DNA of 64,000 bases, from positions 72,427 to 136,426 of the forward strand of contig JACNGE010000014.1 in assembly GCA_014384285.1 (NCBI GenBank), written 5' to 3'. Position numbers and translations under genes: made by a program. This DNA comes from Actinomycetota bacterium. Lineage in GTDB: Bacteria; Actinomycetota; Acidimicrobiia; Actinomarinales; Actinomarinaceae. Within the stretch, counting starts at the first letter, position 1; each line of letters starts with the position of its first letter. The notes beneath the pieces are model-generated. The model worked only from the letters and a program-made list of their open reading frames with translations. It had not been told where the DNA came from and searched no databases. Shown piece by piece: positions 1 to 64,000 of this stretch.

Positions 1-651
1 TGTTTGGTCATTGATTACTGAAACGTCGAATATGTTATCTATTTCGAGATACGCGGAATATAATGGCTCAGTTCCAAAAGCTAGAAAACTTGCAGGAATT
101 GTAGGCAACAGTGACTGCAGAAAAAGATATGCTATCTTGCCTGGGTCACTGAGTTGTTTAATTTCTTTAGTTAATCCGATTACTGGAATCCACATATTTA
201 TAGAAACCAAAAGCATCACACCATGTATTAAAAAATGAAAGAGTGTATTTGTGACCATTAGATTAATCACTGTTGTCCAATGCATTCCAACCATAACAAT
301 ATTAAATAGGAAAAAAGCTACGACTGGCTTAGTTGTTATTTGCAATAAAGAGATTAAAGGTTTTATAGAAATTATTTTTTTTTGTGCACTATTTAAGCCA
401 TTAAGAAGGAGAGGCGGTGCAACTAGTGCTAAGACTAAATGTTCAGCTGAATGAACTGAGAATAGATACTTTTCACCAATATCGTGGATAGGCCAGTCAG
501 TGAATAGCCAGAGAATAAACAATCCCGAGTACCAAGATTTTCTTTTATTTTTTTTAATAGCACTATTGTCTGTAGAGTATTCGAAGAAAACTATGAGTGA
601 AATAATGAGTGCCCAGACATCATAATGTGGGTGCCAAACTAAATTATCCAT
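1..651 (-). CDS. ctaG: Cytochrome c oxidase assembly factor CtaG-like (Caa3_CtaG family) polytopic membrane protein. The 3' end is truncated by the window edge.
   Basis: I translated the minus strand myself; this ORF is absent from the ORF track because it runs off the window. It starts ATG at 651..649 and overlaps the upstream ctaF stop by 1 nt (TAATG). The product is hydrophobic and multi-TM (MDNLVWHPHYDVWALIISLIVFF...). Its position directly after ctaC-D-E-F mirrors the Bacillus ctaCDEFG operon. Confidence 0.5.
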   Translation of the reverse strand, partial: MDNLVWHPHYDVWALIISLIVFFEYSTDNSAIKKNKRKSWYSGLFILWLFTDWPIHDIGEKYLFSVHSAEHLVLALVAPPLLLNGLNSAQKKIISIKPLISLLQITTKPVVAFFLFNIVMVGMHWTTVINLMVTNTLFHFLIHGVMLLVSINMWIPVIGLTKEIKQLSDPGKIAYLFLQSLLPTIPASFLAFGTEPLYSAYLEIDNIFDVSVINDQT

Positions 652-986
652 TAAATAAAGTTTGCAGCTGCTCTTTCAAACATGACAATTGCAAATAAGA
701 TGAGTGCTAGAATCATCCCACCTGTAAAGAATTTATTTATTAATGAATTTTCAAATCTTAGATGCATAAACCAGCCAACAACGATGACAAATTTTCCAAC
801 AGCTAAAATTATCAGCAATGGATCAGTAAACACTCCTACGATATCTTCGGTGTAATAAAGAGCAACTTCAATCGCAGTGAGGACACCTAAAACAAGAGCT
901 ATTTGAACATACTGAGTAGGTTTTGGATGGGGTTTGTGATCAACCGACATCAGATTAAGTAAACCACAGTAAATAGAACAATCCAA
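651..986 (-). CDS. ctaF: Cytochrome c oxidase subunit IV, Bacillus-type small subunit (COX4_pro-like)
   Basis: 111 aa with 3 TM segments, following ctaE in the same orientation. Size and position match Bacillus CtaF (about 110 aa). Confidence 0.55.
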   Translation of the reverse strand: MDCSIYCGLLNLMSVDHKPHPKPTQYVQIALVLGVLTAIEVALYYTEDIVGVFTDPLLIILAVGKFVIVVGWFMHLRFENSLINKFFTGGMILALILFAIVMFERAAANFI

Positions 987-1549
987 ACAATATCAACAAA
1001 GTGCCAATACAAAGCTACAAACTCAAGGTTCATTCCACCATCTAAAGAGAGACCTTTTTGTCTTTGTCCAATACTCCAGAGAGCTAGCAATAGAACTACA
1101 CCAATAAATACATGTAATCCGTGGAAACCAGTCAAAACATAAAAAGTTGAACTAAAAATATTTGAGGAGAGCTCAAAACCCTTATGATAAAATTCTGTAA
1201 ATTCATAAATTTGCCCGGCAAGAAATACTGCTCCTAACATAGCTGTAGCTAGTAGCCAAACTCTTGTTTTTTCCTGATCATTACTTTCTAAAGCATTGTG
1301 AGCGAGGACCATTGTTAAAGAACTCATCAACAAAACAAAAGAACTAACAGATGTGAACGGAATATCATAAACATCTGTAAGTTTAATTCCTGGAAAATCT
1401 CTACCTTTGAAGATCATGAATGTTGTAATTAATGTTCCAAAGAAAAGTATCTCTGTAGATAAAAATATCCACATTCCTAGTTTTCTAGTTTCAACTCCTG
1501 TAGGTTCATGAGGATATGAATGAGAGTCACTCATTTTCACCATCTCCAA
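950..1549 (-). CDS. ctaE: Cytochrome c oxidase subunit III
   Basis: 199 aa heme-copper oxidase subunit III. It carries the conserved C-terminal WHFVDIVWIVLF motif and 5 TM helices. Confidence 0.9.
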   Translation of the reverse strand: MEMVKMSDSHSYPHEPTGVETRKLGMWIFLSTEILFFGTLITTFMIFKGRDFPGIKLTDVYDIPFTSVSSFVLLMSSLTMVLAHNALESNDQEKTRVWLLATAMLGAVFLAGQIYEFTEFYHKGFELSSNIFSSTFYVLTGFHGLHVFIGVVLLLALWSIGQRQKGLSLDGGMNLEFVALYWHFVDIVWIVLFTVVYLI

Positions 1550-3488
1550 TGAATTCTTCCTCTAAAGGCTCAGTTCCCCATCCAAAGCTGCCAATGAGAA
1601 TTAGAAGTGTGCCAACAATTGCAAGAGGAAGCATTTTGTAAATTACAGCATATCCTAGAAACGGAAGACCCGAAGCTAAGATAATTGGAAAATAAGATGG
1701 ATTTGGAAGAACTATATCTTCTTTTGGATTCAAGCCTTCTTCTTCGAGTTCTAGCATTAATGCATCAGCAGAATCTTTTCTAACAGGTCTACCATCTTCA
1801 TCTTCATCGTATTTCATATGCCAAAAGTCATCGAGTGATTTCACTTCTGGAGCTTTGGAAAAGTTCCAGACAGGAGTGGGTGAGGGAATACTCCATTCAA
1901 TAGTCCGTGCATCCCATGGGTCAAATCCAGCATCTGGACCTTTTCTTCTGGAATAAATCCAGTTAGCCATGAAGACCAGTATTGAGAGAGCAATTATGAA
2001 TGCACCGATAGAGACAATAAGATTCCAAAAACCCAAATTTGTTTCTTCAGCATACACCCAAGTTCTCCTTACCTGTCCCTGCAGACCAAGCCAATGCATC
2101 GGACCAAAGGTAAGATTAAAACCAATTATCATTAGCCAAAAATGTATTTTTCCAAGTGCTTCGTTATACATTTTTCCCCATACTTTAGGAAACCAGTAAT
2201 AAAGACCAGAAAAAATACCAAACATAGCGCCACCGAAGAGAACATAATGGAAGTGTGCAACAACATAGTATGTATCAGTTTGCTGGGTATCTGCTGGAAC
2301 AATTGAGTGAGTCACTCCACTTAGACCACCAATAACAAACATACCAATAAACCCTAGGGAAAAGAGCATAGGGGTATTTAATTTTAATTTTCCTCCCCAA
2401 ATGGTTCCTAGCCAGTTAAATATTTTGACACCAGTAGGAACAGCAATGACCATTGTCGACAAACCAAAGCCTGCCTGTGCTACAGGACTTATAGCTGATG
2501 CAAACATATGGTGGGCCCAAACACCAAAACCAATAAAAGCTATACCAAATCCTGCAAAGACTATTGCTGGATAACCAAAGAGCGGCTTTCTAGAAAAAGT
2601 TGGTAAAACTTCAGAGACAATCCCAAAAGCAGGAAGTATTAGTATATATACTTCGGGGTGTCCAAATAACCAAAATAGATGTTGCCACAAAATCGGATCT
2701 CCGCCGCCCTCTGTTAAAAAGAATGTTGTACCAAACTGTCTATCAAATGTGACATAAAAGAGCGCTATTGCAATTATTGGAAGGGAAAACGCTAATAAAA
2801 AGGAAACAGCAAATGTCATCCATGTAAATACTGGCATCCTCATTAATCGCATACCTTTTGTTCTCATATTTAATATCGTCGTAATGAAGTTAAATGCTGA
2901 TACTAATGAAGCAATTCCAAGAATCTGAAGACCTATTGCCCAGTAATCCATAGCTGTTCCTGGAGAGTATTTAAACCCAGCATTAGGTTGATATCCAAAC
3001 CAACCACCATTAGGAGCAGAGCCTAATCTACTGACTTCTTCAGCTAGATAACCACCTTGGGGTGCTCCTGCTGTACCAAACAAAAAAGTTGAGTACAGAA
3101 AGACTCCACCAAAAATGAAAATCCAGAAAGAAAGCGCGTTTAGTCTTGGGAAAGCTACATCTCTTGCACCAATTTGCAGAGGTAGAAGATAGTTAAAGAA
3201 GGCGGCACTAATCGGCATAATCGCCAAAAATATCATTGTTGTTCCATGCATTGTAAACATGGCGTTATATTCAGCAGCACTTAAAAAGTTATTGTCTGGT
3301 GAAGCAAGTTGAATTCTTAGCAGTAGAGCTTCTAATCCACCTACAAGTAAAAAGAAGAATGCTGCGTATCCGTACATTATACCTATTCGTTTGTGGTCAA
3401 CGGTTGTTATCCAGCTCCAGATGCCTGTTTCGGAAGAAGGCCTTTTAAAAATATTTGATTGTTTTCTTGGTTCAATAATTTTTGTCAT
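1527..3488 (-). CDS. ctaD: Cytochrome c oxidase subunit I (heme-copper oxidase catalytic subunit) with a C-terminal 2-TM extension
   Basis: 653 aa with classic subunit I motifs (WFFGHPEVYILILPAFG, HHMF, His ligands) and 12 or more TM helices. It overlaps ctaC and ctaE by a few nt. Confidence 0.95.
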   Translation of the reverse strand: MTKIIEPRKQSNIFKRPSSETGIWSWITTVDHKRIGIMYGYAAFFFLLVGGLEALLLRIQLASPDNNFLSAAEYNAMFTMHGTTMIFLAIMPISAAFFNYLLPLQIGARDVAFPRLNALSFWIFIFGGVFLYSTFLFGTAGAPQGGYLAEEVSRLGSAPNGGWFGYQPNAGFKYSPGTAMDYWAIGLQILGIASLVSAFNFITTILNMRTKGMRLMRMPVFTWMTFAVSFLLAFSLPIIAIALFYVTFDRQFGTTFFLTEGGGDPILWQHLFWLFGHPEVYILILPAFGIVSEVLPTFSRKPLFGYPAIVFAGFGIAFIGFGVWAHHMFASAISPVAQAGFGLSTMVIAVPTGVKIFNWLGTIWGGKLKLNTPMLFSLGFIGMFVIGGLSGVTHSIVPADTQQTDTYYVVAHFHYVLFGGAMFGIFSGLYYWFPKVWGKMYNEALGKIHFWLMIIGFNLTFGPMHWLGLQGQVRRTWVYAEETNLGFWNLIVSIGAFIIALSILVFMANWIYSRRKGPDAGFDPWDARTIEWSIPSPTPVWNFSKAPEVKSLDDFWHMKYDEDEDGRPVRKDSADALMLELEEEGLNPKEDIVLPNPSYFPIILASGLPFLGYAVIYKMLPLAIVGTLLILIGSFGWGTEPLEEEFIGDGENE

Positions 3489-4501
3489 TTAAGTGTTCCC
3501 AAATAAGCAATTAGCGCATTAATTTCTTTCTCAGTTAATTCTAGATTAGGCATGAAGGTACCTGGTTTTATTTCAGCAGGATTTGCAAGCCACTTAGTAA
3601 GATTCTCTGGATTATTTTTTAGCGCAGCTCCAGCAAAAACACTTCTGTTTGCAAAGTGTGTAAGATTAGGAGCAATTCGATCACCTTGTACATCCCATAC
3701 ACCATCAATCACATGACACTGGGTACAACCTGCGTTTAAATACACAACTTGACCTTCGGCAGCTAATGAAGATTCTGGCAATTCTTTTTGAGCGTACGAT
3801 TGTTCATTTGCAACCCATGAGGCAAAATCTTCCTCTGTCATTGAAATAACCCTTCCTCGCATTTTTGAATGGCTCAGTCCACAATATTCTCCACATTGAG
3901 CCCAAAATTCTTCAGGAGAATCTGCTTGTAGATTTAGATATGTTGTTTGACCAGGTACAAGATATCTTTTTCCATTTAATTTAGGAACCCAATAATTGTG
4001 CAAAACATCATTTGACCACATTTCAAGCCTTACAGGCCTGTCTTCTGGGATAACTAAAACATTTGCAGTAGTAATTCCAAAGTCTGGATACTTATATTCA
4101 AACCACCATTGATGTCCAATTACTTCAATTTTTAAAGCATCTTCTGGCTCCCTAGCAAGGTCAAAAATTGTTCTAACAGTAGGCACTGCAATTACTGCCA
4201 AAATTAATACTGGAATAATTGTCCAAAGAATTTCTAGAAAATTGTTTCCGTGAATTTGTTTTGGTTCAGGACTGCTTTCTCTTTCTTTAAAGTAAAAAAC
4301 TGAAAAAAGAAGCGCCCCTTGTACTATCGCAAAAACACCAACTGCAATCCAAAAAGTAAGCCAAAAGAGTTCATCTATACTTCTTGCATAGGGCCCAGCT
4401 GGACTTAAGGAGTCAAGCGGAGCATCTTCTATACACGAAGACAAGAAAAGAAAGCTCAGCAAAAAAATTTTTTTATCTTTAAATAATTTCATCTCAAACA
4501 A
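3485..4501 (-). CDS. ctaC: Cytochrome c oxidase subunit II, caa3-type, with a fused C-terminal cytochrome c domain
   Basis: 338 aa with a signal peptide/lipobox-like N-terminus and 2 TM. It has the CuA-region motifs (HNYWVPKL; CGEYCGLSHSKM) and a C-terminal CTQCH heme c binding site. Confidence 0.9.
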   Translation of the reverse strand: MFEMKLFKDKKIFLLSFLFLSSCIEDAPLDSLSPAGPYARSIDELFWLTFWIAVGVFAIVQGALLFSVFYFKERESSPEPKQIHGNNFLEILWTIIPVLILAVIAVPTVRTIFDLAREPEDALKIEVIGHQWWFEYKYPDFGITTANVLVIPEDRPVRLEMWSNDVLHNYWVPKLNGKRYLVPGQTTYLNLQADSPEEFWAQCGEYCGLSHSKMRGRVISMTEEDFASWVANEQSYAQKELPESSLAAEGQVVYLNAGCTQCHVIDGVWDVQGDRIAPNLTHFANRSVFAGAALKNNPENLTKWLANPAEIKPGTFMPNLELTEKEINALIAYLGTLK

Positions 4502-4556
4502 TCCTTTAGGATAGCGTTCAAACTATATATAGTGTAATCATAAGTAGTATGAGTTA

Positions 4557-5444
4557 ATGTTATCAAATAAAATTTCTTTGGTAAAAAAATTTGTAAAACT
4601 CTCAAAACTTAGAGTTGTAGAACTTTTACTGGTCACGACAGTACCTGGTATGATTGTGTCCCTTTACTCAATGCCTCCTCTAACTCTTGTACTATCCACA
4701 CTAGCTGGGGGAACCTTATTGGCTGTTAGTGCAAACGTAATGAATCAGGTGTTTGAAATTGAAAGAGACAAACTAATGCAAAGAACCTCTGACAGACCAT
4801 TAGTAACTGGAGAGCTAACTAGAGCTACTGGAATAGTTTTTTCTGTACTGACTGGAATAATTGGATTTATTGTCTTATATTTACTAACAACTCCAACGGC
4901 AGCTTACATAGGACTTATTGCAAATCAGTTTTACATATTTATTTACACATTAATTCTTAAGCCCAGAACAAATCAAAATATTGTCATTGGCGGTGCAGCA
5001 GGAGCAGCACCAGTTCTAATTGGATGGACGGCAACCGGGAGCACTTTAGATATAGGTGCCTGGTTATTATTTCTATTAGTTTTTATGTGGACTCCAGCAC
5101 ATTTTTGGGCGCTATCAATTGAAAATAAAACAGATTATGAGCAGGCCGATTTTCCAATGCTTCCAACTCAGGAAACTTATGAAAGGTCAACAATATATAT
5201 TGCTATATACTCTTGTGCAACAGTGTTGATTTCAATTGCAGCAGCACCAGTTCTTCAACTCGGAATTATCTATTTGTTAATTGCAGTATTTCTTGGGACG
5301 AATTTAATGTTTAAATCCTATAACCTTTATAAGAAAAGAATCCAACCTATTAAATATTTTGTCTTTTCAAATACATATCTAGCTGTTATATTTCTAGGAA
5401 TAGTTGCAGATATAATGTGGACTTTAAGGGGAGTTGCCGTATGA
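4557..5444 (+). CDS. ctaB: Protoheme IX farnesyltransferase (heme O synthase), UbiA family
   Basis: 295 aa polytopic UbiA-fold protein, divergent from the cta oxidase operon. It carries the typical CyoE/CtaB signatures. Confidence 0.9.
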   Translation: MLSNKISLVKKFVKLSKLRVVELLLVTTVPGMIVSLYSMPPLTLVLSTLAGGTLLAVSANVMNQVFEIERDKLMQRTSDRPLVTGELTRATGIVFSVLTGIIGFIVLYLLTTPTAAYIGLIANQFYIFIYTLILKPRTNQNIVIGGAAGAAPVLIGWTATGSTLDIGAWLLFLLVFMWTPAHFWALSIENKTDYEQADFPMLPTQETYERSTIYIAIYSCATVLISIAAAPVLQLGIIYLLIAVFLGTNLMFKSYNLYKKRIQPIKYFVFSNTYLAVIFLGIVADIMWTLRGVAV

Positions 5445-6271
5445 ATGAATTATTTTTTTCGATAACTTATCCACCCATCCCAATAACAGAAATAGGACCA
5501 GTTGCATTTTCATTACATGGAGTATTTGCAGCTTTAGGTTTTTATTTTGGATCAACTTATGCAATTAAGTTATGTGTAAAAGATGGAGAAGATGATGAAC
5601 TTTTTTCAGATGCCTTTACTTGGGCAATTTTTGGGGCAATCATTGGGGCAAGATTTTTTACAATCCCGGCTCATATTGGCGATCCCGGGTATGGATTAGA
5701 TGATGTATTTTCAGTTGCTGGAAGTTACTCAATAATGGGAGGGATGTCCGGCGGAATAATTGCAGCATATTTTAGAATTGTATTGATAGGCAAAGCAAAC
5801 TTTCAAACCTATAGCGACTATGCAGCTCCAGGATTAATTATGGGTATAGCAATTGGAAGAATTGGTGATTTAGCAATCGTTGAACATCTAGGTAGAGCTA
5901 CGGAGTTTGTTCTTGGATATGAAATTAAACCAGGATATGATGTAGCACCTCAACACAATGCACTTGAGTGTATTGCACCAGAGATTACTTGTGGGACTTA
6001 TCATCATGTCGCTATGTATGACCTTATTCTTGCAACCCTCTTCTTTTTCGTATTTAAATACTTACAAAATAATCTAAATTATGGAAGTGGTTCCTGGATA
6101 GGCTTATGGGCTATTTGGTATGGAATTCAAAGAATGATTTTGGACACATTGAGATTTGGAATGGGAGACGCGACTATAGGTATTTTTACATGGAATCAAA
6201 TTGGTGGAGCAACACTTGCTAGCATCGGTTTACTAGTCTTCCTTAGATTTAAAAATATTAAAACAAGCTGA
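5441..6271 (+). CDS. lgt: Prolipoprotein diacylglyceryl transferase
   Basis: Matches Lgt signature blocks (IGPVA.S.HG, GGMSGG, IAPG..G.AIGRIGD). The ORF track starts it at GTG 5417; ATG 5441 gives an ATGA overlap with the ctaB stop and is the more likely start. Confidence 0.8.
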   Translation: MNELFFSITYPPIPITEIGPVAFSLHGVFAALGFYFGSTYAIKLCVKDGEDDELFSDAFTWAIFGAIIGARFFTIPAHIGDPGYGLDDVFSVAGSYSIMGGMSGGIIAAYFRIVLIGKANFQTYSDYAAPGLIMGIAIGRIGDLAIVEHLGRATEFVLGYEIKPGYDVAPQHNALECIAPEITCGTYHHVAMYDLILATLFFFVFKYLQNNLNYGSGSWIGLWAIWYGIQRMILDTLRFGMGDATIGIFTWNQIGGATLASIGLLVFLRFKNIKTS

Positions 6272-7181
6272 AGATAAATAAAGAATATGCGCCAAGCATT
6301 GAAAAACCTATAAGCGGACTTCTTTTAATCCTACTCCTTGAGATGATTATTACTACTAAAGATACAAAATACATCAGGAACATTTGAACTAATACGTCTA
6401 ACTCAATATTCCCTGGTTGGATAACAATAGATGCACCTCCAACTAAACCTATATTGAATAAATTTGAGCCAAAAATATTACCAAATATTAAGTCTGGTTT
6501 TTTTAACCTTGCAGCTGCAATTGTTCCAGCTATTTCTGGAAGACTTGTTCCAAGAGCAATCACAGTTACTCCAATAATTAACGATGAGATTCCAAATAAT
6601 TCAGCAAGATCTGTTGCATTATTCACAACTAAAGAGCTACCAAATATTGTTGCACCCAATGACAGTACAGCTTTTGGCCAGACATTAGTAATAGTCTCTT
6701 CTAAATATTCCTCATCTTCAATAGCTTCTTCGTTTACCAATCTATATGTAATAGCTGTAACAAGTATGAGTAATGTAACTCCTAAGATAAATGGAAATTC
6801 CTTAATTAAAACATAGCTCGAGACAAAGACTGTCGTTACAACCATCATCCATAGTGGGGAAGTCGGATTTAATTTTATTTTTTTATCATACGTAGCATCA
6901 ATAAATAAATATAACACTGCAACCACAAGCAGTGAGTTTGCAATATTTGAACCAATTATGTTCCCAATTCCTAAAGATAAATCCCCATTAAGTGCAGCAC
7001 CTGTGCTTGCAAACAACTCAGGAGCAGAAGTTCCAAATCCAATAAAAGTAGCTCCAATTATTGATGCAGGAATTTTAAGTTTTAGTGCAATCTGTACTGC
7101 AGACTTCACCATAAGATCTGCACCCTTAACTAAAAGTATAAATCCAGCTGCAAGGCCCAAGAGAATAATTAAAATGTCCAT
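6258..7181 (-). CDS. Ca2+:cation antiporter (CaCA family, YrbG-like Na+/Ca2+ exchanger)
   Basis: 307 aa polytopic protein with two alpha-repeat motifs, GTSAPELFAS and GTSLPEIAGT. Confidence 0.8.
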   Translation of the reverse strand: MDILIILLGLAAGFILLVKGADLMVKSAVQIALKLKIPASIIGATFIGFGTSAPELFASTGAALNGDLSLGIGNIIGSNIANSLLVVAVLYLFIDATYDKKIKLNPTSPLWMMVVTTVFVSSYVLIKEFPFILGVTLLILVTAITYRLVNEEAIEDEEYLEETITNVWPKAVLSLGATIFGSSLVVNNATDLAELFGISSLIIGVTVIALGTSLPEIAGTIAAARLKKPDLIFGNIFGSNLFNIGLVGGASIVIQPGNIELDVLVQMFLMYFVSLVVIIISRSRIKRSPLIGFSMLGAYSLFIFSLF

Positions 7182-7187
7182 TTAATT

Positions 7188-8006
7188 TTAATTTTTTGAA
7201 TCTCTCCAGGCTATCCACTCTTTGACATCTGAAAGGTCATAACCTGGACCATTTACTGCAAGAGTGACTTCTGTTGCGCCAGCCTCGATAAGTTCATCTG
7301 CTAAATCGATTCTTTTGATATCGATCCCAATAGATCTTTTAATTTCTCTAGGATCTCTTCCGATTTCTTTACACCAATTATCTAAAACGTTATTTTTATG
7401 AGCTACAGTTTCGATACCAGACCTTTCTTCAGTTTTTGTAGCAAAACCATGCCAAATGTCTGCATATTGAGCAGTAATCCTTAAGGTAACCTTTTCACCA
7501 CCGCCACCGATTAAAATTGGAATCTTTCTTATTGGCTGAGGATTGAGTTCCTTCATTCTCTTTACAATTCTTTCAAGAGATTTTTCAAGTGCATGCAATC
7601 TTGAAATTGCAGTACCAAATTCATAACCATATTCATCATAATCTTGCTCAAACCAACCAGAACCAATTCCCAGAATTGCTCTGCCGTTAGAAATGTGATC
7701 CACTGTTCTTGCCATATCTGCTAAAAGTTCAGGATTTCTGTAAGAGTTACAAGTAACAAGAGGACCAATGTCTACTCGATTGGTTACCTCTCCCCAGCTG
7801 GAAAGCATTGTCCAACATTCAAAGTGTTTACCTTCTCTTCTTTCCCCTTCATCCCATTGAGTTCCATCCTCTTTATAAAGTGGATAAAAATGATCCCAGT
7901 TATAGATAGCATCTGCCCCAATTTTTTCAGCTTCAATTGCAGCTTGTCTAATTTGGTCGTACTCAGCATGCTGAGGTTGTAAAAAAACTGCTATTCTAGG
8001 TTTCAT
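7188..8006 (-). CDS. Luciferase-like monooxygenase (LLM) class flavin/F420-dependent oxidoreductase
   Basis: 272 aa with the TIM-barrel LLM family N-terminus (PRIAVFL...GADAIYNWDHF). I cannot assign the cofactor from sequence alone. Confidence 0.55.
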   Translation of the reverse strand: MKPRIAVFLQPQHAEYDQIRQAAIEAEKIGADAIYNWDHFYPLYKEDGTQWDEGERREGKHFECWTMLSSWGEVTNRVDIGPLVTCNSYRNPELLADMARTVDHISNGRAILGIGSGWFEQDYDEYGYEFGTAISRLHALEKSLERIVKRMKELNPQPIRKIPILIGGGGEKVTLRITAQYADIWHGFATKTEERSGIETVAHKNNVLDNWCKEIGRDPREIKRSIGIDIKRIDLADELIEAGATEVTLAVNGPGYDLSDVKEWIAWRDSKN

Positions 8007-8026
8007 TTTTAACTCCTGTTCCTATG

Positions 8027-10564
8027 TTAATTGTTTAGGGTTTTGTCATCTAACGAATTATTGATATGTTTTGCTAATTCTATATTAGCCTCAAGCTTCT
8101 CTAATTTTTGAGCCATTATTTTTTCTGCTGATGGCAAAGGATTTTCTAAAATAAAAGACTTGATATCGTTTCCTAATTCCTGATCATATATTGAGTCAAG
8201 TCCAGACAGAATTCTTGATGCTGTCCACTCAGGCATGACAGCTAATAAATCTGCATAATTATTTTTTATTTCTTTCCATGACTCTCTTCCATTTACTTTG
8301 TTGGCAATCATTGATGCTAAAATATAGGGACAATCTGCACCCCTAATTGTTCCATCTAACATTGAGCTAATAATAACTTTTCCAGCATTGGGATCTCTGA
8401 CCGCTCCAAGAACTGCTCTGTACCTACCTTCTATTTGGGGAGATCCTGCATTCAAGAATTTTTCAAGGAACTTCTCTATTTTTATTTCTGGGTCTAAAGC
8501 CGAAATATACAAAGCTGTATTGTACAAACTACCATCTTGGATTGTCTCAATGGTGCCATCTTTAAACCTATCACTATAAAAACTGATAAATTCATCATCA
8601 TTTTCAATTGCAGCAATCAACTTGTTTACAATTGCACGAAGTTCTTTAACCTCCATGGAGTCTGAATCTTTAGTGTCACGACCAAGGTCCTCTTTTATTT
8701 CTCGTACAAGGTTATTGAAATAATTTACAAAAGAATCATATTTTTCAATTGGTAACATTTTTGACATTGATGATATTATTCCAGAAATATAAGACCAGAT
8801 ATTAGGATCACTCTCAGATTGATATAGCGGTAAAAATTCTAAAAATTCATTTATTGAGAACTTGCCAATTGTTACAGACTTCCAGGTATCCTCTAAAAGT
8901 CTATATTTCTCTAGAGAGTTTAGAGCATAAAAGTTTTCTTTAATTTTTAAAAATATCTCTGGTTCATACACAACATGATAGAAAGCCCACCCACCGTTAT
9001 TGATAAAGGGAACCTCTCCAGAAGAAGTTAGTTCCAAGGTTTTTGAATTTTGAACAACTGTATCAACTTTTCCAGTGTCTAAAAAGCGGATATTGACAGG
9101 AATTTCCCAGAGGGAGTCGTCAGTAGTACCATCAATAAGAAATTTTGATTGAGTAAGAGAGAAACCTTCTCCAACCTTTTTTACCTCAATAATCGGAAAA
9201 CCGGGTTGCTTAATCCATGTTGGAAGCATTTTATTTAAAGGTATTTTACTTTCCTCAGTAAGAGAATTCCATAAATCAGAGGAATGTGTATTTTTGAATT
9301 TGTATCTATTTAAGTACTTCTGAACACCTATTCGGAACACTTCTTCTCCAACAAACATTTCAAACATTTTCAATACTGTTGACCCTTTTTCATAAGTTAA
9401 AACATCAAACATTTCTTCTGCCTGTTCAGGAGTTTCTACTTCAAACTCAACTGGTCGGGAGTTCTTGAGTGAGTCAACACCAAACCCAGCACTTCGCGAT
9501 AGGTTCATTTCGCTCCACTGTTCGAATTCAGGATAAGTTCCATTTGCTGCAATTGCTTCCATCAGACTTGCAAAAGCTTCATTTAACCATATGCCATCCC
9601 ACCACTTCATTGTTACAAGGTCTCCAAACCACATATGTGCAAGTTCATGTGCAATTACACTTACAGATCTAGAAAGCTCTTGTCTAGTGGCTTTAGCCTC
9701 ATCTATAAGTAGAAGACTTTCACGAAAAGTAACAGCTCCGACATTCTCCATTGCCCCCATTGCAAAATCAGGTATAGCAATAAGATCAAGTTTTGAGCCT
9801 GGATATGGAATTTGATAATAATTTTCAAAAAATTCTAAAATTTTCATTCCAGCTTTTCCTGCAAAGTTAGTTTGGTGTGAGAACCCGGGTCTATGGATAA
9901 TTCTTATTTGTGTTGTGCCAACACTTCCGATCTCAGTTACCTCAAGTTCCCCAATTACGAAAGCTACTAAATAAGTTGACATTATCATTGAATCAACAAA
10001 TTTGGTTTCAACTTTACCATTGGATAGTTCATTCTCTTCAAGAACTTTTTCATTAGAAATTCTGAGGTATTTTTTATCTGAAATTAAAGTCATTGAGAAT
10101 ACTGCTTTATATTCTGGTTCATCCCAACATGGAAAAGCATTTCTGGCAGAAGTTGGTTCAAACTGAGTTGTAGCAAGCCATTTTTCATTATCATTTAAAT
10201 CTAAAAATTGACTCTTATAAAATCCTTTCAAATCATTAGTAATTAATGAATTGAATTTTAATTTCAAGGAGTAGTTTCCTAATGTAAGTTTACTTTCTGT
10301 GCTAAACGATATCCTCTCTAATTCTTTTAAGTATTTAAAATCTAAATCAATTTGAGACCCATCTGAATCAAGTAGGTAAGCCTCTGTTATTTCAATGTCA
10401 ATTCCATTAACTTCGAACGAATCAGTATCTTTTATAATTTCTAAATCTACAGTTTGCGAACCTGTGTATTTAAAATTAGGTAAATCAACGTCCAGTTTTA
10501 TTTCGTAACGTAAAGGCCTAGCAAATTTTGGCAGTATTGCCTTATTCATCTTCTCTCCAATCAA
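8027..10564 (-). CDS. pepN: Aminopeptidase N (M1 family zinc metallopeptidase)
   Basis: 845 aa with the GAMEN exopeptidase motif and HELAHMWFGD...E zinc site. The true start may be the internal MNKAIL Met. Its 5' end overlaps the gnd 3' end. Confidence 0.9.
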   Translation of the reverse strand: MIGEKMNKAILPKFARPLRYEIKLDVDLPNFKYTGSQTVDLEIIKDTDSFEVNGIDIEITEAYLLDSDGSQIDLDFKYLKELERISFSTESKLTLGNYSLKLKFNSLITNDLKGFYKSQFLDLNDNEKWLATTQFEPTSARNAFPCWDEPEYKAVFSMTLISDKKYLRISNEKVLEENELSNGKVETKFVDSMIMSTYLVAFVIGELEVTEIGSVGTTQIRIIHRPGFSHQTNFAGKAGMKILEFFENYYQIPYPGSKLDLIAIPDFAMGAMENVGAVTFRESLLLIDEAKATRQELSRSVSVIAHELAHMWFGDLVTMKWWDGIWLNEAFASLMEAIAANGTYPEFEQWSEMNLSRSAGFGVDSLKNSRPVEFEVETPEQAEEMFDVLTYEKGSTVLKMFEMFVGEEVFRIGVQKYLNRYKFKNTHSSDLWNSLTEESKIPLNKMLPTWIKQPGFPIIEVKKVGEGFSLTQSKFLIDGTTDDSLWEIPVNIRFLDTGKVDTVVQNSKTLELTSSGEVPFINNGGWAFYHVVYEPEIFLKIKENFYALNSLEKYRLLEDTWKSVTIGKFSINEFLEFLPLYQSESDPNIWSYISGIISSMSKMLPIEKYDSFVNYFNNLVREIKEDLGRDTKDSDSMEVKELRAIVNKLIAAIENDDEFISFYSDRFKDGTIETIQDGSLYNTALYISALDPEIKIEKFLEKFLNAGSPQIEGRYRAVLGAVRDPNAGKVIISSMLDGTIRGADCPYILASMIANKVNGRESWKEIKNNYADLLAVMPEWTASRILSGLDSIYDQELGNDIKSFILENPLPSAEKIMAQKLEKLEANIELAKHINNSLDDKTLNN

Positions 10565-11933
10565 TGTGTATGTATTCGTCTGAATTCAATAGTTGTACAG
10601 TGTGGCTCCCAAAAAAGTCTCTTTGCGCTTGGATTAAATTTGAAGGATTATCATCTGCACTTAAATTAAGGTACCAACTCAAACTTGTAGAAAAAACTGG
10701 TAATGAAATATTTTTTAATATTGAGGAACTTACAATTTCTTTTATATTTTTAAGATTTTTTTTCAGCAAATCATGTAACTGACTCGAATGTAATAACTTA
10801 TCGGATGAATTATTTATTTCTATAAATTCATCAAGCATCTCAGACCTAATAATGCATCCACCGCTCCAGTTATTAAAAATATCTTCAAAATTAAAGGAAA
10901 ATTTGTTAACTTCGTTGTACCTCTCAATTATCGTAAGACCTTGAATCATAGATGCAACTCTTCCAAAATAGAGAGATTTAGCAAGGGCGGTTTGAAGACT
11001 CAATTTTTCTGAATCATCCAAATTATCTTTATTATCTTGAATTCGTGATGTAGAACTTGTTTTCCAAAAATAATCTGTATTACTTTGAACCCGTGCGTCA
11101 TATGCTGAATATATTGATGGAGCTGATACTCCAAGTTCAAATGAAGTTTCTATCGTTAGTCTTCCAGTCCCCTTGTTATTTGCCAAAGATTTTATTAAAT
11201 CAACAGTAAAGTATTCTCCGTCTTTTTTTCTTAGTATTTCAGAGGTGATTTCAATTAAGTATGAAGATTGATTTATTTTTTTCAGAGAACTAAAAAAATC
11301 TGCTATTTGAAGGTTGTTAAATCCAGTTCTTTTTAATAAATGATAACTTTCAGCAATCAGCTGCATTTCTGCATATTCAATACCGTTATGAACCATTTTT
11401 ATAAAGTGACCAGAACCAGAGCCTTCATAAAAACCTACACAGTCGTGTGGTGCTTTTGCTGAAATAGAAGATAATAATTCAATCAAATCTCCATCTAGAT
11501 TGTTATTTGAGCCCACCATTATAGCTGGGCCATATCTTGCCCCCTCTTCTCCACCGGAAACACCCATGCCAATGAATTTTATATTCTTTTTAGACAAGTT
11601 TTCCCCATGATGAATACTTTCTTGATAAAAAGAGTTACCGCCATCAATAACTACATCATTTTCATCTAACAAATTCGAGAGCTGATTTATTAATTTGCTA
11701 GTAGGTTCTCCTGATGGAATCATTAATAGAAGATTTCTTGGACGATCCATATTCTCAACAAGCTCTTCAAGGGTTGTGTATCCTGAGAAATTTCCATCGA
11801 ATTCTTTTTGTACAGCTTCTAATTTTTTGGAAGAATTATTGAAAGCTTTTATATTTGTACCCTTTTCTGCAATATTTAGGCCAATGTTTTTCCCCATTAC
11901 ACCAAGTCCAATTAATCCAATTTCACCCAACAT
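10542..11933 (-). CDS. gnd: 6-phosphogluconate dehydrogenase, decarboxylating
   Basis: 463 aa with an N-terminal GLIGLGVMG Rossmann motif and the 6PGDH C-terminal domain. Confidence 0.9.
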   Translation of the reverse strand: MLGEIGLIGLGVMGKNIGLNIAEKGTNIKAFNNSSKKLEAVQKEFDGNFSGYTTLEELVENMDRPRNLLLMIPSGEPTSKLINQLSNLLDENDVVIDGGNSFYQESIHHGENLSKKNIKFIGMGVSGGEEGARYGPAIMVGSNNNLDGDLIELLSSISAKAPHDCVGFYEGSGSGHFIKMVHNGIEYAEMQLIAESYHLLKRTGFNNLQIADFFSSLKKINQSSYLIEITSEILRKKDGEYFTVDLIKSLANNKGTGRLTIETSFELGVSAPSIYSAYDARVQSNTDYFWKTSSTSRIQDNKDNLDDSEKLSLQTALAKSLYFGRVASMIQGLTIIERYNEVNKFSFNFEDIFNNWSGGCIIRSEMLDEFIEINNSSDKLLHSSQLHDLLKKNLKNIKEIVSSSILKNISLPVFSTSLSWYLNLSADDNPSNLIQAQRDFFGSHTVQLLNSDEYIHIDWREDE

Positions 11934-13255
11934 TATTTTGGATCTTTCATTATTTTTAAATCTTTTAACTTACTTACTAATTTGCTTCTCATTTTTATTT
12001 CAATTAATAATAAATCAGAACTATTTTTTACTTCTAAAATTTCACCAAATCTATTTACGTGTTCCAAATTTTTTGGCTCAACCAAGAATGAGTCTTTTAT
12101 AGTTTCTCCATATATTTCTTTTGAAATTGTTTCGACAAGCTCATCAATACCAGTTTGTTTTAACGATGAAATAAATAAAGCTTGAGGATATCTTTCTGCT
12201 AGGTCGTTTAAAGAAGCTCTGTCGATTTTATCAACTTTATTAAATACCATAATTTCATTAGCACTAACTTCAATTTGTTTTAGGATCTCTCTTACCGTAG
12301 CAATATGCATCTCAGGAATAGCTGTTGCTGCATCAACTACATGTATTAATAGATCTGCACTCGTAGCAACTAATAAAGTTGATTTAAAAGACTCAATGAG
12401 TGTTGTTGGTAAATTTTGAATAAAGCCAACTGTGTCTGATAAGATCAAAGGCTCTTGGACATCTTTTACGGGAAGCTCTCTTTGTAAAGAGTCAACTGTC
12501 GCAAAAAGTTCATCTGCAGCATATGCATCTGAATTAGTCAAAGATTTCAACAAGGTAGATTTTCCAGCATTCGTATACCCAACAATTGATACCAAAGGAG
12601 TGTTCTTCTTCTCTCTGGAACTCGCCTGAAGTAGTCGCTGCCTCTCAATTTTCTTAAGCTCTTTTCGTAATTTATTTATGCGGTTATCAATTAACCTACT
12701 GTCAGTTTCTAACTTAGCTTCACCAGGTCCTCGTGTTCCAATTCCACCACCTTGTTGGTTTAAAGTTTTCCCCAAACCTGCAAGTCTAGGTTTAAGATAT
12801 ACAGACATGGCTAACTCAACTTGTAGATTGGCCTCTTTCGACTGTGCATGTAATGCGAAAATATCAAGAATTAAACCAGTTCGGTCAACTACATCGCACT
12901 GAAAAATTTCTCTAAGTTCTTTTTGCTGATTTGGATTGAGTTCACAATCAAAAATAACTACATCAATATCATTCGCCTTTGATAAAACCTCAAGGTCATT
13001 GATAGAACCTTTTCCAATGAAAGTTTTTGGATCAATTCGGTCAACTCTTTTTGTTTGAACAATTGTTGGATTTGAACCTGCTGTTTTTACAAGACTTGTT
13101 AGCTCTTTTAAAGATTCTTCACGATCAGCTCTTGTTTGATTTTTTAGAATAATTCCAACAAGCAAAGCTTTTTGAACCGTTACAAATATATCTTTGTCAG
13201 ATACTGTTAGCAACCGTCTATCAGTTTGATTTGGATTATTATTTCTTTGATTCAA
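11933..13255 (-). CDS. hflX: GTPase HflX
   Basis: 440 aa with an HflX N-domain followed by a G-domain (GYTNAGKSTL G1, DTVGF G3, NKVD G4). Confidence 0.9.
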   Translation of the reverse strand: MNQRNNNPNQTDRRLLTVSDKDIFVTVQKALLVGIILKNQTRADREESLKELTSLVKTAGSNPTIVQTKRVDRIDPKTFIGKGSINDLEVLSKANDIDVVIFDCELNPNQQKELREIFQCDVVDRTGLILDIFALHAQSKEANLQVELAMSVYLKPRLAGLGKTLNQQGGGIGTRGPGEAKLETDSRLIDNRINKLRKELKKIERQRLLQASSREKKNTPLVSIVGYTNAGKSTLLKSLTNSDAYAADELFATVDSLQRELPVKDVQEPLILSDTVGFIQNLPTTLIESFKSTLLVATSADLLIHVVDAATAIPEMHIATVREILKQIEVSANEIMVFNKVDKIDRASLNDLAERYPQALFISSLKQTGIDELVETISKEIYGETIKDSFLVEPKNLEHVNRFGEILEVKNSSDLLLIEIKMRSKLVSKLKDLKIMKDPK

Positions 13256-13308
13256 TTATTTAAGAGTATCGAAAATTTTGTAATATAAAAGGCATATTTT
13301 CTGATTGT

Positions 13309-13403
13309 TGGCGGAGGTGGACGGGAATCGAACCCGCCAAAGACTTTTACACCTTTCACCAGTTTTGAAGACCGGGGAGCCCACCAGGCGCTCATTCACC
13401 TCC
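13309..13403 (-). tRNA. 95-nt long-variable-arm tRNA with anticodon UCA. It would decode UGA, so it is a tRNA-Sec (selC) candidate or a Ser-type opal suppressor.
   Basis: Reverse complement: GGAGGTGA-AT-GAGC-GCCTGGTGG-GCTC-C-CCGGT-CTTCAAA-ACTGG-(21-nt variable arm)-GCGGG-TTCGATT-CCCGT-CCACCTCC-G-CCA. The anticodon loop CUUCAAA gives U33, anticodon UCA, A37. The discriminator is G73 and CCA is encoded. There are 8 nt between the T-stem and the discriminator, the 8/5 layout typical of tRNA-Sec, and the loop is identical to the E. coli selC anticodon loop. Confidence 0.7.
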
Positions 13404-13455
13404 ATTATTAAGACTAATTGTATAAAAAATTTTAGATTGAATACAATTATGTAAT

Positions 13456-14052
13456 ATGGAAAACTTTTCATCATTATTTTTAAGACTTAAAAAAGAAAGA
13501 GGATTGTCTAACAAGCAAATAGCCTCTTTCACTGGTGCAGAATTAAAAGAAGTAAAAAAATGGGACGCTGGTACAAGTTTTCCAACAGACAAAAAAGTAA
13601 TTATTGCACTCGAGGGTTTATTAGGAAAAGAGGTAATGGATACACTTGAAGACTTATCTAGTTATAACCAAGTAACAACTAACTCAAACGATGTAGAGGA
13701 TTCACTATTTAAAATTGATAAAGATAAAAAGGTAGATTTAAAGTCAGGCATCTTTAATCGATTTAAGTCAGAAAAACAGGAGACTAAAGAGATTCCTCAA
13801 CCCGAACTATTCAGGTATGAAAATATCGAAGATTCACAAAATCTTGAAGAACTCGAAGCTAACACACAAAAAGAAATCTTTGAAACTGCCTTGGATGAAA
13901 GACCCTACATTGAAGATTCAAAACAATTAGGTTTTTATCTGACAAGGAATGTCAAAACCTTTTTGGGGTTAATTTTTATTACTGTGTTAATCACTCGCGG
14001 ATTTAGGTTATTCCTGGACTCTATCAAAATGATAATAGATAACTTATTGTGA
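13456..14052 (+). CDS. HTH (XRE-like) domain protein with an acidic linker and a C-terminal transmembrane anchor
   Basis: 198 aa. The N-terminus has a helix-turn-helix (LRLKKERGLSNKQIASFTG...), followed by an acidic low-complexity linker and a single C-terminal TM (FLGLIFITVLITRGF). Its stop overlaps the ctaA start. Confidence 0.4.
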   Translation: MENFSSLFLRLKKERGLSNKQIASFTGAELKEVKKWDAGTSFPTDKKVIIALEGLLGKEVMDTLEDLSSYNQVTTNSNDVEDSLFKIDKDKKVDLKSGIFNRFKSEKQETKEIPQPELFRYENIEDSQNLEELEANTQKEIFETALDERPYIEDSKQLGFYLTRNVKTFLGLIFITVLITRGFRLFLDSIKMIIDNLL

Positions 14053-14951
14053 CACTATATAAACTGAGTGGAGCAGGATTAGGACTCTCAGTCTTGTCGA
14101 TAATAGCTGGAGCAATAGTTAGAGCTACTGGTTCCGGAGATGGGTGTGGATCTTCTTGGCCAAGTTGTAATGGGCGAATCATACCTTCTCTTAATTCAGC
14201 TGCAGAGCAAATTGAGTTTTCCCATCGTGCCATCAGTGGATTGTTGCTAATCATCACACTTGCTATTTTTCTAAAATCCTTTAGTCCGTCAGTAAATGGG
14301 GTTCAAAAAAAAGTTATTAATTACCTCACTTTTTTTGTAATATTTGAAGCCCTGATAGGAGCTGTAATAGTGTTATATGAGTGGGTTGGATTAAATAGCT
14401 CCATACCTAGGGTTATTGCTGTACCCCTTCATCTGGTAAATACTTTTGGATTGCTTGCTATGTATACTGTAATTTTTAAACTATCAAAAAATTCTGAGAA
14501 ACGGATTATAAACTTAATTGATAGAAATTTTAAAATAGTCACATTTTTATTTATTCTAGCTGGAGCGACAGGGTCAATAGCTGCACTTGCAGATGTATTG
14601 TTCCCCAGCGAGTCATTTGTTAGTGGTCTAGTAGATGACTTTGATACTACTTCAGCTCTACTAACAAGACTAAGGGTTCTACATCCGCTAGCTTCAACAG
14701 TTTTATCTATTTTACTTTTTCTTGAATCAAACAGGCTTCAAAATTTTTTCAATATAAAAACTTTTGAAATAAAATCCTTAGTTATTTTGGGCGTAGCATT
14801 AGGTACATTGAATGTACTTATGAATATAAATATTTTTTTAAGTGTAATACATCTATTGATAGCAGATCTACTTTGGATTACATATATATACAAAAGTTTG
14901 GAAAAAAGTTATCAATTTGAAATAAGAACAAATAATTCCACTATCGATTAG
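14049..14951 (+). CDS. ctaA: Heme A synthase (COX15/CtaA family)
   Basis: 300 aa polytopic protein with the N-terminal Cys pair in loop 1 (GDGCGSSWPSC) and conserved His residues in TM helices. Confidence 0.75.
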   Translation: MTLYKLSGAGLGLSVLSIIAGAIVRATGSGDGCGSSWPSCNGRIIPSLNSAAEQIEFSHRAISGLLLIITLAIFLKSFSPSVNGVQKKVINYLTFFVIFEALIGAVIVLYEWVGLNSSIPRVIAVPLHLVNTFGLLAMYTVIFKLSKNSEKRIINLIDRNFKIVTFLFILAGATGSIAALADVLFPSESFVSGLVDDFDTTSALLTRLRVLHPLASTVLSILLFLESNRLQNFFNIKTFEIKSLVILGVALGTLNVLMNINIFLSVIHLLIADLLWITYIYKSLEKSYQFEIRTNNSTID

Positions 14952-15021
14952 GTTTATATCAAAAATATGTTTATCCTTACATTTCTGTAACTAGAAATGA
15001 TAATTAAAGGTCAAATTACTA

Positions 15022-16077
15022 ATGGTAACTAAAACAATACCGGCAAAGCCAAAAACTTCTAAATTGGAAGAGCAAATTGCTGTAGATGAAGAAAGCTTAA
15101 CACCCGAACAAGAAGCAGCCGCAAAAGAGAAGGCCAAATCTCTCGTTAAAAAGCTTGCAGATGACAGAGGAAAGTTAACAACAGACTTAGTTAGTCAATA
15201 CTTGACAGCAATTGGTAATTTCGATCTTTTGACTGCAGAACAAGAAGTTGAGCTTGCACAAAAAATTGAATCTGGTGAAAAAGCCTCAATCAAACTTGAG
15301 AAAAAACAATTTAAAGATAAAAAAGGTGAAATCAGGCTTAAAAGAGATAGAAAAAAAGGCGCTGAAGCAAAAGACGCTTTTTTAACAGCAAACCTTCGAC
15401 TTGTAGTTGCTAATGCTAGAAGATATGCGAATACCTCTGGAATAGATTTTCTTGACCTCATTCAAGAAGGAAATCTAGGCTTAATTAGGGCTGTAGAAAA
15501 ATTTGACTGGAGAAAAGGTTTTAAGTTTTCAACATACGCCACCTGGTGGATTAGACAAGCAATCACAAGAGCTATTGCAGACAAATCAAGAACTGTCAGA
15601 ATCCCAGTTCATCTGCATGATACCATGGCGGCTGTAAGGGCAGCGCAAGCACAATTAAAGGCTGAGTTAGGTAGAGATCCTAAACCACAAGAAATTGCTA
15701 AAGAAGCAGGTGTTGGTGTGGACAAGGTAGAACTTGCTTTGAGTGTAGCTGATACTGTATCGCTTGAACAACCAGTTGGAGAGGATGGAGCTCAATTAGG
15801 AGATTTTATTCAAGACGAGGATGCTAGCGACCCATCGTTAATTGTTCAGGACCTAGATGTTGCTGAGAGCTTAAGGGAAAGTATTAGTAGGCTACCGGAA
15901 AGAGAAGGAAGAATTTTAGCATTGAGGTATGGATTTTACGATGGTGTTCCTAGAACCCTGGAAGAAATTGGCGAAGAATTTGATTTAACCCGAGAAAGAA
16001 TTAGACAGTTAGAAAAGCTAGCACTTTGTCGTCTTAGACATCCTTCATTTGGAATCAGAGAGCAAGACTTAGTTTAA
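15022..16077 (+). CDS. RNA polymerase sigma-70 family factor, principal or principal-like (RpoD/HrdB-type)
   Basis: 351 aa with a Lys/Glu-rich N-terminus, region 2 ([31 protein letters not shown]) and regions 3 and 4 ([18 protein letters not shown]). Confidence 0.9.
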
Positions 16078-16126
16078 ATCGTATAAAGAGTTTCTAACTT
16101 TCTCTAACAATTGTTAATCTATAAAC

Positions 16127-17563
16127 ATGTTTGATTTACTCAATATTGCTATTGATTCAGCAATCAGTTCTGGTGCGAAATATTCAGATGCAAGAATACT
16201 TGTTTCTAAATCTAGAAATATTGCCGCTAAAAATGGTGAGGTAGAGAATTTTAATGAGTCTGAAAAAATCGGCCTAGGTATAAGAGCTTTAGTGGGATCC
16301 TCATGGGGTTTTTATTCAACCTATGATTTATCAAGAGAATCCTTAATCTCATCTGGGAAAAAAGCATTTGAAATAGCTAAAGCCTCTGCAGTTGTCTCAG
16401 GCAAAGAAACACCTTTTGCAGATGTTCCTGTAGTTCAAGATGAATACACAACCCCTCATGAGGAAAATCCATTCAAGGTATCATCAACAGAACAGATAGA
16501 CTTATTAGTAAATTCAACAGAACAAATGAAAAAATTAGGGACCTCAAGATCCTCAGGACGTCTTGACTTCTGGGATACTGAAAAATGGTTTTGTTCCAGT
16601 CAAGGTCATGAAATTTTTCAAAATATAATTGAGTCCGGGGGAGGTATATCCTCTTTATCAGTTGGAGATGGTGAAACACAAATAAGATCTTACCCCCAAT
16701 CTTTTGGTGAGTATAGAACTGGTGGATGGGAAGTAATAAAATCATTTGAGTTTGGGAAACACACACAGAGATTAGCTGAAGAATCACAGCGTCTATTAGT
16801 TGCACCTCAGTGCCCCGAAGGAGTAATGGATCTTATTTTAGAGGGTAGTCAACTAGCTCTGCAAATTCACGAATCAGTAGGACATGCAATTGAGTTGGAT
16901 AGAATTCTTGGTTGGGAGGCAGCATATGCGGGTACATCTCACTTAGAGCTAGATAAATTGAACAAACACAGGTACGGGTCTGAGCTGATGAATATAGTTG
17001 CTGACGCAACTCTTCCCGGGGCTTTAGCAACATTTAAGTATGACGATGAAGGAACTCCAGCACAACGTGTTGAAATTGTTAAAGAAGGAATTTGGACAGG
17101 AGTTTTATCAGGACGAGATAGTGCAGCTATTGCTGGAGTAAAGCCAGGAGGGATGGTCAGAGCAGATGGGTTTTCAAGACTGCCAATGGTGAGAATGACA
17201 AATGTAGGATTGCTACCAGGTGAATCTTCTCTAGAGGAAATTATTGAATCTACTGACAATGGCATTTATATGGAGACAAACAGATCATGGTCAATCGATG
17301 ATTTGAGATTGAATTTTCAATTTGGGTGCGAGGCTGGTTGGGTAGTTAAAAATGGAAAAATAATTGATATGGTAAAAAACCCAACCTATACAGGGATAAC
17401 ACCTGAATTTTGGGGAAATATGGATATGCTTGCGAATGAAAACGAGTGGGTATTTTGGGGAACTCCAAATTGTGGAAAAGGTCAACCAAGTCAAATTGGT
17501 CATACAGGACACCCCGCTTCACCTGCCAGATTTAAAAATACAAGAATTGGAGTCAGAGGTTGA
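16127..17563 (+). CDS. tldD: Metalloprotease TldD
   Basis: 478 aa TldD/PmbA-fold protein with the HESVGHAIELDR metal-binding motif. Confidence 0.85.
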   Translation: MFDLLNIAIDSAISSGAKYSDARILVSKSRNIAAKNGEVENFNESEKIGLGIRALVGSSWGFYSTYDLSRESLISSGKKAFEIAKASAVVSGKETPFADVPVVQDEYTTPHEENPFKVSSTEQIDLLVNSTEQMKKLGTSRSSGRLDFWDTEKWFCSSQGHEIFQNIIESGGGISSLSVGDGETQIRSYPQSFGEYRTGGWEVIKSFEFGKHTQRLAEESQRLLVAPQCPEGVMDLILEGSQLALQIHESVGHAIELDRILGWEAAYAGTSHLELDKLNKHRYGSELMNIVADATLPGALATFKYDDEGTPAQRVEIVKEGIWTGVLSGRDSAAIAGVKPGGMVRADGFSRLPMVRMTNVGLLPGESSLEEIIESTDNGIYMETNRSWSIDDLRLNFQFGCEAGWVVKNGKIIDMVKNPTYTGITPEFWGNMDMLANENEWVFWGTPNCGKGQPSQIGHTGHPASPARFKNTRIGVRG

Positions 17564-18885
17564 ATATTTGGAAAGAGGTGCTCGGTGATTTACAAAAACA
17601 AATTCCAAATAGTGTTGAATGCGAACTAAAGATGATGCATTCTAAAAGTGCACTCACTAGGTTTGCAAATTCACATATCCATCAGAATGTCGACGAGGAG
17701 TCGGCAGATGTTTTTTTGACAATACATAAAGATGGTAAAACCATCTCTAGGTCAAAAAATATTACAGGAATAAAGAGTTCAAAAGAATTTGTAAAAGAAG
17801 CTCTTGATTCATTAGATGAAAGCCCCAAAGACACAACCTGGGCAGGACTTACAAGCAAGTCTGAATCATATGAAGGCTTTCAAGAATTGCATGAAGCAAA
17901 CCCAGAGGAAAGGGCAAATTTAGTAAGAGATTTTGTTAAAGAAGGCGAAGATATGAATGCTGCTGGATACTGCTCAACATATTTGAATAATTTTTTTATT
18001 TGGAATACAAATGGACTTAATTCATCTGATACATCTTCGAGTGCATTTATTGATGGAATATTTAGAACGGATACTTCGGCTGGATCATCCCACAGGGGAG
18101 CTGTAAATATAAATAATCTAGATGCCTCACAAACAGGAAAAGAAGCAGCGAAGCTAGCTGTTGATAGCCAAAATCCAATAGACATTGATCCAGGAAAGTA
18201 TGAAGTAATCCTTGGTCATGAGGCTGTAAGTACAATCTTGGTATTCTTATCTGTTTATGGGCTTAATGCAAAAAGTAAGATTGATGGAATGAGTCCAATA
18301 TTGCTAAATGAAAATCAGTTTGATGAAAAGATTAATCTAATCGACACACCAGAAGATAGTGAGTCTATTGGGTTTAAAATTGATGCGTCTGGTGCCAAGA
18401 AATATAATTTAGAAATTATTAAAAATGGTGTGCCGAGTACCTATTTTCACACTAGAAGGACATCTAAAGAGTTGAACATGGAAAATACACACCATGAATT
18501 TTTTGGAGTTGATGACTATTTCGGGGGGATAGGTACAAACTTGAACCTTGATAAAGGTAATGTAAGTCACAGCGACATGATTTCTAGTGTTAAAAAAGGA
18601 ATTTATATTAACGAATTTTGGTACTGCAGAGTACTAGATCCTATAACACAGGTTGTGACAGGCTTAAATCGAAATGGGTCATTTTTGATTGAAAATGGAA
18701 AAATTACAAAACCAATTGGTCGACTTAGATTTACTCAAAGCTTTATAAAATCTTTAAGTCCGGGAAATGTAATTTCTGTTGGAGATAAATCTAGATATGC
18801 TGACTCAGAATTTGGAGAAGGGATGTTAAAAGTTCCTAAATTACATCTAAAAGAATTTAATTTTACTGGCGGTGTTTCTGGTTAA
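17560..18885 (+). CDS. pmbA: TldD partner protein PmbA/TldE
   Basis: 441 aa second TldD/PmbA-family paralogue lacking the HExxxH motif. It lies immediately downstream of tldD with a 4-nt overlap. Confidence 0.7.
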   Translation: MNIWKEVLGDLQKQIPNSVECELKMMHSKSALTRFANSHIHQNVDEESADVFLTIHKDGKTISRSKNITGIKSSKEFVKEALDSLDESPKDTTWAGLTSKSESYEGFQELHEANPEERANLVRDFVKEGEDMNAAGYCSTYLNNFFIWNTNGLNSSDTSSSAFIDGIFRTDTSAGSSHRGAVNINNLDASQTGKEAAKLAVDSQNPIDIDPGKYEVILGHEAVSTILVFLSVYGLNAKSKIDGMSPILLNENQFDEKINLIDTPEDSESIGFKIDASGAKKYNLEIIKNGVPSTYFHTRRTSKELNMENTHHEFFGVDDYFGGIGTNLNLDKGNVSHSDMISSVKKGIYINEFWYCRVLDPITQVVTGLNRNGSFLIENGKITKPIGRLRFTQSFIKSLSPGNVISVGDKSRYADSEFGEGMLKVPKLHLKEFNFTGGVSG

Positions 18886-19651
18886 TTTTGAGTATTTTGA
18901 GGGTAATAAACCCTTAATAATACCGCACAGAGGCGGATCTAACATTGTGCCTGAAAATACAAAACATGGACTTGAATTCATATCAGAAGAAGGCTTTACA
19001 CATTTTGAAACAGATTTAAGAATGTCTAAAGATGGAGAAATATTCCTACATCATGACGACTCCTTTGATCGAACAACTGACGTCAAGGGTAAAGTAAGAG
19101 ATTTCAATTGGAATGATATCTCAAAAATAAATGCAGGATTCCAGTTTTATAAACAAAAGGGTTTTCATAATATGCAAACAAATTTTATACGTTTAGCTGA
19201 TGCTCTTGAGTTCAATAAAGATTTGAAGTTTAATTTAGATTTGAAACAATCTGGCATGGCTACGCATGTTGCTGAAATTATATTTTCATTAAAAGCAGAA
19301 AAGAGAGTATTAGTATCTTCTTTCAGCCCAAAACGACTTGATGAATTTTTGAATGTAACAAAAGGAAAAATTTTATCATCTGGAACCTTTAGGGAAAACG
19401 CTATTGGAAAGTTTTTACCAAACAAAGTTAGGAATCTTAAAGTTCAAGCTTTACAATCTCCATACACCTGGAGGGGCCTTCAGATTCATTCCAAAAAATT
19501 ATGGGAATTTTGCAAGTTAAATAACCTCCAACTTCATATATGGACTGTCAATACACTAGAAAAATTTCAACACTGCCTTGATATCGGCTGTGATGGAGTG
19601 ATAACGGACGAGCCAATAATGCTTAGAAATTACCTTAATTCGAAAAGTTAA
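18872..19651 (+). CDS. Glycerophosphodiester phosphodiesterase (GDPD family)
   Basis: 259 aa with the N-terminal LIIPHRGGS...ENT catalytic His/Arg/Glu block of GDPD enzymes. Confidence 0.75.
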   Translation: MFLVNFEYFEGNKPLIIPHRGGSNIVPENTKHGLEFISEEGFTHFETDLRMSKDGEIFLHHDDSFDRTTDVKGKVRDFNWNDISKINAGFQFYKQKGFHNMQTNFIRLADALEFNKDLKFNLDLKQSGMATHVAEIIFSLKAEKRVLVSSFSPKRLDEFLNVTKGKILSSGTFRENAIGKFLPNKVRNLKVQALQSPYTWRGLQIHSKKLWEFCKLNNLQLHIWTVNTLEKFQHCLDIGCDGVITDEPIMLRNYLNSKS

Positions 19652-21141
19652 ATTGTATTATTCTCAATAAATTTCTTTGCTTCTGAAAATATGTGTTTTT
19701 TTCTCACTGGGTCAAGCCTGTCTAATGAGCGAGTCAAAAGTGACAATCTTGGATTAGATTGGTAAAAGTCTCTATTTTTTTCTGTGAAGCTCCAGTAAAG
19801 CCCATCTAGTGTGTCACACCAATCACCTCTTTTATAATCACTCATCTTGAGAATATAGTTTGAACCACATGTATAAGGCTTTGTTGACATTAGCCCTCCG
19901 TCAGCATAAGTTGCCATGCCAAACACATTTGGTACCATAACCCATTCTGAGGAGTCAATATACATTTCCATGAACCATTTGTAAATTTCTCTAGGATTCA
20001 CACCACAAAGATTCATGATATTGCTTATAACCATAAGTCTTGGGATATGGTGTATGTACCCATCTTCAAGTGTGGTTTTGATGCAATCATCAAGTGGGAC
20101 AATTCCTGTTGTTCCGTCATACCACGATGAGGCCAGCTTTTTCTTATTACCCCAATAGTTACTGTTTAACTGATTAAGACCTTCCTCTTGGTAGATACCC
20201 CTCACAAATTCTCTCCACCCAATAATCTGACGAATAAAACCCTCAAGTGAATTTAGAGGAATTGAGTTTTTATCTGCATACTGAACAGCTTTATCGATGA
20301 CTTCTGTTGGTGTAATTAAACCAATATTAAGAAATGGACTAATACAGCTATGGAATAAAAAATTTTGCTCTTGTTGCATCGCATCTTCATATCTTCCAAA
20401 ATTCTCAAATCTACTTTTTAAAAACTCATCAAGCTGTTTCAATGCGCCTTTTCGAGTTACAGGGAACCATATTTTTTCTAAACTGCCTGGATGATCGTTA
20501 AACTTAGTAGATATTATTTGCTTAACACTTTTATGGTGGCTTGACACCTCAGGTTGGAGTAGCTCAGGGATAATTGTATTTTTAGGAATTTTTTTTCTAT
20601 TTTCCTCATCAAATGACCATTTTCCTCCTACGGGCTTATTTTCTTTATCCACCAATAGTCCAAGTTCTTTTCTAGCTTTTTGATAAAAAGATGCCATCCT
20701 ATATACTTTTTTCCCTTTAGCCATAGCTTTAAAGCTATCTCTATCGAATATGAACATAGGAGTTTTGTATATTTCAATATCTATATCTGCTTTTGATATA
20801 GTGTCAAGAAATACTTTTTCAAAAGACTTATCTTCAATTTCAAATATATTTATTTTTTTAATATTTTTTGAAGCAAGGAATTTAAGTAAAAAAGATATAT
20901 AATCATCTGAGTCATCTCGTTGATCAAGTTTGTAATAGTTGGTTTTTATTGATTTTTTAATAAGTTCATTGTTATATTCCCGCATTGCAGCTAAAAATAA
21001 GTAAATTTTGGATTTATGGTATTTGAAAGTAGTACACAATCCTTGATCTTCAGCCATAAATACTTCATGACATCCATTTTGAATCAAATAATCTGGTTCA
21101 AATAGCTGATTTCCTAGTATTACAAAAAAATTACTCTGCAT
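19648..21141 (-). CDS. Cryptochrome/photolyase family protein (FeS-BCP / COG3046, photolyase-related)
   Basis: 497 aa. The C-terminal FAD-binding region has the WREF motif (RQIIGWREFVRGIY) and several Cys residues (CGVN, TCGS, DWCD) consistent with FeS-BCP proteins. Confidence 0.65.
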   Translation of the reverse strand: MQSNFFVILGNQLFEPDYLIQNGCHEVFMAEDQGLCTTFKYHKSKIYLFLAAMREYNNELIKKSIKTNYYKLDQRDDSDDYISFLLKFLASKNIKKINIFEIEDKSFEKVFLDTISKADIDIEIYKTPMFIFDRDSFKAMAKGKKVYRMASFYQKARKELGLLVDKENKPVGGKWSFDEENRKKIPKNTIIPELLQPEVSSHHKSVKQIISTKFNDHPGSLEKIWFPVTRKGALKQLDEFLKSRFENFGRYEDAMQQEQNFLFHSCISPFLNIGLITPTEVIDKAVQYADKNSIPLNSLEGFIRQIIGWREFVRGIYQEEGLNQLNSNYWGNKKKLASSWYDGTTGIVPLDDCIKTTLEDGYIHHIPRLMVISNIMNLCGVNPREIYKWFMEMYIDSSEWVMVPNVFGMATYADGGLMSTKPYTCGSNYILKMSDYKRGDWCDTLDGLYWSFTEKNRDFYQSNPRLSLLTRSLDRLDPVRKKHIFSEAKKFIENNTI

Positions 21142-21155
21142 CTATCTATAACTTA

Positions 21156-21197
21156 GTTAACATTAAAAATAATAAGAAAGTACATTTTAATGTAAAC
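21156..21197. promoter_or_regulatory. 13-bp imperfect inverted repeat (GTTAACATTAAAA-N16-TTTTAATGTAAAC) in the divergent photolyase/IDO promoter region
   Basis: 12 of 13 positions are complementary between the arms. It is centred in the 68-bp intergenic region between divergent genes and overlaps a TTTAAT -10-like hexamer for the IDO gene. Confidence 0.45.
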
Positions 21198-21209
21198 ATA
21201 GGGGGGACA

Positions 21210-22328
21210 ATGAACTTAGAATTACTTAATCGTGGATTTATTCCTGAAGAAATTTGCTTAAACCTTCCTGACACATTCTCAGACGTCGAGCAGCTAGCAT
21301 TAGAGCTGCCTAAAGTCTTAGCTAATGAACAAATCGAAAGCAGAGTTTTACGACTTGAGGTTGAAAAAAATGTCGATGATTTAACAGTACCTCAACTAGA
21401 GAGGGCAATGCTGGTCTATTCGTACATCGGCCATGCTTTTATGTGGGGAAAAAAGAATGATTTAAATGTAATACCACCTCAGATTGCTAAAACATGGCAT
21501 AAAATTTCAACAAAATTAGAGAGACCACCCATTCTTTCTTATGCATCCTATGCACTGAACAATTGGAAAATGCTTGACTCTTCCCAACCGTTCGATCTAG
21601 AAAATATAGTTATAGTACAGAATTTCTTAGGTGGTGTTGATGAAGATTGGTTCATCATGATTCATGTAGCGATAGAATACGAGGCGAAAGAAATATTATC
21701 AGCACTAAAAAAATATTTTTTTGACTCTGGTGTGGCTACAGATCTCGAGGACGCCTTGCAAAGTATAAAAAAAATTAACCATACTATGAATCGAATGCCT
21801 GAAAAGTGTGACCCTTTCATTTACTACAACCGCGTAAGACCATATATCTTCGGATGGAAGAACAACCCAACAACACCTGAGGGAGTTATTTACGAAGGAG
21901 TTGATGAATATGATGGGAAGCCGCAGATATTTAGAGGGGAAACAGGAGCTCAAAGTTCAATTGTCCCAATGTTAGATGCTTTATTAGGGGTGACTCACTC
22001 TGATGATCCATTAAAAGAATATCTTGATGAAATGAGGCTATACATGCCCAAAGAACATAGAGATTTATTAAATGAATTAGATTCTTGGTCACAAACTGAG
22101 AGAAGTGCAACACTTGATTCAATAAGCAACGAAGATAAAAATCTAATAGACGAAATTATTAAAGAGGTTCATATATTTAGAAGTAAGCATTTGGAGTATG
22201 CGAGAATTTACATTTATGAACAGTCACTAACTAATGATTCAAATTCAAATATTGTTGGAACTGGTGGCACACCGTTCATGAAATATCTTGATAAACACCT
22301 TCAGGAGACAGTCCCTACGAATGATTAA
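21210..22328 (+). CDS. Indoleamine 2,3-dioxygenase (IDO) family heme dioxygenase homologue
   Basis: 372 aa. It carries the IDO signature blocks FRGETGAQSSIVPMLDALLGV (compare human IDO1 GGSAGQSSVFQCFDVLLGI), SKHLEYARIYI (proximal His region) and GTGGTPFMKYL (compare GTGGTDLMNFL). Confidence 0.65.
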   Translation: MNLELLNRGFIPEEICLNLPDTFSDVEQLALELPKVLANEQIESRVLRLEVEKNVDDLTVPQLERAMLVYSYIGHAFMWGKKNDLNVIPPQIAKTWHKISTKLERPPILSYASYALNNWKMLDSSQPFDLENIVIVQNFLGGVDEDWFIMIHVAIEYEAKEILSALKKYFFDSGVATDLEDALQSIKKINHTMNRMPEKCDPFIYYNRVRPYIFGWKNNPTTPEGVIYEGVDEYDGKPQIFRGETGAQSSIVPMLDALLGVTHSDDPLKEYLDEMRLYMPKEHRDLLNELDSWSQTERSATLDSISNEDKNLIDEIIKEVHIFRSKHLEYARIYIYEQSLTNDSNSNIVGTGGTPFMKYLDKHLQETVPTND

Positions 22329-23424
22329 AAAACTCGGCATCCCAAAAGAAGTTAAAAAAGATGAGGGAAGAGTTAGTTTAATTCCTGAACATATAACTCA
22401 ATTTACTGGTTTGGCTGATATTTTTGTAGAAACAAATGCTGGGCTAGGTTCAGGTTTCACCGACGAAGATTACCAATCTGCGGGTGCAAAAATTGTACCC
22501 ACAGCACAGGAGCTATATGATATTTCAGAAATTATTTGTAAGGTAAAAGAACCTCAGGAACAAGAATACGAACTCCTCACGTCCTCACATGTAATATTTG
22601 GTTATCTTCATTTAGCTTCAAATCTTTCACTAACAAAAATGTTATTAGAAAAAAAGCTGACAGCTATTGCGACTGAAATGATAATGGACGAAAATGAGTA
22701 TCCATTGTTAATACCAATGTCAAAAATCGCTGGCAACCTAGCTATCCAAAAAGGTATGCAATTTTTAGAGTATTCATCTGAAGGTAAGGGCCTGCTTTTG
22801 TCTTCAATTTCAGATGAAAGGAATTCAAAAGTTACAGTTATTGGTTGTGGAGAAGTTGGTAGAAGTTCTATTCACAAGTCTGTTCAAATTGGTGCATCAG
22901 TAACAGCAATTGATGTAAACGAAAATATTTTGAATGAATTAAAAAATAAATATGGGGAAGATATCTCCACCCATATAAGTGGAAGTGATGATGCCATCGC
23001 TGCAATTAGAACTGCAGATTTAGTAGTTGGTGCAGTCTTATTACCAGGCAGGAAGCCACCTATCGTAATTACGCAAGAGGACATCAACCAAATGGAAAAA
23101 GGATCTGTAATTATTGACGTAGCTATTGATCAGGGTGGTTGTGTTGAAGGAGTAACTGCAAATACACATAGTGAACCATTTGAAATCAGAAATGGTGTAA
23201 TAGTATCTGCTATTGCAAATCTCCCAGGTGCAGTACCTAAAACTTCATCCATTGAGTTATCTACAAATATGCAAAAATTTGTAGACTATCTCTTAATTGA
23301 AAATTGGTTTGAGGAATACAATAAAAATCAAAATCTCAAACCGTCTTTACAGATACATAATGGTCTTTTACTTTCAGAAGAGGTTGCAGAAAGCCTAAGT
23401 TTATCTTTGTCTAAACTAGTTTAG
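22321..23424 (+). CDS. ald: Alanine dehydrogenase
   Basis: AlaDH/PNT family with an N-terminal MIKKLGIPKEVKKDEGRVSLIPEH and a GCGEVG NAD(H) Rossmann motif. ATG 22321 overlaps the upstream stop (ATGATTAA). The ORF-track start at 22288 is probably too far upstream. Confidence 0.9.
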   Translation: MIKKLGIPKEVKKDEGRVSLIPEHITQFTGLADIFVETNAGLGSGFTDEDYQSAGAKIVPTAQELYDISEIICKVKEPQEQEYELLTSSHVIFGYLHLASNLSLTKMLLEKKLTAIATEMIMDENEYPLLIPMSKIAGNLAIQKGMQFLEYSSEGKGLLLSSISDERNSKVTVIGCGEVGRSSIHKSVQIGASVTAIDVNENILNELKNKYGEDISTHISGSDDAIAAIRTADLVVGAVLLPGRKPPIVITQEDINQMEKGSVIIDVAIDQGGCVEGVTANTHSEPFEIRNGVIVSAIANLPGAVPKTSSIELSTNMQKFVDYLLIENWFEEYNKNQNLKPSLQIHNGLLLSEEVAESLSLSLSKLV

Positions 23425-23998
23425 GCTTCCACTGTTTTCTTGATTGACTGAAGCTTTCTATTTGATCTACATATCCAAAAGTGATATCAATTTTGTCTAA
23501 ACCTTCAATGATTCTTTTTTGAGAAAAATCATCTAAACTGAATGAAAAGCTAATTTCATCACAGACAACTTTCTTCTCTTCAATTGAAATTTGGATTGTT
23601 GTATTTGGATCTGCATAGATTTTATTGAACAAAGCTTCCACATTGTCTTGACTAGTCTCAACCGGTACAAGACCTATATTAATTGAATTTAATCTAAAAA
23701 TATCTGCAAATTTAGTTGAGATAATTGCATCGAAGCCCCAGTCTTGAAGACCCCAGGGCGCATGTTCTCGGGATGAACCTGTCCCAAAATTATCTCCAGC
23801 TACTAAAACCTTTGCACCCTTATAGCTTTCATTATTTAATGGAAAGTCAGGATCTTTCTTCCAGTCATAAAATAAATACTCTCCATAACCAGATCGCTCC
23901 ACTCGTTTTAGGAACTGTTTTGGCATAATTTGATCTGTATCCACATTAGACATATTTAATGGGAGCATGGTTGAATTTATTGTTTTTAGTTTTTTCAT
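23411..23998 (-). CDS. leuD: 3-isopropylmalate dehydratase small subunit
   Basis: 195 aa aconitase swivel-domain protein, immediately downstream of leuC. Confidence 0.9.
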   Translation of the reverse strand: MKKLKTINSTMLPLNMSNVDTDQIMPKQFLKRVERSGYGEYLFYDWKKDPDFPLNNESYKGAKVLVAGDNFGTGSSREHAPWGLQDWGFDAIISTKFADIFRLNSINIGLVPVETSQDNVEALFNKIYADPNTTIQISIEEKKVVCDEISFSFSLDDFSQKRIIEGLDKIDITFGYVDQIESFSQSRKQWKPKLV

Positions 23999-23999
23999 T

Positions 24000-25397
24000 T
24001 TATATATCTCTTATATCCACAAATTTTCCATGCAATGCAGCAGCTGCAGCCATTTTTGGACTTACTAAATGGGTACGACCTCCTACACCTTGCCTACCTT
24101 CATAGTTTCTATTTGATGTAGAGGCACACCTTTCTCCGGGACTTAGAATGTCAGGGTTCATTCCAAGACACATAGAGCAACCAGCTTCCCTCCAATCAAA
24201 CCCAGCTTCAGTAAATATCCTATCTAGGCCTTCCTCCTCTGCTTGTTTTTTAACAAGTGTTGAACCGGGAACAATCATTGCATCGATTGTTTGAGCAACT
24301 TTTTTCCCTTCTACAATTTCTGCTGCTTCTCTCAAGTCTTCAATACGTCCATTTGTACAACTACCTATAAAAACTCTATCTAATTTAATTTCACTAATTT
24401 TTTCTCCAGGTTTTAAGTCCATATATTCCAAGGCCCTTGTTGCAGCCTCTTTTTCAGACTCTTTTTCAAAATCATCTGGATGGGGAATAGTGTCGTTTAC
24501 AAAAATTACCTGTGAGGGATTTGTCCCCCAAGATATTGATGGCTCTATTTCGGCAGCGTTTATGGTTACTACTTTGTCAAAAGTTGTACTTTCATCAGAA
24601 TACAATTCTTTCCATTCTGCAATTGCATCATCCCAGTCATTATCTTTAGGCGCATAATTTTTTTTCTTTAAGTAATCAAAAGTTACTTCATCAGGAGCAA
24701 TCATTCCAGCCCTTGCACCACCTTCAATTGACATGTTACAAATGGTCATTCTATTTTCCATACTCATACTTTTAATGACTTCGCCCGAATATTCAATAAC
24801 ATGACCAGCACCACCACCTGTACCAATTTTCCTAATTATTCCTAAAATGATATCTTTGGGACCCACTCCATTGGAAACATTTCCAATGACTTCAACTTTC
24901 ATTGTTTTTGGTTTTTCCATTGCTAAAGTCTGCGTAGCAAGGACATGTTCTACCTCTGAAGTGCCTATACCAAAAGCCAATGCTCCAAAGGCTCCGTGAG
25001 TAGCTGTATGGCTATCTCCACATACGATTGTCATTCCTGGTTGGGTTATTCCTTGTTCTGGTCCTATAACATGTACGATTCCTTGACGCGGATCATTAAT
25101 ACCAAATAATGTAACTCCAAATTCCTCACAATTATTTTCTAAAGCTTCAATCTGGATTTTAGAGAGAGGATCTTTTATTCCCAGTAGCCTATTTGAAGTT
25201 GGGACACCATGGTCTACTGTTGCAAGAGTCATTTCAGGATGTTTAACTTTTCTACCAGCAAGCCTCAAGCTATCAAACGCTTGAGGTGATGTTACTTCAT
25301 GTACAAGATGTAAATCTATGAAGACTAAATTTGTACTCTTATCTATAGACGCAACTAAGTGTCTATCCCAGATTTTTTCAAATAATGTTTTTCCCAT
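24000..25397 (-). CDS. leuC: 3-isopropylmalate dehydratase large subunit
   Basis: 465 aa aconitase-family catalytic domain with Fe-S ligand Cys residues (CGDSHT..., [15 protein letters not shown]). Confidence 0.95.
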
Positions 25398-25429
25398 TTC
25401 AGATATAAATTATATAATTTTTTCTGCAT

Positions 25430-26731
25430 TTAATCCATAGTGATGTTTTTTGTTTTATTGATTAATTTTTGAGATAAAAGTTTAGGTGCGGTCAAAAAAA
25501 GAATAAACATGAATATTCCACAAATTAGAAAAGGAAATCTTAATGCAAATTCTCTGGAAAAAGAATTTTCCATTATTTTTACTACAAAACCACCAAATAA
25601 GGCCCCTAGAGGGGTTAATCCAAGGGCTAGCAATCTATAAACACTGTTAACTCTACCCATTAATTTATCTGGAATTAGAGCCTGTCTTATTGATACCGCT
25701 TGAACATTCCAAAGAACACTTCCAAAGCTTGTAACTCCAAAAGCAGCAGCCACAACAAAAGAATTCGAAGTGATAAAAGGTACAAAGCCCCCTATTCCAA
25801 ATAAAGCGATTGAAATTAGTAATGTTTTAGATTCTTCTAACCTTTTGTTAATTTTTTCAGCAAGAAGGCTTCCTACAAAACCTCCAACAGCTCCACCATA
25901 TGCCAAAAAAGCAAATTGAACAGAATCCAACCCCAGTATCTCTTGACCAAATAAAATCATTATTGGAAACTGCATTGAACCAAAGAAGTTTGCAATTCCA
26001 GTATAAATTGCAAGACGACGAAGAAGAATTTGATTACTTAACCAACTAACCCCTTCCTTAATTAGATTAATTGTTTTTTGGTTGTCAATATCCTTTTTGG
26101 GTCTATCAAAATCACCTTTTATTGCAGTAATAAAGAAAACAGACAAAAGCAATAGAAGTGTATCGAAAATAAACGGGGTAACTAAACTAAGACCAATTAA
26201 AAAACCTGCAATTGGTGCGCCTAGAAAATTATTCGCAACCAACTCAATACCAAACAGTCTTCCATTTGATTTAGGTAAATCATCTTTTGAAACAACTTGA
26301 GGTAAAAAAGATTGGGCAGCGTTATCTCTTGTAACCTCGAGCATTCCAAAAATAAATGCACCAATATAGAAAGCTGTTATTAATAAGAATTTTCTGTTGA
26401 ACTCTGGCTCAACAATCGGCACATTTTTTGGAATGAAATCTAAGTTAAAATAAATAAGAAATATAAATGACGAAGTAAGTAGCACTTGAAAAATTCTTGA
26501 AAAAATTAAGATACTTTTTCTATTGAACTTATCTGCAATTACACCTGCAAACAAAACAAATATCAACTGTGGAAGTGTTACTAAAACTGTCATTAAAGAA
26601 ATTAATAATGGATCTCGAGTTATTAGTGAAAAAAGCCAAGGGTATGCAAAACCAGCTATTCCATCAGCTAAATTACTAAATGCCGAAGCAGTTAAAAGTA
26701 AATTAAAATTTTTTTTTGATTCTTTTTTCAT
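25430..26731 (-). CDS. MFS transporter
   Basis: 433 aa with 12 predicted TM helices and the MFS fold pattern. Confidence 0.7.
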   Translation of the reverse strand: MKKESKKNFNLLLTASAFSNLADGIAGFAYPWLFSLITRDPLLISLMTVLVTLPQLIFVLFAGVIADKFNRKSILIFSRIFQVLLTSSFIFLIYFNLDFIPKNVPIVEPEFNRKFLLITAFYIGAFIFGMLEVTRDNAAQSFLPQVVSKDDLPKSNGRLFGIELVANNFLGAPIAGFLIGLSLVTPFIFDTLLLLLSVFFITAIKGDFDRPKKDIDNQKTINLIKEGVSWLSNQILLRRLAIYTGIANFFGSMQFPIMILFGQEILGLDSVQFAFLAYGGAVGGFVGSLLAEKINKRLEESKTLLISIALFGIGGFVPFITSNSFVVAAAFGVTSFGSVLWNVQAVSIRQALIPDKLMGRVNSVYRLLALGLTPLGALFGGFVVKIMENSFSREFALRFPFLICGIFMFILFLTAPKLLSQKLINKTKNITMD

Positions 26732-26779
26732 TTTTTAATTTATTATCATTTAATCTCTGCTCATTTAGAATAAAACACT

Positions 26780-28006
26780 ATGGAAATAATAATTGAAAAA
26801 TTTTTAGAAATAGCAGTCATCTTAGTTGCAGCGAAGTTTGGAGCTGAAATCATGCGAAGGGTAAACCAACCTGCAGTAATAGGTGAACTAGTTGTTGGAA
26901 TTATTATTGGCTATTACGGACTTGGCCTTTTACCTCATTTTGAATCTGGTGATGTTGTTTCGACCCTAGCTGAAATTGGAGTTGTACTTTTATTATTTGA
27001 AGTTGGTCTTGAAACTAATCTAGATGAATTCATTGAGCTTGGATCCACCTCTCTAGTTGTTGCATTCATTGGTGTAGTTGCACCATTTGCACTAGGATTC
27101 GGTTCTATTTATGCACTTGGTTTAGGCGGAGAAAATCAATTTGAAATTGCTTTATTTGTAGGTGCCGCAATGACTGCAACTTCTGTAGGAATAACTGCAA
27201 GGGTATTCGGTGACTTAGGGGCTTTAAAATCTAAAGAGGCAAAGACGATAATAGGTGCGGCAGTAGTTGACGATATTCTAGGATTATTAATACTAACTGT
27301 TGTGGCAGGAGTTTTAGGAAGTTCAGGTGACTTTTCATTAGTAGATCTTGGAGTCATTAGCAGTAAAGCAATAGGGTTTTTAATTGCTGTGGTTTTCGTT
27401 GGAAGGAAGCTATCTAAACCTATTTTTAACTTTTTTGTAAAAATACCATCACCTGGAACATTTGTTACTGGAAGCTTTATATTTGCAATGCTACTTGGTG
27501 CTGCTGCGCACTTTGTTGGACTACACCCAATAGTTGGTGCATTCGCTGGTGGTGTTGTTGCTGGAGAGTCAGGAATGACTCATAGAATTAGAGAAGAAAT
27601 GAAACCATTAAATTTCTTGCTTGTACCAATATTTTTTGTTTACATCGGTTCTGAGGTCAACATTCAAACCCTAGCTTCGTTAGATGTTTTTTTATACGGT
27701 ATGTTGGTTAGTTTATTAGCTTTTGTCGGGAAATATGTTTCTGCATTGGGTGCTGTAGGCAAAGGCATGAACACATCTCTTATCGGGATTGGAATGTCAC
27801 CAAGAGGAGAAGTTGGATTAATTTTTGTTGCTGTGGCTACAACAACACTTTCAGATGTGATTACATCAGATATTATCTCGATAATTATTTGGATGGTAAT
27901 AACAACAACAGTTATAGCTCCTATTTTATTAAATAGAATTTTACAAAAGGTACCTTTATCTGAAAGAGATGATGATGAAAGATTCGAATCCCCTGTAGTT
28001 GAATAG
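26780..28006 (+). CDS. Cation:proton antiporter (CPA family Na+/H+ or K+/H+ exchanger)
   Basis: 408 aa polytopic protein with an N-terminus typical of NapA/KefB-like CPA2 exchangers (LLFEVGLE...). Confidence 0.75.
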   Translation: MEIIIEKFLEIAVILVAAKFGAEIMRRVNQPAVIGELVVGIIIGYYGLGLLPHFESGDVVSTLAEIGVVLLLFEVGLETNLDEFIELGSTSLVVAFIGVVAPFALGFGSIYALGLGGENQFEIALFVGAAMTATSVGITARVFGDLGALKSKEAKTIIGAAVVDDILGLLILTVVAGVLGSSGDFSLVDLGVISSKAIGFLIAVVFVGRKLSKPIFNFFVKIPSPGTFVTGSFIFAMLLGAAAHFVGLHPIVGAFAGGVVAGESGMTHRIREEMKPLNFLLVPIFFVYIGSEVNIQTLASLDVFLYGMLVSLLAFVGKYVSALGAVGKGMNTSLIGIGMSPRGEVGLIFVAVATTTLSDVITSDIISIIIWMVITTTVIAPILLNRILQKVPLSERDDDERFESPVVE

Positions 28007-28041
28007 TAAAAACACTCCAATAAATTAGATTTTTACTATCA

Positions 28042-28058
28042 TATTATGAGTCATAATA
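28042..28058. promoter_or_regulatory. Perfect 17-bp palindrome TATTATGA-G-TCATAATA immediately upstream of the hppA ribosome-binding site
   Basis: Each 8-bp arm is the exact reverse complement of the other. It lies 13 nt before the ATG and resembles an extended -10 element in both orientations. Confidence 0.4.
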
Positions 28059-28070
28059 AGGGGAAAATAA

Positions 28071-30104
28071 ATGCTAATTAATTCTATGATTGCCGCTGCT
28101 GCTGGTCTTGTGCTTGCAGCTTATTTTGCAAACAAGGTTTTATCAATCAAAGTAACTGATCCAAAAGTAGAAGAGCTTTCCAGTGCTATTAGAGAAGGCT
28201 CAATGGCCTTCTTAAAAAGGATGTATTCATGGATAAGTGTTTTTGTAGTAATATTAGCTATCTTAATTTCCACACTTACTGAGTGGGGATATCCATGGGG
28301 TTCAATTGCATTTGTCGGAGGAGCACTACTTTCTTCATTAGCAGGTTTTATTGGTATGAGAATAGCAACTGCTGCCAACGGAAGAACAACTGAAGCTGCA
28401 CGAGATGGAGGAACACTAAAAGCCTTACCCGTTGCATTTAGGGGTGGAGCTGTCATGGGATTCACAGTTGCAGGATTGGGGTTACTTGGAGTAGCTTCAG
28501 GTTATTGGCTTTTCATAGAGGTGTTAGATCTTCCAAACGGTTATGACGTGCTTGCAGCCATAGGTCTCGGAGGTTCTTCAATAGCTCTTTTCGCAAGAGT
28601 TGGTGGTGGAATTTATACAAAAGCTGCTGACGTAGGAGCAGATTTGGTCGGAAAAGTTGAAGCTGGAATTCCTGAAGACGATCCAAGAAACCCAGCAACT
28701 ATTGCAGATAATGTTGGAGATAATGTTGGAGATGTTGCAGGAATGGGTGCTGATCTTTTTGAAAGCTATGTAGGATCGTTGGTCGCACCTCTGGCGTATG
28801 CTGCAATTGTTTTTGCAGGACAAAGCGTACTTCCCTCATTGTTACTATTTCCTTTAGCCGTTGGAACAGTAGGTATGGGAGCATCAATCCTTTCTTCATT
28901 CTTGGTTGTTCCTAAAGAAGGAAAATTAGCACAAGCTCTTCATAGAGGTACCTACAGCGCAGCTGTGCTAACTGTTATTGGGGTTTACTTTTTGAGTGAC
29001 TATATGTTTTCAGATTATGCAGAAAATCCTATTGGTCTATTCTTTTCAGTAATTATTGGACTCGGAGTGGGACTGTTAGTTGGCCAAATATCAGAATGGT
29101 TCACTTCTGATCATTATTCAATTGTTAAAAACATTGCAGACCAAGCCAAAACTGGTCCGGCGACATTAGTTTTATCAGGTATATCCGAAGGTATGAGGTC
29201 AGCGGCATACTCTGTCGTTGTAGTTGTCTTTGGTATTTACGGTGCATACACAGCAGGAGACTGGGCGCTAGGAGCTGATGGTGGAATATATGGAATTGCC
29301 ATTGCTGCGATTGGAGTTTTATCTACATTGGGTATAACTGTAGCAGTAGATGCTTACGGTCCTATTGCTGACAATGCAGGTGGTATCGCTGAAATGGCTC
29401 ACCTTCCTCCAGAAGTAAGAGAGGCCACTGATGAATTAGATTCTTTAGGAAATACAACTGCAGCTATTGCCAAAGGATTTGCAATTGGTTCAGCAGCCGT
29501 TACTGCATTGGCTTTATTCTCAGCTTTTGTACAGAGTGCAGGTATTGAAAAATTAGACATAACAGAGGTAGAAGTTACCCTAGGTTTGTTTTTAGGTGGA
29601 ATGTTCCCATTTTTATTTGCAGCAATGACCATTAATGCAGTGGGTCGAGCAGCGTTTAAAATGATTGAAGAAGTTAGACGACAGTTCAACGAAATTCCAG
29701 GGTTAAGAGAAGGAAAAGAAGGTGTCGTACCCGACTATACAAAATGTGTAGACATAGCAACAACTGCTGCCTTAAAAGAGATGTTACTTCCTGGAGGATT
29801 AGCCATCGCCCTCCCATTAATAATTGGTTTTTGGGATAAAGAAGCTCTTGGAGGTTTCCTTGCTGGATCACTTGTTACAGGATTCCTTCTTGCAATCTTT
29901 ATGGCAAACTCAGGTGGTGCCTGGGATAATGCTAAAAAATATATTGAAGCTGGGGGTGGAGCCGGAAAAGGTTCAGATGAACACAAAGCCGCTGTTATTG
30001 GTGACACAATCGGAGATCCTTTTAAGGACACATCTGGCCCTGCGATGAATATAGTTATTAAAGTCATGACAATTGTAAGTTTGATATTTGCATCTGCTTT
30101 TTAA
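28071..30104 (+). CDS. hppA: Membrane-bound pyrophosphatase (H+- or Na+-translocating), K+-dependent subtype
   Basis: 677 aa with about 16 TM helices and V-PPase motifs (GGGIYTKAADVGADLVGKVE; DNVGDNVGD). GNTTAAIAKG has Ala at the K+-dependence position, which marks the K+-stimulated type. Confidence 0.9.
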   Translation: MLINSMIAAAAGLVLAAYFANKVLSIKVTDPKVEELSSAIREGSMAFLKRMYSWISVFVVILAILISTLTEWGYPWGSIAFVGGALLSSLAGFIGMRIATAANGRTTEAARDGGTLKALPVAFRGGAVMGFTVAGLGLLGVASGYWLFIEVLDLPNGYDVLAAIGLGGSSIALFARVGGGIYTKAADVGADLVGKVEAGIPEDDPRNPATIADNVGDNVGDVAGMGADLFESYVGSLVAPLAYAAIVFAGQSVLPSLLLFPLAVGTVGMGASILSSFLVVPKEGKLAQALHRGTYSAAVLTVIGVYFLSDYMFSDYAENPIGLFFSVIIGLGVGLLVGQISEWFTSDHYSIVKNIADQAKTGPATLVLSGISEGMRSAAYSVVVVVFGIYGAYTAGDWALGADGGIYGIAIAAIGVLSTLGITVAVDAYGPIADNAGGIAEMAHLPPEVREATDELDSLGNTTAAIAKGFAIGSAAVTALALFSAFVQSAGIEKLDITEVEVTLGLFLGGMFPFLFAAMTINAVGRAAFKMIEEVRRQFNEIPGLREGKEGVVPDYTKCVDIATTAALKEMLLPGGLAIALPLIIGFWDKEALGGFLAGSLVTGFLLAIFMANSGGAWDNAKKYIEAGGGAGKGSDEHKAAVIGDTIGDPFKDTSGPAMNIVIKVMTIVSLIFASAF

Positions 30105-30148
30105 ACCAATAAAAACAATTTAAAGACGTATAATATTACTCAGTACAA

Positions 30149-31219
30149 ATGAGAATATTACTAATAACTAATGACTGGCTTCCCAAAAAAGGGGGGATAA
30201 GTACATATTTAACAAACTTAGTTAATTCAGTTAATCACGAATTTTTAATTTATGCACCCCAGTGGGCAGAAGGCGAAAACCTAATAAGGTCATCTTCAGA
30301 CTTTCTCGTCAACAGGAAGGAATCCGTGGAAGAAATTATAGATATAGTTAAGAGTCAAAAGATAGACATTATTCTTCACGGCTCTAGCAATCCACAGTTT
30401 CTATTAGTAAACAAATTAGATCAAATTTCAAATCCTGATAATCCTAAAAATGCAAAAGTACCCCAGTACATGATTTGTCATGGCGCAGAATTTAATATAT
30501 TAAACTACATTCCAATTGTAAGAACTCTATTGAAAAGAAGTTTAAATAAATTGAACAAAATTTTTACAGTAAGTGAATTTTCTGCTAAAAAGCTTCAAGA
30601 TATTACAAGCACAGAAATTGTCAACATTGGTGCTGGTATTGATATACCAACTCAAAATAAAGAATTCATCAAAAATGAAGTCTTAAAGATTGGGGTCATG
30701 AGTCGTTTTGTATCCAGGAAAAAAATTGATTGGGTTATCGAAGCTGTGCACGAACTTAAAGAAAATGGTCATAATGTTGAGCTTGATATTTTAGGATTCG
30801 GTAAACAAAAAAATTATCTTCAGCGACTGTCCTCAGTATCATCAGCAAAAGTAAATTTTATTAGTGAAGAAAATGAAGAAGATACTAATTTTTATGAGAC
30901 TATAGACATTTTTGTTATGCCTTCAAAATCAAGATACTTTGGAGCTGAATTTGAAGGTCTTGGGCTAGTTTATCTTGAAGCTGCAAGTTACGGTCTACCC
31001 ACTTTAGTTGGTGCGTCTGGAGGATCGCCAGAAACTATAATCCCTGGTAAGTCAGGTTTTGTAGTTGGTAATAAAAAAGCAATAGTTGAAGGAATACTTT
31101 ATTTCATAGACAATCCAGATGAGCTTCAAAGATTTGGTCAGAAAAATAAAGAAAATGTACTCAGAAACTATAGCCTTGAAGTTTTTGCAGAGAAGTTTGA
31201 GAACGGCATAAAAGTTTGA
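30149..31219 (+). CDS. Glycosyltransferase family 4 (GT-B fold)
   Basis: 356 aa with a C-terminal GT1/GT4 donor-binding block (EGLGLVYLEAASYGLPTLVGASGGSPE). Confidence 0.75.
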   Translation: MRILLITNDWLPKKGGISTYLTNLVNSVNHEFLIYAPQWAEGENLIRSSSDFLVNRKESVEEIIDIVKSQKIDIILHGSSNPQFLLVNKLDQISNPDNPKNAKVPQYMICHGAEFNILNYIPIVRTLLKRSLNKLNKIFTVSEFSAKKLQDITSTEIVNIGAGIDIPTQNKEFIKNEVLKIGVMSRFVSRKKIDWVIEAVHELKENGHNVELDILGFGKQKNYLQRLSSVSSAKVNFISEENEEDTNFYETIDIFVMPSKSRYFGAEFEGLGLVYLEAASYGLPTLVGASGGSPETIIPGKSGFVVGNKKAIVEGILYFIDNPDELQRFGQKNKENVLRNYSLEVFAEKFENGIKV

Positions 31220-31231
31220 TCTATTTTTTAT

Positions 31232-33922
31232 CTAGTCTGAAGCACCATCTCCAAACAAATTTAGAATTTCTTCTTCTGTGACTGTTATTGCCATCCGTTG
31301 ACTTTCTAGAGCCTTATTTTTCTTTTCAATCAAAATTTTATTTGTTAAATTATCTTTTGTAGCATCTTCTGCCTTCATCCTAAATCTTCCTCTATAAAAA
31401 ACGATGTCTAAAAGTTTTGCAAGCTCAACCAAGTTCTCTTTTGAGAGTTTCTTTATCTTTTTTTCATCAAGATTAAAGTGTTCAGAAATCATTTCTAGCA
31501 TATTTTGTTTCGAAGCAGATTTTGGGAGTTTTAATATTTCTCCTCCTAGAAAATTAGAAATCTTTCTATATTTATCTTCTTCAATTAAATTCCTTATCTC
31601 ATCTTTAGACATACTCTTTAGTTCCTCAAGGTCGAATACTGTTCTTGACCTTTGTTTCATTGCATAGCCACCGTAGGGGCCAACAGCCGATGAGTATGTC
31701 CAACTATCCTTAGTTGCTACTTTTCTTGGATTTTTTGCAGATAGAGAGAATCTATTGATACTTTCTTCTGCTGAAATAGTATCAGGATTTTCATCTTCAA
31801 ATATTGGACCAATTAAATTTTTATAAATGCACTTTTTCTGACGAACTCCTTTTTGTTTAACTCCGTGTTGGATATAAAATCCCCCATTTGGTCCAAGCTT
31901 TATATATATGGATGAATCGCACTCGGGACATTCGCTGACAGTTCTTTCTTTTTGTAAACTTTCTTCTTGTTTCTCTTCCAAATCCTTTATGTATTCATCA
32001 CTTACTTCTTCTAAGGCTATATCTGGATTAAGGCCTACTTTAAAATCATCATCCCGAAGCAAGTATGGATATGGAACTTTACCCACAATTCTTCCAGTTT
32101 TTACAACATATCTTGACTCAAAGGGAAGATTAATAGAAGTTAAAGTAAGAGGATCTTGAACACCGTACTTATTAATATGATCTTCTATTGTTTTATGTGA
32201 TTTTTCTAAAAACTCAATTTTAGATTGTTGAGGATCTTCGCTTTCTAGAATTTCATCAAGACTATCTTCCATTGATTTAGAAAATTCATAATCAATGTAT
32301 TTATTAAAATATGGCTTCATAAAATTATTTATTAAAGCCATTGCAAGTATTCTTGGTTTAAGACTTGATTCAGAATTAATAAAAACAGAAGTAATACTTT
32401 CAATAATAGATACATATGTAGAGGGTCTTCCAATACCTAATTCTTCAAGTTTGTTAATTAATGAAGTAGAGGAGTATCTATTTGGGGGGTTAGTAAATTT
32501 TTCCTCACCTTCACAAGTTAAAATATTTACTGTGTCACCTTGAGATAAATTTGGTAGCTCCTGAGATTTTTCTGCAGCATTTTTGATTAAGTCTCTATAT
32601 CCTCCGAATGTCCAAGTAGTTCCAGATATTCCTAATATTATGGGCCCATATTTTTCATCATTGACTTTAATATCTATAGATTTTGTTATCCCTTTTGCAT
32701 CTGTCATTTGAGAAGCCACAGTTGTATTAAAAATTAGACTATAAAGTTTAAATTCATCGCTATCTTCCTTATGCGTTGACAACAACTCAGAGGGAGTTGT
32801 AAACACCTCACCAGATGGTCTAATTGCTTCGTGTGCAGCCTGTGCATTGCTGCTATCCCCAAAGTAGTTAGGCTTTTCAGGAAGATGGTTGCTTGAAAAA
32901 TTTTGTGAAATAAAATTTCTAGATGCTTTTATAGCTACATCCGACAATCTTATTGAATCTGTTCTCATGTAGGTAATTAATCCTTCTTGATAAAGCCTTT
33001 GAGCGATTCCCATTGTTTTTCTTGGTTGAAAGCCAAGGTTGCTTCTTGCAGAAGTTTGAAGACTGGTTGTTTTTAAAGGCTTTGGCGGCTTTCCACTCCT
33101 AGAAGACTCTTTGATTGAGGAAATAGTAGCTTCTATATTGGTTAGCTTTTCTACTATTTCGCTTGTTTCTTCTTCTGAAAGATATTTTTTTTCTAGACTA
33201 GTTTTGTTACCATTTTGATCAAAGTCACTTGATGATGCCAGTCTCTTATTTTCAACTTTTTTTAAACTTGCATTAAATTCAAAATCTCCACTCGTACACC
33301 TTGTTGAAATCTCAAAATATTGTGATGGTATAAATTTGATTCTCTCTTCTTCTCTTTCGACAATAAGCCTAATTGCTGGACCTTGGACCCTACCAGTAGA
33401 AATAAATGCCCCACCCAAGTCTCTTACTTTGGGTGATATTTCATATCCAATCATTCTGTCAAGAGTTCTCCTTGCCTCATAAGATTGAAATTTTCCTATA
33501 TCGATTTTTTCTGGGTTATTAACAGCATTAATTACTGCGGTTGGTGTAATCTCATTAAATTTAATTCTTTTTGGTTCATTTTTTAAATCAAGTGCCTCTT
33601 TTAAATGAAATGCAATTGCCTCACCCTCTCTGTCGTCATCTGTAGCAAGGTATATTTCAGGTGCTTCATCAGCTAACTTTTTAAGTTCACTAACGATCTT
33701 TTTTCTGTCATCAGGAATCACATATATATTTTCGAAATTATCAGGTTTTACAGCTCCCCATAAAATGTCTTTGTTTGAGTAGTTAGAAGGTATTGATTTT
33801 GCATTTCTAGGCAGATCTCTTATATGTCCAACGCTAGATTTCACTATATATTCAGAACCAAGTATTTTAGAAATAGTTTTTACTTTTGTTGGCGACTCAA
33901 CAATTACTAAAGGTTTTGACAT
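31232..33922 (-). CDS. topA: DNA topoisomerase I
   Basis: 896 aa with an N-terminal Toprim domain (LVIVESPTKVKTI, DDDREGEAIAFH), the type IA core and a Lys-rich C-terminal tail. Confidence 0.95.
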   Translation of the reverse strand: MSKPLVIVESPTKVKTISKILGSEYIVKSSVGHIRDLPRNAKSIPSNYSNKDILWGAVKPDNFENIYVIPDDRKKIVSELKKLADEAPEIYLATDDDREGEAIAFHLKEALDLKNEPKRIKFNEITPTAVINAVNNPEKIDIGKFQSYEARRTLDRMIGYEISPKVRDLGGAFISTGRVQGPAIRLIVEREEERIKFIPSQYFEISTRCTSGDFEFNASLKKVENKRLASSSDFDQNGNKTSLEKKYLSEEETSEIVEKLTNIEATISSIKESSRSGKPPKPLKTTSLQTSARSNLGFQPRKTMGIAQRLYQEGLITYMRTDSIRLSDVAIKASRNFISQNFSSNHLPEKPNYFGDSSNAQAAHEAIRPSGEVFTTPSELLSTHKEDSDEFKLYSLIFNTTVASQMTDAKGITKSIDIKVNDEKYGPIILGISGTTWTFGGYRDLIKNAAEKSQELPNLSQGDTVNILTCEGEEKFTNPPNRYSSTSLINKLEELGIGRPSTYVSIIESITSVFINSESSLKPRILAMALINNFMKPYFNKYIDYEFSKSMEDSLDEILESEDPQQSKIEFLEKSHKTIEDHINKYGVQDPLTLTSINLPFESRYVVKTGRIVGKVPYPYLLRDDDFKVGLNPDIALEEVSDEYIKDLEEKQEESLQKERTVSECPECDSSIYIKLGPNGGFYIQHGVKQKGVRQKKCIYKNLIGPIFEDENPDTISAEESINRFSLSAKNPRKVATKDSWTYSSAVGPYGGYAMKQRSRTVFDLEELKSMSKDEIRNLIEEDKYRKISNFLGGEILKLPKSASKQNMLEMISEHFNLDEKKIKKLSKENLVELAKLLDIVFYRGRFRMKAEDATKDNLTNKILIEKKNKALESQRMAITVTEEEILNLFGDGASD

Positions 33923-34005
33923 GTCACCATTTTTAACATCATTTTTTTAATATGTATAGAATTTTTAAAAAAAAGTATTTTTAATTCCTTTTAAGATGTA
34001 ATTAA

Positions 34006-35337
34006 GTGAATAAAGTTAAAATATTTTCAAAATCTCAATTCTCAATTTTGTGGTGGTCAGGGTCTCTGTCCAGCTTTGGAGACTGGGCTACTCTATTCGC
34101 ATCTGTAGCACTTGCAAGTAAATTAGGTTCTGAAAGTGGTAATTCTGAAATCACTGCAGTTGTGCCGGTAGTTGCCAGAATTATTCCAGCTTTTCTATCA
34201 TCATTTGCTGGTTTAATGGCGGACAGATTAAATAAAAAAAATATAATGATTTTTTCAGATTTATCACGGATGGTAATTGTTCTTTTCTTGTTTTTCGCAA
34301 CAAGCCTGTTTCAGCTTTTTATAATCAATTTTTTAACCGAAATTTTTTCACTCATGAGACACCCCTCACGTGAATCTGTAGTTCCAGAATTAGTTAGTAA
34401 AGAGAATCTTGTTAAAGCTAACTCATTATTTGCTATAGGCACATATGCTACTCTGCCAATTGCGTCTATATTTTTTGCATTAATTGCAGATATAAGAGTC
34501 CCTGCTTTCATAACAAACTTTGGAAATGGATGGTCAGGATCAATAATCTTTTTATTCGACGCAGCAACATTTATGTTTTCGGCCTATCTTCTACTATTTT
34601 TAAATACCAAAAGCACCAAGACCTCACAAGAAACTCAGGGATTTGCTTTGAAAGAATTTAAGGAAGGTTTAAATTATTTCTTTAGCAACTATGAGATACG
34701 CAACATAACAGTGTCAATTTCTCTTAGCTTATTTGCTGCAGGATCTCTTTTTATATTAGGTCATACTTTTCTTACAGTTGATTTAGGTTTTACAGAAAGC
34801 TCCTTTGGCTTTATGATCGCTTCATTTGGTACAGGGATTATTTTTAGCATGGTTACATTCAGCTATTTTATAAGTTCATTCTCAAGAGTTAGTTTTGTAA
34901 TTGGCTTGTGTATGCTATCAACTGGCATTTCCTTATATACCGCATTCATATCTACTGAATTCACAAATATATTGCTTTCAATATTTATTTCTGGAGTTGG
35001 AACTGGAGGGGTCTATCTTCTTACGATAAGTTTTTTGCAGGCAACTACTGATCAAGAAATGAGAGGCAGGGTGTTTGGAAATTTTTATACAATTGGAAGA
35101 ATCGCTCTTCTTCTTTCTTTTTTAACTTCAGGCCTAGCCGCAAACTATTTGGATTCATTATTTTTGAGCAGCGGAGTGGAAAGTGTTCTAAAAATAAGCT
35201 CTCTATTAATTTTTATATCTGGATTAATAACATTTATTTCAAGTTATAAAAAGATATTTAAAGAGTTTGGTATTGAAAATTCTAATTTTAATAATATTAA
35301 ATTAGACTTTAACTCTAAAGAGGATGAACCAGATTGA
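34006..35337 (+). CDS. MFS transporter
   Basis: 443 aa with 12 or more TM helices. Confidence 0.6.
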   Translation: MNKVKIFSKSQFSILWWSGSLSSFGDWATLFASVALASKLGSESGNSEITAVVPVVARIIPAFLSSFAGLMADRLNKKNIMIFSDLSRMVIVLFLFFATSLFQLFIINFLTEIFSLMRHPSRESVVPELVSKENLVKANSLFAIGTYATLPIASIFFALIADIRVPAFITNFGNGWSGSIIFLFDAATFMFSAYLLLFLNTKSTKTSQETQGFALKEFKEGLNYFFSNYEIRNITVSISLSLFAAGSLFILGHTFLTVDLGFTESSFGFMIASFGTGIIFSMVTFSYFISSFSRVSFVIGLCMLSTGISLYTAFISTEFTNILLSIFISGVGTGGVYLLTISFLQATTDQEMRGRVFGNFYTIGRIALLLSFLTSGLAANYLDSLFLSSGVESVLKISSLLIFISGLITFISSYKKIFKEFGIENSNFNNIKLDFNSKEDEPD

Positions 35338-35942
35338 ATTGTAATTACTTAGCTTTTGAGGGTATAGATGGATCAGGAAAAACAACTTTTATCGAAGAGG
35401 TTTCTAAAGAGCTGATCAAGTCAAATATTGGATTCAAAATTGTAAGAGAACCTGGTGGCACAAAACTTGGTGAAGGCATTAGAGAACTTTTACTAAGTCA
35501 CGACTACCGGGTAGATCCAACCTCCGAAGCCCTTCTTTTTAGCGCAAGCAGAGCACAGTTGATTGAAGAAGTTGTAAAACCAACCATAGAAAAAGGGGAA
35601 GTGGTTATTACTGATAGATCTGCTTACTCTTCAGTAGCTTATCAGGGAGTTGGAAGAGGATTGGGCTATAAAGAAGTATACGATTTAAATGATTTTGCAA
35701 TAAAAAGTTTTTGGCCACAAAAGGTAATACTTCTAGACATTGACCCAGAAATATCTCTCTCAAGACAGAAAGTTGCTGACCGAATTGGTAGTGATCAAGT
35801 CAGTTTTTTTAATAAAGTTAGAGAAGGATATCTTGAGTTAGCAGATGAGTTCAGTGAGAAATTTCTAGTTTTAAATGCAGAAGACAAACAGGAAGAAAAT
35901 TTTACTAAAGTATCCAAGTGGTTAAATCTTGCAAAACCTTAA
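35334..35942 (+). CDS. tmk: Thymidylate kinase
   Basis: 202 aa with a P-loop (FEGIDGSGKTT) and a DRS/LID region. It overlaps the upstream gene by 4 nt. Confidence 0.9.
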   Translation: MNCNYLAFEGIDGSGKTTFIEEVSKELIKSNIGFKIVREPGGTKLGEGIRELLLSHDYRVDPTSEALLFSASRAQLIEEVVKPTIEKGEVVITDRSAYSSVAYQGVGRGLGYKEVYDLNDFAIKSFWPQKVILLDIDPEISLSRQKVADRIGSDQVSFFNKVREGYLELADEFSEKFLVLNAEDKQEENFTKVSKWLNLAKP

Positions 35943-36795
35943 CCCAAAACTTCTCAATGAAAGCTCATCACCCTTTCATGCATACTTACTACTTTCAAAC
36001 TCATCAAAATATGTATTTGAACAGGCATTACAATTTGCCTCAATTACTAGCCTTTCACAGGAATCTACGTTAGAGCATCCGGATGTAAGAGTTATTGAAT
36101 CAGAAAATATAAACACAATTGGAATTGAAAATGTAAGAGATATTTTAAATAAAGACAACTTGTCACCTGTCTCTGGAAAATACAAGATCATCATCTTTCC
36201 ACCATATAAATCGCTTACAGAAGAAGCATCGAATGCATTGTTGAAGACCTTAGAAGAGCCATCAGAGTCAAGTATCTTCATCCTCACTTCCACAGGTAAT
36301 TTTTGGTCTCACGCAAAAGATGACTCAAATATGGGGATAATAAATACTATAAAAAGTCGTTGTAGAACAATTTTTATTGAGTCTGAAGAGCTAGCTAATT
36401 ATGACTTCTCAGTAGAAGATTTCTTAAATTTTGCAGATATTAAAGATTTTTCTTCCAAAGCAGACACCTCAAAAATAAATAGTTTAGTAAATATATTGCG
36501 AGAATTAACTCAACCTCAAACATCATCAAGCAAAAATATGTTTAACTTTCAAACACTACTAAAAAATATAAAAGAGATTCAGCTAGATTTTGAAGATTCT
36601 ACCGCTTCTTTTACAAACAAATTGCTCACAAGGTCACTGGAATACCTTGTGAGGTCAATCCTATCTTCTGACCAAATTGTGAAATCACAATATAGGTATT
36701 GTGAAAATTTACAAATTGCTATAGAAGATATTCAACAAGGCGTAAGAGATGCCATTGTCCTAAATAATTTATCTGTAGAGGTAGCAAAAATATGA
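35929..36795 (+). CDS. holB: DNA polymerase III subunit delta-prime
   Basis: 288 aa directly after tmk, the usual tmk-holB pairing. It has the HAYLL motif and the clamp-loader sensor block NALLKTLEEPSESSIFIL, and its P-loop is degenerate. Confidence 0.65.
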   Translation: MQNLNPKLLNESSSPFHAYLLLSNSSKYVFEQALQFASITSLSQESTLEHPDVRVIESENINTIGIENVRDILNKDNLSPVSGKYKIIIFPPYKSLTEEASNALLKTLEEPSESSIFILTSTGNFWSHAKDDSNMGIINTIKSRCRTIFIESEELANYDFSVEDFLNFADIKDFSSKADTSKINSLVNILRELTQPQTSSSKNMFNFQTLLKNIKEIQLDFEDSTASFTNKLLTRSLEYLVRSILSSDQIVKSQYRYCENLQIAIEDIQQGVRDAIVLNNLSVEVAKI

Positions 36796-37628
36796 GTAAT
36801 TTAATACTTTTGGGAACAGGGTGCCCAAGTCCAAGTAGTTTAAGGTACGGCCCAAGCACATTACTTGTTCATAACGAAAAAAATTATCTCTTTGACTGTG
36901 GATCAGGTGTTACGCAAAGGTTAAGTGAAGCAGGAATTAAATCTTCAGAAATCGATGTAGTATTTATAACACACTTGCACTCAGATCATATCATGGATCT
37001 TTATCAGCTATATATATCTGGGTGGCATCAGGGACGAAATACTAAATTCAGAGTCATAGGACCAAAAGGTATCAAATCCTTTTTTAAAAATATTCTTAAA
37101 GCATTTGAACAGGAACTTAAAGGCAGAGTTCAGTGGGAAAAAAGACCAAACATAGAGGGTTTAAATTTTGATATTACTGAGATTGATTCCAGCTTCCTTT
37201 TTTCTACCCATGGTTTAGTTGTAAAACCTTTTGAAGTTGACCATTACCCAGTAGTGCCAGCATATGGTTATCAAATTAAACATTTAGATGATAGTGTAGA
37301 AAAAATACTTGTAGTATCTGGAGACACAAGAAAAAGTGAGAGTTTAATCCAAAATGCAATGGAGGCGAACGTGCTACTGCACGAAGTTTTTGTAGACTTA
37401 CAATTTGATCAATACAGGATGTCAAAAGAGACAATAAAAAATGTTAGTGATTACCACACAAGCCCAAAAGAAATTGGAGAAATTGCTAAAACTGCAAATG
37501 TAAAGAAGTTAGTTTTAACTCACTTTGTGCCCCCAGTTTTTGATAAAGCAAAATTATTGAAAGATATTTCGCAATCTTATGAAGGTGAAATCATTATCGG
37601 AGAGGACTTGATGTCCATTAAAATTTGA
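36792..37628 (+). CDS. MBL-fold metallo-hydrolase (RNase Z/ElaC-like)
   Basis: 278 aa with the HLHSDH metal-binding motif and conserved downstream His/Asp residues. Confidence 0.7.
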   Translation: MSNLILLGTGCPSPSSLRYGPSTLLVHNEKNYLFDCGSGVTQRLSEAGIKSSEIDVVFITHLHSDHIMDLYQLYISGWHQGRNTKFRVIGPKGIKSFFKNILKAFEQELKGRVQWEKRPNIEGLNFDITEIDSSFLFSTHGLVVKPFEVDHYPVVPAYGYQIKHLDDSVEKILVVSGDTRKSESLIQNAMEANVLLHEVFVDLQFDQYRMSKETIKNVSDYHTSPKEIGEIAKTANVKKLVLTHFVPPVFDKAKLLKDISQSYEGEIIIGEDLMSIKI

Positions 37629-37635
37629 GTTCAAG

Positions 37636-38811
37636 TTAAAAGTTATTTAAATTAACAAATTTTTTAATATTAAAAATTAGATAAGCTCCAACTGCTAGAC
37701 CAAAATAAATTAGACCTGTATAGCCAATATTTAAATAGGTAAATCCCAGACTAATATGAGCAATTGCGCTGCCAACAAATACTAAACTATCGCTTTTTAT
37801 ATTTAGGTTTATAGAATTGCTAATTGAATAATCTGATATAGCTGAGCTTATTGCAATATATGTAAAGTTCCAACCTAGACCAAGAAGATAAAGGCCAATT
37901 TTTAAAAATAAAACATTGGTATTAAACAATGAAACGGTACAACTAAGAATCAGTATAAGACTGCCGATTATTGCGAATAAGTTTGATCCATATTTATCAA
38001 CTAATTTTCCAAGAATGGGAGATAATAAAAACATACCCAATGTGTGGTAGCTTATAATTGCTCCAACAAGTTTTATTGTTTCACCTATATCTTGCACGTG
38101 CAAAGGTGTTGCAGACATAATTAAAACCATAACAAAATGATTTAAAACTAAAATTCTTGTTAATAATTTTGCAGTTCCATCTAGCTGGGAAAGCTTAACT
38201 TTATTTTCAGGGATCAACTTTTTATTTAAAGTACTTTCTTTTTGGGAAAACAAAAGCACTGACATGCCAGCAAGAAACATTCCAAATGTAGCAATAAAAT
38301 ATCCAACAATAAGATCAGATCCAAACCACTTATTAAATATTTCTGAATACTCTCCAACTAATCGAGGGCCAAATACAGATCCAAATACTGAAAACCATAC
38401 AGCCAGAGACAGAGCAGTTGCTTTAAAGCTTTCTGATGCGACAAATGATGCAACATACCTAGTTTGAAGTGCTGCAGATTGACCTATACCCAATACAAAA
38501 GCTCCAAAAAGTAATAATATAAATGAGTCAATAAATAAAGAGTAAACCTGAATAAGCCCACCAACACTTCCAATAAGAAAGGTGTTAGATAGCGCTTTAT
38601 TTTTTGAGTATCTTTGAGACATTTTATCAAACATTTGTGTACCGATAACTGCACCTCCAACACCAACAGCATTAGGGAACCCAATTAGATATGGATTTGA
38701 GGTGACTTCCCGAGCAGCTAATACTGTAATCGTTACAGCAGCGATAAATCCAGTTGAGGAAAATGCAACTGAAAGCAAAAGATGGAATATTTTTTTAATT
38801 TCTAAGACCAC
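37636..38811 (-). CDS. MFS transporter
   Basis: 391 aa with 12 TM helices. Confidence 0.6.
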   Translation of the reverse strand: MVLEIKKIFHLLLSVAFSSTGFIAAVTITVLAAREVTSNPYLIGFPNAVGVGGAVIGTQMFDKMSQRYSKNKALSNTFLIGSVGGLIQVYSLFIDSFILLLFGAFVLGIGQSAALQTRYVASFVASESFKATALSLAVWFSVFGSVFGPRLVGEYSEIFNKWFGSDLIVGYFIATFGMFLAGMSVLLFSQKESTLNKKLIPENKVKLSQLDGTAKLLTRILVLNHFVMVLIMSATPLHVQDIGETIKLVGAIISYHTLGMFLLSPILGKLVDKYGSNLFAIIGSLILILSCTVSLFNTNVLFLKIGLYLLGLGWNFTYIAISSAISDYSISNSINLNIKSDSLVFVGSAIAHISLGFTYLNIGYTGLIYFGLAVGAYLIFNIKKFVNLNNF

Positions 38812-38889
38812 AGATAAAGAATAACGAAATTTGTTGTTTATAAATTATTTTCTAAAAGTAATTGTAAAAATTTTGAGCTACATTAGCAT

Positions 38890-38956
38890 TATCTTGCATG
38901 AAGAGAGGGTAACCTCAGCAACCTAGAAAGCAAACAAAGGTGCTAGAGATGCGGTT
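38890..38956 (+). promoter_or_regulatory. SAM-riboswitch-like aptamer (SAM-I/SAM-IV superfamily core blocks) in the metK leader
   Basis: GCATGAAGAGAGGGTAACCTCAGCAACC...AAGGTGCTAGAGATGCGG is homologous, block by block, to a second element upstream of metY. It has AAGAGAGG after P1, a short hairpin followed by CAGCAACC, an AAGGTGC block and a GAGATG P1 3' strand. A U6 tract and a CCUUCC anti-SD-like run follow, upstream of the AAGGAG SD. Confidence 0.6.
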
Positions 38957-39013
38957 TTTTAAAACAAAAAATATGCTACCTTCCTTCATAAACATTTTAA
39001 GTAAGGAGAGCTT

Positions 39014-40102
39014 ATGAATAAATTAGTCACTGCTGAAACAGTCTCACCAGGGCATCCAGACAAGATAGCAGATTTAATCTCTGACTACGTTTTAACTCAA
39101 GCACTAGAAAACAACAGTTCTTCAAAAGTTGCAGTTGAAACTTTTTTAACTGGAACAAAAAATGGTGGGTTGGTACTCGTTGGAGGAGAGATTAGCGAAA
39201 TCGCAAATATCTCTACAGAAGATATTAATGACATTGTAAAAATGGCTTTAGATAAAACAATCAAAACTAGTTTTGAAGACTTTGATTTAGACAAACTTTC
39301 CATATATAACGAACTTACCCCACAATCCGAAGAAATAAGAGCGGCTGTTGAAGATGATAAAAATCAAGGAGCTGGAGATCAGGGAATCATGGTTGGTTAT
39401 GCAACCAACAGAACCAAGTCATTCATGCCTGTTACGTTTGATAAATCAAGGAATATTCAAAAAAGCTTATGGGACCTACAAAATGCTGACTCAATGCTTG
39501 ATCTCGATTCAAAAGTTCAAGTCACAAGTGGAGGTGATAAAACCAAAGTAGTTTTTTCAACACAACATCAAGTGGGTATTGATCTAGAAAATTTACACGA
39601 AAAAGTTACTGAGATTGTTTCACAACACATTTCAGAAGATTTCATTCTAGATTTAAATCCTTCAGGCTCTTTTGTAAAAGGTGGACCAGCAGGAGACACT
39701 GGTCTTACAGGCCGAAAGATTGTTGTTGACGCATATGGACCTTCAGTTCCTGTGGGAGGAGGAGCTTTTTCTGGAAAAGATCCTAGCAAAGTTGACAGGT
39801 CAGCAGCTTATGCCGCCAGACACCTATCTAAAAATATTGTTGCACACGATTTAGCTGATAGGTGCCAAGTTAGGGTTGCTTATGCGATTGGTAAAGCAGA
39901 CCCTTATGAGTTATCTGTTGACACATTTGGCACAGAAAAAAAAGAGTCAAATGTGCTCAATGATTTTATTACAAAGTTTGATATGAGACCTGCTGCAATT
40001 ATTGAGAGATTAAGTCTATTAAATGTGGACTATAGAACAGATACACTATTTTCTCATTTTGGCCATGACGATCGTAACTGGGAAAAAATAGAAAATTTCT
40101 AG
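39014..40102 (+). CDS. metK: S-adenosylmethionine synthetase
   Basis: 362 aa with the N-terminal ETVSPGHPDKIADLISD block and the C-terminal GGGAFSGKDPSKVDRSAAYAAR glycine-rich loop. Confidence 0.9.
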   Translation: MNKLVTAETVSPGHPDKIADLISDYVLTQALENNSSSKVAVETFLTGTKNGGLVLVGGEISEIANISTEDINDIVKMALDKTIKTSFEDFDLDKLSIYNELTPQSEEIRAAVEDDKNQGAGDQGIMVGYATNRTKSFMPVTFDKSRNIQKSLWDLQNADSMLDLDSKVQVTSGGDKTKVVFSTQHQVGIDLENLHEKVTEIVSQHISEDFILDLNPSGSFVKGGPAGDTGLTGRKIVVDAYGPSVPVGGGAFSGKDPSKVDRSAAYAARHLSKNIVAHDLADRCQVRVAYAIGKADPYELSVDTFGTEKKESNVLNDFITKFDMRPAAIIERLSLLNVDYRTDTLFSHFGHDDRNWEKIENF

Positions 40103-40133
40103 AAACAAATAAAAAGACTGATATAATTTAAAT

Positions 40134-40200
40134 ATACATTAAGAGAAGGTTAAGACCTCAGCAACCTGGATGACTCTCCAAGGTGCTTGAAGATGTGGCA
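40134..40200 (+). promoter_or_regulatory. SAM-riboswitch-like aptamer in the metY-metX leader
   Basis: ACATTAAGAGAAGGTTAAGACCTCAGCAACCTGGATGACTCTCCAAGGTGCTTGAAGATGTGG is a paralogue of the metK leader element. A TATAAT -10 box lies at 40122..40127 just upstream, and a CCCTCTCC anti-SD lies downstream near the GGAGA SD. Confidence 0.6.
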
Positions 40201-40249
40201 GAAATGCAACTAACTAGTCAAAACCCTCTCCAACTTAAAGGAGAAACAT

Positions 40250-41530
40250 ATGAAATACGAATCAAAACTACTACATGCAGGTTGGGATTCTGATGCTGAT
40301 TCAGAGGGCTCAATTACCGTGCCAATTTATAAAACTACAGCTTATCAATTTAATAATACTGAGCACGCTGCAAACTTGTTTGGATTAAAAGAATTTGGAA
40401 ACATTTACTCTAGACTTGGAAACCCAACAGTTGGGGCTCTTGAAGCTAGATTAACTGCTTTAGAGGATGGAGCAATGTGTGTGGCATTAGCATCTGGGAC
40501 ATCTGCCGTAATGTATTCATTAATTAATATTATGAGCCAGGGTGACAACTTTGTTACAGCTAGTCAACTATATGGTGGAACATACACAATGTTTGATAAT
40601 ATTTTGCCAGAGTATGGAATTAATGCAAAAAAAGTAGATATAACTGATCTAAAAGCTGTTGAAGATCAAATAGATGAAAAGACAAGAGCAGTCTACTGTG
40701 AGACAGTAACTAACCCAGGACTTGTAGTTGCAGATGTATCAGCACTTTCAGAAATCGCACACAAACATGGCATACCTTTGATTGTTGATGCAACATTTAC
40801 AACATCTGCCCTTCAAAAGTCTTTTGATTTTGGAGCAGATATTGTTGTATATTCACTTACAAAGTGGATGTCAGGTCACGGAAGAGTTATAGCAGGAGCC
40901 GTGATAGAAAAAGGTGGTTTCGATTGGGGAAATGGAAACTTTCCACTTTATGACAAACCAGATACTAGCTATGGCGGCATGCGCTGGGGCCATGATCTTG
41001 GTGACCTTAGTAATGTCGCATATTCTTTAAGGTTAAGAACAGTTCCGCTTAGAAACTTAGGAGCCAATATGTCACCTGACACCGCTTTTGAAGTTATGTC
41101 AGGACTTGAAACCCTTAGTCTAAGAATGGAAAGACATTGTAGTAATGCAAATAAAGCTGCAGAGTTTTTATCCAACCATGACTTAGTTGAATGGGTCAGG
41201 TTTCCCGGACTAAAGGATGATCCATCACATGAATTATCCAAAAAATATCTTAACGGTACTGGTGGAACTATGGTTGTTTTTGGTATCAAGGGTGGAAAAG
41301 AGGCTGGTCAAAAGTTTATCGATAACCTTAAGATGTTTAGACACGTAGCGAATGTTGGAGATACTAGATCATTAGCAATACATCCTGCTACTACAACTCA
41401 TTCTCAATTAGATGATGAGGCTTTAGTAGCCGCAGGGTCACCGCCAGAACTAGTTAGACTATCTATAGGTATTGAAAACATAGAAGATATTATTGAAGAT
41501 CTTTCGCAGGCACTTGAAAGTTCAAAATAG
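40250..41530 (+). CDS. metY: O-acetylhomoserine aminocarboxypropyltransferase (O-acetylhomoserine sulfhydrylase)
   Basis: 426 aa PLP-dependent Cys/Met metabolism family enzyme with the SLTKWMSGHG PLP-lysine motif. Confidence 0.9.
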   Translation: MKYESKLLHAGWDSDADSEGSITVPIYKTTAYQFNNTEHAANLFGLKEFGNIYSRLGNPTVGALEARLTALEDGAMCVALASGTSAVMYSLINIMSQGDNFVTASQLYGGTYTMFDNILPEYGINAKKVDITDLKAVEDQIDEKTRAVYCETVTNPGLVVADVSALSEIAHKHGIPLIVDATFTTSALQKSFDFGADIVVYSLTKWMSGHGRVIAGAVIEKGGFDWGNGNFPLYDKPDTSYGGMRWGHDLGDLSNVAYSLRLRTVPLRNLGANMSPDTAFEVMSGLETLSLRMERHCSNANKAAEFLSNHDLVEWVRFPGLKDDPSHELSKKYLNGTGGTMVVFGIKGGKEAGQKFIDNLKMFRHVANVGDTRSLAIHPATTTHSQLDDEALVAAGSPPELVRLSIGIENIEDIIEDLSQALESSK

Positions 41531-42599
41531 CAATTTATCACTACTCCAGATTGAACAATTTAAATTAGAATCTGGACTAATTTTAGATGAAGTTGAAATA
41601 GCCTATACAACGTATGGGCAACTTTCAAAATCTGGAGATAATGCAATTCTTGTTTTCCATGCCCTAACCGGAAGCCATCTACTTGCGGGAGAATACGAAC
41701 AATTTGATGATTCAAATCTTCCATGGAATGATGAACTAGAACTTGGTTGGTGGGATGACTTTGTTGGTCCCAACAGAGCCATTGATACAAGTAAATATTT
41801 CGTTATATGTGCAAATTATCTTGGTGGTTGTTATGGGTCCACGGGACCAAATTCTGGGCAATTTTATCCAGGAAAAGAATTTCCAGAAATAGATTTTAAA
41901 GATATTGAGAACACACAAAAAAAATTAGTTGAACATCTAGGCGTTAAATCATTACATGCTGTGGTAGGACCTTCAATTGGAGGACTGATGGCTCTGGAGT
42001 TTGCTGCTAGATTTCCTAATTTTGTTAAAAAAATTATTTCAATTTCTAGTGGATTTGAAATTTCTACATTGCAACTACTGCACAATCTTGAGCAGGCTTA
42101 TGTATTGAACTTAGGAAAAAATTCTGAGGAAAGAAAAAAAGAGTATCTAGCTCTGGCAAGAATGATTGCGCACAAAACGTATATTTCACTTGAACTTCTT
42201 GCAAACAGAGCAAAAGAAGAAACTAAATACAAACCCGAGCATTTAGATGGATTTATAAAAACCTCTGAGGAATCATATATGATGCACCAAGGCGAAAAAT
42301 TTATAGAAAGATTTACAATTGAATCATATTTATCAATAATACGTGGATGGCAAAATTTCAAGTTGCCTGAAAGTCTGCTTCCAAACTTGTCATCTACTGA
42401 CGTATTAATTTTAAGTGTTGACTCAGATGTATGTTTCTACCCCGAGCAACAAACCCGATTATCTAAAATTTTGAGTCAAAATGGTTGTACGGTAAAAATT
42501 GAGCATTTGCATTCTGAAAAAGGTCACGATAGTTTTTTGTTAGAACCTAATATATACGAGTATCCAATTAAAACCTTTCTAGAATCTCGCGAAAAATAA
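41493..42599 (+). CDS. metX: Homoserine O-acetyltransferase
   Basis: 368 aa alpha/beta hydrolase with the GPSIGG nucleophile elbow. The annotated TTG start overlaps metY by 38 nt, so the start is uncertain. Confidence 0.85.
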   Translation: MKIFRRHLKVQNSNLSLLQIEQFKLESGLILDEVEIAYTTYGQLSKSGDNAILVFHALTGSHLLAGEYEQFDDSNLPWNDELELGWWDDFVGPNRAIDTSKYFVICANYLGGCYGSTGPNSGQFYPGKEFPEIDFKDIENTQKKLVEHLGVKSLHAVVGPSIGGLMALEFAARFPNFVKKIISISSGFEISTLQLLHNLEQAYVLNLGKNSEERKKEYLALARMIAHKTYISLELLANRAKEETKYKPEHLDGFIKTSEESYMMHQGEKFIERFTIESYLSIIRGWQNFKLPESLLPNLSSTDVLILSVDSDVCFYPEQQTRLSKILSQNGCTVKIEHLHSEKGHDSFLLEPNIYEYPIKTFLESREK

Positions 42600-42747
42600 G
42601 TTTATTTTTTTTTGTATTTCTTTATTCGAGAAGCTATTTTTATATAACTATCTGAAAAGAAATCGCAAGATTGAAAAGAAGATAGTAAGAAAGTCCCAGA
42701 AGGTCGCAAGATCAACTGGGATTTTCAATTTTAGGACTGAAATTATT

Positions 42748-42819
42748 GCCGAGGTAGCTTAGTGGTAGAGCAGCTCACTCGTAATGAGCAGGTCGAGGGT
42801 TCAATTCCCTCCTTCGGCT
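42748..42819 (+). tRNA. tRNA-Thr (anticodon CGU)
   Basis: Cloverleaf GCCGAGG-TA-GCTT-AGTGGTA-GAGC-A-GCTCA-CTCGTAA-TGAGC-AGGTC-GAGGG-TTCAATT-CCCTC-CTTCGGC-T. The anticodon loop CUCGUAA gives anticodon CGU, and the 3' CCA is not fully encoded. Confidence 0.9.
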
Positions 42820-42874
42820 CAAAATAACTTTGAAATTTAATCGTATTTCACAAATAATTAACTAGTCTTTTTAT

Positions 42875-43135
42875 GTGAAAAAATTAATTATGTATATAAG
42901 TGTTTGGAGCTTAATTTTTCCTGCAACAGCTTTGGCAGACAATCACAACAGTGAAAATGAATTACCTATTCCAGCAATAGTAATTGAAGAGGAAATTGAA
43001 GAACCTGAAGATCCTGCATGGACTTACAAGTTCCTTATTCCAACATCAGTTGCTATAGCTACTTTGGTAATTCTTGGAAATGTAGTTCAATATTTTAGAC
43101 AGGTCACCAGAACAAGATATAAGGTTAAAGAATAG
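42875..43135 (+). CDS. Small hypothetical protein (signal peptide, acidic middle, C-terminal TM)
   Basis: 86 aa with an N-terminal hydrophobic signal (MYISVWSLIFPATALA), an acidic EEEIEEPEDP stretch and a C-terminal TM followed by a basic tail. It has no recognisable family and could be spurious. Confidence 0.3.
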   Translation: MKKLIMYISVWSLIFPATALADNHNSENELPIPAIVIEEEIEEPEDPAWTYKFLIPTSVAIATLVILGNVVQYFRQVTRTRYKVKE

Positions 43136-43156
43136 TAAAAATATTCCTAGTGATGA

Positions 43157-44425
43157 ATGTCTAATCAAATCGAAGAAAAATTTTTATTAAACATTGATAT
43201 TGAAAAAAAATATGTCATAGCTTTAAGTGGTGGGGTTGATAGTGCGGTACTTGCTCATCTAGCAAAAAAGTATTGTAAAAATGTTAGAACATTATTTGTA
43301 AATCACAATCAGAAACATTCAAACGAACTTGAATCTCAGGCAGAACACATAGCTAGTGAATTTAATCTTGAATTTGTCTCCTTGCAAACTTCACTTGAGC
43401 CAAATTCATCTGAAACACAGATGAGAAATATTAGAATTAATGAATTATATTTAAATATTGAAGAGGATGAATATCTTCTATTTGGACACACGCTTTCGGA
43501 TAAAGTTGAAACATTTTTTTTAAATATATTCAGAGGCACCCACTTACAAGGATTAAAGTCTACGCCTCATAGGGTCAACAGGACACTAAGACCTCTATTG
43601 GATGTCTCAAAAGAAGAAGTAATTGCTTACGCTGAAATTAATAAAATTGAATATTTAAATGATGAAACTAACTTTAATCAAGAAATAAATAGAAACTGGA
43701 TAAGAAATAATATTTTCAAAGAAGTACAGGAAAGATTTACTGGCTCACTTGAAGAAAAAGTTAAACAAATTATTTCAGAAGTGGAGTATTTACTTCCTCA
43801 GAATATACCAATATTAAAATTTGTTAAGCTAAGCAAAGGCTATATAGAGCTTCCAATTTCAATGATAAATTTTAAGAATCCGGAACTACTTTCTTTGTTT
43901 TCATTAATTGGAAAAGCCATTGGCCTATCAGGAATGGAATCAAAAGATCTTGAGAAAATAAAAGAAGTGATTAGAACAGGCAAGCAGACAAGTTTTACTA
44001 GTGAGTGGTATTGTATAAAGTCTTCTTCACTTTTAATTTTTATCAATAAAAAATTGTGGGTTGAACAAAAAAAACAACATGAATTTAATTATGGATACCT
44101 TAACTTGTCTAAACATCCTAGTGTGCCATTTTATAATAATTGGAATATCGCAGTTCCCACGCAGGAGGAGAGAATTTTAACAAGAACACTTAAAAACGGT
44201 GACAAAATACAAATCAACGACAGTAACCAGAAAGTATCTGAAGTAATGAGGTCCTTCGGCATCAGAGGATTAATGAGAGAAGTCTGGCCGGTTGTACTAT
44301 TAGAGAACGAAATTATTTGGATTCCCGGTATTAGAAAATCTGATAAGGCTCTTGACTTTCAAAAAAATGATTTTTCACATATAATTGTTGCTTCAGTGCA
44401 AAAGGATAAATTTGAAAGTTACTAG
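43157..44425 (+). CDS. tilS: tRNA(Ile)-lysidine synthetase
   Basis: 422 aa with an N-terminal PP-loop ATPase motif (LSGGVDS). Confidence 0.85.
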   Translation: MSNQIEEKFLLNIDIEKKYVIALSGGVDSAVLAHLAKKYCKNVRTLFVNHNQKHSNELESQAEHIASEFNLEFVSLQTSLEPNSSETQMRNIRINELYLNIEEDEYLLFGHTLSDKVETFFLNIFRGTHLQGLKSTPHRVNRTLRPLLDVSKEEVIAYAEINKIEYLNDETNFNQEINRNWIRNNIFKEVQERFTGSLEEKVKQIISEVEYLLPQNIPILKFVKLSKGYIELPISMINFKNPELLSLFSLIGKAIGLSGMESKDLEKIKEVIRTGKQTSFTSEWYCIKSSSLLIFINKKLWVEQKKQHEFNYGYLNLSKHPSVPFYNNWNIAVPTQEERILTRTLKNGDKIQINDSNQKVSEVMRSFGIRGLMREVWPVVLLENEIIWIPGIRKSDKALDFQKNDFSHIIVASVQKDKFESY

Positions 44426-44924
44426 AGAATTAATTTCTGCGGAAAAAATACAAGATAAAATACAAGAACTTGCAGATCTAATTAATAAAGACTACCAAAA
44501 TGATGAAGTAATTATTTTAGGGATTTTAAAAGGATCTTTCATTACATTATCTGATCTTGCTAAGAATTTAAAGGTAGATGTCACTTTTGAATTCATGAGT
44601 ATTTCTTCCTATGAAGGGTCTGAATCTACTGGGCAAGTTAAGATTGAAAAAGATTTAGACATAGACATAACAGGTAAGAATATTTTAGTTGTAGAAGATA
44701 TTTTTGACACTGGCCTTACGCTCTCCTCCTTACTTGAAGTTTTAAAATCAAGAAATCCCAAAAGTGTCGAAATCTTATGTACATTTATTAAAGAAGACAA
44801 GCAACAAATTCCAATAGACATAAAATATAAAGGTTTCACTATCGGTCCAGAATTTGTTGTTGGGTATGGCCTAGATTACAACGGTAAATATAGAGAGCTT
44901 CCATACTTAGGTGTACTTTCTTAG
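44385..44924 (+). CDS. hpt: Hypoxanthine-guanine phosphoribosyltransferase
   Basis: About 170-179 aa with the PRTase PRPP-binding motif (LVVEDIFDTGLTL). The true start is probably a TTG or GTG a few codons inside the ORF-track start, which overlaps tilS. Confidence 0.85.
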   Translation: MLLQCKRINLKVTRELISAEKIQDKIQELADLINKDYQNDEVIILGILKGSFITLSDLAKNLKVDVTFEFMSISSYEGSESTGQVKIEKDLDIDITGKNILVVEDIFDTGLTLSSLLEVLKSRNPKSVEILCTFIKEDKQQIPIDIKYKGFTIGPEFVVGYGLDYNGKYRELPYLGVLS

Positions 44925-44969
44925 ATTTCGCAATTACTTTTAAACGTGTCAGTATTAAATTAGTTAATA

Positions 44970-46823
44970 ATGGAAAATAAAGAAAAAAATAAAAACAGAC
45001 CATTTTTTTTATATGCTGCTTTAGGCTTATTAATTTTTCTCGGCGTACAACAATATAACGAAAACATCAATGCCCCAGAACAAGTCTCTTTTTCAGAATT
45101 TAAATCGCTAATTAATGAAAAGCAAATAGTTAAAGCAATAATTAAAGAGCAGTCCAATACATTACATTTTGAAGTAAAAGAGAAAACGGAAGTTTTTAAG
45201 ACTGAATATCCTGAAGGATTTGAAGGTGAAATATTTCAGTTACTTATAAATGAAGACATTGAACTAAGCACAGATACAGAACCAGCTGGATTTCAAGAGT
45301 ATTTCATAGCATTTCTTCCATGGCTTTTTCTTGCAGGATTTATGTTCTATATGTTTTCTCAAGTTAGAACTAACGGAAATCAGATTATGCAGTTTGGCAA
45401 ATCCAAAGCAAAAGAAATGGATGAAGAAGCTCCAAAAGTTACTTTCAAAGATGTTGCAGGGGCAGAGGAAGCAAAAGAAGAACTAGAGGAAATAAAAGAG
45501 TTCCTCAAATCTCCAGAAAAATTTAATAACCTAGGTGCAAAGATTCCAAAAGGAGTACTTCTAGTTGGCCCTCCAGGAACAGGAAAGACTTTACTCGCAA
45601 GAGCTGTAGCTGGTGAGTCTAATGTGCCATTCTTTAGCATTTCTGGGTCTGACTTTGTAGAAATGTTTGTTGGAGTTGGAGCAAGTAGAGTAAGAGACCT
45701 ATTTAAAAAAGCAAAAGATTCTTCTCCTGCAATTATTTTTATTGATGAAATTGATGCAGTTGGAAGAATGCGTGGAGCAGGTCTTGGAGGAGGGCATGAC
45801 GAGCGAGAGCAAACTTTAAATCAACTTCTTGTAGAAATGGATGGATTTGAATCTAACCAGGGAGTAATACTTATGGCTGCTACAAATAGACCAGATGTTT
45901 TAGATCCAGCATTATTGAGACCCGGAAGGTTCGATAGGCAAGTTATTGTTGATAGACCAGATCTTGAAGGAAGGACACAAATTCTAAAAGTTCATTCAAA
46001 AGACAAACCATTAGCAAAAAATATAGACCTAAAGACAATTGCTAAACAAACACCTGGATTTACAGGTGCAGACTTAGCAAACTTATTGAATGAATCTGCT
46101 TTATTAGCTGCTAGAAAAGACAAAAAGACTATATCAAACTTAGATATAGAAAATTCTATTGATAGAGTGTTAGCTGGTCCAGAGAAAAAAAGTAGACTAA
46201 TGAGCGATGATGAAAAGTTAATCATTGCTTATCATGAAACTGGTCATGCTTTGGTTGGGTGGGCATTGCCAAATGCAGATACTATCCACAAAGTTACAAT
46301 TATCCCAAGAGGTAGAGCATTGGGGTACACTCAAGCCCTCCCTGATTCTGAAAAATATCTTTCTTCAAAAGCAGAGTTAAAAGATAGATTAGCAATGTTG
46401 ATGGGTGGGAGAGTTGCAGAAGAGTTAATTTTTAAAGACCCAACAACAGGTGCATCCAATGACATTGAAAAAGCTACTGATATTGCAAGAAAAATGGTCA
46501 TGGAATTTGGAATGAGTGAAAAACTCGGCCCAATGTTATTCGGCAAGGGTTCAAATGAAGTTTTTCTTGGAAGGGATTACGGAAGACAACAAGATTATTC
46601 TGATGAAGTTGCTTCAGCAATAGATGAAGAGGTAAAAGTACTTCTTAATGATGCACATGCGATAGCGGGTAAAATTCTTAGAAAATTTAAGAAGCAAATG
46701 GATTCTATGGTTGAAGTCTTAATGGATAAAGAAACTATTGACAAAGAAGAGGTGTCAAGAATTTTTAAATCTATAAAAAAAGTGAAAATACAGGGTTCTG
46801 GCAAGACTCTCAAGTTGGCATAG
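44970..46823 (+). CDS. ftsH: ATP-dependent zinc metalloprotease FtsH
   Basis: 617 aa with an N-terminal TM pair, an AAA+ module ([15 protein letters not shown]) and the HETGHAL zinc site. Confidence 0.95.
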
Positions 46824-47383
46824 TGACAAAACTTAATAATGATCAAGAAATGTATACAAATTTATCAAACTTGATTCAAGAAACTACGAAAAAGTCTAAA
46901 GAAGAGTCGTTAGCCATTTCACAAAAATTTACTAAAGAAATAGAAAAAAAGCTCTCAAAAAATTTATCTGACTTAACAGAAATATTTTCGAGTCTTGATG
47001 ATGTTACCCACAGTCAGCCAATATATTTAAGTAACATTCCATTCGTAAGTTTATGTGAACATCATTTACTTCCTTTCTTTGGTTCTTTTGACATCGCTGT
47101 ATTTCCAAAAAATAAAATTGCTGGTATTTCTAAATTTAGCGATTTAATTTATTATCTATCGAATGACCTAACTCTTCAGGAGAAGATTACGCAAATGGTA
47201 GCTGAGATTATTCAAGAAGAATTAAACCCAGAGGGTGTTTTAACAAGAGTAACTGCAAAGCATCTTTGTGCAGATTTAATGAATCCTAAAAGTTCTATTT
47301 CAGACGTTATCACAACTTTTAGCACAGGAGTTTACGAGTTAGATTACTCACTCAGATCAGAAGCACTTACGAATTTCAAGTAA
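46823..47383 (+). CDS. folE: GTP cyclohydrolase I
   Basis: 186 aa with the SLCEHHLLPF zinc/active-site motif. Confidence 0.9.
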   Translation: MTKLNNDQEMYTNLSNLIQETTKKSKEESLAISQKFTKEIEKKLSKNLSDLTEIFSSLDDVTHSQPIYLSNIPFVSLCEHHLLPFFGSFDIAVFPKNKIAGISKFSDLIYYLSNDLTLQEKITQMVAEIIQEELNPEGVLTRVTAKHLCADLMNPKSSISDVITTFSTGVYELDYSLRSEALTNFK

Positions 47384-47384
47384 G

Positions 47385-48128
47385 TTGTTTTCCTGGGATA
47401 AATTTTTAAAAAATCTTTCTAACAATTTACTTGGAATAGTAAATATCACTAGTGATTCATTCAGTGGTGATGGGTTGCTCAACAAAGTAGACACCATTCC
47501 CAAAGTGTTTGAATCAGCATCAAAAAGGGATATAAAGTTTCTCGATATTGGCTGTATGTCTACAAAACCAAACTTCACCATGATAGAGACAGAGCAGGAA
47601 GTTTCAAGATTAAATACATTCGTACAATCTAAAAATGATACATTTCATTATTCAATAGACTCATTTAACCCAATCGTTGCTGAGGAAGCCCTAAAAAATA
47701 ATTTTATCGTTGTGAATGATGTTTCAGGTTCTAGAAATGAAAATTTGATGGATATTATTAAGAAGTATTCATCAGGGTTAATCATTTGCCACAGGAGTCA
47801 CAAATCCTCTTTCTTGCATGAAAAAATAGAGTATAAAGATGTCGTAAAGGAGGTTAAGGAAGATCTGAAAAGACAAGTTGATTATGTGTTGAGCAAAGGC
47901 ATCAGGAAAGAACAGATAGCTATTGATCCGGGATTAGGTTTTGGGAAAACTCAAGAACAATCTGCAAAACTCTTAGACTCTATTGACCAGTTTGTAGGAG
48001 GGTATCCATTAGTAGTTGGATATTCAAAGAAAAAGTTTACAAAATTACTAAAAGCCTCTGACCAAGAATTATTTACTTACTGTGAAAAACAGGGAGTATC
48101 TTTGATCAGGACCCACTTCATTGATTAA
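47385..48128 (+). CDS. folP: Dihydropteroate synthase
   Basis: 247 aa pterin-binding TIM barrel with an N-terminal GIVNITSDSFSGDG motif. Confidence 0.85.
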   Translation: MFSWDKFLKNLSNNLLGIVNITSDSFSGDGLLNKVDTIPKVFESASKRDIKFLDIGCMSTKPNFTMIETEQEVSRLNTFVQSKNDTFHYSIDSFNPIVAEEALKNNFIVVNDVSGSRNENLMDIIKKYSSGLIICHRSHKSSFLHEKIEYKDVVKEVKEDLKRQVDYVLSKGIRKEQIAIDPGLGFGKTQEQSAKLLDSIDQFVGGYPLVVGYSKKKFTKLLKASDQELFTYCEKQGVSLIRTHFID

Positions 48129-48174
48129 AAAATTTGTTAAACTACTATGGTTTAACACCTAGGAAAGGCTAAAA

Positions 48175-48645
48175 ATGGCAGGACTAAAACCGAACGATTT
48201 TCACTGGATAATCGAAGGAAAATTAGCTGTATCTGAATGTATAGGCGGTGGAGGTTTAACCTCGAGAAAAATTAGAAGAGAAGAAGAAGTTCAGTGGTTG
48301 AAAAGTAACGGCATCAATTCAATTTTTTCGTTACTTGAAACAGATTTTAATTTAACAAATTATCAAGAAGTAGGATTTAGAACCTATCATTTTCCATTAG
48401 GAGAAAATCCTCCAGTAGAATCAATCACAGTCATTTTTGAAGCTATAAAAGAAGCACTTTCTGACAAAGAAAGAAAGCTTCTGATTCATAGAGAGTATCT
48501 TGATGAGGAAGTACCCGGTATTTTGGCTGGATATTTGATTTATTCAAAGCTTTTAGATGACCCTATTTTTTCTAGGACAATTCTTGAACGTATTTTAGGC
48601 AAACCTCTTTCACCAAAAGCGATAGCTTTAATCCCTACTGCTTAA
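48175..48645 (+). CDS. Dual-specificity-phosphatase-fold protein lacking the catalytic Cys/Arg (DUSP23-like pseudophosphatase)
   Basis: 156 aa collinear with DUSP23-type phosphatases (NDFHWIIEGKLAVS..GINSIFSLLE..HFPLGENPP). The CX5R P-loop position reads IHREYLDEEVPG, so both the Cys nucleophile and the Arg are missing. Confidence 0.4.
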   Translation: MAGLKPNDFHWIIEGKLAVSECIGGGGLTSRKIRREEEVQWLKSNGINSIFSLLETDFNLTNYQEVGFRTYHFPLGENPPVESITVIFEAIKEALSDKERKLLIHREYLDEEVPGILAGYLIYSKLLDDPIFSRTILERILGKPLSPKAIALIPTA

Positions 48646-48648
48646 TAC

Positions 48649-48996
48649 ATGTCATTTGACATAAAAATTGAAGGCATAACTACACACGGTAAACACGGTG
48701 TTTACGATTCTGAAAAACTTAAAGAACAACTGTTTTTAATTGATTTACAAATAATTCTTAAAAATGAAACTGTTAAGGAAGATTCAATAAGTTCTACTAT
48801 TGATTATGCAAAGTATGTAGAAGAAGTTGAATATTTAGTTTCATCTTCATCATTTAATCTAATTGAGACCTTAGCGGAGTTTATACATACAAAATTAAAA
48901 AGTTCAAAAATCAAAAAATTAATAGTGACAGTTCACAAACCAAACACACCACTCAGTAAAAAGACACAAGATATTAGTGTTACATACAGTGGATAA
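48649..48996 (+). CDS. folB: Dihydroneopterin aldolase
   Basis: 115 aa with the FolB fold signature (IKIEGITTHGKHGVYDSEK). Confidence 0.8.
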   Translation: MSFDIKIEGITTHGKHGVYDSEKLKEQLFLIDLQIILKNETVKEDSISSTIDYAKYVEEVEYLVSSSSFNLIETLAEFIHTKLKSSKIKKLIVTVHKPNTPLSKKTQDISVTYSG

Positions 48997-49462
48997 TTAT
49001 CCAGGAGTAATTCTTTCTTTAGGGTCAAACATTGGCGATCGTAAAAATAATTTGAAAAATGCTTTAATTGAGCTTGAAAAGATTTCTGAAGTAAAGCTAA
49101 TATCTTCAGTTTATGAGTCAGAGGCATTGCTGGTAAACGACCAAAGAAATTTTTATAATATGGTTGTAGAAATAAATTATTTAAACACAGCTTTAGATTT
49201 GTTGAGAGATATCAAATTTATTGAAAAAAAACTTGGAAGACAAAAAAGCATTCGCTACGGACCCCGCCTTATAGATATAGATATCATTTTTTTTAAAGGC
49301 GAATCTGTCTCCTTAGATGAACTAACTATCCCACACTATGATTGGAGAAATAGGTTATTTGTAATTGAACCTTTAAGTGAAATTATTGATATTTCTGAAC
49401 TTTCTTACCTCGATATAAATGATCAGAAAGTAGAAAAAAAGGGTAATATTAGCTACAAGTAA
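48977..49462 (+). CDS. folK: 2-amino-4-hydroxy-6-hydroxymethyldihydropteridine diphosphokinase (HPPK)
   Basis: 161 aa with the N-terminal LSLGSNIGDR motif. It overlaps folB by 20 nt. Confidence 0.85.
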   Translation: MLHTVDNYPGVILSLGSNIGDRKNNLKNALIELEKISEVKLISSVYESEALLVNDQRNFYNMVVEINYLNTALDLLRDIKFIEKKLGRQKSIRYGPRLIDIDIIFFKGESVSLDELTIPHYDWRNRLFVIEPLSEIIDISELSYLDINDQKVEKKGNISYK

Positions 49463-49492
49463 TTACGGGCACCATTAAAGGGCACGATAAAT

Positions 49493-50314
49493 GTGAAACA
49501 TATAAAACAAATAACGAATGAAATGCTTCAAGAGAAACTTTTTTTTATTCCCACAATGGGGTCTTTACACAGAGGTCATCTTTCGTTAATTGAAAATGCA
49601 AAGCAGTTTGAATTAAAAATAGTCGTATCAATTTTTGTAAATCCAAAACAATTTAACGACTCTAACGATTTCAAAAAATATCCCAGAGACATTGAAAAAG
49701 ACTTTGATATTCTAAATAACTCAAAAATCGATTATTTATTTACCCCTGACAAAGAATATGTATATGGACAAAATTTTAAGAACATAATTCACTCAGGAAG
49801 CATTGGAAAAAAATATGAAGGAAAGTCGAGACCAGGACACTTCGACGGGGTACTAACAGTAGTTAATAGACTCTTTGAACTTGTGCAACCAAGGAAAGCA
49901 ATTTTTGGAAAAAAGGATGCACAGCAATTGTTTCTTATAAAACAGTATGTAGGTAAAAATAATTTAGATATTGAGCTGCTTGAAGGAGATATTATCCGAG
50001 ACTCTAATGGATTGGCTCTAAGTAGTAGAAATCAACTTTTAAGTGACCAGGGATTAGTTGCAGCCACTGGACTAAAGAGACATCTAGATACTCTCAAAGA
50101 GGAGTATCTTCAAACTCGAGATGTTAATCAATCAATTAATTATGCACTTGAGCAAAATAAGGACCGCAATCTCACAGTTGATTATCTTCACATCTTAGAC
50201 AAAAATACCTTTAGTAAATTAACTGAAGAGACTACAAATGCAATAATTATTATTGCAGGATATGTAGAGGGTATTAGATTAATTGATAATATTGATTTTA
50301 GAGTGGAAATTTAA
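49493..50314 (+). CDS. panC: Pantoate--beta-alanine ligase
   Basis: 273 aa with the PTMGSLHRGHLSLI (HIGH-like) motif. Confidence 0.9.
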   Translation: MKHIKQITNEMLQEKLFFIPTMGSLHRGHLSLIENAKQFELKIVVSIFVNPKQFNDSNDFKKYPRDIEKDFDILNNSKIDYLFTPDKEYVYGQNFKNIIHSGSIGKKYEGKSRPGHFDGVLTVVNRLFELVQPRKAIFGKKDAQQLFLIKQYVGKNNLDIELLEGDIIRDSNGLALSSRNQLLSDQGLVAATGLKRHLDTLKEEYLQTRDVNQSINYALEQNKDRNLTVDYLHILDKNTFSKLTEETTNAIIIIAGYVEGIRLIDNIDFRVEI

Positions 50315-51082
50315 ATGAAAAAAATTATAGCAATAGATATTGGTAACAGTGAAACTACTGTTGGTGTTGGCAATTCGAGCAAATGGGAAAGCTATCGCTA
50401 CACGACGAGAAAAACTATCACCTCAGATGAATTATTTATGATGTTTAATACAACGATTGATCTATCAAAAACTAATGATGAGATTGTTGATGGGGCAATA
50501 GTCTGTTCTGTAGTACCTCAGATTACGGAAAGTGTTGTATCGGCAATAAATAAATTTACATCTAAAGATGTTTTAGTAGTAGGGCCTGGTGTAAAAACTG
50601 GCTTAAAAGTAAACATTGACAATCCAAAAGAATTAGGACCCGATAGAATTGCAAATTCTGTTGGCGGCTTTAAAAAGATAAACAAAGAAGTTGTAATTGT
50701 AGATTTAGGAACTGCCACAACTTTTGATGTTGTTAACAGTAACAAAGAATATCTTGGTGGGTCTATAGCTCCCGGCATTAAAATAAGCTTAGATGCATTA
50801 ATTTCGAGGACGTCTTCCCTTAAATCTGTTGAACTTAAAGAACCTGGAAAAGTTATTGGAAAAAATACTTATGAAGCAATCCAGAGTGGTTTAGTTCTGG
50901 GCCATGCATCAATGATTGATTCAATGCTAGAAAAAATCATCTTAGAGTCTGAACTTTCTCCCGGTGTGGTAATAACTGGTGGGCTGGGAACTTTAATTCA
51001 ACCAGCATTAAACATAAATTCATCCTATGAAAAAAATCTAACTCTAGATGGACTTGAAGAAATATATAATTTAAATAATTAA
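50315..51082 (+). CDS. coaX: Type III pantothenate kinase
   Basis: 255 aa ASKHA fold with IIAIDIGNSETTVG. It abuts panC with no gap. Confidence 0.85.
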   Translation: MKKIIAIDIGNSETTVGVGNSSKWESYRYTTRKTITSDELFMMFNTTIDLSKTNDEIVDGAIVCSVVPQITESVVSAINKFTSKDVLVVGPGVKTGLKVNIDNPKELGPDRIANSVGGFKKINKEVVIVDLGTATTFDVVNSNKEYLGGSIAPGIKISLDALISRTSSLKSVELKEPGKVIGKNTYEAIQSGLVLGHASMIDSMLEKIILESELSPGVVITGGLGTLIQPALNINSSYEKNLTLDGLEEIYNLNN

Positions 51083-51091
51083 GCTATGTAA

Positions 51092-52582
51092 ATGAGCAAT
51101 TTTTCAAAATCAGAAAAAGAAATCTATGACCTAAGATTAGAGAAAATTCAATATTTTCTTGAACACAGCAAAGACCCATTTCCAACTCAGTTCACTGGAG
51201 GATCTAAAATAGCAGATATTATTACTAGGCACAACGACTTATTAGATGCAGAGCATTCGGGAGTTGAAGTTCAAATCCATGGCAGGATTTTAAATGGTAG
51301 ATCTTTTGGAAAGCTCTCATTTTATGATTTGGTTGATTATTCTGGAAAAATTCAACTACTTGTTGATTCGAAAACTTTGCCAGATGAAGAGAGTTTACAT
51401 TTCTCTAAATATGATTCTGGAGACATCGTTGGTGTTAAGGGAGAAGTCATGAAAACAAAAAAAGGAGAACTCTCCGTAAAGGTAATTAGTAGTACGATAT
51501 TGTCAAAGTCTCTAAGAACTTTGCCTGAAAAATGGCATGGCTTGAAGGACAAGGAAACTAGATTTCGTCAAAGGTATTTAGATTTTATAGTTAACCCAGA
51601 CGCTAAGCAGACTATAGAGACAAGATCAAAAGTTATTAATTCGATAAGAAACTTTATGCATGCCAAGGAATTCATAGAAGTTGAGACTCCAATTTTACAA
51701 CCTAAAGCAGGGGGTGCAATTGCAAAGCCATTTATAACCCACCATAACGCTCTGGATGTTGATATGTATTTAAGAATTGCGCCAGAACTTTATTTGAAAA
51801 GAATGATAGTTGGGGGTTTTGAAAAAGTTTTTGAGCTAGGTCGCGTTTTTAGAAATGAAGGGATAGATCAGACACATTCACCGGAATTTACAATGATGGA
51901 GAGTTATGAAGCATACACAAATGTAGAAGGTGTTATAAAGATGGTTGAAGACATGTGTTCAGCAGTATTTACAGATTTGCAGTTAAGCCATGAAATTTCT
52001 TTTGATGGAAAAAAAGCAGACTTCTCTTTTCCATGGGAAAAAGCATCAATGTTTTCATTAGTCTCAGAGTATGTAAACCTAAAAATTGAATTTGATTCAG
52101 ACTTAAACCATACTATTAAAGAGTTGAATACAAACAATATTGAATTCAGCGAGGATTCTAAAACTATAGGCCTTCTCGTTTATGATTTATTCGAAAGATA
52201 TGTTGAAGAAAATATAATAAACCCAACTTTTATAACAGACTATCCAGTAGAGGTGTCACCATTTGCTAGAAATAATAAAGATAACCCTAATGTAACCGAA
52301 AGATTTGAATTGTTTGCATTTGGAAGTGAACTTGCAAATGGGTTTTCTGAGCTAATTGATCCAATTGAGCAAGAAACTAGATTAAAATCTCAGGCCCAAA
52401 AAAAAGAATTAGGTGACGAGGAGGCACATGTTGAAGATATGGATTATATAGAGGCTTTAGAGCATGCCTTACCTCCTACAGGTGGGCTTGGATTTGGAAT
52501 TGATAGATTTGTGATGATGCTCACTGGAAATACATCAATCAGAGAAGTGGTAGCTTTTCCTCACTTAAAGCCAGAGAATTAA
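51092..52582 (+). CDS. lysS: Lysine--tRNA ligase (class II)
   Basis: 496 aa with an OB-fold anticodon-binding domain and class II motifs 1-3 (FRNEG; GGLGFGIDR). Confidence 0.95.
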   Translation: MSNFSKSEKEIYDLRLEKIQYFLEHSKDPFPTQFTGGSKIADIITRHNDLLDAEHSGVEVQIHGRILNGRSFGKLSFYDLVDYSGKIQLLVDSKTLPDEESLHFSKYDSGDIVGVKGEVMKTKKGELSVKVISSTILSKSLRTLPEKWHGLKDKETRFRQRYLDFIVNPDAKQTIETRSKVINSIRNFMHAKEFIEVETPILQPKAGGAIAKPFITHHNALDVDMYLRIAPELYLKRMIVGGFEKVFELGRVFRNEGIDQTHSPEFTMMESYEAYTNVEGVIKMVEDMCSAVFTDLQLSHEISFDGKKADFSFPWEKASMFSLVSEYVNLKIEFDSDLNHTIKELNTNNIEFSEDSKTIGLLVYDLFERYVEENIINPTFITDYPVEVSPFARNNKDNPNVTERFELFAFGSELANGFSELIDPIEQETRLKSQAQKKELGDEEAHVEDMDYIEALEHALPPTGGLGFGIDRFVMMLTGNTSIREVVAFPHLKPEN

Positions 52583-53556
52583 TTACTCCTTTGAAGTAAA
52601 TATTCGTTAAGGTTATTCAAAATATCTGAAATCTCTTTATTTTCTATATTTTTTATAGCTTCATTACTTTTTTTAAAATGATAGTTCACAAATTTATTAG
52701 ACTCCTCGATAATTTCGTCATTATTAAATTCATTTAATACAGCTGAGAGCTCTAATTCAGAATTCTTTACGCGCTGAAGAATTTCTTCTATTTTTTTGGG
52801 ATTTTTTTCAAGTGCCAGAAGTACGGGCAAAGTATAAGTCCCCTCCAAAATATCATTTCCAGCAGGCTTACCTAAGGTTTCACTATCAGAGTTTAAATCT
52901 AAAATATCATCAGTAATTTGGAAAATTATTCCATTATGCCAAGCCCAAGAACTTATTGCCTCTGTAACATTACTATTACAATCTGAAGCCATAGCACCAA
53001 GTTTTGCACTGGTTCTAATTAAGCTAGCTGTTTTTCCTCCGATTACCTCAAGATAATCGTCAGTAGAATGTGTAGTATTAAATGAAAATTGGACTTCTTT
53101 TGTTTGACCTACAACTAACTCAGCATAAGTTGATGCAAGTAATTTAACTGATTCAAGACCTAGATTATCTGCTGCAAGTTCTGAAGACCTAGCCAATAAA
53201 TAATCACCCGCCAAAATAGCAAGCGTTGCATTCCACTTACGATTTGTACTCTCAACACCCCTTCTAGTTTTTGCCTTATCGATCACGTCATCGTGATACA
53301 AGCTTCCTAAATGAATTAACTCAACTGATATTCCAGCATCTATTACTTTTTCTTTATCTCCGCTACCTAATTCACCTGATAAAAGGGCAATAAGTGGTCT
53401 AAATCTTTTTCCACCTGCTTGTATTAAATATTGAGAGATTTCTGTTAAGTACGGATCTTCTGAAATTGTTACTTCATAAAGACGTTTTTCCAATATTTCC
53501 AGGTTTTCCCATAAACTGGGGAGGGGAATAATGTTTTGCAGTTGGTTTGAATCCAT
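52579..53556 (-). CDS. Polyprenyl diphosphate synthase (trans-isoprenyl diphosphate synthase)
   Basis: 325 aa with the first Asp-rich motif LYHDDVID and a second DDxxD region (FQITDDILD). Confidence 0.85.
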   Translation of the reverse strand: MDSNQLQNIIPLPSLWENLEILEKRLYEVTISEDPYLTEISQYLIQAGGKRFRPLIALLSGELGSGDKEKVIDAGISVELIHLGSLYHDDVIDKAKTRRGVESTNRKWNATLAILAGDYLLARSSELAADNLGLESVKLLASTYAELVVGQTKEVQFSFNTTHSTDDYLEVIGGKTASLIRTSAKLGAMASDCNSNVTEAISSWAWHNGIIFQITDDILDLNSDSETLGKPAGNDILEGTYTLPVLLALEKNPKKIEEILQRVKNSELELSAVLNEFNNDEIIEESNKFVNYHFKKSNEAIKNIENKEISDILNNLNEYLLQRSN

Positions 53557-53635
53557 ATTTATAGAATAAGTTATTTCTATAAATACATGTAATTTTCATT
53601 TAGGCGTATAAACAGAGACTTATTAATATAAACGT

Positions 53636-56116
53636 ATGTTTGAAAGATTTACAGATAGAGCCCGTAGAGTAGTTGTTCTTGCACAAGAGGAAGCAAGAAG
53701 ACTAAATCATAACTACATAGGCACAGAACATATTCTTCTTGGTCTTATTCAAGAAGGTGAAGGCCATGCCGCAAAAGCTCTAGAAGAGCTCAGCATAAAT
53801 ATTGATTCTGTAAGATCAGAAGTTGTTGAGATAATAGGTGAAGGACAACAATCCCCAAGTGGTCATATACCTTTTACACCAAGAGCTAAAAAAGTTTTAG
53901 AACTCTCACTAAGAGAAGCCCTCCAACTCGGGCACAACTACATAGGTACTGAACATATTTTATTAGGACTTATTCGAGAAGGCGAAGGAGTTGCTGCCCA
54001 GGTGTTAAAAAAACTAGGTGCAGAACTTTCCCAGGTCAGACAAACAGTTATCAAACTCATTTCCTCGTCCGGAGAAGATAAAAAACCACAATCTGCCTCA
54101 ACAGGTGGTAGAGAACGACCTGGATCTGGTACGGGATCTGCGATATTAGATCAATTTGGTAGAAATTTAACAAGGATGGCAAAAGAAGGTAAATTAGACC
54201 CAGTGATTGGTAGGTCAACTGAAATTGAACGAGTTATGCAAATTTTATCCAGAAGAACAAAAAACAATCCCGTTCTTATTGGTGAACCTGGTGTAGGTAA
54301 AACTGCAATAGTAGAAGGATTGGCACAAAAAATTGTATCTGGTGATATTCCTGTAACACTTCAAGGTAAACAAATTTACACCTTAGACCTCTCATCGCTT
54401 GTTGCCGGATCAAGATATAGGGGAGATTTTGAGGAAAGACTCAAAAAAGTCTTAAAAGAAATTAAAACTAGAGGAGACATAGTTCTTTTTATTGATGAGA
54501 TACACACATTAGTTGGTGCTGGAGCTGCAGAGGGTGCAATCGATGCTGCATCAATCCTTAAGCCGATGTTGGCCAGAGGAGAGTTGCAAACTGTAGGAGC
54601 TACAACTCTTGAAGAGTTTAGAAAGCATTTTGAAAAAGATGCTGCTTTAGAACGACGTTTTCAATCTGTTAAAGTCGATGAACCAAACTTGTCTGATGCA
54701 ATCGAAATATTAGGTGGCCTAAAAGACAGATATGAAGTTCATCATGGAGTCAGGTTTACAGATCAAGCAATTGCTTCTGCGGTAAATATGGCTGATCGCT
54801 ATATTTCCGATAGGTTTTTACCAGATAAAGCTATCGATTTAATAGATGAAGCAGGAAGCCGTATGAGAGTTTATAAAAAACCATTAGATCCAGATAAACA
54901 AGAACTTTCTGATAAATTAAAAAACTTCAGAGAGCAAAAAATTGACGCTGTTCAATCACAACTTTTTGAAAAAGCAGCCCAAATTCGTGACCAGGAAAAA
55001 ATGTTACTTGAAGAAATTGACTCCCTAGAAGGAGTTTCTTCCACAGATGTTGAAATGGTTATTGATGAAGAAGAGATTGCAGAAGTATTAGCACAGTGGA
55101 CAGGGATACCTGTACACCGATTAACCCAAGAAGAAACTGCAAGATTGCTTGAGATGGAAAATGAATTACATAAACGAATAGTTGGGCAAAATGAAGCTAT
55201 TATCGCTGTTTCTAAAGCAATAAGAAGAACTAGATCAGGATTAAAGGACCCTAAAAGACCATCTGGATCTTTTATTTTCCTCGGACCGTCCGGTGTTGGT
55301 AAAACCGAAACTGCAAAAGCTTTAGCAGAGTTTCTTTTTGGAGATGAAGATTCGTTAATACAAATTGATATGTCCGAATACATGGAAAAACATACAGTTA
55401 GTAGGTTGATAGGTTCTCCTCCAGGATACGTCGGGTATGATGAGGGTGGTCAACTAACAGAAGCCGTTAGAAGAAAACCATTCAGTATCGTATTGCTTGA
55501 TGAAGTTGAAAAAGCCCATCCAGATGTTTTTAATACGCTTTTGCAAATACTAGAAGATGGACGGTTAACTGATGCACAAGGTAGAACTGTTGATTTTAAA
55601 AATACAGTAATTATCATGACTTCCAACCTTGGTACTAAAGATTTAAGTAAAAATATTGGATTCAGCAATCTTACTGATACAGGATCCTATGAAAAAATGA
55701 AATCCAAAGTCGGCGAAGAGTTAAAAAGATACTTCAAGCCAGAGTTTCTCAACAGAATTGATGAAACAATTGTATTTCATCAGCTTACCGTTGAGGAAGT
55801 TACGGAGATAGTAGATTTGATGTTAGATAGAGTCCACAAACAACTTAAAAACTCCGACATAGAAATTGTATTATCAGAAGAAGCCAAATCTTACCTAGCA
55901 ACAGAAGGATACAATAAAGAATTTGGAGCTAGGCCTTTGCGTAGATCCATACAAAGACTTTTAGAAGACCCTTTATCTGAGGAGTTGCTTCAAGGTAAAT
56001 ACAAGGCAGGTTCTACAGTTGTAATATCACTCAATTCTGAAGAGGGCATTCTAGAATTCGAAGCTGTAGAGGCTCCAACTGAGCCACCAGTTGACTTTGC
56101 AGATTCTGAGTCATAG
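53636..56116 (+). CDS. clpC: ATP-dependent Clp protease ATP-binding subunit ClpC
   Basis: 826 aa with a duplicated Clp N-domain repeat, two AAA+ modules (GEPGVGKT; GPSGVGKT) and a UVR-like linker. Confidence 0.95.
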   Translation: MFERFTDRARRVVVLAQEEARRLNHNYIGTEHILLGLIQEGEGHAAKALEELSINIDSVRSEVVEIIGEGQQSPSGHIPFTPRAKKVLELSLREALQLGHNYIGTEHILLGLIREGEGVAAQVLKKLGAELSQVRQTVIKLISSSGEDKKPQSASTGGRERPGSGTGSAILDQFGRNLTRMAKEGKLDPVIGRSTEIERVMQILSRRTKNNPVLIGEPGVGKTAIVEGLAQKIVSGDIPVTLQGKQIYTLDLSSLVAGSRYRGDFEERLKKVLKEIKTRGDIVLFIDEIHTLVGAGAAEGAIDAASILKPMLARGELQTVGATTLEEFRKHFEKDAALERRFQSVKVDEPNLSDAIEILGGLKDRYEVHHGVRFTDQAIASAVNMADRYISDRFLPDKAIDLIDEAGSRMRVYKKPLDPDKQELSDKLKNFREQKIDAVQSQLFEKAAQIRDQEKMLLEEIDSLEGVSSTDVEMVIDEEEIAEVLAQWTGIPVHRLTQEETARLLEMENELHKRIVGQNEAIIAVSKAIRRTRSGLKDPKRPSGSFIFLGPSGVGKTETAKALAEFLFGDEDSLIQIDMSEYMEKHTVSRLIGSPPGYVGYDEGGQLTEAVRRKPFSIVLLDEVEKAHPDVFNTLLQILEDGRLTDAQGRTVDFKNTVIIMTSNLGTKDLSKNIGFSNLTDTGSYEKMKSKVGEELKRYFKPEFLNRIDETIVFHQLTVEEVTEIVDLMLDRVHKQLKNSDIEIVLSEEAKSYLATEGYNKEFGARPLRRSIQRLLEDPLSEELLQGKYKAGSTVVISLNSEEGILEFEAVEAPTEPPVDFADSES

Positions 56117-56131
56117 TATTAACTAACTCAA

Positions 56132-57064
56132 ATGAGAATAATAATTGATACCGATCCGGGTACTGATGATGCAGTAGCAATATTAATTGCTTTGGCACAC
56201 TTTACGGATCAAGAAATCTTAGGTATAACAACAGTAGCTGGCAATGTTGGTGTAAAAGTAGGAACTAAAAACGCCCTAAGAATTCTTGAGCATGCTGGCA
56301 GAAATGATATAAAAGTTTACGAGGGTGAAAGCGCACCATTAGAAAGAGATCTGTTGACTGCTGAGTGGGTTCACGGAACCGACGGATTAGGCGGAGTTCC
56401 TTTTCCTGAACCATCAAAAAAAGAGGAACAAATAGATGCTGTCTCATTTTTAAAAGATTCAATTTTAAATTCAGAAGAAAAAGTTACTATATGTGTTTTA
56501 GGTCCTATGACAAATATTGGAAAAGCACTACTTGAAAAGCCTGAAATAGTCGAAAACATTGAACAGATTGTTTTTATGGGAGGAAGTGCTACTGGAGGGA
56601 ATACTACTCCTGCTGCTGAATTCAACATACTTGTTGACCCTGAAGCCGCAGATGTAGTTTTGCATTGTGGAGCTAAATTAGTAATGATGGGGTTAGATGT
56701 AACCCACCAAGCTATTTCAACATCAGAAAGAATACAAAATATTTCCGATACAAAAACAAAAACTTCAGAACTTCTTGTGGGCCTAATGTCTCGCTTAGCA
56801 AATCTAGAAATCGTCAAAAAAAAGTTTCCAGATGGAACACCTGTCCATGATGCCTTTGTGACAGCTTATCTCGTAGACAATTCACTAACTACTGGTAATT
56901 TAGTTAACGTAGAAGTGGAAACTTCCTCTGACCTCACACTTGGGCAAACAGTAGTAGACATTAATGAAATATCTGAAAGAGATAAAAATGTTCACTGGAT
57001 GAATTTAGTTGATGATAATAAGCTGTTTTCAATCATAACAAAAACTTCTTTAACTCTCCCTTAA
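56132..57064 (+). CDS. iunH: Nucleoside hydrolase (IU-NH family)
   Basis: 310 aa with the N-terminal DTDPGTDDAVAI calcium/ribose-binding aspartate cluster. Confidence 0.85.
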   Translation: MRIIIDTDPGTDDAVAILIALAHFTDQEILGITTVAGNVGVKVGTKNALRILEHAGRNDIKVYEGESAPLERDLLTAEWVHGTDGLGGVPFPEPSKKEEQIDAVSFLKDSILNSEEKVTICVLGPMTNIGKALLEKPEIVENIEQIVFMGGSATGGNTTPAAEFNILVDPEAADVVLHCGAKLVMMGLDVTHQAISTSERIQNISDTKTKTSELLVGLMSRLANLEIVKKKFPDGTPVHDAFVTAYLVDNSLTTGNLVNVEVETSSDLTLGQTVVDINEISERDKNVHWMNLVDDNKLFSIITKTSLTLP

Positions 57065-57155
57065 AAATAAAAATAACACTTATATTAGTTCGGCAGTTTT
57101 TGAAAAATGCTATAAACTTATCTCATCATTATTTAAATAATGAAGGAGTAAATAA

Positions 57156-58274
57156 ATGATAACAAATAAAAAGAAATCATCTTTGATTTTGCTGTCTCTA
57201 ATGCTAATTCTATCTGCCTGTGGTGGATCAGATACTGCAACAGAGGAAGTTGCTGAAGTCGTAGTTGAGGAAGAATCATTAGATTCACCTGCTACAACTG
57301 CAGCACCTGCAGCAGAACCGGATGGACTAAAAGTTGGTATCGTTCTTGGCGCATTAGGTGACCTTTCCTTCATGGACTCTGCTAAAAGAGGCTACGATAA
57401 AGCTGTAGCTGACCTTGGCATTCAAGGAGACTATGTAGAAACAGAGCCTAGCGAAAGAGCAGCTGCTATTCAAAACTTTCTAGCTGATGGAAAAGAAATG
57501 ATCATTACGGTCGGTTTCTCAGAAGCAGAAATTACAAAAGAAGCAGCAATAGCCAACCCAGACGTACAATTTGCAATTGTTGATATGGTTATTACAGCAG
57601 ACAATGGTGATTTATTACCAAACGTCTCAAACCTTATTTTCAAAGAGCATGAGGGTTCTTTTGAAGTAGGATATATTGCTGGAAAACTTTCCAAAACTGG
57701 TCATGTAGCATTCATGGGCGGAATGGACGTTCCAATAATTAGAAAATTTCAAACAGGTTGGGAAGAGGGTGCAAAATATGCAAACCCTGATATCAAACTT
57801 TGTGATGGTTATGCCGGTAGCTGGGGAGATCCTGCTAAAGGTAAAGAAATCGCATTAAGTTGTTTCGAGCAAGGTGCAGATATTATATTTGCAGCTGGTG
57901 GCTCAACTGGTAATGGAGCATACGAAGCCGCAGCGGAAACAGGTAATTTCGCTATAGGTGTTGACTCCAACCAAGACTTTATGCAACCTGGAACTATGAT
58001 CACATCCATGATGAAGAACGTAGACTTTGCAGTCTACTCAGCAATCAAGGACAGAAGTGACGCCGGAATGGTAATAAGCACAATTGCTTCTTACGGTTCA
58101 GCAGAAAACGGTGTTGGTCCAACATGGTTAGTTGATGGAAGTTCATTATTTGCTGATGAAGGTCCTGCTGACATGGCAGCCCAAGTCGCAGCTTTAACTG
58201 AAGAAGTAAAAGAAGTTAGAGCAAAAATTGTTTCTGGTGAAATTGTTGTTACTGATGTAACAGCTGGTGGTTAA
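57156..58274 (+). CDS. BMP-family ABC transporter substrate-binding lipoprotein (nucleoside-binding, PnrA-like)
   Basis: 372 aa with a lipobox (LILSAC) and the BMP/Med/PnrA periplasmic-binding fold. Confidence 0.85.
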   Translation: MITNKKKSSLILLSLMLILSACGGSDTATEEVAEVVVEEESLDSPATTAAPAAEPDGLKVGIVLGALGDLSFMDSAKRGYDKAVADLGIQGDYVETEPSERAAAIQNFLADGKEMIITVGFSEAEITKEAAIANPDVQFAIVDMVITADNGDLLPNVSNLIFKEHEGSFEVGYIAGKLSKTGHVAFMGGMDVPIIRKFQTGWEEGAKYANPDIKLCDGYAGSWGDPAKGKEIALSCFEQGADIIFAAGGSTGNGAYEAAAETGNFAIGVDSNQDFMQPGTMITSMMKNVDFAVYSAIKDRSDAGMVISTIASYGSAENGVGPTWLVDGSSLFADEGPADMAAQVAALTEEVKEVRAKIVSGEIVVTDVTAGG

Positions 58275-58303
58275 TAAAACCAATTACTAGACAAATAATT
58301 TAA

Positions 58304-58329
58304 TTTAGCCCGACGTGAGTCGGGCTAAA
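58304..58329 (+). terminator. Perfect 11-bp inverted-repeat hairpin between the substrate-binding-protein gene and the ABC ATPase gene. It is an intrinsic terminator or attenuator candidate.
   Basis: TTTAGCCCGAC-GTGA-GTCGGGCTAAA is a GC-rich stem in AT-rich DNA, 30 nt after the BMP stop and followed by an A/T-rich run. The ORF-track GTG start of the next gene sits in the loop and is probably not real. Confidence 0.5.
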
Positions 58330-58362
58330 TTATTAAGATTATATATATTTACAAACTTGAAA

Positions 58363-59880
58363 ATGAATAAAGAAATAGCAATAGATTTAAAAAATATAAC
58401 CAAAGCCTATCCAGGTGTTGTTGCAAATAAAAATGTTGATTTTCAAGTTTATAAAGGTGAAATTCACGCACTAGTAGGTGAAAATGGTGCAGGTAAATCT
58501 ACGCTAATGAAAATCCTTTATGGTATTGAACAGCCAGACGAAGGAGAAATATTTGTTAACGGCTCCTCTGAGGTAATAAGTAAAGTTGAAACCGCTATCA
58601 ATTTAGGTATTGGAATGGTTCACCAAGAATTTACACTTGTCCCAAGTTTTACAGCTCCTGAAAATATTGGTCTTGGGCAGGAACCTAAAAATAACAGAGG
58701 TCTAGTTGACTGGAAGGGCCTAAATAATGCAGTGATGGATATAGCTAAAAAATATGGTTTTGAAGTTGATCCAGGATTGAAAATGATTGATGCATCAGTA
58801 GGTGTTCAACAAAGAACAGAAATATTAAAAACACTTTATCGAAATGCAAATATTCTAATATTAGATGAACCGACAGCTGTATTAACTCCTCAAGAAACAG
58901 ATGAATTATTTACTGTTATTAGGACTCTTGTTGATGAGGGTAAAACAGTTATTTTTATAACTCACAAACTTAGAGAAGTAATGGAAATTGCTGACAGAGT
59001 TACAGTGATGAGAGCAGGAGAAGTTCAAGGAGTATCCGAGACAGGCAATACCTCAATAACGGAGCTAGCATCACAAATGGTTGGAAGAGAAGTATTTTTA
59101 CAGGTTAAAAAAGATGAGGCACAGCCAACAGAAAAAATTCTGGACGTTCAAGACTTGTGGGTTCATGATGCAAGAGGTTTATTAGCTGTAAAAGGAATAG
59201 ATCTCGACATAAAAAAAGGTGAAATTGTAGGTATTGCAGGTGTTGAGGGTAACGGCCAAACAGAGCTTGTAGAAGCTTTAACAGGGCTAAGGAAAGCAAG
59301 TAAAGGTAAAGTGATGTATTTAGATGAAGATATCGCATCAAGTTCACCAAAAAATATAAGGAGAAAAAAAATAGCTCATATCCCCGAAGACAGAACAAAT
59401 ACAGGACTTAATACCCAATTAAGTATTTGGGAAAATCTAATTGGAAACTCATATTTTAGAAAGCCATTATCAAGTAGAGGAATTTTCAACTTAAAAAAGG
59501 TTGGAGAACATGCTAATAAATTGAGAGAAGATTTTGACATAAGGGCACCAAATGTATCTTTGAAGGTTAAGTCTCTTTCAGGAGGAAACCAACAAAAAGT
59601 TGTTGTTGCTAGAGAATTGTCTGAAGATCCTTCATTAACTATTGCATCACAACCAACTCGAGGCGTAGATATTGGGAACATTGAAGCCATCCACGAGCAA
59701 CTTGTTCAAATGAGAGATGAGGGTGGCGCAGTATTACTTGTATCAGCTGAACTTGACGAAGTTATGGCTGTTGCAGATAGAGTTGGTGTAATGTATGAAG
59801 GCCAGATTGTTAAATGGGTTAATCCAAAAGAGGTAGATCAGGCACAAATGGGCTTATATATGGCAGGAGTTAAAGATTAA
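58363..59880 (+). CDS. ABC transporter ATP-binding protein, tandem-ABC type (nucleoside/sugar uptake)
   Basis: Two ABC cassettes with Walker A (GENGAGKST) and LSGG signatures (the second is LSGGNQQK). The start is taken at ATG 58363. Confidence 0.9.
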   Translation: MNKEIAIDLKNITKAYPGVVANKNVDFQVYKGEIHALVGENGAGKSTLMKILYGIEQPDEGEIFVNGSSEVISKVETAINLGIGMVHQEFTLVPSFTAPENIGLGQEPKNNRGLVDWKGLNNAVMDIAKKYGFEVDPGLKMIDASVGVQQRTEILKTLYRNANILILDEPTAVLTPQETDELFTVIRTLVDEGKTVIFITHKLREVMEIADRVTVMRAGEVQGVSETGNTSITELASQMVGREVFLQVKKDEAQPTEKILDVQDLWVHDARGLLAVKGIDLDIKKGEIVGIAGVEGNGQTELVEALTGLRKASKGKVMYLDEDIASSSPKNIRRKKIAHIPEDRTNTGLNTQLSIWENLIGNSYFRKPLSSRGIFNLKKVGEHANKLREDFDIRAPNVSLKVKSLSGGNQQKVVVARELSEDPSLTIASQPTRGVDIGNIEAIHEQLVQMRDEGGAVLLVSAELDEVMAVADRVGVMYEGQIVKWVNPKEVDQAQMGLYMAGVKD

Positions 59881-60962
59881 TGGATAAGTTTTCATTTAAA
59901 GATGTTTTAGTCACTGTTGCTGGCTTGTTTATAACTGTATTTATTGCTTGGGTTCTTATTACAGCAACAGGTAATAATCCATCAGAAGTAGCAAAATACC
60001 TCTATGAAGGCGGATTTAAAGGAACTAGAAATATTGCAAACTCACTTTATCAAGCAACTCCATTAATTCTGACTGCTGTTGCAACTCTTGTGTCATTCAG
60101 AGTTGGAATGTTTAATATTGGGATTAACGGTTCCATGTATGTCGGGGCACTTTATGCAGGTTGGGCCGGATATAGATTTACCGGCCTCGGACACTTTTCG
60201 CACGTAACCTTGTGTATTGCTATCGGAATGTTTGTAGGAGCTGCGTGGATGTTACTACCGGCTTTACTAAGAGTTTACGCCGGAGTGAGTGAAATCATTT
60301 CTACAATTATATTGAATTTCGTTGCAGTTTTATTTGTTTCTTATATGGCAAATGGACCATTTAGAGCAGACCCAATTGCACCAGCCACACCAAGGATACT
60401 TGAAACAGCTGAACTCAAACAAATTTTTCCAAACTCACAATTTAATACAGGCTTTTTTATTGCGGTATTTGTTGCAATATTGGCACATTTTGTACTAAAT
60501 AAGACCACATTTGGTTATGAGCTACGCTCTGGTGGAGATGGTTTAGTCGGAATGTACCCATCGAGATTTAGTTCATATTTAGGAATACCTTCTGACAGGT
60601 CAGCAATTACTGGAATGCTAATATCAGGTGCCCTTGGGGGACTTGCAGGGGCTATAGAAGTTTTAGGTGCAGTAAGATATTTCTTTCAAGAGCTTGAATT
60701 TAATCAGGGTTTTGATGGTATTTTAATAGGAATCCTTGGAAAATTAGAGCCAATTGGAGCAATCATTGCTTCTCTGTTTTATGGAGCAATTAAAAATGGT
60801 GGATTCTATGTTGACTATAAAACCGATGTCGCCAGAGAGATAATAATCGTACTAATTTCTATTCTAATTTTCTTTGTAAGTGCACAAAAAATTGTAAAAG
60901 GATTAGAGAAGTATCCAATCGTTAAAAAATTAGATAGTATCTTTTCAAGAAAGAAGATGTAA
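59880..60962 (+). CDS. ABC transporter permease (BMP-associated)
   Basis: 360 aa polytopic protein, overlapping the ATPase stop (ATGA). Confidence 0.8.
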   Translation: MDKFSFKDVLVTVAGLFITVFIAWVLITATGNNPSEVAKYLYEGGFKGTRNIANSLYQATPLILTAVATLVSFRVGMFNIGINGSMYVGALYAGWAGYRFTGLGHFSHVTLCIAIGMFVGAAWMLLPALLRVYAGVSEIISTIILNFVAVLFVSYMANGPFRADPIAPATPRILETAELKQIFPNSQFNTGFFIAVFVAILAHFVLNKTTFGYELRSGGDGLVGMYPSRFSSYLGIPSDRSAITGMLISGALGGLAGAIEVLGAVRYFFQELEFNQGFDGILIGILGKLEPIGAIIASLFYGAIKNGGFYVDYKTDVAREIIIVLISILIFFVSAQKIVKGLEKYPIVKKLDSIFSRKKM

Positions 60963-61888
60963 TGGAATGGATTGAAATTTTTGATATATCGCTTCTTAGG
61001 AGTTTATTAAGGTCGACTGCACCAATAGCAATTGTAGGTCTAGCAGCTGCACTTTGTTCAGCCGCAGGAGTTCTAAACATTGGGTTAGAAGGCAAAATGC
61101 TTAATGCAGCATTCGCAGGCGTGGCTGCTAGTTATTATACCGAAAGTGTTTGGGCAGGTCTTGCAGCAGGTGTAACAGCAGGTTTATTAACAGCTTTATT
61201 ATTTGGACTACTATCTTTCACCCTTGGGGCAGACGAAGTCCTTGCAGGTTTAGCGATAAATATCTTTTCTCTTGCTGGTACAACTTATTTAATGAGAACA
61301 ATTTGGGGACAGGCGGGATTTTTCTCTGATCCAAGAATTGTTGGCTTTGAACCAATTCACTTTACATTCCTAGAAGGATCATTCCTCGAACCCTTCTTAT
61401 CAGACTTCACCTACTCCGTATACCTAATGTTTTTTCTTGCTGTAGGTCTTCATATTGTTTATTACAGAACACGACTAGGAACAGCAATAAGAGCAACTGG
61501 TGAGAATCCAGAAGCTGCTGAAGATGCTGGGATTAATACGGTCAGAATAAAGTGGCTTGTAACTATATTTTCAGGAGCTTTAGCAGGGATTTCTGGTCTA
61601 TTTCTTTCACTTGAAAACTTAACAATGTTCACAGAAGGCATGTCAGCAGGTAAGGGTTACATTGGTCTCGTTGCTTCATCTTTTGGAAACAATACACCTC
61701 TGGGTACTTTTGGAGCAAGTGCATTCTTCGGACTTGGTGATGCAATTGGAATTCGCTTACAAGGTGTCTATGAGCTTGACTCCCGACTTATTTTGATGAT
61801 TCCCTACGCACTCACAGTAGTGGTTTTAATATTGATTGGTATTAGGCAGAGGCTCAAAGTTAGACCCGTGCCAATTCCAGAATCTTAA
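60962..61888 (+). CDS. ABC transporter permease (BMP-associated, second subunit)
   Basis: 308 aa polytopic protein, overlapping the previous permease. Confidence 0.8.
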   Translation: MEWIEIFDISLLRSLLRSTAPIAIVGLAAALCSAAGVLNIGLEGKMLNAAFAGVAASYYTESVWAGLAAGVTAGLLTALLFGLLSFTLGADEVLAGLAINIFSLAGTTYLMRTIWGQAGFFSDPRIVGFEPIHFTFLEGSFLEPFLSDFTYSVYLMFFLAVGLHIVYYRTRLGTAIRATGENPEAAEDAGINTVRIKWLVTIFSGALAGISGLFLSLENLTMFTEGMSAGKGYIGLVASSFGNNTPLGTFGASAFFGLGDAIGIRLQGVYELDSRLILMIPYALTVVVLILIGIRQRLKVRPVPIPES

Positions 61889-63212
61889 TTCATTGCCAGA
61901 GAACTTATTTTTAGCAAAATATATCGTTGAAGACGTTAAAACAATTCATGAAGATTCTGTTTTAGTAATTGAAAATACCAATATAAAAAAAATAATAAAA
62001 AAATCTCAACTAAAGCCGGCTGAACTTGAAAAGATAGAAGATTTAGGAGAGGTGATTCTCATGCCGGGATTAACTAATGCCCACTCTCATGTAGCTCTGA
62101 ATTCAGTAAAAGGCTTGGGTTACGGAAAGGCAAGTGCCCTATATGATGTTATGTGGGGTGTTGAGCCTTCATTAGATGAAATTTCAGTTTACAAATTGTC
62201 ACTCCTTGGAATAATAGATGCTGTTAGATCGGGAACAACAAGTATTAATGACCATTATTTTTTTGCTGACTCGGTAGCAAAGGCAGCTTCTCAGATAGGA
62301 GTTAGAGGTTTCCTGGGTCATACTGTGATGACGGAATATGGGCCATGGACAGGTCAGGAGGAAATAAAAAAAGCAAAAAAATTCGTAGATGATTGGAAAA
62401 GCTCTAAAATAATTCATCCAGTAATTGCGCCACACGAAACATCAACTGTAAGCCCAAAAGTTCTAGTTGAATTACACAAGTTTGCGACAGATTCAAATAT
62501 ACCCATGCACATACATTTAGCTCAAACTATTAAAGAAATGGATTATATAAAAGAAAAATATAAAACAAGCCCTATTAAACATGCCGCTAGTCTTGGGATA
62601 CTTGATAAAAGAGTTATTGCAGCACACTGTAAAGTTGTTGAAAGTGGGGATTTAGAAATTCTTGCAGAAAGCGATTGCTTTCCAATTCTTTGTCCAACAA
62701 CTCATGGATTATCAGGTAAACCAATGGATACAAATTTTCTTACTGAAAATAATGTTGAGTGGGGAATCGGTACAGATTGTTCTGGAGGTAATGATGACTA
62801 CGATATGCTCGAAGAAATGAGAGCTGCAATGTTAATTAACAATACGCATTCAAGGGGAAACCTTATAACTCCAAAAAAAGTTTTTGATATTTCTACAAGA
62901 TTGAACATTATGAGACTCTCTCTAAATAAAATGAATGGAACCCTTACTAAAGGACAACCTGCTGATTTTATTTCTGTAAAAATAAATAATTCAAGGATGC
63001 AGCCTCTCCATGATGTAGTGAATAATCTAGTTATGTGTGCCTCATCAAGAGAAGTCAAAGATGTATTCATTAATGGTAAAGAAGTACTTAGAAATGATGA
63101 AATAGTAGCAATAGACGAAGAAAAGGCAGTATTCGAGGGTACAGTTGCTATAAATAAAATTTTTAAAGATGCAGGTTTTAGCGGAAGAATCAAATCTGGA
63201 GAATTTGCATGA
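61836..63212 (+). CDS. Amidohydrolase-superfamily deaminase (chlorohydrolase / MTA-SAH or guanine deaminase-like)
   Basis: Carries the MPGLTNAHSHV metal-binding HxH motif, with HLAQT and DCSGG-type downstream ligands. The 5' end overlaps the permease, so the true start is likely internal. Confidence 0.75.
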   Translation: MVLGRGSKLDPCQFQNLNSLPENLFLAKYIVEDVKTIHEDSVLVIENTNIKKIIKKSQLKPAELEKIEDLGEVILMPGLTNAHSHVALNSVKGLGYGKASALYDVMWGVEPSLDEISVYKLSLLGIIDAVRSGTTSINDHYFFADSVAKAASQIGVRGFLGHTVMTEYGPWTGQEEIKKAKKFVDDWKSSKIIHPVIAPHETSTVSPKVLVELHKFATDSNIPMHIHLAQTIKEMDYIKEKYKTSPIKHAASLGILDKRVIAAHCKVVESGDLEILAESDCFPILCPTTHGLSGKPMDTNFLTENNVEWGIGTDCSGGNDDYDMLEEMRAAMLINNTHSRGNLITPKKVFDISTRLNIMRLSLNKMNGTLTKGQPADFISVKINNSRMQPLHDVVNNLVMCASSREVKDVFINGKEVLRNDEIVAIDEEKAVFEGTVAINKIFKDAGFSGRIKSGEFA

Positions 63213-64000
63213 CAAATAAATCTGTATTGCATGATCATTTGGATGGAGGATTAAGAGCAAAAACAATTATTGAACTTGCTAGTAATTTACAAATAAAACT
63301 TCCCACTGACGATGAAAACCTTTTGGAAGATTGGTTTTTTGAAAACATATCTTCACGGCAAAATCAAGTATTCAATAAGTTTGAATTAACAATATCTATA
63401 ATGCAAGATTCTGAATCACTACAGAGAATTGCTTACGAAGCAGTTGAAGATCTACGAAAAGATCAGATAGCTGAGGGAGAATTAAGATATGCACCAATGC
63501 AACACCTTAGAAAAGGATTATCTCCACAAGACGTAGTTGAATCTGTGTCCACAGGACTTAAGGAAGGCATGAAAGACTTTGGTGGTCAATTTAATCCAAT
63601 ATTATGTGCTATGAGGCAAAATGAAGACTCATTAGAAGTTGCCAACTTAGCGATTAGTAATTACTCAAACGGAGTCGTAGGTTTTGATTTAGCAGGACCA
63701 GAATTTGGACACCCTCCATCAAAACATATTGAAGCATGTAAAAAAATAAAAAATAGCAACATAGGACTTACAATTCACGCGGGTGAAGCAGCAGATTTTT
63801 CTTATATTGAAGACGCAATCATGAATTGTAACGCACAGAGAATTGGACATGGATGGCAAGTCATTGATGGGTGTATTGATACCGGAGATATATATACGCC
63901 AAATACAGATACTGCTAGATATATATTTGAAAATCAGGTACCTTTAGAAATTTGTATATCTTCTAATGTGAAGTCAGGGGCAAGTAATGTGAATTTAGAA
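63209..64000 (+). CDS. add: Adenosine deaminase. The 3' end is truncated by the window edge.
   Basis: I translated this myself. ATG 63209 overlaps the upstream stop (ATGA). It has the SVLHDHLDGG (HxHLDG) and VGFDLAGPE signature motifs. Confidence 0.8.
   Translation, partial: MTNKSVLHDHLDGGLRAKTIIELASNLQIKLPTDDENLLEDWFFENISSRQNQVFNKFELTISIMQDSESLQRIAYEAVEDLRKDQIAEGELRYAPMQHLRKGLSPQDVVESVSTGLKEGMKDFGGQFNPILCAMRQNEDSLEVANLAISNYSNGVVGFDLAGPEFGHPPSKHIEACKKIKNSNIGLTIHAGEAADFSYIEDAIMNCNAQRIGHGWQVIDGCIDTGDIYTPNTDTARYIFENQVPLEICISSNVKSGASNVNLE

Follow-up and report, generated by a model that had tools for sequence, protein, structure and literature searches.

Background

The use of selenocysteine (Sec) in Candidatus Actinomarina has already been described. 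According to the preprint 'Actinomarina, resolved' (bioRxiv, April 2026; 10.64898/2026.04.03.716425), a selC gene with the anticodon UCA, selA and selD are present in 84 of 84 complete genomes. In that study selA passes the strict KofamScan threshold in all 84 genomes and is located approximately 0.18-0.19 genome lengths from selC, selB is represented in all genomes by a sub-threshold match to K03833 (268 vs 306), and about five selenoproteins are predicted per genome, including a Sec-type SelD family whose members begin with 'MRLT' (10.64898/2026.04.03.716425). The preprint further describes selC as positionally variable and as located inside a hypervariable region in 32 of the 84 genomes, and it places selA at 91-92% in all genomes (10.64898/2026.04.03.716425). 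The selC gene of Actinomarina is thus already known as an ordinary bacterial tRNA-Sec gene, and the trait to which it belongs is described in this preprint (10.64898/2026.04.03.716425).

Sec-type SelD proteins also have an older record in marine metagenomes. In the selenoproteome of the Global Ocean Sampling (GOS) data, analyzed in 2008, Sec-SelD was the second most abundant selenoprotein family; the study never mentions Actinobacteria and makes no taxonomic attribution to them (PMC2398784).

Here we describe a tRNA gene with the anticodon UCA which is located directly upstream of hflX in a 64-kb stretch of actinobacterial DNA (the whole stretch analyzed is referred to as the window), together with its conservation among related species and a selD gene found on overlapping contigs. 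What this adds to the preprint is an independent confirmation and two corrections, one concerning the position of selC and the other the apparent universality of the Sec-type selD.

Results

The tRNA gene and its structure

ARAGORN called a tRNA-SeC(tca) on the minus strand of the window with the exact span 13309-13403. The Rfam tRNA-Sec model RF01852, whose gathering score is 47, matched window positions 13313-13403 with 75.3 bits (E = 1.2e-13) over the full model (positions 1-91), and it beat the generic tRNA model in the clan competition, in which the best match is kept (clan CL00001). The gene and its parts are as follows:

13309..13403, minus strand: tRNA-Sec gene (selC), 95 nt including the encoded 3' CCA (ARAGORN and Rfam RF01852)
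13396..13403, minus strand: acceptor stem, 5' strand, GGAGGUGA; partner 13313-13320, 8 positions, the eighth being an A·C mismatch
13377..13393, minus strand: D-arm, loop UGGU (4 nt) closed by a 6-bp stem in which one G, tRNA position 15, is bulged (Rfam covariance-model alignment)
13359..13375, minus strand: anticodon arm, 5-bp stem with C·U at the sixth position; loop CUUCAAA
13366..13368, minus strand: anticodon UCA, which reads UGA (sequence and ARAGORN)
13338..13358, minus strand: long variable arm of about 21 nt, containing a 6-bp stem
13321..13337, minus strand: T-arm, 5-bp stem opening with G·U; loop UUCGAUU
13313-13320, minus strand: acceptor stem, 3' strand, CCACCUCC; the whole part, with discriminator and CCA, spans 13309..13320
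13312, minus strand: discriminator G73 (sequence)
13309-13311, minus strand: encoded CCA (sequence)

The acceptor and T helices together comprise 13 positions (8 + 5) and not 12 (7 + 5), with standard pairs at 12 of the 13, and 8 nt separate the T-stem from the discriminator G73. In the covariance-model alignment the strands of the D-stem are GAGC(G)CC and GGGCUC, which form six pairs and leave one G bulged. The anticodon loop CUUCAAA consists of 7 nt with U33 and a purine, A37, at position 37. The long variable arm and G73, identified in the sequence and the covariance-model alignment, are identity features for SerRS. Membership of the tRNA-Sec family follows from the classifier calls taken together with the 8 + 5 helix, the D-arm with 6-bp stem and 4-nt loop, the long variable arm, G73 and the loop CUUCAAA.

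An earlier note, made by inspection of the window, had proposed a tRNA at this position, and both programs confirm that it is real. Its description of U33, the anticodon UCA, A37, the loop CUUCAAA, a 21-nt variable region, the 8-nt spacing, G73, the CCA end and an A·C eighth acceptor pair was accurate. The note had, however, drawn a Ser-like D-arm with a 4-bp stem and a 9-nt loop, in place of which the covariance-model alignment gives the 6-bp stem with one bulge and the 4-nt loop. Its suggestion that the gene could equally be a serine-accepting UGA suppressor was based on that D-arm and is not supported.

A scan for consensus promoters and terminators found none for the tRNA. By eye, the candidate arrangement TTGTAT-18 nt-TACAAT can be read upstream of the gene; it ends 13 nt before the mature 5' end and lies below the scan threshold.

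Genomic neighbourhood

The tRNA gene lies between two protein-coding genes, and a third gene follows on the right-hand side:

11933..13255, minus strand: hflX (TIGR03156, 408.6 bits), the next gene downstream of the tRNA, in the same orientation
13456..14052, plus strand: 198-aa gene, divergently oriented, with a weak RstR-type HTH match at residues 4-47 (E 1.9e-4)
14049-14951, after the 198-aa gene: COX15/CtaA gene (profile annotation)

Public assemblies contain the exact HflX protein of the window in 887 blocks, the contigs reaching lengths of up to 595 kb. A Pfam search with the 198-aa protein gave no match; the gene is context only and stands outside the Sec system. The window as a whole has about 35% G+C and a high density of actinobacterial-type housekeeping genes. 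Besides hflX these include cytochrome oxidase genes, ctaB, an F420-dependent LLM oxidoreductase gene, pepN, gnd, a gene for a SigA/SigB-type sigma factor, topA, tmk, holB, metK, metY and metX as well as the run tilS-hpt-ftsH-folE-folP-folB-folK-panC-coaX-lysS-clpC.

In E. coli, selC is an integration site. This role and the HTH motif in the neighbouring gene raised the question of whether the tRNA marks the border of a genomic island, an idea we rejected because the genes on both flanks are conserved housekeeping genes in all 31 species and there is no integrase.

Several further observations concern the window itself. Gene orientation and GC skew both flip at the tRNA (window 1-14000 vs 14000-64000), with mostly minus-strand genes and negative skew on the left and mostly plus-strand genes and positive skew on the right, and the cumulative GC skew has its minimum at about 12-14 kb; this flip could be an effect of strand composition or a replication-related switch. 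Two SAM-I/IV riboswitch aptamers (gathering score 41.1) are located on the plus strand, one at 38891-38981 (59.0 bits) upstream of metK (39014-40102) and the other at 40131-40223 (75.4 bits) upstream of an O-acetylhomoserine sulfhydrylase gene (40250-41530), after which metX is located. A bacterial homologue of indoleamine 2,3-dioxygenase is encoded on the plus strand at 21210-22328 (Pfam IDO, 255 bits); Actinomarina is described as a tryptophan auxotroph (10.64898/2026.04.03.716425).

Conservation of the tRNA across Actinomarina

Relatives of the window were found by a scan for HflX and comprise 31 species representatives named Candidatus Actinomarina, Actinomarinales or OCS155 or carrying a broader Acidimicrobiaceae or Actinomycetota name. 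Their HflX proteins are 69-90% identical to that of the window, which is therefore assigned to Candidatus Actinomarina, a marine actinobacterium of very high abundance and small genome size. ARAGORN placed a tRNA-SeC directly upstream of hflX in all 31 of them, and the neighbourhood of tRNA and hflX is conserved across the genus (synteny in 31/31 species); upstream of hflX in the next outgroups (loci L033 and L036), ARAGORN found no tRNA-SeC.

The 32 tRNA sequences represent 14 distinct variants with a mean column identity of 96%, and 83 of 93 positions are invariant across the 31 species. With the cloverleaf imposed on the alignment, 96% of the cells pair; a shift of the 3' partners by one to three columns lowers this proportion to 42-53%. 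The observed covariation score was reached by no shuffle. Compensatory changes are found in four pairs, two of them in the anticodon stem (29-45, C-G/A-U; 31-43, G·U/A-U/G-C), one in the variable arm (53-60, seen as C-G, U·G and U-A) and one in the T-stem (69-81, which switches between G-C and A-U with one G·U intermediate). The acceptor stem has seven invariant Watson-Crick pairs, and pair 8-84 is unpaired in 14 of 14 distinct variants. Every position of the D-arm is invariant among the 14 variants, so that covariation speaks neither for nor against pairing in the D-stem. The A·C mismatch, the bulge in the D-stem and the C·U above the anticodon stem are all invariant as well, which indicates that they are fixed features and not signs of decay. 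As judged from this pattern of substitutions, the tRNA is under strong purifying selection across the genus.

An identical 95-nt sequence occurs at 11 independently assembled loci, and the loop CTTCAAA is present in 40 of 40 tRNA copies. The 1.02-Mb contig CALSSQ010000001.1 (L006) has an identical tRNA. The C at anticodon position 35, for which an assembly error had been considered, is therefore genuine. The 3' CCA is encoded only in the clade of the window: among the 40 copies, GCCA ends the 12 of this clade and GCTA the 28 of other Actinomarina species (compared over loci L008-L035 and L061), which implies that a CCA-adding enzyme is needed in the latter.

Position of selC in the genome

Positional data for selA, selC and selD are also given in the preprint. 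In its Supplementary Table 8, the 32 rows for which selC was reported within a hypervariable region mirror the other 52 rows (x -> 1-x) for selA, selC and selD alike. In the mirrored rows selA is located at 0.07-0.11, selC at 0.87-0.895 and selD at 0.905-0.92; the corresponding values in the other 52 rows are 0.87-0.93, 0.10-0.13 and 0.074-0.093. The mirrored rows also contradict the preprint's own statement on the position of selA. Together with the location of selC beside hflX in 31 of 31 species, this suggests that the reported variability, and with it the placement of selC in a hypervariable region, is an artefact of genome orientation. The gene is positionally fixed beside hflX and is not mobile.

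A selD gene with an in-frame TGA

To the left, the window could be extended on overlapping contigs. Locus L085 corresponds to window positions 1-13488 at 99.9% identity, and locus L129, which is taken from a metagenome contig of 289 kb, overlaps L085 as well as window positions 1-4429 at 99.9%. In L129 a selD gene was found:

L129 18612-19643, minus strand: selD (TIGR00476, 324.5 bits, cut-off 125, for the part downstream of the TGA)

This places selD about 14-15 kb beyond the left end of the window. Its distance to the tRNA, about 28 kb, agrees with the selC-selD spacing of about 0.025 genome lengths (0.022-0.026) in the preprint. It starts with AGGAGGTGAA-ATG and leads to GGT TCT GGT TGA GCT TGT AAA. 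The N-terminus thus reads MRLTQYSHGSG-U-ACK, with the in-frame TGA aligned to the catalytic Cys17 of E. coli SelD, and the beginning MRLTQYSHGSGU likewise shows the MRLT start of the family predicted in the preprint. The Shine-Dalgarno sequence and the start codon, 11 codons upstream of the TGA, are intact. Gene callers shorten the gene to a 319-aa ORF starting downstream of the TGA.

All 22 Actinomarina selD loci recovered (L129 and 21 further loci within L094-L156) have a TGA where the catalytic Cys is expected, and they share the motif G-S/A-G-U-A-C-K. For selD to yield a functional product, this catalytic-site UGA has to be decoded as Sec or Cys. The preprint infers a Sec-type selD in about half of the genomes, whereas the TGA was present at every locus compared here; as far as these loci represent the genus, the Sec-type selD appears to be universal in Actinomarina.

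Two other genes on the overlapping contigs deserve mention. Downstream of ctaG, at L085 13635-14747 (some 150-1260 bp beyond the left end of the window), lies a gene whose product is called with different lengths in near-identical strains, namely 370 aa in L085 and L087, 340 aa in L088 and 199 aa in L086. The gene matches itself at an offset of 30 nt and may therefore encode a protein with a variable number of tandem repeats. The second gene, at L129 11987-12352 on the minus strand (the same gene as L085 21046-21411), is located about 7.6-7.9 kb to the left of the window, with the cytochrome oxidase cluster on one side and selD on the other. It encodes a DsrE-related protein of 121 aa that belongs to the SaoD/'ELSE' family (NF040913, 191.6 bits). 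DsrE-like proteins are a known selenoprotein family elsewhere; the copy found here is full length and without a TGA.

A candidate SECIS hairpin downstream of the selD UGA

In every clade, a hairpin can be folded 9-13 nt after the selD UGA. Its upper stem differs in sequence between clades and is complementary in all of them (UCAC/GUGA, CUCUCC/GGAGAG, CUCGC/GCGAG and UUUCU/AGAAA), and the amino acids encoded by the upper stem vary between clades too (SPSE, SQGE, APSE and SQKE). As the registers of the hairpin vary between clades, no single count of covarying pairs can be given. The predicted stability is modest, with z-scores of -2.1 to -2.5 in four clades, and in the window's own clade the hairpin is weak (-8.5 kcal/mol, z = -1.0) and has a 3-nt apical loop, unlike the E. 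coli fdhF model. On this basis, a SECIS element downstream of the selD UGA is plausible but not established.

Use of UGA and searches for further sel genes

Within the window, TGA ends 12 of 54 genes, and the tails that would be added by read-through are 1-25 codons long and of low complexity. UGA is thus a normal stop codon, and it is recoded only at specific sites. Scans of the window for ORFs split by TGA, both for long pieces and for short N- or C-terminal pieces, gave no convincing selenoprotein gene; each candidate was either antisense to a long gene or merely a trivial tail. Annotation of essentially all window genes with NCBIfam and Pfam revealed no selA, selB or selD and no known selenoprotein family.

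The window and 162 loci were also searched by tblastn with approximate E. coli SelA, SelB and SelD probes, which served to locate candidates only, the identity of selD resting on the NCBIfam model. In the Actinomarina loci, this search found only SelD, and no selA turned up in the window or in any of the 162 loci. All SelB-like matches in these loci lie inside the gene for the GTPase BipA/TypA, and the stronger SelB matches (loci L067 and L069) belong to unrelated MAGs. In these two MAGs, which are not from Actinomarina, a SelB-like gene is located less than 10 kb from hflX (L067 20614-20955 and L069 20441-21016) and is 42-54% identical to the N-terminus of E. coli SelB; the neighbourhood of hflX and a sel gene in them may be coincidental or recurrent.

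Discussion

Our analysis leads to the conclusion that the gene is, very probably, the selC of Candidatus Actinomarina, a true tRNA-Sec gene whose product decodes specific UGA codons. This agrees with the concordant calls of ARAGORN and Rfam, with the genus-wide conservation of the tRNA including compensatory changes and with the TGA at 22 of 22 loci of the nearby selD. Two expectations of the earlier note hold in this light: UGA has a sense reading in some genes, as seen from the in-frame TGA at the catalytic Cys position of selD, and it is not globally reassigned, as seen from the 12 window genes that it terminates with short potential tails. Of the sel genes that the note had asked to be searched for, selD was identified outside the window, on the overlapping contig (TIGR00476). 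The note had also called Sec unexpected for a streamlined genome; this was a fair expectation, but the trait had been reported already (10.64898/2026.04.03.716425).

From the established bacterial pathway, the tRNA would be charged with serine by SerRS, which would recognise the long variable arm and G73. SelA would then turn serine into Sec on the tRNA, using selenophosphate provided by SelD, and SelB-GTP, not EF-Tu, would bring the Sec-tRNA to UGA codons that precede a SECIS hairpin, UGA elsewhere serving as an ordinary stop codon. SelD would itself be a selenoprotein and a client of the pathway, so that the pathway would form a feedback loop, a situation known from other SelDs of the Sec type.

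Three other explanations have to be weighed. The tRNA could be a serine-inserting opal suppressor, i.e. a derivative of tRNA-Ser with G35 changed to C, which EF-Tu would deliver to UGA codons generally. In its favour, SerRS recognises G73 as well as the long variable arm, a Ser-like drawing of the D-arm (4-bp stem, 9-nt loop) is possible, and the eighth acceptor pair is mismatched. However, an acceptor/T helix of 13 positions is not the canonical 7/5 geometry compatible with EF-Tu, and the Sec-specific model wins the clan competition. Rudinger et al. (1996) reportedly described an EF-Tu antideterminant box in E. coli tRNA-Sec. The G·U and C-G pairs found where the acceptor and T helices meet, at the top of the T-stem, would correspond to this box and would argue against delivery by EF-Tu. 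A general suppressor is also difficult to reconcile with UGA as a normal stop in 12 of 54 genes and no long conserved read-through, and with a selD UGA exactly at the catalytic Cys/Sec site, where serine would, according to established SelD biochemistry, leave the enzyme inactive. We therefore give this explanation very little credence. Equally little weight can be given to a decaying relic, that is, a tRNA-Sec gene that fell out of use when the Sec trait was lost. Streamlining is extreme in this genome, the 64-kb window contains neither a sel nor a selenoprotein gene, and one could take the A·C mismatch and the bulge for signs of incipient decay; yet a relic would not be expected to keep 83 of 93 positions invariant over 31 species, with compensated stem substitutions and a fixed location beside hflX, nor would the TGA be expected in 22 of 22 selD loci, preceded by a start codon and a Shine-Dalgarno sequence that are both intact. 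In addition, a genome of 1.1 Mb would presumably not retain an unused gene throughout the genus.

The remaining explanation is a Sec-like tRNA with a different identity. Mukai et al. (2017) are said to have found Sec-shaped tRNAs with other identities in metagenomic surveys, and a selC*-type tRNA-Cys or an allo-tRNA would insert Cys or another residue at UGA; that the selB reported for the genus is divergent would fit such a change of identity. The discriminator G73 and the Ser/Sec-type variable arm argue against it, as do the 8/5 geometry, which differs from the 8/4 or 9/3 of allo-tRNAs, the presence of a Sec-type selD and the report of selA and selD in every genome (10.64898/2026.04.03.716425). 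An identity other than Sec is thus highly improbable, and the tRNA is best regarded as a true tRNA-Sec.

A more far-reaching view, which we offer as a speculation and consider rather unlikely, is that the oddities of this tRNA-Sec (the A·C mismatch, the bulged D-stem and the C·U), the sub-threshold SelB and a minimal, AU-rich SECIS with a 3-nt loop would together represent a co-evolved, slimmed-down Sec machinery which would be obligately autocatalytic through the selenoprotein SelD. If this were true, one of the most abundant bacteria of the ocean would be strictly dependent on selenium.

Independent of this speculation, a free-living organism with a genome of about 1.1 Mb, which is among the most abundant photoheterotrophs of the surface ocean, retains machinery for the 21st amino acid. 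One practical consequence concerns annotation, as the Sec codon causes gene callers to truncate the selD of Actinomarina and presumably a small number of other genes. Another concerns the Sec-type SelD signal that is abundant in marine metagenomes. One of the Sec-selD loci of the Actinomarina type (L143) has a GOS-type accession (AACY020565305.1), which indicates that part of the old GOS Sec-SelD signal probably came from Actinomarina; this signal thereby gains, in part, a taxonomic home.

Compared with E. coli tRNA-Sec, the prototype of RF01852, the tRNA of Actinomarina has in common the anticodon UCA, the loop CUUCAAA, the 8 + 5 helix, the G·U opening the T-stem, the 6-bp D-stem with a 4-nt loop, the long variable arm, G73 and the encoded CCA. 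It differs in the last acceptor pair, which is A·C in Actinomarina and C-G in E. coli, in the bulged G of the D-stem, in the C·U at the sixth position of the anticodon stem and in its AU-rich variable arm. No sel or fdh gene adjoins selC in Actinomarina. In allo-tRNAs and selC*-type tRNA-Cys the acceptor/T helix is likewise extended and the variable arm long, and some members have the anticodon UCA, but these families show 8/4 or 9/3 geometry or U73, whereas the tRNA described here combines 8/5 geometry with G73 and scores as tRNA-Sec. With respect to the client gene, the motif G-S/A-G-U-A-C-K of Actinomarina SelD corresponds to G-A-G-C-G-C-K in E. coli, and the closest parallel is found in Sec-type SelD proteins such as those of Haemophilus influenzae and Methanocaldococcus jannaschii, in which, as in Actinomarina, UGA encodes the equivalent of the catalytic Cys17 near the N-terminus.

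Follow-up and report, generated by a model that had tools for sequence, protein, structure and literature searches.

The metK and metY-metX leaders of Candidatus Actinomarina are very probably two ordinary copies of the SAM-I/IV riboswitch

SAM-I (S-box) riboswitches regulate metK and metY in many bacteria. SAM-IV was reportedly described by Weinberg et al. in 2008, and the structure of env87, a SAM-I/IV member, is said to have been determined by Trausch et al. in 2014 (PDB 4L81, 4OQU). The SAM-I/IV class itself was described by Weinberg et al. in 2010 (PMC2864571). A member of this class has been crystallised with SAM (4L81, 4OQU), probing has shown that SAM promotes the pseudoknot PK-2, and selective SAM binding has been shown for env87 (PMC8525861).

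We analysed a 64,000-nt stretch of actinobacterial DNA (hereafter the window; 64 kb) in which an earlier sequence-only reading had noticed the same ordered SAM-core blocks, of SAM-I/SAM-IV type, ahead of metK and metY-metX. The blocks are all in place, with a match that greatly exceeds chance expectation, and the low-GC, streamlined actinobacterium presumed by that reading is Candidatus Actinomarina. Searched with the SAM-I/IV model (RF01725), the check that it had suggested, both leaders pass the curated Rfam gathering score of 41.1 bits, the metK leader at 59.0 bits (38891-38981, E = 3.6e-7) and the metY leader at 75.4 bits (40131-40223, E = 8.7e-11), with E-values for the whole window. Both are aligned across model positions 1-99 of 99, 3' hairpin and tail included, and RF01725 is the top match of the SAM clan (CL00012) for each, weaker matches from the same clan being suppressed. 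In 13 orthologous loci tested, RF01725 was likewise the top model and above its gathering score (57.9-67.0 bits for metK leaders, 69.3-77.4 bits for metY leaders). The Melioribacteraceae metY locus L073 was correctly scored as classic SAM-I (RF00162, 86.1 bits), indicating that the Rfam scan tells SAM-I from SAM-I/IV.

We thus read the two leaders as ordinary SAM-I/IV riboswitch copies, each starting a few nucleotides after its own promoter, and put the probability of this reading, in which both would bind SAM and drive a two-state expression platform, at about 90%. What the data show directly are the class membership, the helices, the covariation of PK-2, the conservation of both leaders, their gene context and the lack of terminators. 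By homology to the crystallised and probed member env87, both leaders would be expected to bind SAM, and conservation of the core together with the metK/metY/metX context likewise points to SAM as the ligand. The metK locus is laid out as follows.

38862-38889, + strand: likely metK promoter, -35 TTGTAA (38862-38867), 16-nt spacer, -10 TAGCAT (38884-38889), ending 6 nt before P1
38891-38981, + strand: SAM-I/IV aptamer, extent of the Rfam match (RF01725, 59.0 bits)
38896-38952, + strand: three-way junction (Rfam alignment; RNAalifold gives P1, P2 and P3 independently)
38896-38899 with 38949-38952, + strand: P1, GCAU with AUGC
38900-38904, + strand: J1/2, GAAGA
38905-38916, + strand: P2, GAGG-GUAA-CCUC
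38916-38923, + strand: core block CAGCAACC
38917-38944, + strand: P3
38929-38932, + strand: PK-2 5' strand, AGCA in the P3 loop, complementary to 38974-38977 and covarying across clades
38937-38943, + strand: AAGGUGC block
38945-38948, + strand: J3/1, AGAG
38954-38965, + strand: hairpin 3' of P1, GUUUU-UU-AAAAC, which holds the 'U6 tract' (Rfam alignment; compensatory changes between metK and metY)
38974-38977, + strand: PK-2 3' strand, UGCU, in the pseudoknot columns of the founding alignment
38978-38989, + strand: switching (CU-rich) tract ACCUUCCUUCAU, with complements in the aptamer 5' side (AUGAAG.AGAGGGU, 38898-38910), the Shine-Dalgarno (SD) sequence and, for UUCAU, the start region AUGAA
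39003-39009, + strand: SD AAGGAGA (GGAG 39005-39008), read from the sequence, with the ATG start at 39014
39014-40102, + strand: metK, S-adenosylmethionine synthetase, 362 aa (TIGR01034, 351.6 bits against a cutoff of 309.4)

The metK promoter falls below the threshold of a consensus promoter scan. Its hexamers keep the same spacing to P1 across 17 orthologues of the leader (ATTG(A/T)AA ... TA(C/G/A)CAT), and the metK transcription start is putative. The metY-metX locus has a corresponding layout.

40119-40127, + strand: metY promoter, extended -10 TGATATAAT (TATAAT 40122-40127), ending 8 nt before P1
40131-40223, + strand: SAM-I/IV aptamer, extent of the Rfam match (RF01725, 75.4 bits)
40136-40196, + strand: three-way junction (Rfam alignment, RNAalifold)
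40136-40139 with 40193-40196, + strand: P1, ACAU with AUGU
40140-40144, + strand: J1/2, UAAGA
40145-40159, + strand: P2, with one bulged A
40159-40166, + strand: core block CAGCAACC
40160-40187, + strand: P3
40171-40175, + strand: PK-2 5' strand, UGACU in the P3 loop, complementary to 40216-40220
40180-40186, + strand: AAGGUGC block
40188-40192, + strand: J3/1
40198-40207, + strand: hairpin 3' of P1, GCA-GAAA-UGC (Rfam alignment, single-sequence fold)
40216-40220, + strand: PK-2 3' strand, AGUCA (founding-alignment columns)
40224-40231, + strand: switching tract CCCUCUCC, a CU-rich run
40227-40244, + strand: SD-sequestering hairpin UCUCC-N8-GGAGA (SD GGAG 40240-40243)
40250-41530, + strand: metY, O-acetylhomoserine sulfhydrylase (TIGR01326, 556.4 bits against a cutoff of 495.1)
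41493 or 41514 to 42599, + strand: MetX-like homoserine O-acyltransferase (MetX models at 275 bits, below their cutoffs), overlapping the end of metY

The TATAAT box that had been pointed out ahead of the second aptamer is present at 40122-40127; the promoter scan gives this -10 element 10 of 12, with a TG extension. The extended -10 is invariant in 20 of the 20 orthologous leaders examined, including genomes without metK directly upstream. In both copies, 20-28 nt separate PK-2 from the SD, control of which would fall to a distinct pyrimidine tract.

Both copies have the SAM-I-like binding core: all upper-case (highly conserved) positions of the RF01725 consensus are matched in the cmscan alignment, and the core columns (P1 CAU/AUG, J1/2 AAGAG, P3 base CAACC/AGGUG) are invariant in 50 leaders. 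P2 has neither an internal loop nor a kink-turn, with a 4-bp stem in metK, 5 bp and one bulged A in metY, and a 4-nt loop. By-eye inspection found no PK-1 from the P2 tip; the loop is too short and J3/1 holds no complement. In both copies PK-2 pairs the P3 loop with the tail beyond the post-P1 hairpin, and that hairpin follows P1 immediately (38954-38965 and 40198-40207). As for SAM-I features, P3 and the P1 3' strand are just 4-5 nt apart (38945-38948; 40188-40192), and SAM-IV features are present in part: PK-2 and the 3' hairpin occur, P2 is uninterrupted and without PK-1, and RF01725 outscores RF00634. The sequence-only reading had suggested a minimised scaffold of about 65 nt with P2, P3 and P4 drastically shortened. 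This suggestion is not borne out, as each aptamer is about 82-85 nt long, P2 and P3 are of normal length for the class, and P4 is absent from the junction rather than short, with the 3' hairpin and PK-2 in its place, which is the defining SAM-I/IV architecture (PMC6890682, PMC2864571 supplement). Its spans of 38890-38956 and 40134-40200 do capture the blocks but omit the 3' hairpin and the PK-2 3' strand, and its GNRA-like hairpin holds for the metK P2 loop (GUAA) but not for that of metY, whose GNRA sequence (GAAA) sits in the 3' hairpin.

The helices are borne out by comparison. In an alignment of 50 sequences made without reference to structure, 93.6% of the paired cells can pair, against 32-48% in slid controls, and RNAalifold recovers P1, P2 and P3. 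The single-sequence minimum-free-energy fold of metY reproduces P1-P4; as single sequences the aptamers fold no more stably than shuffles (z = -0.97 and -0.07). PK-2 covaries through the sets AGCA:UGCU, GCCA:UGGC, ACCA:UGGU, AGCUA:UAGCU and GACUAU:AUAGUC. Among 18 metK leaders, it shows compensatory changes at 3 of 5 pairs with 95.6% of cells paired, all other helices being invariant there. In an own-versus-cross matrix, each P3 loop matches tails from other sequence types less well than the tail that belongs to it, and the metY pseudoknot reaches 7 bp in orthologues (UGACUAU:AUAGUCA). Taken singly, PK-2 helices of this length (4-7 bp) give shuffle p values from 0.0 to 0.88, and neither the 4-bp helix of the window metK leader (p = 0.44) nor the 5-bp helix of metY (p = 0.29) is significant. 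The same columns were marked as a pseudoknot (SS_cons_1) by the authors of the family (PMC2864571 supplement). Comparison of the metK and metY copies shows two pairs of the 3' hairpin with both partners replaced (C-G/U-A and A-U/U-A). Apparent covariation in metK P2 (GGGAAACC versus GGAATTCC) was discarded as loop variation only, the GAGG/CCUC stem being invariant.

Confinement of the leaders to this genome, which would have spoken against the original proposal, is contradicted: all 23 related loci with the region upstream of metK available carry the metK leader, and all 34 with that upstream of metY carry the metY leader. In 45 distant metY loci, a narrow model (R1) found no SAM-I/IV-type element; its lone match there, at 30 bits, was L073, a classic SAM-I according to Rfam.

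The scan for intrinsic terminators gave no site on the + strand in either leader, which, together with a pyrimidine tract able to pair with either the SD or the purine strand of the aptamer 5' side, points to a translational OFF switch. Translational control through the CU-rich anti-SD tract, as the sequence-only reading had proposed, is most likely, with a strong case for metY and a weaker one for metK; the CU-rich runs opposite strong SDs are indeed there, at 38978-38989 and 40224-40231 with SDs at 39005-39008 and 40240-40243. At low SAM, the purine-rich aptamer 5' side (P1 end, J1/2 and P2 5' strand, e.g. GAGAAGG) would pair with the tract downstream of PK-2, which would leave the SD free and allow metK or metY-metX to be translated. 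Bound SAM would lock P1, J1/2, P2 and PK-2 and release the tract, which would then pair with the SD, in metK also with the start-codon region, and stop these SAM and methionine biosynthesis genes from being translated. In the absence of ligand, the OFF state is predicted to be 2-8 kcal/mol above the ON state in energy, a gap that ligand binding could plausibly cover.

For metY, the SD hairpin has a predicted energy of -6.7 kcal/mol (z = -2.74), and the SD is the most sequestered among the 29 SD-bearing starts in the window. Across 32 orthologues the stem of this hairpin is kept and its loop is variable, and when P1 is enforced, base pairing is predicted for the GGA of the SD in 32 of 32; pair counts come from anchor-based scripts, plain MAFFT having misaligned the 3' parts of the leaders. 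The sequester helices carry one-sided changes only, because the SD itself is constrained. The predicted duplexes of the tract reach -8.1 kcal/mol with the SD and -8.8 kcal/mol with the aptamer 5' strand (both p <= 0.02), and at p <= 0.05 against shuffles the latter pairing stands out in 14 of 14 leaders and the former in 13 of 14. Of the metY leaders outside the window, three had their folds inspected (L012, L024, L030), and in each the unconstrained minimum-free-energy fold is the antisequestor helix. The window genome and its three closest relatives have CCCUCUCC where others have CCUUCUCC, which places an A-C mismatch in the metY antisequestor, and the predicted ligand-free fold consequently retains the SD hairpin.

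For metK, the tract and the aptamer 5' strand are predicted to form a duplex of -15.1 kcal/mol (shuffle mean -7.2, p = 0.003), and this helix is present in the unconstrained minimum-free-energy fold of the window leader. In another metK clade AUGAAG:CUUCAU is swapped for AUGGAG:CUCCAU, a compensatory change. The tract pairs only weakly with the SD in the window (-5.3 kcal/mol, p = 0.24), and this pairing attains p <= 0.05 in 6 of 22 leaders. The SD is predicted to be unpaired with a probability of 0.15 when P1 is enforced and 0.59 when it is prevented; in the clade of L008, L012, L013 and L034, the simple model predicts no extra SD occlusion in the bound state.

The expression platform is the only part of the system not obviously in the accessible literature. 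We tentatively suggest, at somewhat short of even odds, that one pyrimidine tract right after PK-2 pairs either with the SD or with the conserved ligand-binding strand of the aptamer (J1/2 and P2 5' strand, GAGAAGG or AUGAAGAGAGG). This strand, pairing with the same tract as the SD, would therefore act as a built-in Shine-Dalgarno mimic, and the compact relay, common to both copies across Ca. Actinomarina, may be general for translation-acting SAM-clan switches. The aptamers could instead work without any such relay, through Rho-dependent termination or mRNA decay after ribosome exclusion, a purely kinetic switch, or steric effects of the PK-2 subdomain on the adjoining ribosome-binding region. 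Several points lend this some weight, namely the mismatch that weakens the window-clade metY antisequestor, with the SD hairpin predicted in both states, the many metK leaders whose SD pairing is no better than in shuffles (6 of 22 at p <= 0.05), and the published emphasis on PK-2 stabilisation as a component of the switch (PMC8525861). We nevertheless consider it unlikely, since the SD is 20-28 nt downstream of the PK-2 3' strand, which therefore cannot occlude it directly, the tract shows significant dual complementarity in every one of the 14 tested metY leaders as well as in the metK leader of the window, and the SD-hairpin stem is conserved around a variable loop.

Transcription attenuation, with the metK U6 tract as a terminator, is very improbable. 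The six-U run noted earlier does exist (38955-38960) and comes after the P1 3' strand in the window leader, yet it forms the 5' side and loop of the metK 3' hairpin: AAAAC follows it, and together they make up the 3' hairpin of the class. Nor is the run conserved, orthologues having GGUUAUACAAC or GGUUUAUAAC; the metY leader has no U-run at all, and neither leader has a terminator-like site on the + strand. On hairpin membership and lack of conservation we rejected any terminator role for the tract. We give equally little credence to the leaders being decaying relics or answering to a ligand other than SAM. In the metK copy of the window, the upper part of P3 is weak and the fifth pair of P1 is mismatched; against this, every highly conserved core position is kept in both copies, both persist in relatives with MetK down to ~77% identity, with nested helices kept and PK-2 changes compensated, and the gene context is exclusively SAM and methionine synthesis. 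Least credible of all is a new, minimised ~65-nt SAM aptamer class, suggested by the streamlined genome, a P2 of only 4-5 bp and the lack of a helix from P3 to the P1 3' strand, and rejected on RF01725 scores well above threshold along all 99 model positions in both copies and near-identical rows in the 2010 alignment, whose consensus has the junction P4 helix as optional, besides a PK-2 that is present and covarying.

Both leaders were in fact already known, since near-identical ocean-metagenome sequences stand in the alignment of Weinberg et al. 2010 that founded the SAM-I/IV class (PMC2864571). Its rows include JCVI_SCAF_1096626988086/1428-1520 (metY type, the same as our locus L015) and /192-294 (metK type), JCVI_SCAF_1096626993230/305-217 and dozens more, and one GOS ocean scaffold holds both leaders ~1.24 kb apart, the spacing seen here. 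In the part of the flank-containing 2010 supplement that was searched, no Actinomarina coding flanks were found (PMC2864571). The two Ca. Actinomarina leaders can now be confidently labelled as SAM-I/IV riboswitches that control SAM synthetase and methionine synthesis by direct sulfhydrylation. In the founding alignment, a large block of ocean-metagenome rows, hitherto unassigned, closely matches the leaders of an abundant, ultra-small marine actinobacterium, in keeping with the idea that streamlined genomes depend on riboswitches instead of protein regulators. The value is mainly one of annotation; the platform model is simple and testable, and opens no new question.

Compared with SAM-I (RF00162), the leaders have in common the ligand-binding core sequences and the P1/P2/P3 arrangement, whereas the four-way junction with P4, the kink-turn in P2, PK-1 and the usual terminator platform of SAM-I all have no counterpart here. 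They share with SAM-IV (RF00634; cryo-EM structure in PMC6890682) the lack of a junction P4, the hairpin after P1, PK-2, the SAM-binding core and actinobacterial hosts. In SAM-IV, in contrast, an internal loop divides P2 into P2a and P2b, and PK-1 forms from the P2 tip (PMC6890682), whereas here P2 is an uninterrupted stem of 4-5 bp with a tetraloop and no PK-1. Relative to crystallised env87, the copies are AU-rich and have no helix linking P3 to the P1 3' strand; such a helix is present in the solved structure (PMC6890682) and optional in the family consensus (PMC2864571 supplement). Set against the SAM-I/IV class as a whole, they have the same SAM-I-type core (CAU, AAGAG, CAACC, AGGUG, AUG), the same P2 without internal loop, kink-turn or PK-1, and the same 3' hairpin and PK-2; marine origin and a methionine/SAM gene context are likewise in common, and there is no difference at the level of the class.

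Both leaders are SAM-I/IV riboswitches. An Rfam scan of the whole window matched the metK leader (38891-38981) to SAM-I/IV (RF01725) with 59.0 bits (E = 3.6e-7) and the metY leader (40131-40223) with 75.4 bits (E = 8.7e-11), both above the gathering score of 41.1 bits and both spanning model positions 1-99 of 99. These were the two riboswitch matches above curated thresholds in the window. A permissive rescan of 38500-40500 again placed RF01725 at the top of the SAM clan and gave no further credible match there. The SAM riboswitch identity proposed by the sequence-only reading is thus borne out, and the ordered blocks it had described were recovered in both leaders by direct sequence reading, far above chance as judged by RF01725.

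Features of the two leaders and their genes (P1-P3, junction helices; J1/2, joining strand; PK-2, pseudoknot of the P3 loop with the 3' tail; post-P1 hairpins from the Rfam alignment and orthologues)
38896-38899, + strand: metK P1 5' strand, GCAU
38900-38904, + strand: metK J1/2, GAAGA
38905-38916, + strand: metK P2, GAGG-GUAA-CCUC
38917-38944, + strand: metK P3, including CAACC and AGGUG
38949-38952, + strand: metK P1 3' strand, AUGC
38954-38965: metK hairpin after P1, GUUUU-UU-AAAAC
38929-38932 with 38974-38977: metK PK-2, AGCA with UGCU
38978-38989: metK pyrimidine tract just past PK-2, ACCUUCCUUCAU
39014-40102, + strand: metK (TIGR01034, 351.6 bits, over cutoff)
40136-40139, + strand: metY P1 5' strand, ACAU
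40140-40144, + strand: metY J1/2, UAAGA
40145-40159, + strand: metY P2
40160-40187, + strand: metY P3
40193-40196, + strand: metY P1 3' strand, AUGU
40198-40207: metY hairpin after P1, GCA-GAAA-UGC
40171-40175 with 40216-40220: metY PK-2, UGACU with AGUCA
40224-40231: metY pyrimidine tract just past PK-2, CCCUCUCC
40250-41530, + strand: O-acetylhomoserine sulfhydrylase, metY (TIGR01326, 556.4 bits)
41493-42599, + strand: MetX-like ORF (275 bits, under every curated NCBIfam MetX cutoff, 331-500)

The aptamers measure ~82-85 nt (38896-38977 for metK, 40136-40220 for metY) rather than the ~65 nt first suggested, a figure from spans that stop at the P1 3' strand. In both leaders P2 lacks an internal loop, only 4-5 nt and no helix separate P3 from the P1 3' strand, and an A-rich linker joins the post-P1 hairpin to the PK-2 3' strand. 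The U6 tract noted in the metK leader does exist as a U-run; it makes up the loop and 5' strand of the 3' hairpin, and is not conserved among orthologues. All the sequence-level defining features of SAM-I/IV were tested and found in both leaders.

The metY promoter carries an invariant extended -10, TGATATAAT (40119-40127), 8 nt ahead of P1, and the conserved metK promoter comprises TTG(T/A)AA (38862-38867), a 16-nt spacer and TA(G/C/A)CAT (38884-38889), ending 6 nt short of P1. Given these distances, each riboswitch would begin essentially at its transcription start. Downstream, the MetX-like ORF runs 17-38 nt into the end of metY (TTG starts at 41493 or 41514), so the two form an operon, and its score below all NCBIfam MetX cutoffs marks it as a divergent homoserine O-acyltransferase whose acyl specificity is uncertain. 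The met operon and a tilS-like gene (43157-44425) flank a tRNA-Thr (CGT; 42748-42820, +). Elsewhere in the window, a selenocysteine tRNA (anticodon TCA; 13309-13403, -; Rfam tRNA-Sec 75.3 bits, and ARAGORN) adjoins hflX (11933-13255, -) with no adjacent selA, selB or selD, and implies that this streamlined actinobacterium makes selenoproteins.

The host belongs to Candidatus Actinomarina (Actinomarinales, OCS155 marine actinobacteria). From a MetY protein search with one genome per species, ~35 related loci were fetched, the nearest 96% identical in protein; 50 distinct leaders supplied the covariance model with which they were searched. Conservation outside this genome is complete: besides the window, the metK leader occurs in 23/23 loci with metK upstream sequence and the metY leader in all 34 with upstream sequence available, nine of which have an upstream neighbour other than metK. 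The Rfam threshold was passed by 13/13 Actinomarina loci tested (metY leaders 69.3-77.4 bits, metK leaders 57.9-67.0 bits). Nine genomes without metK within 3 kb upstream of metY (L009, L011, L016, L023-L027, L033; ~2880-3000 in each) fully keep the metY riboswitch and its TGATATAAT promoter, which makes each leader a unit independent of the other. L020 and L032, whose contigs bear the labels of a Gammaproteobacteria and an Akkermansiaceae MAG, have a metY 89% identical to that of Actinomarina, L020 also with both Actinomarina-type riboswitches, and are probably mis-binned.

Nested pairs were counted on a MAFFT alignment built blind to structure. The nested helices had 93.6% of cells in standard pairs, against 32-48% with slid partners, and RNAalifold independently predicted P1, P2 and P3; P1 is effectively 4 bp, its fifth model pair being unpaired in 48/50 sequences. 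Covariation was present in PK-2, P3 and the 3' hairpin, in the latter two mostly between metK and metY copies, while all nested helices are invariant within the 18 metK leaders. In these same 18, PK-2 is 95.6% paired and compensatory at 3/5 pairs (G-C to A-U, C-G to U-A, U-A/U-G/A-U). Its partners shift together across sequence types (AGCA:UGCU, (U)GCCA:UGGC(A), UACCA:UGGUA, AGCUA:UAGCU, GACUAU:AUAGUC), and every loop fits its own tail better than those of other types; single PK-2 helices are too short for significance against shuffles (window p = 0.44 for metK, 0.29 for metY).

Neither leader contains an intrinsic terminator on the + strand, so control is most likely exerted on translation, and the tract can pair with the Shine-Dalgarno (SD) sequence; the earlier proposal of translational control was right in substance. 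The metY tract and SD form a hairpin, UCUCC-N8-GGAGA (40227-40244; -6.7 kcal/mol, z = -2.74), whose stem is conserved and loop variable in 32 orthologues; of the 29 candidate starts in the window that have an SD, this one's SD is the most occluded. A second sequence complementary to the tract is the aptamer purine strand GAGAAGG (J1/2 and P2 5' strand). Across 14 metY leaders, tract-aptamer duplexes reached -8.8 to -12.7 kcal/mol versus shuffle means of ~-4 (p <= 0.02 in 14/14), and tract-SD duplexes ~-8.1 kcal/mol (p <= 0.05 in 13/14). In the three non-window metY leaders inspected (L012, L024, L030), the unconstrained minimum-free-energy fold has the aptamer-tract helix and a free SD; with P1 enforced, a state less stable by 1-5 kcal/mol, folding predicts that the SD's GGA is paired within the hairpin in 32/32. 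The tract reads CCCUCUCC in the window and its three closest relatives (L001, L002, L004) and CCUUCUCC or CUUCUCC in the others. The CCCUCUCC variant introduces an A-C mismatch into the antisequestor predicted here (the aptamer 5' strand paired with the tract) and costs the SD hairpin one pair; in this clade the antisequestor is weakened and the hairpin predicted in both states.

For metK, the window tract pairs with aptamer AUGAAG.AGAGGGU at -15.1 kcal/mol (p = 0.003), and a second clade swaps AUGAAG:CUUCAU for AUGGAG:CUCCAU, a compensatory change. With the SD, the window tract pairs weakly (-5.3 kcal/mol, p = 0.24); it has a further complement in the start-codon region (UUCAU with AUGAA). 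Enforcing P1, less stable here by 0-8 kcal/mol, lowered the SD unpaired probability from 0.59 to 0.15, and for one clade of metK leaders this simple modelling does not predict greater SD occlusion in the bound state. SAM binding would lock P1, J1/2, P2 and PK-2, and the locked aptamer would free the tract, which would then block ribosome binding. The evidence for this inferred model is good for metY and weaker for metK.

Weinberg et al. described the SAM-I/SAM-IV variant class in 2010, reporting 473 representatives ("several phyla, marine"), mostly metagenomic, with P2 lacking an internal loop and probably the P2-tip pseudoknot (PMC2864571); later work gives it an uninterrupted P2, no PK-1 and a PK-2 subdomain in common with SAM-IV (PMC6890682). 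For one member, env87, there are crystal structures with SAM and probing data in which SAM promoted PK-2 formation, as summarised in PMC8525861. Unlike SAM-I, both leaders lack the junction P4, kink-turn and PK-1; unlike SAM-IV, they lack the split P2 with PK-1. A metY homologue from Melioribacteraceae (L073) has a classic SAM-I upstream (2810-2913, +; RF00162, 86.1 bits), which Rfam told apart correctly, placing the same gene under a different SAM-clan member in another phylum. The architecture is that of SAM-I/IV rather than the new minimised variant that had been hinted at. In the 2010 motif-only alignment, JCVI_SCAF_1096626988086/1428-1520 is identical to the metY leader of one relative (L015), and metK-type rows include JCVI_SCAF_1096626988086/192-294, JCVI_SCAF_1096626993230/305-217 and dozens more; one ocean scaffold carries both leaders ~1.24 kb apart, spaced as in the window. 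About 104 rows contain CA.ACC.U.GGA, which marks the metY type, and at least 23 contain CA.ACC.U.AGA, found in some metK-type leaders, both strings occurring also outside Actinomarina-like rows. The pseudoknot of the P3 loop with the tail is annotated in that alignment too, and its consensus makes the P4 helix of the junction optional. With near-identical rows in the defining alignment and the defining features present, both leaders are members of an already known class, to which we add the match of those rows to Ca. Actinomarina and a model for the expression platform.

Follow-up and report, generated by a model that had tools for sequence, protein, structure and literature searches.

DUSP23 (VHZ; PDB 4erc, 2img) is a human atypical dual-specificity phosphatase (DUSP) and a eukaryotic signalling enzyme. 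PDB entry 25xa, a 'Dual specificity protein phosphatase family protein' of 162 aa, carries a canonical HCRAGYGRTG loop and a PLPD general-acid motif. KAP (CDKN3; PDB 1fpz) is an active cysteine phosphatase of CDK2. The STYX-type pseudophosphatases (STYX, PDB 2r0b; STYXL1) are eukaryotic signalling proteins; STYX retains the P-loop arginine and binds phosphorylated residues.

Folate synthesis is a classic antibiotic target. Between the reactions of GTP cyclohydrolase I and dihydroneopterin aldolase the pterin must be dephosphorylated, and in most bacteria no gene has yet been assigned to these steps. Most genomes lack a gene for the DHNTP pyrophosphatase, and a 'non-specific phosphatase' is credited with removing the last phosphate (PMC1971073). 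The candidates FolQ/NudB (Nudix DHNTP pyrophosphatases) and FolQ2 (HDIG), which are unrelated to each other, are phosphohydrolase-type genes that were recognised by their place in folate clusters and would act at the step before FolB (PMC1971073). Natural HPPK–DHPS and FolB–FolK–FolP fusions are described (PMC2994781, PMC9284294, PMC4224340).

The window, a 64,000-nt stretch of an Actinomarinaceae contig, contains a fol operon in which a gene with a predicted DUSP fold, here called X, stands between folP and folB (Table 1). All four fol genes pass the Pfam cut-off, and FolP, FolB and FolK also pass the curated cut-off of NCBIfam; FolE matches the NCBIfam FolE models, but below their cut-offs. 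The stop codon of X lies 3 nt from the start of folB. The spacer between folP and X is unusually long (46 nt). The GC content of the window is about 0.31–0.38, which makes it AT-rich and agrees with Candidatus Actinomarinales, for which a GC content of 33%, genomes of ~1 Mb and 2-bp spacers are described (PMC10205998). A 10-bp stem-loop can be drawn in the folP–X spacer at 48135–48157 (+ strand); it was rejected as a signal, having a z value of −1.6 against shuffles (not significant) and no conservation in the L001 clade of Actinomarinales. Across positions 46500–49700, promoter-like and terminator-like sites showed no excess over background. The hpt ORF of the window (44385–44924) overlaps the end of tilS; the sister Actinomarinales clade L001–L003 has no hpt between tilS and ftsH.

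Table 1. Gene X, its sequence elements and its neighbours in the window. Identity and pN refer to the comparison of the window with L001, a second Actinomarinales clade.
Feature	Position	Strand	Basis or remark	Amino acid identity	pN
Co-directional supercluster tilS-hpt-ftsH-folE-folP-X-folB-folK-panC-coaX-lysS	43157..52582	+	ORFs; order with Pfam labels repeated in relatives		
tilS	start 43157	+			
hpt	start 44385	+			
ftsH	start 44970	+			
folE (GTP cyclohydrolase I)	46823..47383	+	PF01227 E=5e-35	43%	
folP (dihydropteroate synthase), directly 5' of X	47385..48128	+	PF00809 E=3e-46; TIGR01496 above cut-off	42%	
Shine-Dalgarno-like AGGAAAGG, 6 nt 5' of the X ATG	48161..48168	+	direct sequence reading		
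X, 156-aa protein of predicted DUSP fold lacking the catalytic cysteine	48175..48645	+	ATG-started ORF, 156 codons	72%	0.18
Family signature S20-E-C-I-G-G-G-G-L-T-S-R-K-I-R-R-E-E-E38	48232..48288	+	consensus [SC]-E-R-P-G-G-x4-H-R-x-V-R-R-x-E-E		
Degenerate P-loop codons H105-R-E-Y-L-D-E-E112, replacing H-C-X5-R	48487..48510	+	gap-free alignment to HCRAGYGR of 25xa		
folB (dihydroneopterin aldolase)	48649..48996	+	PF02152 E=4e-25; TIGR00525 above cut-off	39%	
folK (HPPK), overlapping the folB end	48977..49462	+	PF01288 E=3e-34; TIGR01498 above cut-off	47%	
panC	start 49493	+		44%	
coaX	start 50315	+		60%	0.26
lysS	start 51092	+			

Searched alone, X gives no family above threshold in Pfam, NCBIfam or PHROG; its sole match is to CDKN3 (E=0.023), which is sub-threshold and carries no functional parallel. 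Among PDB sequences, a single-sequence search matched one dual-specificity phosphatase, 25xa, at E=2e-4, and with a profile of 28 diverse family members this match improved to E=1.8e-13. The profile also matches ShufPTP, DUSP3/VHR, Tk-PTP, DUSP19, DUSP10, CDKN3, DUSP23 and CDC14. The closest solved relative by sequence is 25xa, which shares with X the motifs W-[IV]-I-E-G-K-L-A-x-S-x-x-P-G-G and I-L-A-x-Y-L. An AlphaFold model of X built from a 102-sequence alignment reached a pLDDT of 91.8 and a pTM of 0.88; an earlier AF2 model, made from a shallow alignment (18 sequences, ≥69% identity), had a pLDDT of 52.8 and was discarded. The model has the five-stranded sheet, with the P-loop between strand 5 and helix 4, that defines the DUSP-type α/β fold. 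In a Foldseek search of the model, DUSP23/VHZ takes the first rank; behind it come baculovirus RNA 5'-phosphatase (BVP), KAP, Tk-PTP, PFA-DSP1, Siw14, PIR1 and Cdc14. A Nudix fold or Nudix box is absent: the fold is that of a DUSP, and the Pfam and NCBIfam scans return no Nudix family. The DUSP23-type fold proposed in the first-pass annotation is upheld by the confident model and the first Foldseek rank of DUSP23/VHZ; structure prediction did not come out, as it might have, with no phosphatase-fold match. X evidently descends from a bacterial cysteine phosphatase of DUSP23 type.

The catalytic cysteine of that ancestor is gone. In X, the loop between strand 5 and helix 4 retains its canonical length. 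Residue statistics were taken from 396 distinct full-length members of the X family. Cysteine occupies the nucleophile position in none of the 396; the window protein has Arg106 there and the position is hypervariable across the family (Q/R/E/G/K/M/H/A). The loss of the nucleophile, already pointed out from the single sequence, thus applies to the whole family, and because it is family-wide, X is predicted to be unable to act any longer as a cysteine phosphatase. The loss of the P-loop arginine (position 112, C+6), claimed in the same place, holds for the window protein, which has Glu112, but not for the family at large: arginine is kept in 220/396 members, the others having E/T/Q/L, so that it is lost in some clades only. 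Three other loop positions are well kept, with His105 present in 394 of the 396 members, E/D at position 107 in 376 and D/E at position 111 in 393. The old phosphate-binding loop has evidently become acidic and is, in part, free to vary. In the general-acid region, H72 and P74 of the H72-x-P74 motif are conserved at 74% and 80%, and the residues after it vary: G-E-N in the window protein, D at 28–41% in the family consensus, PLPD in 25xa. Position 20, strictly S or C, was considered as a relocated nucleophile and down-weighted; the sequences suggest a structural role for this small residue, because the active phosphatase 25xa also has Ser there. With a phosphatase fold, replaced essential catalytic residues and purifying selection, X has the marks of a pseudophosphatase. 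It is not to be filed as a phosphatase, because the residues that define catalysis are missing (the Cys and, here, also the Arg).

The strongest conservation lies elsewhere. Among 76 family representatives with <70% mutual identity, 18 positions are ≥90% conserved (G3, P6, W11, A18, E21, G24, G25, R31, R34, R35, E37, E38, W41, N59, Y63, H105, G115 and A133), and E21, G24, G25, R31, R34, R35, E37 and E38 reach ≥92%. A six-residue insert at positions 30–35 (H-R-x-V-R-R) stands opposite a gap in 25xa, the closest active relative. Since R31, R34 and R35 fall in this segment, the most conserved element of the family appears to be its own Arg/Glu insertion at the start of helix 1, and not the old P-loop. 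The predicted secondary structure places the conserved polar and charged residues immediately behind strands 2, 3 and 5, where helix 1 begins, or, in the case of N59 and Y63, within the short helix 2. In α/β folds, the edge after the strands and at the helix starts is the ligand-binding edge; on this view, the conserved residues of X would cluster there in three dimensions.

X thereby differs from each of the described phosphatase-fold proteins. Its identity to DUSP23 is only 16–17%; unlike DUSP23, it lacks the Cys and, in this clade, the Arg, has the six-residue Arg-rich insert before helix 1 and is a gene of a bacterial operon. It differs from 25xa in the P-loop, the general-acid motif and the insert. 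X can be likened to a pseudophosphatase of the STYX kind, but it has no specific sequence relationship to the STYX-type proteins, and it is a bacterial protein with an acidic loop and an Arg-rich insert of its own, encoded in a biosynthetic operon. The folds of FolQ/NudB and FolQ2 are unrelated to that of X; these proteins have intact metal-dependent catalytic motifs, whereas no activity is predicted confidently for X.

A HMMER search of 1.84 billion representative proteins found 291 relatives of X at E≤1e-3, and a profile search of a 5.8-billion-protein set gave at least 1,369 family members, none of which has a Pfam domain or a name other than 'hypothetical'. When one genome per species was scanned, X was found in at least 564 genomes, the best 80 of which are all Acidimicrobiia metagenome-assembled genomes; in the remoter subgroups, the few members with a named source likewise belong to Acidimicrobiia. 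The nearest homologues, 85–99% identical, are marine metagenomic proteins, and those with a named source come from Acidimicrobiaceae or Actinomycetota. Close relatives with contigs of 1.01–1.04 Mb retain X; the order is known for streamlined genomes (PMC10205998). Pfam, NCBIfam and PHROG contain no model for the family, and literature searches found no description of it or of a phosphatase-like gene in actinobacterial fol operons.

The gene context was counted in 80 species-representative loci (the best 80 of at least 564 genomes), using for each count only loci that extend far enough. Within this set, folP is the next gene upstream of X in 75 of 78 loci and folB the next gene downstream in 74 of 76. 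The protein stands alone, with a length of ~157–185 aa, and in most loci the distance from its stop codon to the start of folB is −7 to +40 nt. The order is retained in relatives whose X is 72% identical and in those where identity falls to 31–41%. The first-pass annotation had seen X as a gene interrupting the folate operon. A 156-aa ORF does separate folP from folB, but the arrangement is not peculiar to this genome: the survey of folP–X–folB neighbourhoods that it called for shows the order conserved across Acidimicrobiia loci. By its distribution, X is evidently an ancient, class-wide component of the Acidimicrobiia fol operon and not a recent insert.

Two supposed features of the family were discarded. 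Lys/Ala-rich C-terminal tails, seen in some database members, are absent from 76/80 genome loci, the few long 'tails' there being read-through. Apparent FolP–X fusion proteins (P0226, P0235, P0241, P0243, P0250), considered as physical coupling, are frameshift artefacts of high-GC assemblies; out-of-frame stretches rich in Arg, Pro and Ala run through the three sequences read (P0226, P0235 and P0243), and the match to X is confined in all five to its N-terminal part, covering at most residues 2–78. Putative fusions among neighbouring enzymes of the operon occur as called genes in other Acidimicrobiia: FolK–PanC of 436 aa in L088 (6015–7325) and FolB–FolK of 283 aa in L005 (6513–7364).

Variant loci show which neighbours persist. 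L088 has the order tilS-hpt-X-folB-folK::panC, and L089 and L091 have tilS-(small ORF)-X-folK-panC. In L090 and L092 (about 4000–7100), the order is ftsH-folP-X-folK; folE and folB are absent from the locus, as checked by tblastn, so that genomes of this type may make the early pterins by another route or have the two genes elsewhere. The most persistent neighbour of X is folK, with folB between them or not, since the variant loci keep X and folK with or without folB. In L045 and L076 (about 4000–6400), X stands between tilS and fpg (formamidopyrimidine-DNA glycosylase) with clpC nearby; the whole block from hpt to lysS is missing from the neighbourhood and no fol gene lies within 5 kb. A remote member, P0251, also without the Cys, is encoded in L093 (6001–6489) between a portal/MuF-like protein (phrog_859) and a major head protein (phrog_777), in a phage-like element of 70% GC. 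Searches of 50,697 phage records and of IMG/VR gave no further viral copy, and a phage origin of X was rejected, as this single remote homologue in a phage head module has no companion there. Overall, X is directly upstream of folB or folK in five of six remote loci.

Selective constraint was estimated by comparing the window with L001 (Table 1), at a distance where synonymous sites are saturated. The pN of the Fol enzymes and PanC is 0.39–0.42, and that of X is less than half of this. In high-GC Acidimicrobiia, X is about as conserved as the Fol enzymes (median identity 61% vs 52–68%). These values point to a protein that is functional and under strong constraint. Loss of both catalytic residues would also suit a dead gene, so that the ORF might be thought a decaying relic or a chance reading frame without function. 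The conservation data exclude this for practical purposes, leaving it a negligible probability: at least 564 species-level genomes carry the gene in intact form and the family counts at least 1,369 proteins, identity between the two clades is high in spite of the saturated synonymous sites, pN is under half that of the neighbouring enzymes, 18 positions are ≥90% conserved and the fold is predicted with confidence. The view of X as a conserved gene, neither absent nor frameshifted in relatives, is thereby confirmed.

We tentatively favour, with a probability of roughly 0.35, a role for X as an accessory of the pterin branch, devoid of the catalytic cysteine and binding a phosphorylated pterin and/or FolB, FolK or FolP; all three of its parts, namely the link to folate, the binding of a ligand or partner and the absence of catalysis, are what we infer. 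X would be made together with FolB and FolK, the stop and start codons being adjacent or overlapping. Its remodelled active-site face would consist of the acidic former P-loop with the invariant His105, the residues Arg31, Arg34, Arg35, Glu37 and Glu38 of the insert region at the start of helix 1, and Asn59 and Tyr63. The ligand of this face may be a phosphorylated intermediate of the pterin branch, such as HMDHP-pyrophosphate or the dihydroneopterin phosphates, and/or the face may dock FolB, FolK or FolP, so that labile intermediates would be handed on. An accessory role is favoured because X persists with folP and folK where folE and folB are absent from the cluster (L090, L092), because its stop codon and the starts of folB/folK adjoin or overlap, and because the natural fusions of FolB, FolK and FolP are a precedent for coupling. 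Position alone says little about function, because the supercluster also holds the unrelated tilS, hpt, ftsH and lysS. A role unrelated to folate (e.g. the binding of a phosphoprotein, a nucleotide or another partner) is nearly as probable as the accessory role; the place of X would then be an inherited order, kept since the gene entered the tilS-to-lysS supercluster in the ancestor of Acidimicrobiia. This supercluster mixes unrelated functions in an order that is kept across very divergent genomes; X is kept where folE, folB or folP has been lost from the cluster, and L045 and L076 keep it beside tilS though hpt, ftsH, all fol and pan genes and lysS are gone from the neighbourhood. The occurrence of X beside tilS without fol genes, and of a distant homologue in a phage head module, weakens the accessory role and suits an unrelated one. 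The phage case is unique, however, no alternative partner gene recurs, and the position directly upstream of folB/folK in most remote loci and of folB in nearly all main-family loci, with adjacent or overlapping codons, speaks against a mere inheritance of order.

The accessory role is further weakened because so many invariant Arg, Glu and His residues could equally well belong to an enzyme. X could be a non-canonical phosphohydrolase filling the gap between FolE and FolB, i.e. converting dihydroneopterin triphosphate to the monophosphate and then to dihydroneopterin as an analogue of the Nudix protein FolQ/NudB; we regard this as unlikely. The chemistry would have been re-invented on the phosphatase scaffold, e.g. 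with a divalent metal on Glu21, Glu107, Asp/Glu111 and His105, and with Arg31, Arg34 and Arg35 gripping the phosphates. We know of no cysteine-independent enzyme of DUSP fold. No member has the nucleophilic Cys, about 44% have lost the P-loop Arg, loop positions 106, 108, 110 and 112 vary more than a catalytic loop should, and X persists where folE and folB are both absent from the cluster as well as in loci without fol genes nearby. These observations have to be set against the position of a phosphatase-fold gene directly 5' of folB, whose enzyme needs a dephosphorylated substrate, and against a documented pathway hole (PMC1971073). Moreover, the structural neighbours BVP, PIR1, Siw14 and PFA-DSP1 are cysteine phosphatases acting on tri- or pyrophosphates, invariant Arg/Glu/His residues are typical of metal–phosphate sites, and the acidity of the loop at positions 107 and 111 is conserved. 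The full form of the proposal is rather improbable: X would be an active cysteine-independent phosphohydrolase with an active site made of His105, E/D107, D/E111, Glu21 and the inserted Arg31/Arg34/Arg35, and a third unrelated 'FolQ' for DHNTP and/or the monophosphate in Acidimicrobiia.

The family deserves a database model and a name whichever of these readings is true. It is an undescribed phosphatase-fold gene in the fol operon of an entire class of Actinobacteria that abound in soil, freshwater and the sea, retained even in close relatives from an order reported to have roughly 1-Mb genomes and, within that order, conserved more strongly than the surrounding enzymes. If X binds intermediates or enzymes, it would be, to our knowledge, the first DUSP-fold pseudophosphatase described in a bacterial biosynthetic operon, and the folate pathway would have a level of control or channelling that has so far escaped description. 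A catalytic X, on the other hand, would supply a missing folate enzyme and, as far as we know, the first case of cysteine-independent chemistry on the DUSP fold.

Some other features of the window were recorded. A selenocysteine tRNA is found at 13309–13403 (− strand; Rfam RF01852 at 75 bits, ARAGORN anticodon TCA), in what is apparently a streamlined genome of roughly 1 Mb. It is flanked by genes for an HflX-like GTPase (11933–13255) and 6-phosphogluconate dehydrogenase (10542–11933); neither selA nor selB was recognised among the window ORFs checked. Two SAM-I/IV riboswitches lie on the + strand. One, at 38891–38981, precedes metK (39014–40102); the other, at 40131–40223, precedes a gene for a Cys/Met PLP enzyme (metY-like, 40250–41530), which is followed by an α/β hydrolase gene (metX-like, 41493–42599).
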